From: Amphiscolops sp. MND2022
Lineage: Eukaryota
Assembly: GCA_964187785.1 (NCBI GenBank)
Contig: OZ076412.1
Coordinates: forward strand, 60,512,001 to 60,576,000
Direction of reading: 5' to 3'
Length of the DNA stretch: 64,000 bases
The notes below the pieces were generated by a model that saw nothing but the letters and a program-made list of their open reading frames with translations, was not told where the DNA came from and ran no database searches. Positions 1-64,000 of this stretch are shown piece by piece; positions within the stretch are counted from its first letter, which is position 1; each line of letters starts with the position of its first letter. Made by a program: the position numbers and the translations under genes.

Positions 1-3
1 TTT

Positions 4-693
4 TTAATGCACACGGGTGGGTAAGGTTGTATTCTTCGGTGCTAGATTATATGATACTAGAATTGTATCTAAATCGTCTCTTGCTCTTCGGCTAAGATAA
101 TTCAAGTTGAAATCGCCCATTAGGGTAATAGGAAGGTTTTCAGTGATAGCCTTATCGATACTGCAAGCTAGTTGTTCAATAAAAAAGACTTTTAGACTTT
201 TTTGCGGACAGTAGCTAATATTTATGAGCTGTCGTGTTTTACCATTCCCAGGCAAGTTGCATTCTACCCAGAGGCTTTCGAAATACGCGGGGTCTATTTG
301 GTTGAGATCGGGCCGTTCTTTGGGATTCAAATGTTTTGGCACCAGTATCATAACACCACCACCTTTTGTTTTGATAGAACAAGTTTTGTTACGATCTGTT
401 CTGAAAGTCTTAAAGATTTTCGGAGAAAATTCCCACAATTTCTTCTCATTATTTTCAGTGAGCCAGGTTTCACAGAACCCTATCACAGTGTTTTCACCCA
501 TGTAATTTACAAGTTGTTGTAATTGTATGTTTGTATGTTGCGTCCTGAACATTGATGTGAAAGAACTTAATTTTATTTGCATGCCTTTCGGAAATTGTTT
601 TGCGTTAGTATATTCTAATTGGGGCCCTGGGTTCGTTTCAATATCACCGCTTAACAGGAGTAACGAAAAGCTTTGATTTGCTGAAAAAAATAT
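4..693 (-). CDS. LINE ORF2 N-terminus: 2A-like peptide plus apurinic-like (EEP) endonuclease; RT lies outside window
   Basis: Motifs GFCETWL, RTDR..GGGVMILV, FESLWVE, YCPQ, LMGDFN; frame open from 693 through the ATG at 582. Confidence 0.9.
   Translation of the reverse strand: MFFSANQSFSLLLLSGDIETNPGPQLEYTNAKQFPKGMQIKLSSFTSMFRTQHTNIQLQQLVNYMGENTVIGFCETWLTENNEKKLWEFSPKIFKTFRTDRNKTCSIKTKGGGVMILVPKHLNPKERPDLNQIDPAYFESLWVECNLPGNGKTRQLINISYCPQKSLKVFFIEQLACSIDKAITENLPITLMGDFNLNYLSRRARDDLDTILVSYNLAPKNTTLPTRVH
622..666 (-). other. 2A-like ribosomal skipping (StopGo) peptide SLLLLSGDIETNPG/P
   Basis: Reverse complement of 622-666 translates to SLLLLSGDIETNPGP, matching D(V/I)ExNPGP, same frame as ORF 4..582. 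Confidence 0.9.
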
Positions 694-737
694 TTAGCTA
701 GTTTTGAAGCCTTGGATGGATGGTAGATTACGGCAGT

Positions 738-1865
738 TTAGTTAAACGTAGAATAGCTTAGTTGGAGGTACAATGCATTTCTAGAAGTACTGCATTGCCT
801 AAGAGGTTCTGTTTCATCTGGCGCGGGAGAAAAAGAGACCAAGATGAAAAGAACCAGTGAACAAAGTATCAGTGAATAATCAAGTTGTTTGATAGCCATA
901 TAAAAGATGTTTATAGAAAAGCTGCTATTCAAGTGTCCAGTCAACTTCAGGTCATTTCTCTCAATACGGATTGTAGTTTCGTCTATCATATCAGCATGGA
1001 ATTGTTTGTTGTTTGAGTAGATTCGTCTTTGTGCTAGAGGATTGCGTTCTCCTCGGCTGGATTGAAAGAAGCCAGATGAATCCGTTTGGCATACACCGTT
1101 TGAAGTGAGCATCAGCTGCGACAACAGTTGGTTTTTAAGCCACGGTATTCTTGTTCGGTAGTTTAGATGAACGTTGTCATGGTACATAGAGTCAAATCTC
1201 GAGATTTGCGAGATCATTTTGTGTAGCGGCAGTACTTTGAATTTGCTTTTATTCGCGAAGTGTTCTCCCAGAAGCTTATTGAGGTCGTTTATTGTATCAT
1301 TTTTGGACTTGAACTGTGGTTGATTTTTCAGAGGGAGTACTTCACACAATATAATGTTGTCTGGGTTGAATTTCTGGATGCATGCTTCGACAAGATTTGA
1401 ATAATCCTCGAAAAGTTCACTTGCTTTTTTGTCAGATTTCAATACAGAGTTTGTACCATCCTGAAGTATTAGTGTCTTGATTTCCCGTTCATTGTATTTT
1501 TTCAAAACATTGATTTTGTCTTTCGTAGTTGAACCTCTGTATGCATGCACGGCTGAGTCTTCCGGGATATTGGGATCATTTTCCAGTTTAGCGATTATGC
1601 TACTACCGAGAATAAGATTTTCGGTTTTATCGTTCAAAGGTATAAGTGACATATCTCTTACCTTTTCAGTACAATTTGATGAAGAACAGTTTACCATTGA
1701 TGATGTTGTTGATTCATGGTCGCCCGTCATCAGCTTTTGGTGAAGTCCCAGGACCACTTCTTGTATGAATTTGTCCTTATCTTCCAGTTTGCGGCAGACG
1801 TCAGAATATATTTGATAGGCATTGGGCTTCGTGAGTTCCATGAAAGCTTCGTAACTCAGGGCCAT
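738..1865 (-). CDS. LINE ORF1 with SGNH/GDSL esterase domain, running into a hydrophobic leader
   Basis: LILGSSI (block I), YRGST, LQDGTNS (block III), DNVHL (block V); esterase ORF1s are known in CR1/L2-type LINEs. Confidence 0.8.
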   Translation of the reverse strand: MALSYEAFMELTKPNAYQIYSDVCRKLEDKDKFIQEVVLGLHQKLMTGDHESTTSSMVNCSSSNCTEKVRDMSLIPLNDKTENLILGSSIIAKLENDPNIPEDSAVHAYRGSTTKDKINVLKKYNEREIKTLILQDGTNSVLKSDKKASELFEDYSNLVEACIQKFNPDNIILCEVLPLKNQPQFKSKNDTINDLNKLLGEHFANKSKFKVLPLHKMISQISRFDSMYHDNVHLNYRTRIPWLKNQLLSQLMLTSNGVCQTDSSGFFQSSRGERNPLAQRRIYSNNKQFHADMIDETTIRIERNDLKLTGHLNSSFSINIFYMAIKQLDYSLILCSLVLFILVSFSPAPDETEPLRQCSTSRNALYLQLSYSTFN

Positions 1866-1956
1866 GGTTCGAAATTTTTATAAACTATCTCGTAATATTT
1901 GAACGTATGTAGTGTAATGCAAGAAAATTGCCTTCACTGGCAAAAATGTCGAAGTA

Positions 1957-3090
1957 TTATACGAAAGGTGAAAGTTGAATTATGTCAGAACGGAAACACC
2001 TGCGCCAGTTCAAAATCCAACTCACAAGGTTCATAATTTTTGGATCGGCCAAAATTTTGTAATTGCGTTTAAAATACATTAAAAACTCCTCATTTTCGTG
2101 ATTTTTTCTCCATAGAAACTCGCAGGGATAGGTGTTGGGCATAATTCTTTGGGTACCGCGCTGCTGTTTGTTTTCGCCTCGCGCCAAAGGCAATCAATGC
2201 TTTGCCTGTGAGCTCCAGTAACAGGATCGACGAAATTGTATTGATGGTTCACAGTTTCGTGCCAAAACGTCTCAGCATCGTCCAAAATTGAGTCACCCTT
2301 CCAGTAATCGGTCATTAGGAGGGATCCAGGCTCAACGTAAGTTTCATTTCAAGCAATTAACGTTGGTGCAGACCGATCAAGCACTACTGTCATTAAAACG
2401 TTTTTGTTTCTCTGCAAATGCCACCAACAAACCAAGTTGATGGTAGAACTCTTCCAACGTGGTTTTTCCTGCGGGTGAAAAGTGACTCGTCCACCTCAAC
2501 ATTTTGACCTTCTCCACCAGATTTTGGCTGTTTTTCAAGAAATCTTCGCCATATACTTCGCGTGAATATTTTGAAAAATCAACCTCACTGCTAGGCGACA
2601 TACCCAATTCATTTTTGCAGAAGTCGATCCTTCGTTCATTTTCCGACCAGGATTAAATAAACAATAACAATATGTCAATGGCAAGTCTGGATTCTTCTAG
2701 TCAATTGTTTGTCCGAATTCCGACAGCTTGACGACATTCGCGATTTTTGCAACGCCATCTGCAGTGTTTTGTATCTTTCTCATTAATGTACAGCAGCATT
2801 TTGTGTCCTTTTTTGCAAAGTTATCTTTTTCGGAGAATTTTTTGTTGTTGTAGAGAAGTTTTTGCTCCGCGAATTGTCTTTGTTTTGCTGATCGATTCCA
2901 TCAAGTTGACCATTTTATGGACAATTGAGTATTTCAATATTTTCAGTTGTACGTTCAAATCATTTCATCATTCTAATAGCCAATCAAATTGCCTTAATTA
3001 TTAGGGTAACTCCAACTGAAAATCATTTGTTTTTTTTTGGGGGGGGGGGAGATTAAAACTTTTGGGCTCAGTGCGGGGGGTGGCACTTAA
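1957..3090 (-). mobile_element. Merlin (IS1595/IS1016-like) DNA transposon remnant; transposase pseudogene ~2913->1957
   Basis: Across frameshifts: CxxxH..CRWRC Zn region, [51 protein letters not shown]; candidate TIR gggggtggcacttaac ~3075-3090; no partner TIR found. Confidence 0.85.
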
Positions 3091-3699
3091 CAGAAAAGAT
3101 CCTTCAATTTTTCGTAACTAGACAAACACAAACAGGCGTTTAGTTTGAAACTAATTCTAGCATTTATACTTCTCCTTTGTGATCTGTCACGCTTGACGAT
3201 AAGTTTTGACTGCAACTAAAACTGCAGCAAGGATTCATCGCAGGGTCGCTTCTGTGACACAAGTCACAAATTTACCTAGTAGTATATCGACGTCTCCAGT
3301 AATCTCATTTGCAAATTAAACCTGTTTTGAAGTTTTTCTGTTTTCAATGTTGTTCTAACTCCACAGAACTTCCGCGGCTTATCGATGAGATGCGACTTTG
3401 ATTTGAAAAATTGATTGATCAAAAAAGCTAATAAAGGTCAAACAGCGTTTAAACAGCAAAACCAAAAACTTAGATAGTATTTGTGGGCTTAAACAACGAC
3501 GTTACTAAATGAACATGTCTTTGCTTGACAAGTACATGTGCGAACTTTAGTCACTGTCTGTAAACATTGAGAATTTTCTAGAACATTTTGTCTAATTCGT
3601 CCTTTATTTAGTTTCAGACTTACTCCCTCGCCAACTAACGCTCATAACTTTTGTTCAATTCTTCAAATTTCCTCTGGTTATATTGTTCAAGTTTTCACT

Positions 3700-4700
3700 A
3701 CAGCGAACCTAGATAGCTGGTGAGGATTGGATTGACAATGTTCCTAATGCAATAATTAAGAAGAAGGCTCTCAGCTCAAAGAGATGTTCCAGTGATCTGT
3801 GGTGCAACAATACACATATTTTTAATCTCCTTTACTTTTTCAAACCCAACGATGGAGCTTCATTCGTTCTGCGATGCTTCCGAGACAATCCACAGTGCTG
3901 TGATCTAGTGCCGTTTTTCCTGTTGTGATGATTCGTACTTGGTTAGTTTACTGACGGCGAAGTCACGAGTGGCTTCTGTCAAGACTCTCAGGGTTCCTCG
4001 TCTTGAGCTTTCAGGTGCAGTCGTAAGCTGCAACGTTGGTCCACTAAACAATACTAGCCTGTCGAAGTTGCAAGTCAACATCACTCGCGTATTGTCCTAG
4101 ACAGACTCTACAATTGTGTTATCTTGGTTAGCAAGTTAACCAGGATTTTGGGTTTGTTTCGTTGCTAAATGCTTGGGTCTTTCATCCAGGAACAAGTTCC
4201 CCCTTTGCATTGAAAGCAAACACCTTCCGAGCAAAGCCCAGGGAATTGTGCTTCTAGAGGTGAGACCTCAACTAAGCTTCTGGATTTCAACCAGTCGTGG
4301 AAAGGCCCAAAATGCTTAGCCTGCAGTGAGTCACATTGGCCTCAACAACCTGTGAGTCCAGCTACAACTCCTCTGAAACGACGCAAGCGTGTATTTGGCA
4401 CTTTTCATGTGCAAAGCAAGCGTCATCCACCAGTCATTGAGGTCGAGCGTTTCTCAAATCTGGACAGCTTTCAGAGGGCACTGACATACGTGCGGCAATT
4501 TTCCAACCAATTCTGTGGCTTGGAGATGTAAACGGGCTCAACTCAACAATCAGAGCTTGTCATAACACAACACAAGCGTCTTGCCCTTCACCATAAAGTG
4601 TTATTTGAAATGGTGAATGAATTGAACTCTGGCACTTCTTCAGTCGAAGAAGCAGTTCAACGTCAGGACGCTTGACAAAAAAATTTGCAACTGCTGGTTT
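3700..4700 (+). mobile_element. BEL/Pao LTR-retrotransposon pol remnant (RNase H to integrase linker)
   Basis: LHSFCDAS (~3855), AKSRVASVKTLRVPRLEL (3957), TDSTIVLSWL, ASRG..SWKGP..HWP (~4250-4340), RFSNLDSFQRALTYV; many stops. Confidence 0.85.
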
Positions 4701-7357
4701 CTATCTCCGCAATGTCCCCTTAGCAAAAGCTTACGGAAGGGTCCAAAGCCTACGAAGTTTACGATGACACCTACAAAAGAAGATTCTTGGCGTCCAATGG
4801 CTTCTTATCAAGTTTCTCTTCACCTTTACAGTGACGCTTGCGTGGTAAAGTCTTATTTACATGAATATTTGGCCAGATCTGATCATTAAAGGACTCATCG
4901 GAAATCAAGCTGTACCATAACCTTTATCGTTGTTCCTTGTTTGCGTTCATATATCTTCTTCGCTGAACTTTGAACTTCCATGTAGCCGTTTGAAGATTCA
5001 AGGTGGGCGGTTACTTCTGGCATGTTGACTGCCACATTCTTTCTTCTTTTTTTTTGTTGAAGGGACAATAAACGGAGAATTCTCAACTTTATGCTTCCTC
5101 TCACCCTGAAACTTCGAAAGTCAGCAACAATCACGCAGTTATGTTCCCTCGATTCTGATGCTGTAGCTCAAAATGTGGCAAACATTCCGATACTTCTCCG
5201 ACTGAAATAATTGTATTCAAAGACGAGCATGTCCAACAAAACCTTTAGATGCTTGATTTCGATGAAAACTTTGAAACTGATTCTGATCCAAGATGTGGAA
5301 TTATCTTATTCTTGGACTCAATCGCATTACCTTCAATAACTCAAACTTCATTGTAATGGTGTTTCGCTCCATGTTTACTTTCCTTTGGACCTACTGTTTA
5401 CAAACTAAAACGTTAATATATGAAAATATCTCTGTCGGACAGATACTTGTGCGATCTTTAGTCACTGTTTGTTACCATTGTGCATTGTGAATGTTCTAGA
5501 ACGTTTTGCCTTTTTCGACGTTCATTCAGTTTCAAACTTGTTTCATTGCCAACTAACGCTTCAATTCACTTGTTGAATTCTTCAAACTTATCTTTTCAAA
5601 ATACGAGTGTTGGAATAACTTTAATTGACCTCGTAACAGATTCTGAGCGGTCATCTAGCGGACAAACTTTTCGGCTGAATAGATTTAATCAATAAACCAA
5701 AAATACGGAAATGTGACAAACGGAACACAATATAACTAATTGCCTCCAATCTTTTACGAATAGTTGAAGGAACGATGTCATATCCGGATAGTCTACTTTG
5801 ACTTATGTTTGAAATGGCAATTTCTGTATAACAATACTTTGTTTTTCTCTGCATGAGAAGAACCTTGCATCATGCTGATCAGTTTGAACAAAAGTTTACA
5901 TCAGAGTTCTTTGATAACGCCTGGACTTCGATGATTTCTAAAAGTTTTATTGGATCTCATCAATGACCTTTCATGGAAAACCATATGAATTGGTGTAATA
6001 CTAATGCTGATAGGAACACCTTCGATCACGAAATACTTCAGTTCAATTTATGATTTACCAAGTTCAAAACATATTCTCAAAAGATCGAGTGGTTCCTATT
6101 TGGGTTAGAAAAACTGTCCCCAGAAAGAATGCATAATCTCACTAAGAATTGGTCTACCTGTCGGGAGATTTAGATGCTTTCGATTAAGAAGTAGTCCGAA
6201 AAGTAGCTAAAATTTTGCAAGTTTCACAAGATTTTGTCCTCAAAGTCCTTGAGGCTGCTGTTCGAACACTCTTCAAACTTTACAAACCCCACAAAATATT
6301 GAAAAACCAGTTGTTATAACTTGTCGACATAAAAAGACCATATGGTAAAAAGGACCTCAAATTGAAAATACCAACAACTGCCATCTTTTGCTGGAGGGCG
6401 CTTGGCAAAGTATTTAAACATCTAAAAATCAATGATGCTTCGAAAATTATAGTAGCGAGCTTTTACTCAGAATAAGGAAAACTGCCTACTCTTGATCAAA
6501 TTCTATAGTATGAAAAGTGACTTTGTTTTTCAGGTTTCGGGATGTTTTCGAATTAGAACTTTCAAAACTCAAACAAGTAAGGAAAAGGAAAAAGGCTTGA
6601 TAGAAGTGCGTGTTGTTGGTGCGCATGCAGAAATCCAGCAAAGAAGGAAGGTTGTTGAAGAAGGTCATAGACGCAACCCACAGAAGAATCCATTTGCGGA
6701 CAGTGCAGGTCACAAAAGCCTCGACCTGAGGAATGTTAAGTACAGCGAATGTCACGTTGGTTATGAAGTGAACCCAAAACTGGAAAAAGATGCACACGTC
6801 ATTGCTCTCGTATTTTCGCAAGATGGTGTTTGATTGGTGATACTTCAGGGATGCTGTGCGCAACACCAGTGCCGAAGTCACCGGCCCTGCCAGAATCCAC
6901 ACATGTCTCAACTCAATCCAAGTCACATCCATTTCGGCAAGTTCTTGTCCTTTTTATAATTTCCACTACATCCTTCAATCAAAGTTTGTATCAAACACAT
7001 GCATATGCATTGCAAACAGAGAAGAGATGATAAACTTTGTTGGTAAATACAGACTTTCTGCAATGAAGTAGCTGTTAAAACTATTTTTGTCTTTACGCCC
7101 TATAAGACACCGCTACCCTAATTGAGACTGCTGACACTTTCAGCATGCTGCAGGCCTGTACGCAGTGTAATTTTTTTTATCAAACCTAGAAACTTCAGAA
7201 AGGTTCTGGTGGTAGATCTTGATATAAATAGGCTATCTTTTCGAAAATACTTGTTACTATTTCGAAATTTAACAACTTAGAACAAGCTCATATAATACAA
7301 TCTTCAAAACATTCTTTAAAAATTTATATTGCAAAATTTGAAAAGATCAGGAGATAT

Positions 7358-7760
7358 TGTAACGATAAGCGCTAAGCGTTTGGTCCAAACAAGAGGTGGA
7401 GGACCAATACCATGGATATGGTCCGGGACTGAAACCACCAAAGCATTGGCCCATTACACTTCTTAAGGGTTGCCGGTCCCGAGGAGGGGGAACCGTCTTG
7501 CCAGACGCTCTCTAGCCTGACACCAGTCTGTAACTGGTACTACTTACAGGTATTACTCTTAAATGGATGGACTAGTAACCACCACAGAAATAATTTATAA
7601 AACTAGATCTTTTGATAACTGAATTTGCTCCAGAGTGAGAATCTATAAAACCAAGAAAATGGGATAATTGAAGACAATAATAGCTCTCGAGCATAATAAT
7701 ATACAAACATCAATTAGCACGCAAAATTAGGATAATTCAGTCCACTTTGGTGGAATACAG
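7358..7760. repeat. LTR-like segment starting TGTAACG
   Basis: TG start like the other LTR-like segments, TATA-like tataaaa motifs; end and TSD not identified. Confidence 0.3.
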
Positions 7761-8279
7761 GGTCTTTGAGGCATCAGCGCTCGAGCTGGGCACAACTCCG
7801 GCCACCGGCAAATATCTCAAGCTGTCATCTGGAATGCAGGTTGTGCAGCCAAAAAAGTCACGTTTTTCGGCGACCTTCCGTCAAACACCGTATTTTTTCC
7901 ACGTTTCAGTTGTTTCGTTCACTGCTTTGCTATTCAGTCGTCTCGCGAGGCGCCTCTGTTGCTTTTTTGTTGTTTCTGCGGGCAAATAGTTTGTCAAATC
8001 ATGCTCAGGATGCCACGTCAGATTCGAACGATTTTTTTGAGAACTGCCAAAAATTTCCGTTGACCGGCGGTTTCTGTTAGATTTTTCCGTCAAAATTATT
8101 TTGAAATCGAAAAAATGTACGTGGGTCAAAACATAAAACTAAAATATGATGTTTTGAAAAAAGCTCTCGACCAATAAAATGAGCGCGTGAGACTTAATCC
8201 ATTAGTCAATTCGACTTGTTTATTATTCGCTTCAATTTCTTGTGCCATGTTGTTTCTTCTAAAGTCACTACCTTGGAAC

Positions 8280-8836
8280 CTTGTGTAAGAACCACAACCT
8301 GTGGTGTCTCTAAAATCTCCTACGGACCTAAAGTCCTTTTTAGCGATCTTCGTTTTGGGCCCAGATGCGTTTTCCCTGTTTTCCTGACTATTAGGGGGGG
8401 ACATACTGTCCTCAATGTCCCTGTGACCTGCAGACGACATTGAATTTGCTATATTTTGAATCTCCGGGATGACTCTTTCAGCTATAGCTGTAATAATAGC
8501 CCTGTTTATCTGACTACGCAATATGGAAATCATTGAGTCCATCTCTTGGGACAGCCTAAGATTGAATTCATTTGAAAGAGCCTCGGAGGACTGTCTAACA
8601 TCGTTTTGCCTCATAGAGCTATTTTCATATGAGAAATTACCGTACTCCTCTCTATGGTACGTATTTGTATTTGCGTCCCCTTGGACCGATGATTGCTCTA
8701 CAGCGTCAGCTCATTGTCTTTCAATGGGATTGTGATCATCATTTCCCAACATTACGTCTAAGTTATCATAGTCGGACATCATGTCCATTTCTCTAGATTT
8801 CCTGGCTTTTACCTTTTGTTTTCTTGTTGAAGGCAT
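8280..8836 (-). pseudogene. Truncated, more diverged copy of Gypsy-1 gag N-terminus
   Basis: MPSTRK..RLSQEMDSMISILRSQINRAIITAIAERVIPEIQ; matches 9650-10203 and 23050-23596. Confidence 0.85.
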
Positions 8837-8890
8837 AAAAAATTGTTACAGGATAAAAATGTAAATTATCTTTTAGCTTGCAAATTTAGC

Positions 8891-10203
8891 GAGGCCATAG
8901 TAGCCATTGGCAAGTCATCTGATTCTTCTAATGCATTGAGTTCTAGTTCTCTTTCAAGATGAGCGACAATCTCTTTGTACGTTCCATTCTCAAATCGGGC
9001 CATGTTGACGGATCGTTTTAGCTTTGGTGGCAGTTTCGCGTATAGCAAACTGTCAATCATGCTTTTGGCATTTTCACCAAAAGCTTTTCCGGCCCCTTGG
9101 TTCAATACTTCCAAGAAGTCCGGCAATTTCATGGTATTTGGGTCGAAAGTCAATCGATGCCACTTGTGTTTTGCCGTTGCTTGGGATTCCGGTTTAACGT
9201 ACTTTCTCCGGAATATGACCAGTACGTCCTCTAGAGTCTTACGGTTGATGGAATTAATGTTCCTGAACGTCTGTAATGCCCGTTTTCTTAGGAATGAATG
9301 GAAGTGAATGATTTTCATCTGTTCTGTCATTGCGGGTTGCATTTTGATCATCGTGTGGAACAAGTCCTCGAAAAGCTCAAATTTTTCGCTTTTCCCGTCG
9401 AATGTCATTGGCGTGGTTTGGACTGGTCTAGTGGTCATGGATTGAGGTTTATTTTGTAAATTGACCAATACATCAGCTAACCTGTTGAGCGGGTCCTGTG
9501 AAGGCTCATGGACCTCGTGGTCTGGGGCTGGCAGAGTCGCGTCCAGAGAGACATTATGGTTAGATTGTTGCCTCTCCAGGTTTGGGATTGAGGGGATTCG
9601 TCCAGTCAGAAATTCAGGAATTTGCTGTTGGGTGTCAATAGCTCCTGTCACCATGTAAGAACCACAATCTGTGGTGTCCCTCAAGTCTCCTACGGACCTA
9701 GAGTCCTTTTTAGCGTTCTTCGTTTTGGGCCCGGATGCGTTTTCCCTGTTTTCCTGACTATTAGGGGACATACTGTCCTCAGTGTCCCTGTGACCTGCAG
9801 ACGACATTGAATTTGTTATATTTTGAATCTCGGGGATGACTCTTTCAGCTATAGCTGTGGTAAAAGCCCTGTTTATGTGACTATGCATCATGGACATCAT
9901 TCAGTCCATCTCTTGAGACAGCCTAAGATTGAATTCATTTGAAAGAGCCTCGAAGGACTGTCTAACATCGTTTTGCCTCATAGAGCCCTTTTCATATGAG
10001 AAATTACCGTACTCCTTTGTATAGTACGTATTTGTATTTGCGTCCCCGTGGACCGATGATTGCTCTACAGCGTCAGCTAATTCTCTATCAATGGGATTGT
10101 TATCATCATTTCCCAACATTACGTCTGAGTTATCATAGTCGGACATCATGTCCATTTCTCTAGATTTCCTGGCTTTTGCCTCTTGTTTTCTTGTTGAAGG
10201 CAT
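8891..10203 (-). pseudogene. Gypsy-1-family gag (N-terminal extension plus capsid-like region), truncated before zinc knuckles
   Basis: ORFs 9901..10203 and 8866..9900 separated by in-frame TGA; MTFDGKSEKFELFEDLF..HKWHRLTFDP; near-identical to 22300-23596. Confidence 0.9.
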
Positions 10204-11170
10204 GAGAAATTGTTACAGGATAAAGATGTAAATTATCTTTTAGCTTGCAAATTTAGTGTAATATTACTAAACGGTAAGTAACTTTAACATGTAGTATCAT
10301 TCAACAATTGTGTCCCCGTGACTAAATGTCCCGGCTATATACATTAGAAACTACATGACATTCAAAATTTGAGTCGTCATATTCTAAAAATAGCCTTGAG
10401 GGCTTTCTAAAAATAGCAACAATTCTAAAAATAGCAACGGTTAACTAGTGACATCATCATGATGCGAGTGACTTCAAAAGAGTTTTCCCGACAGACAACG
10501 TGTTGGCAGGAAGCCCGTGTGTCTACTAGACATATTAACATCGTACCTATACTAAAGCAGATTACATGCGTTTCAACATTTTACATGAGATTTATCAATT
10601 GCACGCTACATTTCATTAATATTTGCGGTATTTTGACACTAAGTGTCCATTTTATAAGAAATTAAAGGCCTTTCCAAGTTCCAAGTAAGTGTACTTGTTA
10701 TTTAGCACCTTTAATTCAAAAATGGACTCAGCGTCCGATCGACATGGCAGTCCTTATTTTATTTGTTGACAGGCAGCTAATGGCCGTCTAGTCCATTGAT
10801 CAAAGCGCCACATAAAGTATAAAATAAGAGCACTGGTTATTTATATACTGCACTCTGACTGGTTGAAGCTCATTCGGACTTGCTGTCCAATGCGACAGGC
10901 GAGGAAACATTTGAACACGTTTCCTCTACCTGTACGCCTTGGTGTCCAATTTACTAGCAACGTACAATTAGCGCCGGTATTACATAACACTAAATCATAA
11001 CTTTAAATGATATTTTACAATCAAAGTAAGTAAATTACATGACTTCTAAAGTATGAATGCAGTTTAGTTTAGGAGTTTGAATTTTAAAGGATTGTGCTGG
11101 GTAGGGCTTTTTGATAGTCATGGCAAATAGAATACATGTTGCTATCACAGGCGGACGCCTGGGAGACTCC
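8891..11170. repeat. Direct repeat copy A (~2.3 kb) of 22300-24550: gag 5' part, ~880-bp spacer, 3' end of ORF-X
   Basis: Base-by-base correspondence, mid-to-high 90s % identity by eye. Confidence 0.9.
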
Positions 11171-11917
11171 CCCTCGGATTAGCATGAAGCAGCCCACCTT
11201 CATCCCTTCTAGAAACGCTAGTCTTCTGGCATTAAATTGCTCTGGAGATTCCCCTCGGACGGCCGTCTTGTGAAGGTAGTCGATCACTGCTTCATTTTGA
11301 TTCCGTTCAACAGATTTTCCGCAGATGAGGCAGTCTGTGCAGCCCGTGATGTAAGGGTTGTCATCGCCGCTTGGTCCTTTAAAATGGATTCCACTCGGGC
11401 ATTGTTGCTTTTTGCCCGTAGAAGATTCTGTGACCGCTCTCCAGTCGCCTGTAGGGTATTTGTCCATTGCGGGGGGTGACATTGGTGTGTCCACCATCGG
11501 GATTATTTGGCTGCAAATGTTGATCTGGTGGTCGTTTCTGAGTCTTGAGTCTCTTGCAACTGGCCCTCTCCCCATCCCTAGGTCGAAGTATCCAGCGTCG
11601 AACATGGGTCCGGGGATGTATGAAAGCCTGGGGGTCCCTACACGATTTTCCCCTTGTTGTTCTGAGCAAGAGGGCACTCGGATGCTCTCTGAGGTCGTTG
11701 GGAGTCCCATTTGCCTTTCTATGCACTCAGCTAGTAGGGCCACCTCATCATCGTTGGACAGAGAGTCCAGGTTGTCCACTGCCGCGCTGCTCGCACATTC
11801 CATCTCGTCGTCGCTGGATATATAGATTATCCCGTCTCCCGGGGCTGCTCCCTGGAAATCATCTGGGTAGTATTCAGAAGACTCCGAGTCAAAATGGCTT
11901 GATAGGAACTTGTCCAT
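11084..11917 (-). CDS. Orphan ORF-X (~277 aa from ATG 11917), acidic N-terminus and CTDCLIC motif, associated with Gypsy-1
   Basis: Intact ORF; its 3' end is repeated at 24453-24550 upstream of the other gag copy. Confidence 0.6.
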   Translation of the reverse strand: MDKFLSSHFDSESSEYYPDDFQGAAPGDGIIYISSDDEMECASSAAVDNLDSLSNDDEVALLAECIERQMGLPTTSESIRVPSCSEQQGENRVGTPRLSYIPGPMFDAGYFDLGMGRGPVARDSRLRNDHQINICSQIIPMVDTPMSPPAMDKYPTGDWRAVTESSTGKKQQCPSGIHFKGPSGDDNPYITGCTDCLICGKSVERNQNEAVIDYLHKTAVRGESPEQFNARRLAFLEGMKVGCFMLIRGGVSQASACDSNMYSICHDYQKALPSTIL

Positions 11918-12776
11918 TATTATTTTTTTTGCAATTTTTGAAAAAATCTGCAAATTTTGAGTTTTGATTTTGATAAGCAATTGGTTGTCGAGAATGATTG
12001 TGAAACAATGGCGATCTTCCCCTCTGTCGACTTGCGGGAGCTTCCCGTTTCAGTTTCCCCTGAAGGATAAGTTTTCAATAACAAATTCCATCTTGGTAAT
12101 GTTTTTCAACTAGCCGCCTTGTCTTCTTTGATAACGCTGATTACGGCCTTGTTGGCTTACATCAATTCTGTCAACACTTCTATATTAAGAGTGTCGCTTC
12201 AAGTGATTGTTAACACTCATCAAGCACTTGAGGGTTTCAAGAGGGTGAAGCTATGGCAGTCAGCCACGCCGTCCACCATCAATCTGATCAACCAATAGGA
12301 ATGCAGCAAAAGTTCTTCCAAGTTAAAATGGCTTCCCAAGGTCTCAAATCTATATAAGGAATAATCTAAAATGACTTTGAAAATCAAAAAAATTATGATA
12401 AAATCATGAAAGAATTCTTTAAAAAAAAACAAAGTTTTCGAAATAAAAAAAATGATGTAGATATCGCTGGCAGACTCTATCCACATAATGCAGTAAATTG
12501 TAAATAGCAACAAATTTGACACCAAACTGTGTAGCCACGAACTCCAATTTTGACATCTTGTCACATTGCCGATTCGCCTTTCAATTCTTCATTACTCAAA
12601 TCTTTCTTGTATTACTCTTTCCGTCGTATTATTCAGTATTTAGTCAACTTTAGTCTATTAGTCTTTGAGTCGTATTCACATTTATTTGAAGCCTTCTCTG
12701 TATCATCTCCTTGAGACATCCCGTGTATTCCTCAGCACCTCTGTGGATTTCCTTGGTCTGACCGTGGACAATCGAC

Positions 12777-12791
12777 ACTGAGTCCCCCTTT
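12777..12791 (-). other. Candidate polypurine tract (aaagggggactcag) and TG start (tgtcgattg) of a Gypsy-1 3' LTR
   Basis: Purine run then TGT at 12777; same position relative to the antisense gene start as the Gypsy-2 3' LTR edge; LTR end and PBS not found. Confidence 0.35.
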
Positions 12792-13097
12792 TGCAGATCC
12801 AGCCGCCTTCACCATTCCTTTCCTTCTTCAAAGAAGATTCTGTTCTTCAGTGATTCCAGACAGTGAGACATCCTGTCCAAATTCCTTTGGCTATCCTTCT
12901 TTGCTGCAACACGCTTCTTCCAATTTGAAAATCGAAACAGGTCAGTAGTTCTCAGGGTTTTTTCATACATTTTTTGATAAAGAACTAAATCGCGGCTTGA
13001 TCAGGGCCCTCACTTGGTTCACGTACTTCCTGTCCTTTAACACAAGCATTCACTTGCGTTCAAAATAACTATTTCCGGAAGATTTTTTAACGCGGTA

Positions 13098-16000
13098 ATG
13101 GACTCTTTCTTTGGAAGTTTTCCGCTTGAGTTTATCTCTTTCTATTTGGACATGTCGTCCGAAGATCGTAATGAAGCCACTCTTGAGTTTGCTGCTGAGA
13201 CGCAAGTAGAAGAAAGCGCGGCACAAACACTCATGGAACCAGAAGCTGGGCAGAGTGATGAAACTCGTGTGGATGCAGCACCAACAGCATCCAATAAGCC
13301 GGAAGAATCAGAGGGTGGTACAGTCAGGGTCAAGCCGACCTCCAGTCCGTGCACCGATGAGAGTATCTCCGCTTACATTGAGCGCACCCTGCAGACACTG
13401 GGCTGTCAAGGAACAGGACTTGACATCACTTTCCTTCCTCCTACTGATCCTGTTAGCAATGTAGAGACGCATGAACTAGAAACAGAGAAAGCCTCCCAAT
13501 CTGACCCTATTCCACAAGTTGACACTGATCAGGGAGGAAAAGCATCAGTTGAAGAAGAGTCAGACCGACAGACCGACGTCAAAAACGAAGCAGGATATTC
13601 TACCACAAAAGTGGATTATTTCCAAACGGACACCAGCGACGTGGAGGAACTTTTGGACAGCTCTGGGGCGGAGACTGCTAAAGATCCGCCAAGTTTGATT
13701 CCCCTCGATGATATGAGTACCCCTGAGACAAAAGTTTTCAAAGAAGGCGAACACGCTCCTCCAGGAGGGATTGCAGACTCAAAATGCCTCAGCCCAAGTC
13801 GGCCATTATGCACGGATATTGCGCTACTGACTATGAGTCCCTGTCAAATTTAGTTGTAGATCGATCGCCAAACACCAGTCCTCCACGTAAACGTTGCCGA
13901 CTCCAGGGCCGAACTGGGAAAATTATGAAGCAGGCCTATTTCAAGGGCATACAATGGACCCGAACCTTCGTGACTGGCCCACTAGAACCGTAGCACAATA
14001 AACATAAATTTTACTGCCAGATTTGTAAGACGATTGTCTCAATCTGCTCAAAAGGTGCCCTGGAGATCGTTCGACACTTCCAATGCGAGTCTCACTGTCG
14101 CAAAGATCAGCGTTGGAGATTCGAATATCTGAAGAAGAGAGACAGGGTCACTGGTCGAGAAGTCCATGAGGTCAGAGGGAAGAACGGACAAGTGCTCACG
14201 CCTCTAGAACTTGAGAGGAAAAAGCTTATCTTCATGAAGGCTCAGTTAGTCGCAACAGGTTGCAGTTATACTTTTTACGACGAGTATATGGCTGGGCTTG
14301 GATCTGTGGCAAGTCAAAAGGAAATCAGACTATGTGTAAAGGTTTCCATGGTCGCTCTCTTCGCTCCTCGCTGTGGGACTTGCATGTCCTGGAGTCCTTG
14401 TGGTCCCAAATTGGCACCGTGACCAATCAACAGGCCCTGTTCTCTCCCTAAGATTGGGGTGCCAGCACACTAGCTGTAAGTATTATTGGTCACTTGTACT
14501 GGAGGTCTAAACTGCGCAATATAGCCATGTGATTTTTCATTCATGTTGTTCATTTAAAGCCATCTTTCATCACATCTTCTTCTACGGCAACGCAGACATT
14601 GCTTACCAAGTTAGCATCACTGGCTAGTACTCTTTGGTATTCGAGACGCTAGGGACTTACAGCTTCATCTCAATTCGTTTCTGGAAAGGCGATTCCCTCA
14701 CTGTTGTACGTCTTTTGCGTTACCGGACTGCTTCAGAACCAGCAACAGGCTTCTTGTTGACACTTTCTCGATTGCTATCCGTTTTGTCAGCACAGCCCCA
14801 TATAGTAAGTGTGTCCGGGTGCCCCGCCGAACTCATTCCTCTCCTTGAGCGTTCTTGCTTCTTCCAGAAAGGGATTGAGTATCCTTTCCGGGTCGATGCC
14901 CTTTCCTTGCCCACCAAGATGCACGAGCGATTGGGAAGCGTTTTCGGAGCGATCAGCTTCTTCTCATAGCTGAAATTTCTAATAAACTTCCTGGATGGTT
15001 GTAGTGGGCAACCCTGGGCCACCCTGATGCCAGAATTCGTCAAGGTAAGGGTCTTGTATTTTCGACTACGAGTCCAGTCAGGGACCGTTTCTAATCCTCA
15101 TTTTGATTATAGGCTACTTCTACCTGCCGCTAGGAAATAACTGGTGTCCCTGGCATATGTTCTGAGCTGATAGCAAACTGGAAGTCCGTGCACCCTTACC
15201 TGGCCAAAACTGCCCCTCCACAAGAAAACCAGGGCGTGAAAAGCAAGTCCCAGAGTGTCGAGTGGGAGATCATCGCCGTAGACTTCTTCCTTATCATCAA
15301 ACTGGAATTCTTCGCACGAATCGTTCGTGATTGTTAGTTTTAGTTCCCTGTTGTTTTACTTTTCAACCGTTTAGGTGGGAGTTTAAGTGTTCACTGAACA
15401 GGGTTTTATCCATGATCATAACAGATAGTCGAATCGGGGCCAAGGGTGTCTTATAGACATGACGGAATAATAGCACATTTTGTTTTACAGACACTGAGAG
15501 CTTCGAAACCCAATTTGCACAGAGTAGAGAAAGTGGATTCAACACCTTCGGAGAGTTCCATTAATTCATCCGGAAGTTGGCCACGCGATCTTTGCTTCCC
15601 AAGTATGCATCCGAGATGCAGGACTGGATTGCGCTAGAAGGGTTGCAGGGACAAGATTGGCGTCAAATGTCAAATCAAATTTCCTGAGCCGCTTGAAACT
15701 GAAAGAAGATTTGGACGCAGCATGCTATGCCCGAGCCAAGCGTGTCCACAGTGAAAAAAAGCTAACGCCTACTGAGTTGGACGCTGTCATTGAGGCCGTT
15801 CGAGACGATTTTGCCACCAAGGCTCGTGGTTACCTAGTCTACCTGCTGAAGTCTTCCTCTCAGACATCAGTCTCAAGGCTGGTATCGTCAGAGGGTTGGG
15901 TAGCTTTGACCTAGTTGCCTTGCTGAGTCTCCCCGTTGATCAGGCGACAGATCGCTTTTCTGCCCTGTATCGGTCTTTCAGCCTGCGGGGTTGGTTGGAA

Positions 16001-16583
16001 AATTCGCCCGAATCAGATGCGCGCGACGAGTACGTCGACTTCCTGGAGAGTTTCCGCAAGAAGTATTCTGGAATGAAGGACACCCCGGAAGTCCTCACAG
16101 ACATGGTCGCCTTCCTATTGGAGATGCCTGAGTTGAAGGTGTGCAAGTATCTATTCTATATTTTCCAGCTCAGCTGCTTGTGGTTGACATCCAAATTGCC
16201 AGAAATGCCTGCCATCAAGTTCCCGGAGTGGATTGCAGAGACCCACGGAGTCGACTGTTTGAAGTCATCATGCCTGCGCAGTCTTACCTCGCTAATGTGG
16301 CGGACTCTGTGGCCGCTTGTACAACCGAAGCTTCTCTGGGTACTTTCAAGGATCTTGAAGCACGATTCAGCGGTGGTATTATAGCAGGAGATCCTTGGTC
16401 TCATGTCGACAGTTTTGGAAAGACATTGAGTCTGCCTCTACTACGTCTTCCAAAGAGGGGAGGGGGGGGGGACAGCGCGAACAGTCCCCTGATAAGAATA
16501 AGAAAGTTAGCTTCAAGGCCGCTAGCAGTTCTGGAGGTGCAAAGTCTTCTGATGTGAACACTCCTGGCTCTTCTAAGTCTTAA
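13098..16583 (+). pseudogene. Antisense accessory gene of Gypsy-1, hAT-transposase-like (acidic N-term, BED-like finger, degenerate RNase H core, helical C-term, Ser-rich tail)
   Basis: Cx2Cx16Hx5H at ~14015-14097; collinear similarity with 49683-52390; several stops and frameshifts; GTAAGT donor at 14476. Confidence 0.7.
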
Positions 16584-16827
16584 ATGTACATAGAATACAT
16601 TTGTTTTTAGACTGTAAACTGATCTGTATTTATTCCTTCTATTGCTGATTTCTGTTTCTTGTTATATACCAGTCTTGTTTGTATGTGGCTTTGTGTTATT
16701 CGCCACTGAGTCTTCCCTGTTGTATATAGTTATATCAGACAAAAGTAAGACAGAAGAGTCTCAAGTAAAAATAAATGTCCTCTCGGACGGGCAATAAAGA
16801 AAAGGGACTAGTAATTCAAATTTCTGG

Positions 16828-18716
16828 CTAATATCTGTATTCTTCAGTAAAGTTGGGGCTGGGGTTAGGTCTGAGATTGTAGTTCCCTCCTCTAGGACTA
16901 GCGTGTTTTTCAAAGTTTTCTGTTTCCGATATTCCGGGCACGGTAATTTCTGCGCCTCTGTTTGAAAAGTTTTCCGCATTTTGTAATTCATTAGTGACGT
17001 CATTTTCATTTTGAGTCCCATTAGTCGTTTCATCCAATGGTGACGACACGTCTCGGTTATTACGCGATTGCGTTCGTATTTCATTCTCGTTGACGTCATC
17101 TTCGTTTGTTCGTTCGTTGCAGCTTTCACTCTCGCTTGCGCTGCTGCGTTCATTCTGGATGACGTATTGGTCCACACTGCTGTCCTCAGCGTCGGTTGGC
17201 CGGCGTGTGGCCACGTCGGTCCAATCTTCTTTTCTCGGTTCGAATAATTCGTTTTCAAAATCTACTTCTCATGAGATAGTATACAAGTCGTCTTGTGGTA
17301 TTACTATCTCATTGTCGGGTTGTAATTTTTCGCCATCATATTTGTCCTCTAAAGGAGCATTTGGCACGAATTTTGTTAGTCTAATACGATGGAGTATTTG
17401 CGTGTTCTTTGTATTCAATTAACGCAGAATATAATTGTCATTGGACAAAACTGTCTGAACGACAAAGGGGCCAATCCACCTGTATTCTTTGAATGGGATT
17501 TTTGATGTTTGACTATCCGCTTTAGGTTGTAGAACAAAACAATAATCCTTTTCTTTAAGCAGAGCCGCTTTGGCCTTTCGGTCGTATTAGTCCTTGTACT
17601 TTAAATAGGATGGATTGCATTATATTCTTTTTAGTTTGGTCAATGAGGAATTGTGTCCTCTGTTGTACTTCTTCCGCAAATTCCGTAGTTGGCAGGAAAT
17701 TTTTATTGGGGTTGTTTCCCAATTTGTGATCTAGGACGTTGAATTCGGCCATGTAAGATTTTACTCGGCTCACATCCAATACTGGAGTGATATGTAGTAT
17801 TCTAGTTGAGCACGGCTAATGACAGGTGTTTGTGCCATTGTCGTCGATATTCCCCTGAGGCCATTTTCAAGTTGGTCTGGAGTGAGGCGTGCGTCCTTTC
17901 AAGCTTGCCAAAAGTTTGCGGGTGCTTTGTAGTGGCGCATTTGATTGTTATGCCCAGAATTTGAGTTATTTCGGCTATCATGGTCGATGTAAATGCGGAC
18001 CCGTTGTCCGTAATGAGAGTTGTCGGTAAATATGAATGTTTCGCCATGATGTCTATTTTTACCTTGGCTACATTTGTGGCTGTCGCTTCAATTAGCGGGT
18101 AAGCAAATAGGTATCTTTAAAAAACATCAATGGCTGTCATTACTGTCTGGTATCCGCCGCTGGTCGGTACATTTGGCAATAAATCAGTTTGCATGGCATC
18201 TTCATGACCAAGGTTCCATTTAGGCAAATTTAGTAATTCTCGTGTAATTGTATTATTAGGGACCCTTTTGTCTCTGGCACACGTTTCGCAGCCTTATACC
18301 CACTTCTTCACGTGTTTTGCTATCCCAGGGTAGTATTATTTTTGGCGGATTTCCAGTAGCATATTAGAAATGCCCGGGTGTCGATGTGCCGTGCCATGTA
18401 TTGCCTGCAAAAATTCTTTCAATAGGTGTTTGGGTAGTAAAATCTGGTGGTATTTGATTTTGCCTGTTTCATCATTGTATTTTCTTGTCACAATTTTGTC
18501 TTTGAGGACTATTCGGTCTATGTTATTCAAATAATGTCTATACCGAATGTTCTGTTGTAAGATTTCTTCGGAATAGTCTTCGTTCTGAATTTTTGCTTTT
18601 AATTGAAGCAAGATCCGGTCTTTGGATTGTTCGAGCAGTATTTGATTTGTTCTGCGAAGTTTCTGTCTGGGTGAAAATAGTGATTTCTTCCACAACGCAT
18701 TCAGATATGGCATCAA
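16828..18716 (-). pseudogene. Gypsy-1 integrase (H2C2, DDE core, C-terminal tail), fragmented
   Basis: HGTAHRHPGI, LITDNGSAFTS, HPQTFGKLERTH, C-terminal YNLRPNP. Confidence 0.9.
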
Positions 18717-18915
18717 TTTGGATGACGGTCTCCGGGACCTTCAGTCCTGCTTTTGATTGCCTTTTCTTCTCCCAAATTTGTTCTGTTTCGTTGTCTTCTT
18801 CGGTAAAGAACACTTGCTCCTCTTCGGACACGCCGGCCGATTGGACATTGACTTTAACGTCTGCGCGTCTTTTCAGGACCAACTTTTTGCTGGGATCCAT
18901 TTCCATACAGGACAG

Positions 18916-19320
18916 TTAATCAGCCGCTGTGTTATTCTTGCCTGGAATATGAGCTATAGTGAAATTGAACTGAATGACAAAATCACATGCATTCCATAAT
19001 GGTGGCGGTATTATCTTGGTCTGGAAGAACCTTGTGACCGATTTGTTATCCGTAAGGATAATCACTGGTTTGGTTGTCTCCCAGAGTATATGTCCGAATT
19101 CTTTGAAGGCGTAGTATATGGCGAGAAATTCTTTCGCATATATTGACATTTTGAGCTGGGAAGGAATAAAAAATTTCGAGCCGTAAGCAATGGGCGCATA
19201 GGATTTCTTGACTGAAGTGTCTTTCTGATTTGGATCATCTTCAGTAAGTATAGCATATCCTGCTGCTGTAAAGCTGGCATCTGTCATTAGGACTAGCTGT
19301 CGATTCGGCAGTGGTTGCCG
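18916..19320 (-). pseudogene. Gypsy-1 RNase H
   Basis: MTDASFTAAGY, YAKEFLAI, ILTDNKS, HIPGKNNTAAD. Confidence 0.92.
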
Positions 19321-19379
19321 CTGGGGCTAGCTGGCTGCATCGATCCAGGTCTCTATTGATTTCGTTGAATTATTCAACC

Positions 19380-20687
19380 CACTCTGTTGTCACCAAGACC
19401 TTCTCGTCCTTCTTAAGTAGTTGAAAGAAGGGGACCAGTTTTTCTGACTGTGTCGGTATGCAGTTTCAGTAGTAATTGAGGAATCCAAGGTAACGTTGCA
19501 AGACCTTTTTGGATTTCGGGAATTTGGTTTTTTCTAGGAAGTTTGTAATGCTTTCCTTTTGAGGCTTGACGCCCTCAGGGGTGATTGTTCTTCCTCACTT
19601 TTCGGAAGTCATTTTCGGTTGCGCCAAAGTGCCATTTGTGCATGGTCAACTTCAATCCTGCCTCTCTGATGCATTCAAAAGTTGCTCGGAGGTTTTTGAT
19701 CAAGTGCTCGGCATCGTTTGCCGCCATGCCAATATCGTCGACATATTGTGCGCATTGGTCAGCCTTGATAACGCAGTCTAAGTATTCTCTCATAAAACTA
19801 GAGAAGGCCGACAGGGCTCTACTGAGTCCTTGTGCCATTCTTCTGTAAGCGATTGTTCTGCTGGCAAAGTTGAAAGCCAGCATTTCAATGGACCTTTGGT
19901 CCGCCATCTGAAGGCAGTGGTACGCCTGTGAATAATCGAGTTTACAAAAGAGCTTCTTCCCGGCCATGTGTTGCGCGGCGTCCGTCAGGGTACTAACTGG
20001 GTGGTTATTATTGATATAATCATCGGAGATCAGATTATTGATCTTCCTGAGGTCAACCAACAACCGTAGCTTCCCATTGGGCTTCTTTTGTGCAAAAATA
20101 GGACTGGCGTATTTTGAGAACGGTAACGTAGTTATGAAACCGTATTTGTGAAGTAGCGCCAACTCACCCAGAATGTCCTCTTTTAAATTGATCGGAGTTG
20201 GTAGACTCTGGCTTTAGGCCGGTGAGTCGTCCTTTGGGGTCAATTTGACCGTAAACTACTCATTCATTCCAAAATTAAATCTATGTCGTGCAAATATGTC
20301 GTGGAACTTCACTAAGAGGGCTTCCATTTGCTTGCTTTCGTGCTGTTGTAGCATGGAACCCTTCCAGTCGAAGTTGCTAAAAAACTTTCGCCGACATTCT
20401 TCATTTTCTTGTGGATTGAGGCTTTCTGCTTCTTGTAAGTTCCGTAGTTCTCTGCGAATTCTTTTATGTATTGGCGTGTAGGACACTTCGTCCCCCGGAT
20501 TCTCAGGTGTGGGAAACCTATATTGTTCGTATTGGGCGTTGTTCCAGTTGGCTTTAAGAAGGCTGCTAATATAGTGAGCAGCGTCCTCTTGGTTTTCATC
20601 GAGTAGATGGCAAGTGGACACTGGGTGTATTGGCCTGACGTGTTTCATCTGCTCAGGCGTCATTTCCGAAAAGTTTGCTATGTGCAT
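19380..20687 (-). pseudogene. Gypsy-1 reverse transcriptase, frameshifted
   Basis: SKYASPIFAQKKPNGKLRLLVDLRKIN, FCKLDYSQAYH, RMAQGL, QYVDDI. Confidence 0.95.
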
Positions 20688-20797
20688 TCCCTTTTCAAGT
20701 TTGTAGGGCTGGTCAGTGAAATTATTGACGTGTATCCTCGTAGTCCCTCCATTTAGCGTGATTATAGCAGCGCAAAATGTTATATCATTTTCTTCAT

Positions 20798-21902
20798 TTA
20801 GGAGTTCACTGGGCTGTAGTATCCCAGTGACAGCATTTTCTGCGTAAATTTGGGACTGAATAGGAATAATTGTGCGGTCATTTGGCGGAATTCCTCAGGG
20901 TTGAGAATGGGTTCCATGACATTCGAGTATTTGTGGTCAGCTGTTTTCAATTGCATCGAGAAAAAGGGAAAACTTAGTATGCCCTGGCGCATGTCTAGGA
21001 CTGTGTGGTTGAGTTGTAAAAACATCAGTCCGATTATAGTGCTGGATAGTTTTTCCATTACAATGAAGATTTCATGGAACTCGATGTCCCCCACTTCAAA
21101 TTTCAGTTGCAAGGTACTTTTCGTGGTCTCTAGGTCTCCATTTGCGACCATTATTTGGAATGATGGGGCAGGTCCCTCTTTGACTATGGATTGAGGCGCT
21201 AGTAGCCGTATTTTCCTGAGGTCTGCCTCTGGTATTGCACTGGAGTGGGCCCCAGTGTCAATGAGTCCATCTAACGTTAGTTCTCCGAAGTCCATTAGAA
21301 AGTATAACATCCGGCTTTTGATTTTGAGTCCAAGGTTGGTGAAAAGGGGAACGTTTGACGGTTTGCCTTGTTGTTCCACTAAAATATGCAGGAAGGCTGT
21401 TTCGTCTAGAAAGCTGTTGAGGCCTTTATAGTCTTCCTTGTATTGAGGTTCCTCTATTTCTTCTATGAGTGCTTCGGAATTCGGCTGCCAAAGTTCAATC
21501 AGGGCCCTAAAGAGTTTGGTGTCCTCTATCTGGGGATCGTCCTCGTCGTCCGTTGGTGGAACGTCTGAATTGCAGTTTTTGTCTATCATATAATTCATTG
21601 TCCCAATACGGATCTTTGCCGTACTCTGGGTCAGTATATTGAGGGTGATAGTCTTCGACCAATGGTAAGGGACGGAACTGAGTTTCGAAGTTTTTAATAT
21701 AGTCAATTTCGTAGAATCGGTCTGGGCGATCGTTGTGTACTTGTTTATAAAATTTTATAGAGGTTTTTTCCATCTGTTGCTGCCAGACGACAGATGGGGT
21801 GCCATTGGTGTCCTTTATATATTGTCGAAAGGTGACAATTGGAGGATCTGAAATGACATATTGTCTGACCGACAAATAGTCATGTATTTGGAGTCGTGGC
21901 AA
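20798..21902 (-). pseudogene. Gypsy-1 spacer and aspartic protease
   Basis: LIDTGAHSSAI retropepsin motif, IIGLMFL. Confidence 0.9.
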
Positions 21903-21904
21903 AA

Positions 21905-23596
21905 TTAGTTTTTTGGATCAGTCTTTTTGGTATTGGGTTGGCTTGAATCAGTAGCCACCGAGTCACTGGTTGTTTTAGGTTTTCCCTCAGAAGTTGAGGC
22001 ATTTGCGTCTTCTTGTTCTGTCTGTGGCCTCTTGCGACGCAGGTGAGCGCCAGCGCCTTGCCAACGTCTCTCAGTTGAATGATTCGTTTTCCCGCATGTG
22101 TCACAATGTGGGTAAGTTGGACGTTGCGGTTTCTTGCCATCTTTCTCCTCCATCTGTTTCTTCTTTTTGAGTTTAGGACAGCTTCTGTAGTAATGTCCTG
22201 TCGTTTTACAATAGCAGCATTGGGCGTCTTTTTTGGTGTTGATGCCGTTAGACAGGAAATTGCTCTGATTCGTGGACGCCGGGGCCATAGTAGCCATTGG
22301 CAAGTCATCTGATTCTTCTGATGCATTGAGTTCTAGTTCTCTTTCAAGATGAGCGACAATCTCTTCGTACGTTCCATTCTCCAATCGGGCCATGTTGACG
22401 GATCGTTTTAGCTTTGGTGGCAGTTTCGCGTAAACTATCAATCATGCTTTTGGCATTTTCACCAAAAGCTTTTTCGGCACTTGGTTCAATTCTTCCAAGA
22501 AGTCCGGCAATTTCATGGTACTTGGGTCGAAAGTCAATCGATGCCACTTGTGTTTTGCCGTTGCTTGGGATTCCGGTTTAACGTACTTTCTCCGGAATAT
22601 GACCAGTACGTCCTCTAGAGTCTTACGGTTGATGGAATTTATGTTCCTGAAAGTCTGTAATGCCCTTTTTCGTAGCAATGAGTGGAAGTGATTGATTTTT
22701 ATCTGTTCTGTCATTGCTGTCATTGCGGGTTGCATTTTGATCATCGTGTGGAACAAGTCCTCGAAAAGCTCAAATTTTTCGCTTTTCCCGTCGAATGTCA
22801 TTGGCGTGGTTTGGACTGGTCTAATGGTCATGGATTGAGGTTTATTTTGTAAATTGACCAATACATCAGCTAATCTGTTGAGCGGGTTCTGTGAAGGCTC
22901 ATGGACCTCGGGGTCTGGGGCTGGCAGAGTCGCGTCCAGAGAGACATTATGGTTAGATTGTTGCCTCTCCAGGTTTGGGATTGAGGGGATTCGTCCAGTC
23001 AGAAATTCAGGAATTTGCTGTTGGGTGTCAATAGCTCCTGTCACCATGTAAGAACCACAATCTGTGGTGTCCCTCAAGTCTCCTACGGACCTAGAGTCCT
23101 TTTTAGCGTTCTTCGTTTTGGGCCCGGATGCGTTTTCCCTGTTTTCCTGACTATTAGGGGACATACTGTCCTCAGTGTCCCTGTGACCTGCAGACGACAT
23201 TGAATTTGTTATATTTTGAATCTCGGGGATGACTCTTTCAGCTATAGCTGTGGTAAAAGCCCTGTTTATGTGACTATGCATCATGGACATCATTCAGTCC
23301 ATCTCTTGAGACAGCCTAAGATTGAATTCATTTGAAAGAGCCTCGAAGGACTGTCTAACATCGTTTTGCCTCATAGAGCCCTTTTCATATGAGAAATTAC
23401 CGTACTCCTTTGTATAGTACGTATTTGTATTTGCGTCCCCGTGGACCGATGATTGCTCTATAGCGTCAGCTAATTCTCTTTCAATGGGATTGTTATCATC
23501 ATTTCCCAACATTACGTCTAAGTTATCATAATCGGACATCATGTCCATTTCTCTAGATTTCCTGGCTTTTGCCTTTTGTTTTCTTGTTTAAGGCAT
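21905..23596 (-). pseudogene. Gypsy-1 gag with two CCHC zinc knuckles
   Basis: CYCKTTGHYYRSC and CDTCGKTNHSTER(R); stops and frameshifts. Confidence 0.9.
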
Positions 23597-24550
23597 AAGA
23601 AATTGTTACAGGATAAAGATGTAAATTATCTTGCAAATTTAGTGTGATATTACTAAACGGTAAGTAACTTCAACCTGTAGTATCATTCAACAATTGTGTC
23701 CCCGTGACTAAATGTCCCGGCTATATACATTAGAAACTACATGACATTCAAAATATGAGTCGTCATCTTCTAAAAAATGCCTTAAGGGCTTTTTAAAAAT
23801 AGCAACAATTCTAAAAATAGCAACGGTTAACTAGTGACATCATCATGATGCGAGTGACTTCAAAAGAGTTTTCCCGACAGACAACGTGTTGGCAAGAAGC
23901 CCGTGTGTCTACTAGACATATTAACAGCGTACATATACTAAAGCAGAATACATGCGTTTCAGCATTTTACATGAGATTCATCAATTGCGCGCTACATTTC
24001 ATTAATATGCGGTATTTTGACACTAAGTGTCCATTTTATGAGAAATTAAATGCCTTTCCAAGTTCCAAGTAAGTGTACTCGTTATTTAGCACCTTTAATT
24101 CAAAAGTGGACTCAGCGTCCGATCGACATGGCAGTCCTTATTTTATTTGTTGACAGGCGGCATATGGCCGTCTAGTCCATTGATCAAAGCGCCGCATAAA
24201 GTATAAAAGAAGAGCACTGGTTAATTATATACTGCACTCTGACTGGTTGAAGCTCATTCGGACTTGCTGTCCAATGCGACAGGCGAGGAAACATTTGAAC
24301 ACGTTTCCTCTACCTGTACGCCTTGGTGTCCAATTTACTAGCAACGTACAATTAGCGCCGGTATTACATAACACTATATCATAACTTTAAATGATATTTT
24401 ACATTCAAAGTAAGTAAATTACATGACTTCTAAAGTATGAATGCAGTTTAGTTTAGGAGTTTGAATTTAAAAGGTTTGTGCTGGGTAGGGCTTTTTGATT
24501 GTCATTGCAAATAGAATACATGTTGCCATCACAGGCGGACGCCTGGGACA

Positions 24551-25000
24551 CCTTGTGTTTCAAAGAAGCAGTATGGGCTATAAACGAACCAAGCAGAAAC
24601 AAGCCGGGAACGGCCAAAGTCGGCGCTAATCCAAGACTCAAAAAGTGCAAAGTTTTGAAAATTGTAAAAAGGAGACCCTCTGCGCTTTTTGAAACAACTC
24701 CATTCGGTTGCAAAAAAGAGAAAAAAATGGAAGGGAGAACCCTTTGGAGCTTTAAAAAAATTTGAATTAAATGAAAATTGAGAAATTTGAACAGTCTCAT
24801 AGTGCCGAAAAAGGGAGAAGCTTCATAGTTTCGAAAAAAATGGAAATGGGGAACCTTCTGCTTTTGAATGGTTTTTTATTTCATGTTAGAGGCTTTGGAT
24901 GCGTTCAAAATGAAGGACTAAGTACTTATGGAAAAAGTGCATAATGCACAAAAAGTGGGCCGATCGCGTTGAACTGTGGAAAACGTTGAACAGGCGAAAA
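24551..25000. repeat. Unclassified A-rich repeat with recurring gggagaaccct/gggaacctt-type units
   Basis: Abrupt loss of similarity to 11170 at ~24550; recurring motifs at ~24730, ~24810, ~24850. Confidence 0.35.
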
Positions 25001-26036
25001 AACTCTTACTCCTTGAAGAATTTGTCGGTATGTTAAATTAATGCGAGTGAGAGTCTGTCACAAACAAAGTTGGAAATAAAACTTCAGATGAGTAGAACGC
25101 TTTTTGGTTATTTCAATTCATTAATATAAGTTATGACCGGAAATGCTAGGCTAGAAACTAGAAGTAACTGGAAACAGGATAGCGCCTGAAAACTTCACTG
25201 AAATAAATAAACAAATGCTAATTTACTTACTGTACGAGAAACTGAAAAACTGATGGTATTATAGTTATAAAGTGTTTACAGCAAGAGTTTTCCACAATTT
25301 TCATCTCCATGAAAGCCATCCATTGATTGCAGTTGTTCTGTGCTTCCATGCAACAATTACAATTGATTGGCTCGAACAAAAAAGATTGTAAAGTATCATT
25401 TTCCACAAACTTACCGATAAAATAGTATTCAGTTTCTCTGTTCAAATGTAGCAATTGTTGTTGAAAATTGTCAATCGGAAAATTTCAGCGGAAACTGAAG
25501 GTCATAAAATTGAATAATCAATTCAGTGTTCCAACTTATTCCAATTAACAGAAATTCTAAATAATATATGATAAACTCAATTTATTACTAACTTTCTCTT
25601 TCTCTTGAAGTTCCACCGGCTACTACAACGTGAGATGATAATCAATGAAATGAATACTAGAAAATAATTTTCGGTAGTTCACCGCGAAATTTGATTGGAT
25701 CGTCAGGTATTTTTGTGCGGGAAATTTTTCACATCAGGATGACTCTATTGTGAAAAAATCGACTATTGATAAGGAGGTAATTGGTTGTTTGTGACGGAAA
25801 TATCTTTCAACACAGACAATATGTTTAACTTGTTTTTCGGGAAATTATCATTCGATTTCATCTCAAAATTGTACAACCTAGATTCAGCGGAGCTTTCAAT
25901 TGAGAAACTCTTATTCTAAAGCATTCATGGAACGTATCACAATAAGCATATCATAGTATCTAATAGAGAGATTTGGCTCAAAAACCAATTTCTGGGATCG
26001 AATCTAACGTTCAACGACCTAGAACTGGAAACAATG

Positions 26037-26484
26037 TGTAGGACGCCTAAACACAGAACCTATGTCCTCCCGGGTTTCCCCTACCACGTTGATCTTACTC
26101 TGATGATATATGACACTATGCAAGTCATACAATTGTTTTCTATGATCTTACCGTCAATCTGGAATCATATGATTCAGAGGATGGTCAGCCTGATACCATA
26201 AACTTCTATGGTCCAGTCTGGAATCATAAACAGCCCATACAGGATCAATCTGTTATCATAAAATTTTGTTGCTCACGTAACATGCAATTTAGGGAAACAT
26301 TTTCAAATACTGAGAATCGCCAGCTTTATAGACCGGCAATAGAGCCACGTTCAACCTTTTGTATCTTTTAAAGATACATCGCAGGTCTCAACTCCGTAAA
26401 ACTCCTGGCGGAGTCAACGACAAATTATATCCACACAATTTGTTCTCAGCCACTGATTTGTTAATATTTAACTCTTTTGTTACA
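26037..26484. repeat. Solo-LTR-like segment (TGTAGG...GTTACA)
   Basis: TG...CA termini, ~450 bp, noncoding; no matching TSD. Confidence 0.35.
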
Positions 26485-29400
26485 GCAGGACCCACAGATT
26501 CTTTCGAGAACAATTAGCAATACTTCAGCAAAAGCTGTCAAACAACTCCTCCAAACACGTCTTCCAATGCTTCGAGGTGTTGATCACTTTTCCGAGGTGA
26601 TAAAACAAACATGAATTGGGAAACACTCGTCAAACTACACGAAACATCAACATATTATAGATCCAACATGTTGGACATGTTGCAAAACAATGTTGTACGG
26701 TCCTTCTTCCAGTTCTCTTGTCATATAGGGGAGATGGGTGTTGTGGTTATTTGGGTGGGTGAAGGGGTCTTTTTGTTCGGGTTGTTTGGGAGACCTCGGC
26801 AAATGTGAAGTTAACAATGGGTCTAATCTGTTATTTTGAACGACCAGCATAAAGTTTTTACGAACGGAAGCAATGAAAGTTTACAACTGTTCTGTTTGTT
26901 TACAAGAATTATTCACTTCAACAGCCTAATGGCGTAGTGATTAAGTCATCAGGCTATCCGGGATGGGAGCACATAGGTACTTACTGAACATACTAGAGGC
27001 GTTACCTCAACTTTTGACTCGGAACACCCGACCTCGTATCTCCCCTTGGTCCCGCGCAATTATCACCAAAAGTGGAGTAAGTTTGACCCTTTCAAATGTC
27101 AAGTTTGCGATAAAATAGTTATGTGATGTTCTCATATGACCTTGAAGGAAATGTAAAGCTATCGGAACTGGTGATATTTACATTGTGTAATCATACCAAT
27201 TCAGAACACTAAACCAACTTCAAGACCCACCTTATGGTTCATTTACATAGCCTATAACTTCCATATAACACTTAAATGTCATTTATTTATACTTCATATT
27301 TCGACCTATATTTATCGAATAGTTGTAAATGAGATGTATGCCATAAACAGTTAGACACAAATCGACTGGAAAGACGTATTAAAGTTGGGTTTTAGGACCT
27401 CTTCAATTCTCAATTCATTTTTCACCACCTTTCGAACATTTCGATTTTTCGATTTTTTCGCGAAGTTTTGTAGAATATACAATTTACAATATATCACCTG
27501 CATACTGTTTGATGAAAATTCTTGTTTTTGAATTTCGTGGTTTTTTCTGATATTCGTGTGACGCGAAAGCAATGAACTTGACAAAAAGTGTGAAAACTTG
27601 AAAGATTCAGCTGGAAATTTTTATTTCACGTGTGGGAAACATCAAGCTGCATGGAAAGATCAAGTCGCCGACTTTTCTGGTATCGGGATAATCATCCTTT
27701 TTTGGGTTGTTGATGGGCGAAGAAAATGTTTTTAGTCCACTAATGAAGTGGTTCGGTAGTCTACGGTTCTTGGAGCCAGTTATTTCATTGATGTTTGGGT
27801 TCATTGTAATTGTTTTCGTACGGTAACACTTTGATTTCTCAAGTTGCCACTCACTTTTTTCATCTTCATTGACAACGATTTCAAAACTCGTTTCTCGACG
27901 GGTCCTCTACTGGTCGCAAATACCTGAGAAGCGTTCAGATACGTTCTTCTTCTCATTATTCTCTGGAATTTTTCTGTTTAGTAGAGTGCTGTAAACTTGA
28001 GCCTTCTTGTTCATTTCTTATCCTTTGAAATGACCACTTTTTAGAATTCTTTCTTATATAGTTATCCTTGGGTATTAGAGAAAATTGCCTCGATGTAAAT
28101 ATTTGAAAAGTAAAAATAAACTATGGGATGACTGAACTGTTGGAGTAGTTTGATTCCTTTGGCTAAACAGAGCGCGGTTTTCGGCCTTAGGTGTTTTGTT
28201 ATTGCACAATGTTTTTAATTGTCTTTCAGAATGATATATTCTCTGATTTCCACAAGGAATTTGCTGTTCACTGTATTGAGAGCATATTCACACAAAAATA
28301 AAACATTCAAACATTCACACTGGCAGGGAACTTCCTGGTATTTGCTGATTTGAGTAACAGAATCCTTCTAAATAAATAACTACAGGGTAGTGACTTAGAA
28401 TTGCAAACTCTCAAAAACGCCTGTGAAGGGTTTTTACTTATGTCTACAGCGATGTGAAACACTTTGACTGTTGCACGTGAAACTTTTGCGTGCAACCACG
28501 ACTTCTTCCGGCATTTTGCTGTGACTCCAATTCATCCAATGATTTCCATATTGAGTACAGTTATCACTGTCACATGTTGCTGTAGAAAAAATGTGTCGTT
28601 TATGTATTAACCTTTCTTCAAGATTAAGTTAACCCAATTTCAATGAGCTGCCATCACTTGCAATATCATGGTGTGGCAATTATGGATCCAAAAATTGCGA
28701 AACTGTTTGCCGAAATCAACGATATTGTTTTCATTGTTGTTTTTGGTTGTGACGTTTTTTTGTGAGACCACCGACTTCTTACATACTTTACGCCCAAGTC
28801 CAAGCGGTACCGAAGGAAATCAAATAGACTGAATGGTGCTATTTTGAGTTTTTCATACTATTTACTGTATCCTCGCTGCTACTTTTGCGAGATATTGCTA
28901 CTTTCGCTGCAACTTTTACTGAGACAAAAGGGTTTTTGCGGCATTGTGTGACGTTCATTCTAACTTATATTTCTTCGAATGGTTCATTCTGACATTTTTT
29001 CATGTGATTAGTTAGGGCAATACGTTTTAAGAGTGTAAAATGCCCCTTTTAGAATTTTTCGTACTGAGTTTGTTTCGTAAAAACTCTCGTCTATTTGGTT
29101 TTTCTTTTTATGTTTTCAGTTATAGCAGCACGTTTTCTGAGCTTGAAAGAATTTCTTTAGTTGTTTTTTTGGTACTCCTATATTAGAGAGATTTCACTCA
29201 GTAACACCCTGAGTTTATTTCAAAAATTTTACACTTCTTGAACATCAAGCAAGGCGCCAATTTGAGACATTCTCGTCTTGAAAACTTGAAAACTTGAAAG
29301 CCCCCACTAATTCCATTTATTGGGTTAGTGTATAACGGAACTCTACAATCAGCATAGGGAGTTTGTTACTGACAAACTTATATCGTGAAATAAAGACTAT

Positions 29401-32400
29401 CTAAATGCAAAATCTAGTATCATGCTTTTTTCCAAACATAATGTACCTCTAAGTTTTTTTGGAAATGATTGTTATGACGTTTTCTAGAAATTGACGAGAA
29501 CCAATTGAAAATCATTTAGCTTCCTCAGTACGAATAATTTTGATCTTTTTGACTGTACTGTATTTGAAAGATTATGAAAAATGTTCGTCACAGTTTTTCC
29601 TGTTTGGTTGTTTTCAAAAGGGGTTCATTGTTAAAACGAACTGTAGCATGACTCGCCATTCGTGGCTGGAACTTTTGTTCAGTATCTCTATACTTTACAC
29701 AAGCTCTACTTCCCATTTCAACCCGCAACTTAGAGATACTGGAAACGCTTTAACTATAAAATGTTTTCTGTGGTTTCCTATCTTTTCAGTCTTCAATTTC
29801 ACTGTTATTTTTTCATCTTTTACACGTCACAGAGGCACGGTATTTTCATCTGAGCTCCATTGACCATTTTTGGGCCAAGAACTGTCAATGGCACCCACCA
29901 GACGAACTGGCACCCAAAGAAAAAATTTCTAAAATCCCAATGCTTTTTTGCTGGCGGGCTAAAATAATTAACAAGATTGTCAAAAGAAATTTCTATGCGA
30001 AGAATTACCAATTATGAATTTCTATGTGCATCTTTATACGTTCGGAAACAATTGTTTGAAAAGACATCCTGGGTGCTAAATGCTTTTCCTGAAGCAGAAT
30101 TCACAAAGGAATTGAAAGGGGTATTTTTAACTGGTTTTAAACAACTTTTACACTCGCTCCACGACAATATGAAATCCATAACGAAGTTGAACAGCTTGAA
30201 CAAAAACATGGATCTTCCGACGAGAGACTGAAGAAGAAACAATTAAAACTAGTCACTACAGTATCTCGAAAAACACAAAATTTTTGTCCTCTAAATTTAT
30301 TTGACAAGATAAAAACTGACATGTCATTTTTGATCGACAACCGCACTTAGATCTAAAATAATTATCTTGATTGACATTTGAATCTACACACTGTTGATAA
30401 AGATTGGATAACCGGGCTAAAGTTGATGTACTCATTACATTATAGCCGCCATTGATGTGTTCAGTGAACCGTTGCAAACTCAAAAGTCTATCCGTGTTTC
30501 TGTTGATGATTGAAACGCATACATCTTTAGTATTGTATTTCGACCGAGGTAATTCAAAATCAATTATTATTTTAAAACATCGTTTCGCACCGATCCGGCA
30601 GGCATAGGGGAAACAAACTGAAAAAAAGCAGAAACAGCGATCAATAATGCTGGGAGAATAAGAGTCGCTGATTTTCAATTCTGTTGCAGAATACCAAAAC
30701 ACTCAGTGACGTAATTCAGGGACCATCGATGCCAGATCATCACGCCCCTGCAAACTCATTTTTGTACTTTAGGTGAAATTTTTATCTCGATTCGTAGAAA
30801 TCTGCATTAAATATATTATTATGTCAAAACAAAACGTTTTTGATTAAGATACTTGAGCCCCAAACCGACCCCATCCGACAGCTATCGGGTGGACACAATT
30901 CGTGGTGGCCATGGAAATATAGAATTTTAAGGTTTATTTAAATTTTTACAAAAAGTAACTTTTCGGACATGCATTCCGTCATTTTACAGTTCCATTATCT
31001 GTAATTGCAATTTGTTCTTTCTGAAGCAATTTTGACTATGCAGTATTGCTTAAATAGCAGCTCTAGGAAAAGCGTCCTCAATACTATCACAGGTCAACTG
31101 AGTCAGCCTCAAAACAAAATCATAACAACTTGAATATTATGGTTTTTAACAAATTTTAGTATATTTTGACTGAAAAGAAAAACAAAGGTTTCTAACGTCA
31201 GTTTCCATCCATGTTCCCAAGAAAACTTTCATTGTAAATTTTTTTGGCAAAAAAAATAGGAAAGGAAGTCAACAAAAATCAACATTTCATCAGTAATAAG
31301 GCTGCTGAAACAGGCTCAAAGAAAGCTGGAAATATGATTATATCAAAAATTTCCGGATTTTAAGAGGTTTCCCTTGTAACTTTCCGATAGTGGGTCTGGA
31401 CATTTGAGAGCATATTTCTCCGTCTCTGGAACCGACAGGAGTGATAAATTACAAGTTTTGGAAAGCACTTGAAATGACCTTTCATTTGGTACATTCCCAT
31501 TTCTCAGTCTTGAACAGGTGAGGAATTATTAGGATTCTTGTCAGAAAGATCTTAATAAGCATCTTGCAATGGGATCCATGGTTGCCAAGATGCTAGTAAG
31601 AGGGTCAACTCGGGATGCATAAAAAGGCACCGTGACACCTGATTTGAAATTCTAGCATCGTTTCGAAAACATTCGCAACGAATTCGTGGCACTTCAGGGA
31701 TGTTTTTGGGACAAGATCAATCGAGTTAAAACTTCATTGTCGGGTAGCGAAATTGTAAAAGAATTATTTACGATTCTTATGATTCGGGCACTTTTTCAAA
31801 ACAACAAAAATTGGCAACAAAGAAATGTTAAAAAAGAAAGAAATTCCCCTCATATCGTTGAAAAGTAGAAGAAAGACCGTTTGGAGCGAGATATTTGCAA
31901 AGCGAAAAAAAATGACAAGAAACGGGCTGCGAATCCCGGGCAGATAAGTATTGTCATTACCCTAGTTGAAGCTGCAGGAACTTTTTACATGCATGCAGGG
32001 TAATTTTTTTATAAAACCTAGAAAATTCAGTGAACTTCGGTTGGTAAATCATGTACAATTACACTGCATTTTCCACTATTGTAATTAAATTTGAAAATAA
32101 ATTACACTAGATTACCGACACGATCACTTCGTATTCACACTTTGTTTTCTCAACTACTCATCTGATGTAATCACCGCTTTTCAAATAGCACGCTAGACAT
32201 GACGCTAACTTGCAGTTTATTATGCGACTGAAGTTATTTTGCATTGTTTAGCGGTCAAATTGATAGCGCTTTATTTGCTTTCAAAATTATAACTGCTGCT
32301 TAATGAAACCTGCAAAACTTCAAGGCTTAAAATTGCCGCCAAAATTTGATGAATCTTTCAAGCAGCTTGATAAAAGTTAAATACAACAGGGACAAATTTT

Positions 32401-32864
32401 CGCATGAAAAATTCCGTAAGAGTTTTAGAAAATCAATAAAAGTTGCTGGCAACATTAAAGTACATGCAAAAAGTTCAAGCAATTTCAACAAGGGTAGATC
32501 ACAAAGACTTGTGGGGAAGTGGTTGTCTTCAAGAGGGCAGAGGCCTTAAGAACTGATTAGGCTTATCCTCTGTCTTGTTTGAACTTTAGATTGAGGAAAA
32601 AACACGACGGAATGCCACTATAACAGCCACATTTTATTTCAAAAAGCGCCGAATTGACAAACACGTACTTGGCAAGTAACACATTGGTTCCAAACTTAAA
32701 CGTAATCCTTTGGTTGAGCTATCATTTAGTTCATAAAATGTTTCCACATACGGAAATTGAATGCAAGAAAAAAAACATTTTATAGTCATGGTATGACTGA
32801 AAATTTTCCGTATATCGTCATTATAGGGACTAAGTTTTTCATATTTAGACATATTTTTGGACAT

Positions 32865-34302
32865 TGTGTGAACTTAATGTTTTCCATAGACGATTACAGC
32901 GGAACTGACTTTTTTCTACGAATCGGTTGAAGAGTTACGATATTCTGCGATAAGTTGGAGATGAAACCGGAGATCACTCTATCTGGTTCTCCGGTGCCGA
33001 AAACGAATAGTTCAAGATCCTCACAAACGCAAACAATACAGATGTTATCAAACTGTTAAGCTCGTTTTCACCTTAGCATCAGCTGTTTTCTGCACACAAG
33101 TAGGCGGGAAATCCATCATGCTTTCACACTTCATTCAGCCCGGTGTCCTTCCGAGGCGAGGAAACCGGAAGTTCAGTTCTGCTTCGTCGAACTCAGACTC
33201 TCAGTTTGGTCATACTTCCCAGGGAAAGCACGCGTCCACTTCCTGTCTGAGTTGCGACTCCGCTTCCCTTCGCTCCTATCTACCGCCTCTTCAGGACGCC
33301 GAAGCTGAATTCAGCGGCCAAATGTACAGATGATTCAATATTTCACGCCCAAAGGACGGAAAAATAGGAATAAGACATCAACAACCATTCTAAGTAGAAA
33401 TGAAAATATCCAAATTAGTTTAATTAGTTCAAAAGTACTGCTCAACATTTTGGTTAAATCAACAAAGCTGCAAATTGATTTGTAAATTCGCCTATTGGAG
33501 GCGTTAAGACGTTGATCATTTTCAAATAAAGAACCTCGGTCTCAGGCTGTGTTCTGGGACTTTTAGGGAAAAATGCATGCTTTTATACTAAAGGATAAAA
33601 TAGCAACAATTGAAATTTTACATGAGACAAATAATTTTAATGCACTGTTTAAGACACAGAATAATCCAATAGAATGGAAATTGGCTCAAAAGGTAATATA
33701 TGTCACCAATCAGTTACTAATTTATACGGATCAGGAAATTTATTCTCAGGCCGAGGTCTGGGCCGTCGCTTGGTGTGCTTGGAAAATTAAACATAGTTAC
33801 ATGAACAAAACTGCTACAAATTACATGCAATTAACGATTATCGTTTAAAATAATGAGTGTTAGTTCGTGGTTTCATGGGGAAAATAGAAAATCATTGTTA
33901 GCATCATCATCTTTCATATATAATGGATTTCTATGCATTTTAATCCCAGGCCACTCGCCAGGCCGGCGCTTCGCTGCTCAAATCTCAGGCCGGCTGCCAG
34001 GCCGCAGTTCCGCAATTAATACTTCAGGCCGCTTGCTAAGCGGTGTGGTTTGAATATTATTAGTTACATAGCACTGTATTAAAATTAATAACTGCACTAC
34101 AGCTTCATAATATAAATACATATATAAATATAATTTTAACTCCGAAATAATTTTAAAATAATAAATATATATTAGCACTAATTTAGTTGTATATTAGTTA
34201 TTCCACTTGCTTTTCCCTTTCTCTCATTCTAATCCCAACTTCCTTCTCCGTAGACCGCGCTCGCTATGTGGCAGATCTCACAGCTTAGCTGGGGCTGTGA
34301 CA
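32865..34302 (-). repeat. Gypsy-2 3' LTR
   Basis: 33107-34302 is a direct repeat of 60151-61346 with a shared sharp end ctgtgaca (TGTCACAG on -); left end 32865 is a guess. Confidence 0.85.
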
Positions 34303-35600
34303 GTCCTCGGCTTCGTTGCGCTGTCTCATCTGGGAGAAGGAATTTGGAGGTTGACCGGATTGGAGTCACGCATTGAGTCGTAAGATCTCCATGAGGAATC
34401 TGTGTCCCAATCGCTACCTGAACAGTATCCGTCTGAGCTGAATGTCAGTTGATTTGGAATATAACTGACTAATGCGCGTCCTGAAGTCTGTTCACACCAT
34501 TTGTGTTGAGCTTGTTGAATTGTTCAGCTGGCAGACCGAACAACTCTCTTTATATAGTAGATAACTTTTGATATTAATATTTCCATCGTTTTACGCCACA
34601 TCTTCTTTGTGTTATTGTTTGTAGTATTTTCAGAAAGTTTTTTGAAACATGAGTTCTACTGAAGAGGACAACGCCGTTCAAGCATCAAGGTCAAGGAGCT
34701 GGGATAATGGAGAGGGAATTTGAAACTGAGTCTGTTATCGAGTATGTCGTTCGGGAGGAAAAGGAGGTTACTGGAAGTGGTGAGAAGGATGATACTGAGG
34801 AGACTGGAGCCAGTGCTGTTGTTTCAAAGGTGTGTGGTTTCGGCGATAAAAATGTCGACGATGATGCGGACAGTGAGGATGCTGAGTGTCAAGCTGAGAC
34901 TGGATCTTTTGCATTCTGGGACTAGCGATGACCAGCATGATCTTGACTATCTTGCCAACAAGAAAGGTCATCTTTTCCAGAAATTGATAGGTGGCCAGCT
35001 TTTCCTAGGTTGTTCGAACGCGTTCTTTGAACTCTACTTTTTTTAGTGACTGATGATGAGCTTGATCTCTACTATTGTCATTCTTCCAGTACCCGGTCAC
35101 AGGGTAAGGAAAAAACGTCGTGACAGTCGTGTGCCTTCTGTTGGGAGCGTGGGGACTGCCAGACGAGTGAAGCTGTCTGACGTCATTTCTGGGACTGTTC
35201 AGCGCCTCCACCGCTATGCGACAGTTCTGGGGACGACTATGAGCCTCCCACCATTTCTGCATCCAGAACACTTGAAAGTAGGTATCCCATCTTCTTTCTT
35301 GTTATTGGCAACAAAATGTTTATGGATGTATGTTTTTTGTGGTTATTCAATATCCCCTCTTCACGTACTTAGTAATTGTTGTGTTGTAGTCGTTGATCCT
35401 GGGTCACGGGCTGTGTTGGCTTCATCAGAGGAAAGTGATGTCTTCGTTTGTGAACAGTCTCGGGAAACTCCTGCTCTCGTGAGTGAAACTGCCTCGGTTT
35501 TACCGGATGCTGAGATGCGACATGAGAGGACTCAGCATAGTGGTGTTGCAGTTGGTCTGGAGCCATCCATCATCCGCAATGAGTGGGAAAAAGGTATAGT

Positions 35601-35787
35601 AGTAGTGAGTAAAGGGGGGGGGTTTAGGTAGATTTTGAATCCTTTGCAACTTTTGCTAACATGAAAAGTTGGTAGCTAGAATTATCAGCTGAGAGTGACA
35701 GCTATATGACAACCGAGTACACAATGGACTAACCAAGTTTAACGTTGACAGTGGTTGACATTTGGCACACAGAAAGTATCTATATTA
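35601..35787 (+). repeat. Polinton left TIR
   Basis: Reverse complement of 49344-49530, roughly 90% identical by eye. Confidence 0.95.
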
Positions 35788-36145
35788 GATCTTTTATTAT
35801 TATAACCTTGAACTGAAATCAAAACGAAGGTGAATGTGAAACTTACCATATAAGGTGTCAGAAGCGATACCCAGTAATATAAAGAGGAGCTGTAAATTTA
35901 ACCAATTTGCCGAAATTTGACCATTTTGCCAAATTGACTGTTGCTGAAAGTTCCTAGCACAGAATTTGGATTACCTCAGAAAAATACCGGTTAGCGACAA
36001 CCAAAACACGCTGTTACACTGTGCTAGGAACAGCTTCGGTTTTGGACGGAAAACTCCATTTTAAAGGAAAAGTTACATAACCGAGATAAGATATCCGAAC
36101 CATTTTCCTTCCAAATTGAACGCCATTTGGTTCTTCAGCTCCATC

Positions 36146-37021
36146 ATGTCAAGTGTCTTACGCGAAATTCCTCCTCATTTCTATTACTTGGTTTTCTTCA
36201 CTGAAGAAGAAAGGTTGGCTAGTAATCATCAGGAATCGCCACCCTATAAAAAATGCAAACCTGCAGATGAGCTTCAAAACAGATTTCCAGAAAATCTTTG
36301 CCGATTTATTAGGAAACTCCTGAAAAACACTCACTGCGAGTACAGCATCAGACGCCATGGAGTAGCTGAGCAAACGGAAGCAGATCTTTGTTCAACTATC
36401 CAGGGAGAGCATTTCCATATTCTCCTATACATCAAGTCATTCGTGGGCGCAGAGAAGTTCATTAAAGAAACATTGTGTGCCCAATATCTGGGCAACCAGA
36501 AGACATTGAAAGTGACGAATAGTCAAGTAAAGTTATTCAAAATTTCCTACCCAGAGAATTGTCTCCTAACTGAGGCCCGTCTTAGCGGAAACAATTTATT
36601 CATTCACGGGAAGAAACTGGAAAAAATTTTGAATTCGAAACCAACCCCTGATTTGGGATGCAATTTCAACTTGATTTGGGAGCTGCAACGGAGCTGCTAC
36701 ACTCCATTCAATGATAGAGAAGACTCTGAAAAACTTTTTTTTCTAAGCCAAAGATTAGTTGAGCTGCAGAGGTCTCAAACGGTATTCAAAGACAGTGTGC
36801 TGGACTTTCTAGAGCTGCTTGAGCGAGGCTTTGGGACAATCCACGCTTCGCATCACAACAATGTTCTGTCAGTGGATTTGGGATTTTCAGATGCTCAATG
36901 CCAATGCATTGAATGTGTTGAAGGTCAAAACTCGGAAACTGATAATGTCGAGGAAAAAGTGAACATAAACTACACCACTGATTTGTTCACATTCATTGAT
37001 GAGAATGCACAATTTCCCTAA
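36146..37021 (+). CDS. Polinton ORF with HUH-like motif (GEHFHILL) and C-terminal CQCIEC
   Basis: Intact ORF (track 36116..37021); function inferred from motif only. Confidence 0.55.
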   Translation: MSSVLREIPPHFYYLVFFTEEERLASNHQESPPYKKCKPADELQNRFPENLCRFIRKLLKNTHCEYSIRRHGVAEQTEADLCSTIQGEHFHILLYIKSFVGAEKFIKETLCAQYLGNQKTLKVTNSQVKLFKISYPENCLLTEARLSGNNLFIHGKKLEKILNSKPTPDLGCNFNLIWELQRSCYTPFNDREDSEKLFFLSQRLVELQRSQTVFKDSVLDFLELLERGFGTIHASHHNNVLSVDLGFSDAQCQCIECVEGQNSETDNVEEKVNINYTTDLFTFIDENAQFP

Positions 37022-37086
37022 ATCATTTATCAAAAATTTCTGTTGAGAAACAGTTGCTTTAATTTGGACGAAATAAATCTTTCAAA

Positions 37087-37503
37087 ATGCAAATTATTTT
37101 TTCCGCTAGTGATTTGCAAACTGCTTTGGGCAAAGTTAGTTACCTTTTTCCAAGAAATACACTGAGAAAAAACGCATTCCTGGCAGTTTGCTACTGTATT
37201 GATAAAGATGTCAATTTGTGGGACATTAATGACATGGCAGAATTTGGCGGTCTAATAGGTCCCGGAAATAGTATATTGGACAAATATTTCAAACATTTCA
37301 AAATCTTCCGACTTCATGCAATATTTCACGATGCGTTCGGTTTCATGAAAAGCAATTTCGATCTGGGTCCGGGTTATGTATATGCATTATCTCATAAACC
37401 AATTTTCACGAACAATATGTTACTCGGACACTTTACAGGATTAGCTTATTGGCTGCATATGAAGATATACAGGACTACGGAATACGAGAAGTTTTTGCTT
37501 TGA
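37087..37503 (+). CDS. Parvovirus-type phospholipase A2-like protein
   Basis: IGPGNSILD (Ca-loop-like) and HAIFHD (catalytic HD). Confidence 0.65.
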   Translation: MQIIFSASDLQTALGKVSYLFPRNTLRKNAFLAVCYCIDKDVNLWDINDMAEFGGLIGPGNSILDKYFKHFKIFRLHAIFHDAFGFMKSNFDLGPGYVYALSHKPIFTNNMLLGHFTGLAYWLHMKIYRTTEYEKFLL

Positions 37504-37530
37504 CGTTCATTACCGATCCAGCTTGCTCAG

Positions 37531-37782
37531 ATGTCAGTCGTGCGCTCTTACGTTGAAACTTCAATTTCACTTCCCATCTCTCCCACTACCAATTTTTCAG
37601 CTCGCTTGAATCCAAAAACGCTTCTTGTTTGCATAGAGCAGTCGAACATTCCGAGTACAAAAAGTCGGCAGACTTTGAATCGGATTCATTTAAATTTGAC
37701 CGACTTGCAAAGGCTGTACCAAGTTATCAACTTTGTTTTAAACATTAGTCCCTATCATATAAACTTTTTCCAAGAACAATGA
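37531..37782 (+). CDS. Small hypothetical Polinton protein (83 aa)
   Basis: Intact ORF whose TGA overlaps the next ATG (ATGA). Confidence 0.5.
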   Translation: MSVVRSYVETSISLPISPTTNFSARLNPKTLLVCIEQSNIPSTKSRQTLNRIHLNLTDLQRLYQVINFVLNISPYHINFFQEQ

Positions 37783-38072
37783 CAAAAGCAACCAGCGAAG
37801 GGGATTTTGCTGATGCACTGGATGTTGGAGCCGTTATTTTTGACGACCAAAACCGGGAAAGATCGCCATTCGAATTGAATTGTTGCTGTTTCAGAAAAAG
37901 TACTTGCAACAGAACACTTTTCATTCTTCTTTTTCACTACTCAATAATTTTTGCAGTTGTTCTATTCAGTATTGGGTACTTAGCGCTCAGCTCTCAAACT
38001 CATTATCATTCCGGCGTTTTAGCATTACTGTCAGCTTGTATTGGATACATCATTCCGAGTCCAAGAGCATGA
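37779..38072 (+). CDS. Small two-TM membrane protein upstream of packaging ATPase
   Basis: CCC..C then two hydrophobic helices ending IGYIIPSP; ATGA overlaps at both ends. Confidence 0.7.
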   Translation: MTKATSEGDFADALDVGAVIFDDQNRERSPFELNCCCFRKSTCNRTLFILLFHYSIIFAVVLFSIGYLALSSQTHYHSGVLALLSACIGYIIPSPRA

Positions 38073-38768
38073 ATAAGAGAATTAATACAAGTCCTCACTG
38101 TTTCATTTCAATTGTTGGCCCTGGAGGTTGCGGGAAAACTCAACTCGTGTCGCAAATGTTGCAGAATCAGCGGAAAATTTTCAAGCCATCCTTCGATAAA
38201 ATCCTATATTTTTACAACCACTTCCAAGATCATTATCAATCTTTATTGCTTGGGGCATCCGATGACAGAACATCAATTGAATTCCATCAAGGTCTCCAAT
38301 GGTCTGCCGTCGACAAGTGTGAGGCGCAAAAGATGAGAACGTTGGTTGTAATCGATGATTTGTATCAAGATGCATGTGAAGACAAAGCATTTTTGAGCTG
38401 TTGTCGCAAGACGCCATCGCAATATTCACTTGATGATACTAAAGCACAACCTCTATCAACCAGCAAAAAATTCAAAAACTATAGACTTGAACGTTACGCA
38501 AATGATACTCTTCAAGAGCCCTCGCGATATTGAACAAATTGGCGTGTTGGGAAGACAAATGGGCGATCGACAGCTTTTATTGGAGGCATATAAAAGAGCT
38601 ACACTAAGGCCTTTCGGTCATTTGTTGATTGACTTGGATTCACAGGTGGACCCCAAACTCAAATATTCTACAGACTGCTCAGGCAACAAACCTTCTGTGT
38701 TTTACATTTCTACGACTAAAACAACTGAAACTGTAGAAAATGAGTCGACGAAACTTTTATATGCTTGA
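38069..38768 (+). pseudogene. A32-like (FtsK/HerA) packaging ATPase, one frameshift ~38395
   Basis: Walker A GPGGCGKT, Walker B LVVIDD, RHRNIHLMILKHNL, PFGHLLIDL. Confidence 0.92.
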
Positions 38769-39072
38769 TTTGTTCATTGATATGAAACCTGTGGTCAAAC
38801 AAACGTTTTTACTTCATTGCTCGAACGAAATAATAAAGTTTTTCTGCAATTGTCTTTTCAATGTGGTTCATGGCCAAATCAAAATGGCATCAAATGTTTC
38901 CCGCAAGAAATTGGAGAAATTTACAAGCCTGATAGACTTTCTTTGTGCAAAGAGTAACAAAATTGTCAAGAAACGTCAGTCGTTGGCATCTAAAAATGGA
39001 TTAAAACTTTTGCATCTGATAGAACGTTCAATTCTTAATCATTTGATGAAACGCCATGATATCGGGCAGTAG
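38761..39072 (+). CDS. Basic Polinton hypothetical protein
   Basis: FCNCLFNVVHGQI..KKLEK..KKRQSL pattern like the ORF typically following the ATPase in Polintons. Confidence 0.6.
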   Translation: MLDLFIDMKPVVKQTFLLHCSNEIIKFFCNCLFNVVHGQIKMASNVSRKKLEKFTSLIDFLCAKSNKIVKKRQSLASKNGLKLLHLIERSILNHLMKRHDIGQ

Positions 39073-39727
39073 CACCAAAGAATTCGTTCTGATAACACTG
39101 GACGAATACATGTCCTTGTTGTCTTTGAAAACTACCAAATCAGAAATCGCAAAATTCGACATCGCGAATCTCAGCGAATCCTTCCCACAAGCAATCCTGC
39201 CGAACGTTGACAAAAGAACCAGTTGCGAACAGCAAGAAACAAATGCGGAAAAAACTTGCACGCAAATCAATTTGAACTCGAGATTGCAAGCTCCACCCAA
39301 AAGGAGCGCTCCTGCTGATGAAGACATATCCGACAAGGCTAAGACTCTTGCGAAAACGGACAGGATTGTGCTCGATTTGCTTTCCTCGGGACTTTCCGGC
39401 GGCAAAGTTGAGCGATCGAGACAAATCTTGCAAAAAATTGATCAGACCAAGGATGTGTCGATTGATTCAAACTCTTGTCGATTACTTATGCACGACCGAG
39501 ACGTAAACATACCAATTTTCGATTTTTTGAATGACCTACAGGTGACCACGAAGAAATTGAGTGAAAATGCTTTGGAACTGATCAGGAGAATCCGGATACC
39601 AGAATTTCTGATCGCTAATACAAATGCAAAACGTGTTGCATCAGAAATCGCCCACTATCACGAAGAAAATGATTTGGATGAAAAGATTGGAAGTTCCTCA
39701 ACTGCTAAATGGTTGCGTTTATATTAG
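39056..39727 (+). CDS. Polinton hypothetical protein (223 aa)
   Basis: Intact ORF between ATPase cluster and integrase; PEFLIANT C-terminal motif. Confidence 0.6.
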   Translation: MISGSSTKEFVLITLDEYMSLLSLKTTKSEIAKFDIANLSESFPQAILPNVDKRTSCEQQETNAEKTCTQINLNSRLQAPPKRSAPADEDISDKAKTLAKTDRIVLDLLSSGLSGGKVERSRQILQKIDQTKDVSIDSNSCRLLMHDRDVNIPIFDFLNDLQVTTKKLSENALELIRRIRIPEFLIANTNAKRVASEIAHYHEENDLDEKIGSSSTAKWLRLY

Positions 39728-40998
39728 CAAGAATCACTTTTACGCCTAACTCAGTTCCCGACAGTTGATCTTACCGCGGAATATGTATAAAACTAGAAGA
39801 AAACCTAAAACAAAATATTTTATGTGGAAATTGTGCCAAGGAATTGGGTCGAGGTTCTCGACAACATCCTTCAGTCTGGTGCAACGTATGTGGATGTGTC
39901 CACTTTGCGTGCAGTGGCCTAAAACAGTTGAAGGATTACAAGAAAAACGAAACCTTTCTATGCACAAAATGTTCAGCGACAAGACGATTGGTCCAGCCAA
40001 CAGCAGAAATCATTGCACATAGCAAATTGCATAACCTTTACACATCCTGCAACAATCCGTCTGCTTTTGGCAGTCGAACTGCTCTCAAACAGACTTCCAA
40101 ATGCACATTCAAACAAGTTGACAACTATCTCAACCGCAGCGAGACTTATTCCAAGTTTAAACAAACGCGCAATCGTTTTCTCCGATTGAAAGTTCAAAGC
40201 TACCGGTTGAATGAGATTTGGTCCATTGACTTGGCAGACATGCAAAAGTTGGCACGACACAACCATGGTGTAAACTTCATCCTGGTAGCAGTTGACACCC
40301 TGAGTCGGTTTGTTTGGGCAATGCCATTGAAACGAAAAACGGCCATCGAATGTAAAAATGCTCTCCAATCCATTATTAACAATCTCAACTCCAGAGGAAA
40401 GAATAAATCAAACACTTTGAAGCCTAAATTCTGTTCAACAAATTGCGCAATTTTCTTGAAGCCTGAAAAAATTTGGGTAGATAAAGGTCGAGAGTTTGCA
40501 GGACAATTTTCAGAATACTGCACTGATAATGACATCCAAATTTATTCCACGCACAGCGAAACAAAGTCAGCGTTTGCAGAGCGCAATATTCGATCACTGA
40601 AGGCAATTTTATTCAAGTATTTGCACGAAAACAACACCGATACTTATGTAGAAAACCTGCAACAATTCGTGGACGTCATCAACAGCCGAGTTAATCGTGT
40701 CACCAAGCTAGCTCCAAAGGAAGTACGCAAATGCGATGTTCCATATTTGATTTCGTTGCAAAACACTAATACCCCTCTTCGGCCAAAGTTTCACATTGGC
40801 CAGCAAGTGAGAATAAAACGAAAAATTGAGACTTTTCATAGAGGGTACCGCATTCAGTTCACTGAGGAGGTTTTCACGATAGCCACAGTACAAACACTGA
40901 ACCCTCCCACTTATACGATTAGGGACGCCAACAATCAGTTGATTCTTGGGAAATTTTATGAGTCTGAACTAACAAGATTCGAAGAATCTCCTCTATAA
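39709..40998 (+). pseudogene. Retroviral-like DDE integrase with N-terminal PHD-like finger (in-frame TGA at 39766)
   Basis: WSIDLADM, WVDKGREF, AERNIRSLK; SH3-like C-term; CGNC..CNVC..HFAC..CTKC. Confidence 0.9.
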
Positions 40999-41028
40999 CT
41001 CGGAAGCTCCTTGAACAAACTGGTGGAA

Positions 41029-41931
41029 ATGCAATCCCAAGACTTCACAATAAATTTAGTGTCAAACGCCTCAATGGCAACGTTTCCAAACAATACGCTG
41101 GCACAATTCACAACTTTACTACCACAACAGCTCTCCTTATCAGGATCGTGGGAAGTAGCAGTGTCTGAAATTTCGTGGCCTTCAGCAATTCAAAACATTA
41201 CCTGCGGCGAATTCAAGTACCAGCTGAGGCCAGCTCAACCAGATGATAAAGAGGAACAAGGGGAAAAAACTCGCAAGAGGGCGTATGGCCTAGTGACAAT
41301 GTACACCCCTCCTAAAATTGAAGATCATATTGAAGAGAGGACCTGTAGCATTAAACCAGGATTGTACTCGACTGTCGACCAAATTTTGGAGAGCGTTTTC
41401 AAAAAAGTCTTTCCAAGTGCTGCAGCAAAATTGCCAGTTACATGGAAGGTTGACAAATCTTCACAAACATTGAAGGTTTATTTTGATGGTAGCGAACGTG
41501 ATTGCATCCTATTGGAAGCTACATCAAACGATTTGCAAAACGTGTTGGGACTGAAAACGGTCATTGATTGTAAGGAGAGCAGTTCAACTTCGAGAACCAG
41601 CCCTATGAAATCAAAGACTGTCGGCAAGTTTCCAATCGATATCAGCGGTGGGTGCAACACAATCTTTCTCTATTGCGATTTAGTGCAAAACGAAATTTTG
41701 GGAGACTCACAGACTGCGTTACTACGTGCAATTCCACTAAGCAATTTCCTAAGTGAACACCGTGGGCAACAATATCTAAACTATCAAACATTTACCAATC
41801 TCCAATGGCGACGAATAGTCAAATCGAGCATCGAATCTATAACAATTTCCTTACGCAGTGAGTCTGGCCAATTGTTACCTTTTTTAAGTCGGGGCCGCAC
41901 CAACATCACTCTTCAATTTCGCCAACGCTGA
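41029..41931 (+). CDS. Polinton minor capsid protein (penton)
   Basis: FTINLVSNAS..FPNNT..FTTLLP..L.GSWEVAVSEI; IFLYCDLV..ILGDSQTALLR. Confidence 0.85.
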   Translation: MQSQDFTINLVSNASMATFPNNTLAQFTTLLPQQLSLSGSWEVAVSEISWPSAIQNITCGEFKYQLRPAQPDDKEEQGEKTRKRAYGLVTMYTPPKIEDHIEERTCSIKPGLYSTVDQILESVFKKVFPSAAAKLPVTWKVDKSSQTLKVYFDGSERDCILLEATSNDLQNVLGLKTVIDCKESSSTSRTSPMKSKTVGKFPIDISGGCNTIFLYCDLVQNEILGDSQTALLRAIPLSNFLSEHRGQQYLNYQTFTNLQWRRIVKSSIESITISLRSESGQLLPFLSRGRTNITLQFRQR

Positions 41932-41974
41932 GAGCTCCATTCTGGTCAAAGTCATCACACTAAGCGGTCGCTAT

Positions 41975-42466
41975 ATGGATGCTCATTACGATTCTCAAAT
42001 TCGACTGCAAAGTCATCATCAAACAACATTTGGCGGCCCGGCGAGGCAATTTGGATCCGGTGGAATGGGCGCTTTTGCCATGCGTATGGGAAGGGTAGCG
42101 GTACCTCTTGTGAAAAAATATGTGTTGCCAGTTGCAAAAGAGTTTGGAAAAAACTTAGTTTCTGCTTTTGTTCCTGAACTGTCAAACGTTGTTTCCGGGA
42201 GAAAGAGACCTCGCAAAGCTTTGAAAGACACTTTGAAAAAAAGTGCAATGAAAACAATGATGACCGACGGCGGCACGGCGACTACCAAGGTCACGCTCCG
42301 GGAAGCGGCGCCGAACGGGCCTTCGCGTCATTCGGGCTCTCCGGCTACTAAAAAAGGCAAAGATAAGATTACAAGCACTGCTAGCAGACCATTGGCGACC
42401 ATTTCTAAAAAGAAGTCAGCCAAAAGAAGTCGGTCCGAGATTCTTTCTAACGTCAACTTCGCCTAA
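41975..42466 (+). CDS. Basic core-like protein with QxGxGxxG motif (candidate protease substrate)
   Basis: RQFGSGGMG, Lys/Arg-rich, located between penton and major capsid. Confidence 0.6.
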   Translation: MDAHYDSQIRLQSHHQTTFGGPARQFGSGGMGAFAMRMGRVAVPLVKKYVLPVAKEFGKNLVSAFVPELSNVVSGRKRPRKALKDTLKKSAMKTMMTDGGTATTKVTLREAAPNGPSRHSGSPATKKGKDKITSTASRPLATISKKKSAKRSRSEILSNVNFA

Positions 42467-42482
42467 CTTTTCTATTTTGCCA

Positions 42483-43853
42483 ATGAATAGTGGAAGCAGC
42501 AATGGCACAACGGGCACTTTGTTTACTCAAGCGTCGGAAATTGCCAGACCAGTAACGCACACTGCTTTGGACTTTTTCGAGCAACCGACTGTATTGATCA
42601 ATTATGAAGGTTCATTTGATCAGGCAGTGTTTCCCCACGTGGGCTGTCGCGGGCCCCAACTGGATTTTGTCGTTTCAGCTGAAAACAAAAATTGTATAGA
42701 TTTGAACAGGCTTTGTCTGGCTTTGGAGGTGTGCATTTACGGACCAGATGGCAAAGACAAAATTAAACCTGCAGACGTGGACCTCACATTTGCAAATAAC
42801 ATTTTACACTCTCTATTTTCACATGTGGAGCTCTTTCTCGATGGAAAATTGGTTTCCAGCAGCAACAATAATTATCATCATTTGGCCTACATCGAAACTG
42901 AACTTACAACGGACATTGCCAGCAAAATGACTTGGGCTCAATGTCAAGGCTATCACTACAGAGCGAATGAAAAGTCTAATGAAGAACTAAAGATGAAGCA
43001 GCTGGACAATTTTCGAAAAGGCGAAGAATTCAAAATTGAGCTCTATGGCGCGCCGCATATTGATTTTTTGGATTGTGAGCGATTACTTTTGCCTGGGGTT
43101 TCACTCCATTTGCGGTTCTACAGATCGCCGAGCAATTGCGCTCTCGAAAGTGTAGGAACATGGACTGCGGATGACATCAAACGAATCGATCAGGCGCCTT
43201 TCTCTGTAGTTATTGAAAAGGCATCCCTGTTTTTAAACAAAATTGTGTTGTCTGATTCAGTTAGAGTCAGCATAGAAAAAGCTCTGTTGAAAAGTGACGC
43301 TGTTTATCCTTACATCGAGAGCCTGAACAAGAGCTTTATAATCCAGGCTGGACAAAATTGTTTTGTGAAGGAAAACATTTTTGGAACAGAACCCATCCGC
43401 AGATTGACGTTGTGCATGGTGAGAAACAAGTTTTTCAGGGGATCGACAATTGAATGCACGCCGTTTCGATACAAAAAATTCAACCTGAGTAAAGTTGAAA
43501 TTCAGCGCGGCAATGGAGTTCCCATTGCTGGGACACCCATAAGGACTACAAATTGCACCCGTCTTTTTTACAACACCATTTGTGCTCTAGGTTTTGAGAC
43601 TGGCGGGAATGGAATAGGAATGGCAGACTTTGAAGATGACCACTTTTTCCTAGTCTTCGATTTAACCTCGTCGAGAGAAGCGAGCAAGACGCTCACTCTT
43701 TTTCCGGAACTCACTGGAGGTGGCCTCACTCTAAAGTTGGATTTTTAAGAAGCCTTAACGGATCCTGTGGAACTTTTTCTTGTTGGTGAACGATTCAGTC
43801 AAGTATTTATTGACTCTGGGCGTAATATACGAAAAAATTGCCGGAGCAAATGA
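42483..43853 (+). pseudogene. Polinton major capsid protein (double jelly-roll), premature TAA at 43746
   Basis: CIDLNRLCL, FANNILHSLFSHVELFLDGK; frame continues 34 codons (EALTDPVELFLVGERFSQVFIDSGRN) to TGA 43851-43853. Confidence 0.9.
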
Positions 43854-44455
43854 TGGATAACTTTACACTTACAGACTTGGCTAAAAACTGCTGTGCATCT
43901 TCGCGATTTAAATTTGCTGGTGTTTGGTCGGCAAACAATTTCTCATTACCGTCACTGGCGATGAAGAATGAGACTGTTAATACAAGTAGCAAAGATTTTC
44001 AGACGTTGTTTTTGCACTCTTATTTCATAATTAACACATCTCCAGTAGGAGCTGTTGGACAGCATTGGTTGCTGTTATTCATATTGAGACCGCAAGTGTT
44101 CCTCAAGAGGCAATTGAGAACACTTTTTTGCGTATGGGACCCATTGGGAAAACCTATTCAGAATTACACTTCATTTTTTGAACATTTGATGACACTTTTC
44201 AAAAAGATTGGCACTGGAGAAATTTTTGAAATCAAGTTTCCTTTGCAAACATCGCATTCAAACACTTGCGGTCTGCATTGTCTTCACATGGCTCATTACT
44301 TGATGCGTCTAGCTGATCAACACTCTATCAAGCTGGAGACTTTTCACTCTCAATTTGTAACCTTGTTGGAACCGCTAAAACAAATGCAAGAAATCAATTT
44401 GGTTTTATTTTGTAATGATCACTGTAAAACGATGTTGATGTATAAAGTAACATGA
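43850..44455 (+). CDS. Adenain/Ulp1-like cysteine protease
   Basis: NTSP..GQHW, WDPLG, QTSHSNTCGLHC (H-D-Q-C). Confidence 0.92.
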   Translation: MMDNFTLTDLAKNCCASSRFKFAGVWSANNFSLPSLAMKNETVNTSSKDFQTLFLHSYFIINTSPVGAVGQHWLLLFILRPQVFLKRQLRTLFCVWDPLGKPIQNYTSFFEHLMTLFKKIGTGEIFEIKFPLQTSHSNTCGLHCLHMAHYLMRLADQHSIKLETFHSQFVTLLEPLKQMQEINLVLFCNDHCKTMLMYKVT

Positions 44456-44737
44456 CTGATGGGTATCAAACCTGTAAATGCATATAAGATTTACAGAACC
44501 TTGCATATACATTGGCAGTTGAATTTTACTTTTGACAAGCCTTTTTACGGGAAGGTTCATCATCAGGGCTTACATCACATTCAGTAGCCTCGTAGTCTAT
44601 GAAGGGACAGGCAAAACGTGTAGCATCGGAATCAGAAACTTCATCATCGGTAAGGGTTTCAAAATTGATACACTGAGCTTCATGGTCAGAATTCTCGCCG
44701 CTTGTTTGGTTGAGAAAGAATCCAGGATCAGCAGCAG

Positions 44738-44810
44738 CTGAAATTGAAACATCTTCGTTTCACACTCGTCGAGTTTATCGATTAGTACAAGGTATTGTAT
44801 GAAAACTAAC
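44738..44810 (-). other. Predicted intron 3 in pPolB (73 nt, phase 1)
   Basis: GTTAGT..TACTAAT..TTTCAG; last exon open to TAA 44526-44528. Confidence 0.65.
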
Positions 44811-45020
44811 TATATTCCACAGAGCTCCATGCCTGAGCTAGAACACTGCGTTGATTGGCACAAGGAGAGCTGTTGCTAGCAGATTGGCTCATTGTATTGG
44901 ATAGAGAGCAAGTATCAGCACCACTACCAACCTCCTCGTCGGTTTCAGATTCAATGTCTGAAGCATCACCGTCGAAAGAATCATTGGATGCATCAGAATC
45001 AACAGACGAATCACTTTGAC

Positions 45021-45091
45021 CTACAAAAAAAACAAACTTTTTTTTTGCTCGAAAGACCATTCACATCTCCCCAATGTAGAAGTCTACTCAC
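45021..45091 (-). other. Predicted intron 2 in pPolB (71 nt, phase 1)
   Basis: GTGAGT...TTTTTTTGTAG; in-frame join to acidic ORF 44806..45060. Confidence 0.7.
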
Positions 45092-47453
45092 TCGTTAGTC
45101 GACTAGACGATTTCAAGGAATAATGTCCATATGCAAGGGAGGATACCGTGTCATCTAAAATATACCGCTTGTCATCGTAGCAGCTCAAAGCAACCTTGTT
45201 GACAGAGTTGACAATTATTTGATGACTGGCTGATTTGAGTTGAAACATCTTTCTACGTACTGTTGATTGAGAAAGTAGACAGTCCTTGAATAAATTATGA
45301 TGTAGCGTTTTTTTGACAGATTTCTGAACGCCTTTAGCACTCTGCTTGGTTCCTCCCACGTAATCGATGCTATACAATTTAGATCTCAAACAGACAACTT
45401 CTTTTAAAACTTTTCCGTTGAGTTCATCCGTCATTGTTAATGGTACTTTTTTGTTGGTTTTGTCGTGGAGAAAATGATCAGCAGGATAATCCGAGAGGTC
45501 CAGTAGATGTTTGAATGTGGCCATATCTTTATACAAGTCTTCAGTTTTGATTCGATAAAGCAGGGAGTCTGTGTCTTTGTACACTACTTTCAACCGGTCT
45601 GCTCCATACCGTGGAAGCATCTCCTCATAGTGAAACTTGTACAAAGAAAATTTTGACAAATCCAAAATACTCGCGCCAACGGGTGTCGGTTTGTTCCATA
45701 CCACTGAAGAGGGTTTCAAAGAAACAGTAACAAGATTTTTGCTGATGATTTTGAAACTCTTGAAGGTTGCCCGTTGAATGGATGCTTCAGCTTGGGTCTC
45801 CGTTGATACGAACTTTAGAGTACTACGTCTTCTGAGATTTTTCATTGTTTTGCCAAAACAAGCGTTCGACATTAGCTTTTAAAAGTTTTTCTCGAAGTCA
45901 TTTGCGGCACTTTTACGCATTACAGTGTTTTTGGCAATGTACGTTCCCAACCATTTTGACTGTTGAAATTTTACCGCCCGGTGTAGAGTCGTGACTTTAA
46001 GACCATGTTTGACATAGAATTTTAGGTTTTCATAATGGCAAATGTAGTTTTTTTTGTCGAGCAGGGTCTCTACAAGCTTTTCATTCGCCGAGCTCATATT
46101 CAAACCAAATGACTTGGCATAATCCGATTTCCATTCTTTAGGTATTTTTAATTTTTCCGGAGCCAATGGAAGATCATTATGAGAGTCGTGTTTTCCAGGA
46201 GGGTACACGAGGTCAACCTCTACGAAGTAACCAACGGGAGAGTCATTGGGCGTAGACAGAAATTCATTCAAAGTAATTTCAGGACACCATTGATACCCTC
46301 CGAGCGGCATTTCCATTTGCATTGTTCCTGCGTACAGAGATGTTACATCAAAAAACGCCCCAAAAGTAACGTCTTTTTCAGGATTGAAATTATCCAGATA
46401 CTTGTTGTTAGCTTCAAAATGCCTCAGTGCACCAAGACCATTGATTCCTCCTCGGATTGCCAAAAAACAACAGCTGATCAATGTCCTGCATTAGTTCCAT
46501 TTTAACGCCAGTTGTGATTAGCATGGCATCCCAACTCAGGTTCGGAGCCGAATAAAAGTGAGCTGGGTCCAGCTTGTAGACTTGCATGCATACCTCCCTG
46601 AACTTTTGAAAAATGTCGGCCAGGATGAACACATCACTTTTCAGATAGATATCGTGATAGTCGCCTAAATTTTGGCAATGAAAAGCATTGTACATCTCCA
46701 AAGCACAACCATAATCTTGCTCGGTGATTTCAATACGTTGAGTCAAGGTGTTGAACCAGTCAGGGCCATCAGGTGGAAGTGGCATTGCAAATTTTTCGAG
46801 GGAGTCGAGAAAATTGTACGGAAAGAATCCTTTTCTTGTTAATTTTTCAAAGATACTTTCAGTGATGTTTGGGAAACATGCTTTCAACAACTTGAAGTCT
46901 TGCTTGTCCAAGGTTTTAGCTAAAGAATCCAAGCTCTGAGACATAAACTGGAAGCTGTCCAGAAACCGTAAAGAATGATATTGAATGACATCGTGACCCT
47001 TCTTGCTTTTAAATTTTTCCATGGGCATATCCAAAGAGAACGAAATATAAGTTTCATCGTTTTTAGCAATAGCTGACAACTTTTCACCAGTCTCGATTAC
47101 CAAGTATTTAATAATATGATGAGCGTCATAACGCGAAAGGTTGTGAAAAGATACCGGCAGGAAATTTGTTGTTCTCGCACGCAGGTTGCACTTGGAATGA
47201 GCTACTCCAAATATTTCACCAGTTAGGTGACAGTGGTGAATTACCCGTTGACTTTCTTCCATCTCCTCACCACATAAACAGCATCTCAAGTCATCTTGGT
47301 TCAGTAGAGAAATTCTATCATCTTTGGATATTCGTAGAATTTTACATTTTTGTTTCTTTTTGAAACACCATGTTGACCACGACCGAAGCAACTTCATTAA
47401 TTGTTGAATGCAGTCTTTTCCTTTGTAGAACTCTTTCTTCACAACACTGTTAC

Positions 47454-47535
47454 CTAAACCAAAAATTTTGGGTCAGAACGGTTTTTGTGAAACGAAAATT
47501 TTTGATGCCGAAAAACCTAATACTGACAAACTTAC
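47454..47535 (-). other. Predicted spliceosomal intron 1 in pPolB (82 nt, phase 1)
   Basis: GTAAGT...TTTAG; removal joins ORFs 47450..47725 and 46414..47442 in frame (LIDDRSNSVVKKEFYKG). Confidence 0.8.
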
Positions 47536-49343
47536 TTCTATCGTCGATGAGAACAGCACCAAAACTACAGGGAAACTGCTTTTCAATTTCTTTAGTGTTG
47601 CTTCCCACAGTGGTAGATGGATTCGAAGGGACATCAATTGCTTCCAAATCTGCGTAAACAATAAAGGGAACTCTCTGTGTTTTCTGCCAATTGACAAACT
47701 CGACAAAAGGAGCACACGTCGGCATACGAATTTCGAGTGGAGAATTTGATTCACAAAATTTGAAATGTTTTCTGAAATTTTTCTTGATGATAGGCTGAAA
47801 GCAGTTGGAGCAGAATTTTGACTTTGAACCTTTTTTACGTTTGCTCTCCGATCGTGTTAGTTAACCAACTTCCTTCCTTCCAGTTGATAGACATTGATTG
47901 AAACATCATTTGACCGCTCGAAAGTAGGAATACTGGATAAGGGCATTGGCATTCGCGCAGAATTAAATTTCAGTCGCCTCACATTTTCCTTGTGATTACT
48001 AGGATGGCTGGGTCGACCAATGAAAGAGAATATTGCAGCTGCCACGCAGTAAAGAAAACAAAAGTTGTCCTTTTTGTTCTTGATATTCAGCAAGCTGCGG
48101 GAAAGACCTTTAAGAATAATTGGCGTTGCAATGTATGAAGATCCACAGGCCATTTGGCACGTAGCTGTTTTGACTTCAACTGAAAGTAGAGAATCTATCA
48201 CCCAACCAGATCCACAGGATGCGTAAACACTCAAATTGGACATTAATTGGTCTACGTGAACGTGATATTCTTCATCTGTGATATGATCAGCCAAACGCAT
48301 GAAATGAGAATTGAAGAAAGCAGTCACGTCATCGTTGGTCAGTGGTTTCACAAGTTTAACAGCAATGCTAACTCCCACCTTTAAATTGGACGATTGACTG
48401 AGTTTCTCATTTACAAAATCCATTATACTCTGTTGATTCGATATCAAATAATTGAATGGATCGATACACAAGTCTGTTCGCATAATTTTCAAGCGATGAA
48501 CTTTGAATCTATCATTAATGGCTTTAGTCGTGAATTCAACAGGGGCTGAGGAAAAGATTCTCTTTTTTTGATGTTTTATTTCATTCAGGCCGTGATCTTT
48601 TCTCTCATGAAAGTGCAAAGATTTCTCATGCGCAAAATATGTGGAACAAAAGAAACACCTGTGAGCCGATGGAGACTGATGTTGATTTCTAAGATGCTTC
48701 AATAAATTGTGGCTTCGGTTGAATTGACTGCGACATTCTCCGCATTCGAATGAGGTAGAGTTCTCCACCAAGTTTTGGTTATGTTTCGTTTTGAGATGGT
48801 TATTCAAAAACCGTCGAGAAGTGAAGACTTTTGCGCATGTATCACACAGATGCATGATCTTTCATTCGAAAGAATACCTGAAAGAGAAGGCTTTCTTCAT
48901 TGGTTTTTGCATTGACATTTTTGTGCTTTCATTGATTCAATCTAGTTTACTTCAATTTTAGAAAATGTTTCTATCAAAAGTAATCATTTCAATTTTTGTT
49001 GCATTTTTGCAAAACTTTTCAATCGAAAACGAGTCATTGTAATTCGATTCAGGAAAGCCTCCTCTTCGGAAATTCGATCATTTTAAAACCTTGTTTTCAG
49101 TGAACAGTCAATTTGTTTTTATTTCGAAGAAAAGTTCGGAATAATAAATGGTTCGTTTAAAACTGGTGCTTCAGGTTGAAGCAATTTCCATTCGAAAGTT
49201 TTGATAAAGTTCGGTTCAGAAGATTCAGTTTCAATAAAGCGTGGTTTCATTTGAGTTTCAAATACATCTTATCAATGGAAATAGACAACCGGTGTCACTT
49301 TTGTTAGATTTGGGTTCAATTTCAGAACCATGATAGAATTCAT

Positions 49344-49530
49344 TAATATCGATACTTTGTGTGTGCCAAATGTCAACCAACTGTCAATGTTAAACTTGTT
49401 TAGTCCATTGTGTATTCAGTTGCCATATGACTGTCACTCTCAGCTGATAATTCTAGCTACCAAAATTTCATGTTAGCAAAAGTTGCAAAGGATTCAAAAT
49501 CTACCTAAACCCCCCCCTTTACTCACTACT
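49344..49530 (-). repeat. Polinton right TIR
   Basis: Ends ...ACTCACTACT followed by TSD TATAGT. Confidence 0.95.
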
Positions 49531-52500
49531 TATAGTTTCTTGTTTTCACGCCTTATTTGAGTTTGCACTGGTGGTTCTTATTCTTCTGGAAGCTGTTCGA
49601 TATTTCCTGTTGTTGTTGGTTTCCTTTCCTTGGATTTCGTTGATTGTATAAATATAATTTGCTTTTCCTTTTTTGTTTTTAGCTGGATTGGAGACTGTCC
49701 CTCCTGGGTCGCCCATGGTGATGTCTGCCACACAGTGTGTAATGCTCGCTCGATGTGCTGCGCGGAGCGAACGGACTGAGACCATGAAGGAGACCAAGAC
49801 TTTGGCTAAGCGTAAGTTTTATTTCCGTATTTCTGTTCTATCAACTGTTTTGTTGGACTGTTATTTTGTTCCTCCTGTGATTGTTGTTTCGTCATTTTGT
49901 TGTGTTCGTTGGTGTGCAGTTTCGTATGTTAGGTATTATTTGCTTGTATCTTGAAGATTGTGGTGTACAGAATTAGGGAAGTTGTCCCGGCTTCTCAAAG
50001 CAAAAGGAATCGATGCCAGTGATCCCGGCCGCGCCATGGACCCTGTGGAAGTGCGGAAGGAAAAATTATTGGCTCGCGACGAGGAGAAAGTCAAGCGGCA
50101 GTCTGAACGTCATGTCCCGACCAAGACTATGTGTAGTCATCCAGTCCCGCGTTTGTTCGTCAGCCGACGCAACGACAAGAATCCGAACGGATTCAATTGT
50201 GCCATCTGCCAGAAAGATGTCTCGTTCCTGTCCCGTGGGCCCCGAGGCATTTGGAGACACTTCAAATGTAAAGTACACTATTTGAAGGATCGGAGGTCTC
50301 GGTTCGACCATGAAGAAGTGATATATACAGAGAATTTCGATGCGATTTCCGTTAATGAAATATCGGCAGAGTTGCGGGAAGGAATTGAGAAGAACCCTCC
50401 AGTTACTCTGGGCAAGATGAACCGATTCCTTGAGGACAAGGTGGATGCATTGTTTGGCGTCCCGTCCAATGTGCCACCTTCGACGCTCGTGGTTTGTTTG
50501 CTCGAGCTTTTAAGGAGAGGGTATCACAAGTTTTCTTACGCCGACTATGGAACCAGTTCAGGACCACACTGCCGGTTGAAAGTCCTTATGCATCTGTCCC
50601 CTGGAGCAAGACCGAGACCTTAGTGGTGCTGGTACAGACTCTGTATCCTCGTGTGTTGCGGCGGGTTAAATTCTGGCTGGGGGACAGTCCTTTTTTTAGC
50701 TTGATGCTGCAGTCTTCGCATTTCGGTGTGAGGTGCATCGTCCGATGCTGCACCGATGATTCTACCCGCGAAATTTGCATTGTGGACGAGGATCAGGCTG
50801 CTGTTTCCTGTGAGGCTGAGATTCAGGGTTTGGCTCGGGCCCTGTCACTGGTGTCGACTCGTCGAGGACCTGTTGCTGTCGAGAATTGCCCTCCTATTCT
50901 TTTCAACGCTTACGTTGATTGGTGCCACTCAGTTGGACGGCCTGTGCCTTTGGTCGCTGTGTCCTTCGATGGGATCCAATTGCGTCGGCTTGTAAATGAG
51001 TCGGGCTTCGCGTGTGTTGGGTCAGTGGATGCATTCGCTGTTGTAGAGTATCTGGCTCAGCGTTTGAAGAGGGTTCGCCATCAGGCGTGGCTCCTGAATC
51101 TGCCCAGGTTTCGCCTCTGCGTGGAGGATGGTGCTGCCCCTTTGTAATATTGTGTGATGTTCTGGAGGAACTTTTAGAGAACTGGTCGGATGTGAAAATT
51201 TGCCTTGCTAAAGATGTGCTCTTGATGAAGAAGTCTATTAATGTGGTCGATCTTGATTCTCTGCTCTGTTCGGACCGTCTGGGGCTTCCTCGTCTTGAGT
51301 TGCTTCATGTTGTGTTGCTGTGTTTCCGGACCAATTGTGCGAAGCTGTTTGATGTGTCAGTTAAGGATTACGCCTGCAGAACTTTTGTTGACTTCTGTTT
51401 CTTTCACTTCTAAGTCTTCTAAGTAAAGTGAAAAAAGTGAGTCATCTGCCCTCCATCGACCGTTGATTTGATTATATCGACAAGCCCCTAACGAATTGGC
51501 CTAACGTTACTGCTGCTGAGTGTCTCCAATGCAAACCTAGCATCCAAAGGTCTCTGCGCGGATTCGACGTTGCGCCTCGACGATCCTTCTTGCGGGAATG
51601 CCAGGCTTTCTTGTTGGAGTTCCTCAAACAGCTCAGTTCGTCGAACTGTGCCAGTTCCCGAGTCGCCTGTTCGCTCAGTTGCCTAAGTGTGGACATGTTG
51701 CTTGGGGGGAATGCCGATTACGTCGTGGAGCTGTTCCAAGACTTAGTCACTTGTTTCCAGGAAGCTGGTTATCTGGATAGTGTGGATCGGGAAGCGGCTG
51801 TAAACGAGTTCAAGTCGTTGGTGGTAGAATTTCGTCAGCAGTCAACGGATTCATCTCAGATAGGAGATGTGTTTACCTATCTGGAAAGTGATGCTAGCTA
51901 TCAGTGTCGGGCCCATGTTAAGCAGATAGTTCGGTTTGTACGGGTCATTGTGAGTTCTGCTCCTGCTGCTATGCCTGCTGTTGATATTTCCATTAGTGGG
52001 ACAAATCTTCCAACAAGTGTTATCCGTTCTGGTCTGGGTGCAGTACAGTCGTTTGTGCTCCATCCTAAGTTTATGGCGGGTGATTTGCTAACAGTAGGAT
52101 GTTTGGAAGAGCTGAAAGTCAACCTGCTTGTTGGGCATCGGTTTCTTGCGCGTAGTGAGTTCGATCCGTGGACTGATGTGAGTCGTCATCCTCATGCGTA
52201 TATTTACAGTAGTCTCTTCCAATGTTATACAGCTTATTATTCGGGACAAGTTGAGGAGTAGAGGGCCCGGATGTCGACTGCTGGTGCTTCTTCTAGTGCG
52301 ATTCCTGAGGTCGGTCAAAGCACAGCCAGTTCTTCTTTCAGAACGGCAAAAGGTAATACCAGAGCACCTCGGTCGTGTAAATCAGCTTGAAAACTTTCTG
52401 GCTTTGAAAATTTGTGGATGGATGTTCGTTGAATGTTTGTATATGGTTTTCCATTTACCTGTTGTTACATTTGATTTTGTTCGATTTGTTTTTTTTTCGG

Positions 52501-52864
52501 TTCCGCAAATCGGTTCCATTTTAGAAAAAGAAACTAAAAGTTGAAAGCTCTGGTATTATGGAACGTGATAAAAGAAAGAAAAATTCGAGGCAGCTCAATG
52601 ATCCACTGGGTCTGTCAAATTAGTATTTAGCCTCTCTATTGTTTTCATCCAAGTTGTATAAGTAAGAGAGTGAGTGCGAGAGCCATTCTGAATTGAGGAG
52701 ATTTGAAGTTGAGTGACAGGATAGCCGTCCAGGTTAGTGCTCGGGGCCTTTTCACTTTCCTGATCTCAGGCCACCGTCAGGGCCGAGTTCCTCTAAAACT
52801 TGTATTTCTGGGCCGTCATCAGGCCTGTGTTCAGGGTTGTCGAATTGTTTGAATTGACTTCTAT

Positions 52865-54660
52865 AGAGTTGTAGTAAGCAAAATTCCGCTTTCAATTTGA
52901 GGTCGGGTTTCGGCGAAGATTGTACCCTGATTTTCGGGGGGATTTAGGAGTGGGTGCAGAGTCTTCAGCTTCGTCGGCAATGTCTAGGGTTGCGTCATGC
53001 GCCTGGGTTTCCGAGTGGTTGCTAATGTCATCATGTTCGTGCCTTGGGTCGGGGCTCTAAGCGTTGGGGTGGGTAGTGTCATCGTCTGTTGCTGGGGTTG
53101 GCGGTATCAATTTAGGTTCGATGACTGGCGATTTTCGGGGTGGGTAGGGTCTTCTTGGTAAAGTTCTTGCCAATCTAATGCGTATAAGTCATCACGTTGT
53201 ATGGCAACTTCGTTGTCCTGCTGGAAATTTTTGGGGGGGTGTTGAGATATCAGGCAGTTTGAGGGTACTCGTAAAAGGTCGGAGCCTGATTTTATGTAGG
53301 ATTTGTGTGAGGTTTGTTTGGGGTTTTCGAAATAAATAATTGTTGTTTGGTAAAGTTTTGACCACCATATATGGCCCCGTCCAAAAGTAGTCTTTAAACG
53401 GCAGTTTTGTTGACTTTCTATGCGCTTTCGGATGCAATGCATAGCAGTAGTCGTTTACTACCAAGGGGTTGGCTGAGGCCTTCTTGTCCTAATAGTGTTT
53501 ATGACGAACAAAGGCCTGCATCAGTGACTGTTGTGTCTGCTCGACAATTTCTTTTGTCTGTCGATTCACTCCTTCGGCTATTTCAATGTTGATTGGGTCA
53601 GCAAGTTGTGGCTTGAGTCCATATTTCAGGTCAAGTACAATGTAGGGGACTCTCCCGTGAAACACTCTGCTGGGTTCGCAGCCCCGGGACGTGTGGTATG
53701 AGGTATTGTATTTCAATACCGCCATTGTTAAGAATTGGTGCCACTTTGTACGCCTTTCCCCCGTCATAATTTTCAGACTTTCTTCTTTCTTTCAGGGAGG
53801 CGTGAGTCCGTTCCAGGATGCCTATCGTTTGGGCTTGTTTTGTGGTAGCGTGTTTCAATTGGATTCCCAAGGCTCTAGTGGTTTGTTGCATTGCTTCTGA
53901 TATAAATTGGGAACTTTTGTCTGTGATGATTGTCGTGGGTAGATAGCAATGTCTGGTAATGATGTCTGTTAGGACCCGGTTGACGGTTCTGGTATCAATT
54001 CTAGCCACGTTGTATGCAAATAGATATCGGGAGAAGACATCCATTGCTGTAATAACTGCATTGTATCCTCTTGATGGGTCATCAAATGGGACTATGTCCA
54101 TCTGGAGTGCATCTTCAGGTCCCATTGCATCTTTTGACATATCGATTAGGGGAGGTGTTATGCTACTGTTGGGTGTTCTCTTTGTCTGGGCGCATTCTCT
54201 ACAGTGTGAGATAGGGTTGGCTATTCTGGCGGCGAGTCCTGGAAAGTAGTACTTCTCACGGCATTGTTGGATAGTTTTGGGTGTTTTCCTTACTTTCCAT
54301 GATGATGTTGAATGAATTCGTCGACCAGATGTTGAGAAGCAACACCTGTAAGTATTTCACTTTCCCAGTGTCTCCAAAGTTGTGTCTGTACAGCAGCCTA
54401 TCTTTCATGATGATTCTGTCTTCTTGGGTTAAGTACTTTGTTGCTCCGTGGTCGTCATTCAGGAGCTGGGTGTCATATGGCTCCTTTATTAACTTTGGTT
54501 TTAGGTTTCTGACGACGGGTTCTGGTCTTGGTGTGGTCTCAAACTGCGTGGGAAGTTCGTTTCGTTATGTAGTTGGCGCCTTTGTTTTTGCTCTGGGTCC
54601 TGGATATTGTTGCAGACTAATGGCAAGTTCTCCGTTTGAGAGTTTGTTTCAGTTGTAGCG
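52865..54660 (-). pseudogene. Gypsy-2 integrase, fragmented
   Basis: LQMDIVP..ITAMDVFSRYLFA, ITDKSSQF, GILERTH, YNTSYH, WTGPY, C-terminal YNLRRNP. Confidence 0.92.
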
Positions 54661-54692
54661 GCTTGGGAGTCAGTTTGGTGTTCTTGGGGGCT

Positions 54693-56591
54693 TTATAATT
54701 TCTTGCGTGCTCGTTGTTTTTGCTCCCAGATGTCTTCTTCTGTCTCGGAGTCGTCTTGCGGTAAGAAGTAGAACTGGTCTTCCTCATGATTGTCGGAGGA
54801 TTGAATGTTCACTTGGATGGGTGTGGTTTGGATGTCTTGTCTGATTTGGAGAAAGACTTTTTCTTTGGGGCTGATGTCCAATCGGGAGAGGAAGTCCGCC
54901 GCCGTGTTCATTCTTCCTGGGACGTGAGCTATTTTAAAATGAAACTGTAATACGAAGTCACAGGCGTTCCAGAGAAGAGGTGGGATCGTTTTGGTTTGAA
55001 AAAATCTGGTGACTGATTTGTTATCCGTCAAGACGACTGTGGGTTTGGTGGAGGCCCACAGAATGTGGATATACTCCATGAAGGCGAAGTAAATTGCCAA
55101 AAATTCTTTGGCATAAATTGAAACTTTGAATTGTGACGGGGAGAAAGTTTTGGAGCCAAAGGCCACTGGGGCGTACGTCTTTTCGGTGGATGTTATCTTT
55201 TGTTCTAGATCTTGCTCAGTCATGAAGGCATAACCTGCGTTCTTGAAGTTGGCATCAGGTAATAATACATACTGCCGGTTTGGCAGTGGCTGTTTGAGCC
55301 AAAGTCCACACGCGTTGTCTAATGACTTGTTGATGGCTTCGATGCTGGAGATGAGTTCCTGGTCAATTTTTGCTGGCTTGTCAGATTTTATGAGCTCGTG
55401 GAAAGGAGCGATCTTCTCTGATAATCGGGGAATGTAGTTCCTGTAATAGTTTACAAATCCGATATATCTTTGAAGTCCTTTCTTCGTTCGGGGGAATTTG
55501 AGCGTTTGCAAGTACTTCTTGATTTTGTGGCTTTGGGGCGCCACGCCTGATGGAGAGATTGTTCGCCCAATGAATTTGGCCATTGTAAGCCGGAGTCCTG
55601 CTGCGCGGGTGCATTGGAAGACCTCTCTCAAATTGTTCTTCAACTCTTCGGGAGTGTTTGTGGCAATTCCAATGTCATCCACGTATTGCGCGCATTTATC
55701 CGCCTTTATGGCCTTGTCCAGGTATTCTCTCATGAAGCTTGAGAAGGACGGCAGTGAGCGGCTCAGTCTGAGGTACGCAAATGTTCTGCTGGCGAAGTTG
55801 AAGGCTAGAAGTTGGACGGAATTCTGATCTGCCATCTGTAGTACGTGGTAACCTTGTGAGCATTCGAGCTTCCAAAACAACTTCTTGCCAGCGAGGTGTT
55901 GCGCAGCATCGTTTAGTGTGCTGACCGGATGATTATCGTTGATGTAATCATCGGAGATCAAGTTATTGATCTTTCTGAGGTCCACTAGTAGACGCAGTCT
56001 GCCGTTCAGCTTGCGCTGGGCAAAGATCGGGCTGGCATATTTGCTGAACGGGAGAGTTGTTATGATCCCGAAGTAGTGCATTAAAGCCAGTTCAACTGTC
56101 AAGTCTTCTTTCAGGTTAGTAGGGCAGGGCAGGCTCTGTGAGTAGACTGGTTCGTCCGTTTTTGGCGTGAGTTTAATTTTGAAATCGTGATTGATTCCAA
56201 TGTCCGGTCGGTGTCTGGCAAAAATGTCGTTGAACTCGATGAGTATTTCTTCATTGTCTTTTTTGTCGTCTTCTGACAGCTGTGTGTCATCCCATTTGAA
56301 AATTTTGAGGAATGCCTCCCGTTCTTCGGCGCTGTTGGTGGGGTTTAATTTCTGGATCTCTTCCAGTTCTTTAATTTCTCGCAAAATTCGGCTTTGGATC
56401 GGCCTGTGGGTATTAGGGTCCCCGGGGTTGTCTGGCGTGGGGAACCAGAAGATTTTGTTGTTGGATGGTTTGTCAGAAGTTTTCAGGAGTTCGTTGATAT
56501 AGACTATTGCGTCTTCTGAATCGTCTTGAGTGAGCACTTTGAGTGCTGCTGTGTTAAGTGGTTTGAGTTCTTTGACTTCCTCTGGCGACAT
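54693..56591 (-). pseudogene. Gypsy-2 reverse transcriptase and RNase H
   Basis: SKYASPIF..LRLLVDLRKIN, QYVDDIG, YAKEFLAI, LTDNKS, HVPGRMNTAAD; internal deletions. Confidence 0.95.
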
Positions 56592-56599
56592 AATTTTGA

Positions 56600-58480
56600 A
56601 CTCCGCGATCTTTGTATTTTTTTTTGATGGTGTAGGGTTTGGGGGTCGTGTTCGTCACTCTGACTTTAAATTTTTGGTTCGAGGCTGTTGATATCGAGCT
56701 AGCTACGACCAAGGGGTCACCGCCCGCTGCAGTGATTTGTTGCTGGGTTGATGACACCGGTTGTGTCGATGGTGGATGATATATCCGTGTAGGTGGTGAT
56801 TGTCTGGGTTGTCTCATGTGGAATGGTGAGTGGGTTCTTGACTTGGACTTTGTATAGATTCCTGTTACGGGTATATTCGTCGGTTTCGATCGAATATGTT
56901 AAATGGGGGAAGTGAAGCAGTCCTTGACTCACGTCCAGGATGGCGCTGTTATTCTTGAGAAAAGTGGGGCCGAGTATTGGTCCTGAGAGTCGTTTTGCAT
57001 TGATAAATGTTTCCTTGAAGTTCCTGTCCCCGATCTCGAATTGGAGGATGATCGTCTTTGTGGGGGTTTCGATATCGCCGTTCGCGACTTGGAGTTTGAA
57101 GGGGGTGGTTCCAATTTTCAACTATGTCCTTGGGGGACATCTGGAAGATTTTGTTGTAATCTGTTTCTGAAATGCAATTGACAAGAGCGCCAGAGTCGAT
57201 GAGTGCGTCCAGTGTCAAGTCCTGGAAATCCATTGGAGCAAATAGCATTTTCTTCTTCTTCTTGATTGTCACCGCTGAGAAGATTGGGATGCATTTCTCG
57301 TTGGTCACGGGGTCTCTTGTGAGGTATTCTGCAATCTGGGCCGTGGGGTAGGACTGGGATTCGTTCTGTGGTGGTGTGTCGTTTACAGCACCTGTGGGGG
57401 ATCCAGATTGCGTGTCCGTTGTGGCGGTCTCTGTGGGTCGAGGGTCCTCGACTTCGTTTTCGGGCTGCCTATCGTTTCGGGAGAGGGGGATGAGAGTCTC
57501 TCTAGCTGTGTGGTTTTTCCTCGGGTATTCTGCAGTCTGCTCTGAGGGGTAGGACCTTGATTTGTCCTGTTGTGGTGTGCCGTTTGCAACACCTGGTTGG
57601 GATTCAGGCTGTATGATAGTTTCGTCAGCCATGATGGGTTGAGTGTCTTCAACTTCATCTTCCGACTGACTATTGAGGGAGGAGGGTGAGATCAACGTCT
57701 CATCGCAGGAGAGGGGCTCTAGGAGTAGAGACCTCTTGATCCTCATTGTGTTTGGTTTGGAGGCTATTGTCTCCGTGGTTATTGTGGTATTAGGTGGGTC
57801 CACGGCTTCAGTCGTGGGCCTGTCGGTTGGCTTTTCGATGAGGTGGAAATCGGGTGCTATGTCCATTGATGGGGATCGCAGAGTTCCAGCTCTAATGGGG
57901 TTCACTGTTAGATTTCTCAGTGGTGATTGAGGAATCGTGGTGGTATGCGGTCTATTTTTTTTCAATATGGGTTTGACCGTGTTGTGTGCGTTATCCACTA
58001 TGATTTCAGTTACTCGTTCTGCGTCCTGGTCGAATTCTGGGACGAGTTGGATATGTTTTGGGCGGTGGCGGGGCTCTATGGAGATGTTCATGACCGTTTA
58101 CTTTATGTACTCCTCAAATGGCGTGCACTCTCTTCCTTTGAATGTTAGTGTTGTTTTGTAATATATTCCGGGGTTATAGTATGGGTCACAGTTGAAGTCA
58201 GGGTCGTGGATATAAGTCTCGGGGGCGGTACTGGGTTCGGGTAATGGTTATTTCGGGGTCTCATAGTTGATGGGGTTCTCTAAGTATCAAAGTGGGTAGT
58301 CTTTCTTGTCTAGATTCTGTCGTCGGTGTCGGTTGAGTTTGTGAATTTGCCACCTTCGCTTCCAGTCGAGAGATGGTTGTTCACGGCACTCATCGTTTTC
58401 TTCACTCTCGAATGAATTCGGGGGTTCAGATGTTGTGTAATGTCGCTTTTCGGGAGTGTCCCCGAATTGAAGATGTGGCA
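56600..58480 (-). pseudogene. Gypsy-2 Pro/Thr-rich spacer and aspartic protease
   Basis: LIDSGALVNCI; ILGPTFL in the adjacent frame. Confidence 0.9.
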
Positions 58481-58483
58481 AAA

Positions 58484-59621
58484 CTAGTTTTTTGAGTGGG
58501 TACGATCTTGGTTTTGGGTTTGGGGCTGGGTTGTCATTTGGATTGGGGTTTGGTAGCCCATTTGGCCGGTTGTCTGGTTATGGTATTGAGGTTGGGTCAC
58601 TTGTGGGTTTTCTTTTGTGTACTGACCTTTTGGTTGTGGAGGTATTGGAATGTTGTTTGGCGGGGTGGCTTTAGGGGTTTTCCACCACTGTGGCCTGTTG
58701 GCCCAATTAGCGCCCGAGTAGCATTCCTGCGTTGTGTGGCTTTTCTTTCCACAAGTTTCGCACGGGTCAGTTATCTTGTTCGGCACTCTGTTGCCTCTGT
58801 TCCTTGCTTCGCGGGCCGTTTTTCGGCAGTTCTTGATAACGTGTCGGGAATGGCCGCACCCGAAACACGAACCTGCTGGTTTAGGTGGGTTGGGGGCTTT
58901 TTGTTGTTCTTGGGCATCAATTTGATGTTTTCCCGTTACGTTATTGTCGATGGGGTCTAATATTCCATTCAGTTCCATCTCCCTTTCTAAATGTTGGACC
59001 ATTGTGTCGTAGGTTTCAGTTTCTAAGCTGGCTTGGTTGAGGACTCGTTTCAGGTGCGGTGGCATTTTTGCGTAGAGCGTAGAAGGATGTCTCGATGAAT
59101 TTCGGGGCGTCCTCTCCATAGGCTTCTTGAGCCAACTTTTGGTATTGTTCTAGGAAGTCCTGGAACTTCTGTCTGGATGGATCAAAATGGAGTTGCTCCC
59201 ATTTGCATCGTGCTGTTCCTACTGACTGTGGGCGTACGTATCGTCTTCTGAATGTTGAGATGGTGTCCTCAAGGCTGACACGGTTTGTGTCGGTCATGTT
59301 TTGGTATGTTTGAAGGGCATCGCCTCGCAGAAGGGAGTGGAAATATTGTATCTGTTCCTCTTCTGAGATGTTTGGGTGGACTTTGAGGCTTGTGGTGACC
59401 AGGTCTTCAAAGTGTTCAAACTTGTCGTTACGTCCGTCAAACGTTGGCATTGTCGTTGATAACGCCTTTGGCAATCTGGGTAGTTCCAGATTTTGTTGGG
59501 TAACATTTTTGAGTGATTCCAAGAGTTTGTTCACTATGTCGTCAGAGTACTTCTGGTTGGGCGGTGGCAGTCTTGATGATCTTGTGGTGAATTCTTGGGG
59601 TACAGTTACTCCTGTCACCAT
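58484..59621 (-). pseudogene. Gypsy-2 gag with two CCHC knuckles, frameshifted ~59080
   Basis: MPTFDGRNDKFEHFEDL, CFGCGHSRHVIKNC, CETCGKKSHTTQEC. Confidence 0.92.
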
Positions 59622-59950
59622 GTTTTACCGTGACTTTGGGGCAACTCGTAGATATCTTCTCATTGGGAAGATGGACCGGGTTCAGTCAAATCGGACTCAA
59701 CTGTATTAGAATTCACGGTTGGAGGAGTCTTATCCGACAAGGAGTCAATTTTAGATGACAGATTTTCGATTATTCTCAGTATCTACCTTGGACCAACTTC
59801 AGTATCCTTGATCCGACGACAAACAGATTTCTCTATTTTCTCGGACAATTCCGGAAAGTCTTTATCGGATATACTGAGAACGATTTCTGTCCTCAAACTG
59901 GACGTTTCGGGTTCGCCTAGGAAACTAGACGCTGAGTCTCTCCGAGCTTT

Positions 59951-60150
59951 NNNNNNNNNNNNNNNNNNNNNNNNNNNNNNNNNNNNNNNNNNNNNNNNNN
60001 NNNNNNNNNNNNNNNNNNNNNNNNNNNNNNNNNNNNNNNNNNNNNNNNNNNNNNNNNNNNNNNNNNNNNNNNNNNNNNNNNNNNNNNNNNNNNNNNNNNN
60101 NNNNNNNNNNNNNNNNNNNNNNNNNNNNNNNNNNNNNNNNNNNNNNNNNN
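59951..60150. other. Assembly gap (200 N)
   Basis: Run of n. Confidence 1.
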
Positions 60151-61346
60151 GGAAAATCCATCATGCTTTCACACTTCATTCAGCCCGGCGTCCTTCCGAG
60201 GCGAGGAAACCGGAAGTTCAGTTCCGCTTCGTCGAACTCAGACTCTCAGTTTGTTCATTCTTCCCAGGGAAAGCACGCTTCTACTTCCTGTCTGAGTTGC
60301 GACTCCGCTTCCCTTCTCTCCCATCTCCCGCCTCTTCAGGACGCCGAAGCTGAATTTAGCGGCAAAATGTACAGATGATTCAATATTTCACGCCCAAAAG
60401 ACGGAAAAATAGGAATAAGACATCAACAACCATTCTAAGTAGAAATGAAAATATCCAAATTAGTTTAATTAGTTCAAAAATACCGCTCAACATAGTGGTT
60501 AAATCAACAAAACTGCGAATTGAATTTTAAATTCGCATCTTGGAGGCGTTAAGACGTTGATCACTTTCAAATAAAGAACCCCGGTCTCAGGCTGTGTTCT
60601 ACTCTTTTAGGGAAAAATGCATGCTTTCATACTAAAGGTTAAAATAGCAACAATTGAAATTTTACATGAGACAAATCATTTTAATGCACTGTTTAAGACG
60701 CAGATTAATCCAATAGAATGGAAATTGGCTCAAAAGGTAATATATGTCACCAATCAGTTACTAATTTATACGGATCAGGAAATTTAATCTCAGGCCGAGG
60801 TCTGGGCCGTCGCTTGGTGTGCTTGGAAAATTAAACATAGTTACATGAACAAAACTGCTACAAATTACATGCAATTAACGATTATCGTTTAAAATCATGA
60901 GTGTTAGTTCGTGGTTTCATGGGGAGAATAGAAAATCATTGTTAGCATCATCATCTTTCATATATAATGGATTTCTATGCATTTTAATCTCAGGCCACTC
61001 GCCAGGCCGGCGCTTCGCTGCTCAAATCTCAGGCCGGCTGCCAGGCCGCAGTTCCGCCATTAATACTTCAGGCCGCTTGCTAAGCGGTGTGGTTTGTTTA
61101 TTATTAGTTACATAGCACTGTATTAAAATTATTAACTGCACTATAGCTTCATAATATAAATATATATATAAATATAATTTAAGCTCCGAAATAATTTAAA
61201 AATGATAATTATATATTAGCACTAAGTTAGTTGTATATTAGTTATTTCACTTGCCTTTCCCATTCTTTCATTCTAATCCCAACTTCCTTCTCCGCAGACC
61301 GCGCTTGCTATGTGGCAGATCTCACAGCTTAGCTGGGGCTGTGACA
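60151..61346 (-). repeat. Gypsy-2 5' LTR (inner end lost in gap)
   Basis: Direct repeat of 33107-34302, about 90-95% identical by eye. Confidence 0.85.
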
Positions 61347-61879
61347 TCGAGAGTACCAACTGACTGAGCCTTGGTCAGCTGAAATAGTTGAAGTAGTTAA
61401 AAAAGTACAAAAATGCAGTATATTGGTTCCTTAGAAGCTGCAGAAAAACATATTTCTGCAAAAATCTTTAAAGAAAATCTGCACGCTTCTGTAAAGATCT
61501 TGCAGATCTGTATGGATCTTCAAGATTCACTGCAATGATCTTTGCAGAACCCTGCAGAAAAAATCCTGGAGATCTGCACAGATTCGCAAAGATTGAAAAC
61601 CTGGGATTTCAACTTACCACTGCCAGACAACGTCCACCACAAAGACGCACAGACAGAGAACAACTTCAGTAGCAGATATCGAAATGGCTCAGACGTCGAT
61701 GACTTCGTTGAACCACCCGAAGAACAAGTCTGTTATACGAAGAACCGGACGAACCTGGGCAATCAGAAGTGAACGAAGTGTTTCCTGCACTACGCTGGAT
61801 CGTTGGGGACCTATCAGGTGAATTTCGTATTGAGTTGCCACAGATTCAGGGTGTCAAGTTAATTTTAAGTCACCAGTTG

Positions 61880-62530
61880 AAAATCCGGTCAAATATCACC
61901 CGTACATGTCTTCTTCATTACATTCGATGAAGAATTATACAAATTGATTGTGGTCAATAGTGTGCTGTACCATATGCAACAAAAATTGAAATGCAAAACA
62001 GTAAACGATCAACTGCTTTCAAAATTCCTTGGATACTTTGCTTTCGGTGGATTTGTGCCTGTCCCTGTTTCTCTGTTAGAGATCATTGATAGGATGAAAA
62101 AACAAGACAGTTCCAGTCGCCGACAAACTTCAGAAACTAGATATGAAGGCTGCGAAGGTACAGATTCATTTCCGCGATAACACAACCTCGGATACTACAG
62201 GCAATTTCTACAAAGCCAACCTGATCGTCAACGCATTGACTAGGAAGTTTGTGGCGATCATCAAGGAGGAGCCATATGTTCCAGCTGACGAGCAAACACT
62301 CCCTGCACAGGTTCGAAGTAACGGGCAGTGCTATCTCGAAACGTACGGAGCCAATCGACTCCACATGGGTTCAAGAATTCGGCAAGGGCCAGTGTTGATG
62401 GATACACCTGCGAGATGGTGTTTTACACAGATGAAAACGGACTGCATACAAATTTGACTGCAGGGAGACAAACTACACCTCCAGAACGCGCAGTAGTTGA
62501 AACACATCAGTCTACAGGGGGACCACAGAT
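61880..62530 (+). mobile_element. piggyBac transposase remnant
   Basis: FITFDEELYKLIVVNS..QQK, IHFRDN..FYKANLIVNALTRKF, DEQ, PHGFK..VDGYTCEMVFYT across frameshifts. Confidence 0.75.
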
Positions 62531-62929
62531 TGTAACGTCAAGCTAACAGCTACATTCCAGAACCGGGACAATGCCCAGGTTGCCTTAACAAGAGACCAGT
62601 GTCTTACAACAACCTAAACATTAGTTTTTGGTCCCAAATGGTCTCTGTAGGGACTTTTCCAAGACGCCGAGGAGACTCCTCATATTAGAGCTCCGTGGCG
62701 ACGTGCCGGCACACTCAAAGTCCGGACACGTCCCACAAGCACGTAAAAACGGTCCTAAAGGCTTCCTGCGATCCTACATACCTCCGAGGTCCAAAACAGG
62801 GGTTTCAGCTACAGTACATTAATTAGCAGGATCATGTAAATAACGGGTATAAAATGGATCTAGATCCAGCACCATCATTAATCTGCAAATTCCCATTAAT
62901 AACAAACAGGAAATAAACAAGAAATTGCA
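62531..62929 (+). repeat. LTR-like segment (TGTAACG...TTGCA) truncating the piggyBac remnant
   Basis: TG..CA ends, gggtataaaa TATA-like and aataaa motifs; no TSD match. Confidence 0.4.
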
Positions 62930-64000
62930 TATTTGGCTTCTTCATCTAGTTTTTCGGGTTTCTGGGATAAGCCATCGATGGGTTCTATGCCTTTTTCTCG
63001 TCTTCGGAGGCATTGTTCTCGGTGAGATGACACAAACCGCTACTTTCGGTCCTCTGAAAGTCCTTCTGGTATTTCATTCTTCGCTGTCAAAGATCCGTGT
63101 GTGTTGTGTGTATCTTTTTTTGTCTCTCTTTTTGATTTCAAAGATCTGCAATGTCGGCCATATTGACTCGCACACTTTCTGCTTCTTGAACGAAATTTTG
63201 CAACGTTTGCTGGACGTTACATCCTCCCCGGGCCGTTGTTTGTCGTCCTCGGCAAACGTGAGAGAATGGTACATACCCAGCGGGTCTTTTAGCAACATCA
63301 TTTCAAATTTTTTTTTTACTGCTCCAATTTTTTTGCATCATGTTGGTAGCACCTTTTTCTGACATTAGCACTTTTTCATCTTTTGAATTTAGCACTTTTT
63401 CAACATTCTAGAGGATAAAAACATTTTCTCTAAAAGAAAACTCTTTCCACTCGTTTCAATCTAGTTAAAACTTCTTTGAAGGGTGGTAATGTACGCGGCA
63501 TTCCAAGAATTGCAAGAAAGCATAGTTGCAGGAATTTCAATTGCAAATTTTTTTTTTGTTTTTGGGCAGGGAGGCACCAAGTTAGGACCCACCTACCAGG
63601 TAGGGTATTACAGAATGCACAAGAGCACTTGAATCGGGTGCGATGCCAAATGAATAGCTCCAATATAGAGATACAACATGTAACACGTCAAAGAAAATCA
63701 CAACGTGAGAGTCCATTCAGTCCATCGTGTTCTGATGTTTGTTTGGGATCCATTTCCACTGCGCTCATTTTGAGTTCCAGGAATTCATTCATCGTCCACT
63801 CAAGTGTATGAAATGCAGAACAAGCATTTCTGAAGTCAACAACCATGTGGCTTGAATGTATAACACTATTCAGACGACAAATACGTGATTGTATCTGGAA
63901 CCGGTTCCGTATGGGGTGCTTCGCACAAATCACAGGCTGAGTCAAATGTTTGGAGGCTGGTGGTTTGAAATTGACCACATATTCGTCTCTTATCATGTAC

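Follow-up and report, generated by a model that had tools for sequence, protein, structure and literature searches.

A Polinton/Maverick element in a 64,000-nt stretch of Amphiscolops sp. DNA (the window) carries a protein-primed family B DNA polymerase gene (pPolB) that is cut by three short segments. These are very probably genuine spliceosomal introns, gained stepwise in the pPolB of one lineage and likely removed by the host. Related elements carry the segments at the same positions, and it is very likely that they were gained one after another. The element otherwise appears to be an ordinary Polinton, whose polymerase gene looks to have acquired old, inherited introns in steps. Intronless core genes are usual in descriptions of Polintons; pPolB departs from this description, and the membership of the element is unaffected.

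Results

The element, 13,930 bp long with termini AGTAGT, is flanked on both sides by a 6-bp target-site duplication, TATAGT (35595-35600 and 49531-49536). Its terminal repeats start with AGT, and the arms at 35612-35752 and 49380-49520 are 93% complementary. pPolB lies on one strand, and the integrase, ATPase, protease and capsid-like genes lie on the opposite strand (Table 1). The polymerase matches PF03175 above the cut-off in two pieces and contains the YKDTDS motif; its nearest named homologue, from the acoel Convolutriloba macropyga, is 54% identical. The integrase match to PF00665 (E = 1.4e-6, 28.9 bits) falls under the cut-off of 32.6. For the major capsid candidate, the Atlas gave look-alikes at 0.97, with a DJR-like family on 14% of members, and the PDB gave no match by sequence; the minor capsid candidate had no family match above the cut-off. 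The terminal inverted repeats (TIRs), the 6-bp duplication, the protein-primed family B polymerase, the integrase and the ATPase/protease/capsid set identify the element as a Polinton.

Table 1. Features of the Polinton/Maverick element in the window
Feature	Position	Strand	Remarks
Polinton/Maverick element	35601..49530		TIRs and 6-bp TATAGT duplication
Left terminal inverted repeat	35601..35752	+	Arm complementarity, element ends
Packaging-type ATPase	38069..38768	+	P-loop match
rve integrase	39769..40998	+	Unsplit in sister copies
Likely minor capsid/penton	40999..41931	+	From position and size; unsplit
Likely major capsid protein	42483..43748	+	Double jelly-roll look-alikes
Cysteine protease	43826..44455	+	Peptidase_C48 match; unsplit
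pPolB exon 4	44526..44737	-	Tail with DPGF, PFI-x-x-EA and basic end, then stop codon
pPolB intron 3 (putative)	44738..44810	-	73 nt, phase 1; acceptor 8 nt ahead of DPG motif
pPolB exon 3	44811..45020	-	210 nt; Asp/Glu/Ser-rich tail, first half
pPolB intron 2 (putative)	45021..45091	-	71 nt, phase 1, directly after LAYGH end of polymerase core; in-frame stop inside
pPolB exon 2	45092..47453	-	Endonuclease-VII-like segment and DNA_pol_B_2 core
pPolB intron 1 (putative)	47454..47535	-	82 nt, phase 1; youngest, limited to one clade
pPolB exon 1	47536..48855	-	ATG at 48855, C2H2 zinc fingers, N-terminal region, YADLE motif
Right terminal inverted repeat	49380..49530	-	Arm complementarity, element ends

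The earlier note had proposed three minus-strand introns of 82, 71 and 73 nt (47535-47454, 45091-45021 and 44810-44738), and each segment was found exactly there with the ends described: GTAAGT...TTTAG, GTGAGT...TGTAG and GTTAGT...TTCAG, respectively. Phase 1 proved correct for all three, and the 210-nt piece between the second and third is free of stops. Between 44400 and 48900, the coding strand has no GT[AGT]AGT hexamer besides these three donors, against 2.5 expected; since this count is not above chance, the evidence lies in the position of the donors and not in their number. The reported TACTAAT is present in segment 3, at 44787-44781, about 44 nt from the acceptor. It was seen only in intron 3 of the window's family and is changed in one sister copy (L040), and it constitutes weak evidence for a branch site.

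Searching the 1.07-Gb genome first recovered segment 1, at 66-82 nt, in 30/30 loci. A second search, with a homologue that reads straight across site 1 as the query, found both split and unsplit families. The site 1 set comprised 131 loci, 114 with both anchor motifs, with some places counted twice and many near-identical copies. Thirty-six of the 114 had no insert, the anchors lying 39 nt apart in 35 of them and 36 nt apart in one, and the remaining 78 had an insert of 59-87 nt. The donor GT stood 16 nt past the upstream anchor in 77/78 and the acceptor AG stood 23 nt ahead of the downstream anchor in 71/78, and 16 + 23 nt is the unsplit spacing of 39 nt. Removing the 82 nt from the window's gene likewise leaves 39 nt, as in the insert-free loci, so the claimed in-frame join is exact and, by the proposed alignment to unsplit homologues, the segment is not needed as coding sequence. 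Among the eight exceptions, five retain the AG, displaced by a small indel in the next exon, and three lost a site; a few copies with a lost splice site are L019, L025, L088 and L116. Insert lengths fell across the three mod-3 classes (18/29/31).

Seven types of intron 1 occur in the Amphiscolops genome (82, 62, 66-68, 59-63, 66-69, 87 and 88 nt), and the intron sits at an identical codon position and phase in these seven families and in one outside metagenome contig (L242), where it measures 111 nt. From one family to another the interiors did not align, showing p-distances of 0.35-0.41 and several gaps. The U2-type signals, consisting of a GT donor, a pyrimidine-rich tract and an AG acceptor, were kept across diverged copies, which bears out the suggested check that GT/AG ends would be conserved: they persist across families that share no interior sequence. 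Intron 1 is older than the families that carry it. In six loci (L114, L116, L117, L121, L147 and L149), intron 1 or 2 is a stop-free multiple of three and the frame reads through; such introns would be mis-called as coding insertions.

We also examined the two downstream sites, which interrupt an acidic C-terminal tail. At site 2, a phase-1 GT 19-31 nt past the GH motif was followed by an acceptor and an open acidic middle piece in 16/16 copies examined; this piece is rich in Asp, Glu and Ser and 56-73 codons long. At site 3, an AG stood 8 nt before DPG in 39/41 loci, including families free of intron 1. The donors of both sites are ambiguous in some families, with two candidates. The last piece of the tail carries DPG, PFI-x-x-EA-like and basic motifs. 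As a whole, the tail (window 44526-45020, minus strand; L186-L204) has 150-200 residues and occurs in the pPolBs of the split clade and its sister, with the motifs D[PL]G, often [VI]DW[DE], PFI-x-x-EA and a basic end. It had no Pfam match and no Atlas match, and it was not found in 48 distant pPolB homologues examined, 42 of which end 3-15 residues past the GH motif. Its FIDDEA-like motif presumably resembles motifs of Mrc1/Claspin and Spt5-type proteins.

Distant families carry the polymerase and the tail in one genomic frame (L186-L194 and L202, up to 1463-1512 aa), showing that the tail belongs to the polymerase and that introns 2 and 3 interrupt it. These unsplit families have the same tail motifs and 86-87 codons from GH to DPG, and the window has 83 without its inserts (65-87 codons in the compared families). 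Two database proteins, P0009 and P0149, also join polymerase and tail in one frame, and they may stem from transcripts or gene models. Two others, P0013 and P0020, continue across site 2 and end near site 3; if their genomic DNA is arranged likewise, intron 3 would predate intron 2. The single genomic frame of the distant families led us to reject a scenario in which polymerase and tail became fused once intron 2 took an ancestral stop out of the message. The in-frame stop just past donor 2 was likewise rejected as a special feature, since phase-1 GTTAG donors yield a stop automatically; one family variant (L147, L149) has an intron 2 with no stop.

Exons 1 and 2, which flank intron 1, evolve under purifying selection: among copies of intron-1 families, dN/dS was 0.23 and 0.09-0.12, respectively, in comparisons that left out exon 1 of L035 (frame lesion) and all pairs from the window's own family. 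For tail exon 4, four pairs gave dN/dS values of 0.21-0.33; two close pairs, which differ by few changes, gave 0.74 and 1.18 and show weak constraint.

Next, the order of gains was assessed with two quick IQ-TREE trees (SH-aLRT support only) built from unjoined core stretches of copies with at most two stops in the stretch, 26 loci in one tree and 17 in the other. In both, the rows with intron 1 came together as a single group (support 99 and 98) inside a wider set of insert-free rows. This group includes P0001, a 96% identical stand-in for the window's family, and sits among families with introns 2 and 3 only, with families unsplit at all three sites outside. The three intron states need only two changes on the tree. 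Because the carriers form one clade nested among non-carriers, intron 1 would reflect a single gain; because distant families hold tail and polymerase in one open frame, introns 2 and 3 would be older gains. The order would then run from an unsplit polymerase-plus-tail gene, through introns 2 and 3 in the tail, to intron 1 just past the YADLE motif. Long branches meet where the unsplit and split groups join, so the direction of change is more secure for intron 1 than for introns 2 and 3.

A fourth site was found in a distant Polinton lineage (L197:1560-1900; L198, L200, L201, L206-L217, L218 and L219), which carries a phase-2 GT-AG insert after the RINIF motif. The insert is 121 nt long in 15/16 loci and 139 nt long, with another interior, in L218 and L219. 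Its removal leaves six codons, the same as in unsplit sister families, and it likely represents an independent gain.

The copy in the window is also broken by ordinary mutations. Exon 1 has a 115-nt deletion with a stop near 47860; in exon 2, a deletion near 46460 shifts the frame and a stop codon at 45879-45881 cuts it short. The introns thus account for only part of the apparent decay. The suggestion that introns make such elements look more decayed than they are thus holds for the split frames and does not extend to the deletion, frameshift and stop seen here. In addition, the likely major capsid gene has a premature stop (456 aa in sister copies) and the ATPase gene is frameshifted (a single 233-aa frame in sister copies). 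Genes other than pPolB are contiguous ORFs of similar lengths in the mapped families (16 further loci), so coding introns seem restricted to pPolB. Three sister copies match the window's element at 99.4-99.5% identity and 13 copies hold the 82-nt frameshifting segment unaltered, which together point to a recent spread of the window's family.

Sister copy L158 has capsid-region genes duplicated or rearranged internally at its left end. At L091 and L166 (G000:C8:49674300-49689200), a pPolB of the intron-1-free type adjoins a structural module that resembles, in its ORF starts and ends, that of the L163 family, which is of the intron-1 type; a module swap or nested elements are possible. Elsewhere in the window, long direct repeats of 93-99% identity (8284-10920 with 22280-24304, and 33106-33859 with 60151-60903) and long minus-strand ORFs probably belong to other transposons.

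Two other explanations would deny that the segments are introns. They could be disabling insertions in dead pPolBs, with the split families spreading only by borrowing polymerase from unsplit ones in the same genome. Unsplit families do coexist there, and most copies, the window's included, carry further lesions. We regard this as exceedingly improbable given the purifying selection on either side of site 1, the preservation of split-family frames across roughly 0.2-0.5 substitutions per site, and the retention of GT/AG ends while the interiors were randomised. It is also very improbable that the segments are spacers between separate genes, encoding an N-terminal protein, a core and small acidic proteins and expressed by re-initiation or trans-splicing. 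The proteins that ORF callers predict (P0001-P0004) do run from just past site 1 to a stop within site 2, the site 2 stop gives a C-terminus resembling that of other pPolBs (42/48), and the accessible text on an acoel reports spliced-leader (SL) trans-splicing (PMC9911081). Yet the exact unsplit spacing returns at site 1, donors and acceptors are equally conserved, no common start codon follows site 1, and in unsplit relatives all parts lie in one frame.

A further possibility accepts the introns as real and makes them ancestral, with the unsplit families having lost them. The root depends on long branches, and the evidence from P0009, P0013, P0020 and P0149 at sites 2 and 3 is protein-only and may come from spliced transcripts or gene models, both of which leave room for loss. 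This would, however, require several independent exact losses at site 1, in elements that have no reverse-transcription step of their own, and distant metagenome loci read through site 1 in 8/10 cases by a scripted test and 10/10 by inspection. We therefore consider loss improbable; the trees favor the gain in a virus-like element that the earlier note had put forward.

Discussion

Polinton replication proceeds from DNA to DNA without reverse transcription, and a cleanly spliced intron would consequently be kept in daughter copies. Most likely, host Pol II transcribes pPolB in the nucleus and the U2 host spliceosome removes the introns, yielding one polymerase with an acidic tail. An efficiently spliced intron would never be purged and would pass to all daughter copies, with selection holding only the intron ends. 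An active introner origin of intron 1 was not supported: when intron 1 was searched in the genome, 30/30 matches lay within pPolB copies and none elsewhere. An ancient introner origin is conceivable. When the three introns were folded, z was -1.5, -2.3 and 0.0, and they had no structure in common.

Host genes provided a comparison for splice signals. Introns in the host's chaperonin genes are of the ordinary GT-AG kind and have T-rich acceptors, and the host introns inferred from resolved gaps, a small sample biased to long introns, measure 295-2396 nt, longer than those of pPolB. Host PGK and one chaperonin gene (L157; L222) are single-exon, and other chaperonin genes have several introns; being intronless, PGK offers no control for splice signals. 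For an acoel, the accessible text gives 3.2 introns per gene (PMC9911081).

As the earlier note stated, Polinton genes are generally described as intron-poor or intronless, and the accessible parts of two papers say so of core genes. No introns are reported in intact vertebrate Mavericks (PMC8097293), and nematode Polinton core genes are given as intronless, with introns in cargo genes only (bioRxiv 10.1101/2022.07.12.499685). Endogenous viruses or EMALE genes are stated to lack introns in the portions available of PMC10120064 and PMC8547959. Our literature search, with subscription papers, Repbase and supplements largely outside it, found no paper that describes an animal Polinton core gene with inherited spliceosomal introns. 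Kapitonov and Jurka reportedly also agreed, in 2006, on the absence of introns in Mavericks. A viral collection held no match for P0009 and one distant locus for the clade alignment.

In other respects the element is like the vertebrate and nematode Polintons as far as these are described in the available text (PMC8097293; bioRxiv 10.1101/2022.07.12.499685), with TIRs, a 6-bp duplication and the integrase, ATPase, capsid and protease genes packed together opposite pPolB. Unlike them, pPolB here has two to three conserved introns in many families and an acidic tail. Spliceosomal introns within Polinton-like DNA are shared with the dinoflagellate Maverick-Polinton-like elements, which, in the accessible text of PMC11957031, carry introners mostly inserted post-integration. 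Those introns are repeated mobile elements (PMC11957031), whereas intron 1 here is found only in pPolB, at one inherited position in a core gene. Intron-bearing DNA transposons such as those with CACTA transposases (PMC4158355) are also similar in that the key enzyme gene of a DNA-replicated element needs host splicing. Four other sources (PMC12220804, PMC8502044, PMC11296320 and bioRxiv 10.1101/2023.08.22.554363) concern, in their accessible parts, self-splicing introns or unrelated matters only.

Spliced polymerase mRNA is also familiar from adenovirus E2B, where splicing mainly adds leaders. Here, in contrast, introns cut the coding region, and the element classes differ.

These introns bear on how Polintons are detected. 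In the accessible text, screens for intact Polintons demand intronless ORFs (PMC8097293), and other screens rely on gene callers made for prokaryotes, the stated reason being that introns are absent from endogenous viruses (PMC10120064). Intron-split lineages would then count as decayed and their polymerases as truncated, as befell database entries P0001-P0004. A polarised series of gains within one gene (0, 2 and 3 introns, plus an independent gain), with unsplit sisters alongside in the genome, is also rare and useful for studying intron origin. Long-lasting nuclear, Pol II-dependent propagation of these elements would be implied.

The introns might serve the element itself. On this account, dependence on the spliceosome would be specific to pPolB and repeated (at least four gains in two lineages), with the introns used for a tail switch or as a licence for expression, which we consider unlikely. 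A transcript retaining intron 2 would encode a polymerase that stops where pPolBs usually stop and lacks the conserved acidic tail, including its basic, NLS-like end, and splicing would then toggle between tailed and tail-less polymerase. Alternatively, the host would silence repeats that have no introns, and the presence of introns would allow expression.

Upstream of the coding region, a pyrimidine-rich CAG at 48877-48891 (minus strand) precedes the pPolB ATG by 22 nt, or 15 nt in L031. An acceptor-like CAG ahead of the ATG is not common to all families; where present, it may be a leader or trans-splice acceptor.
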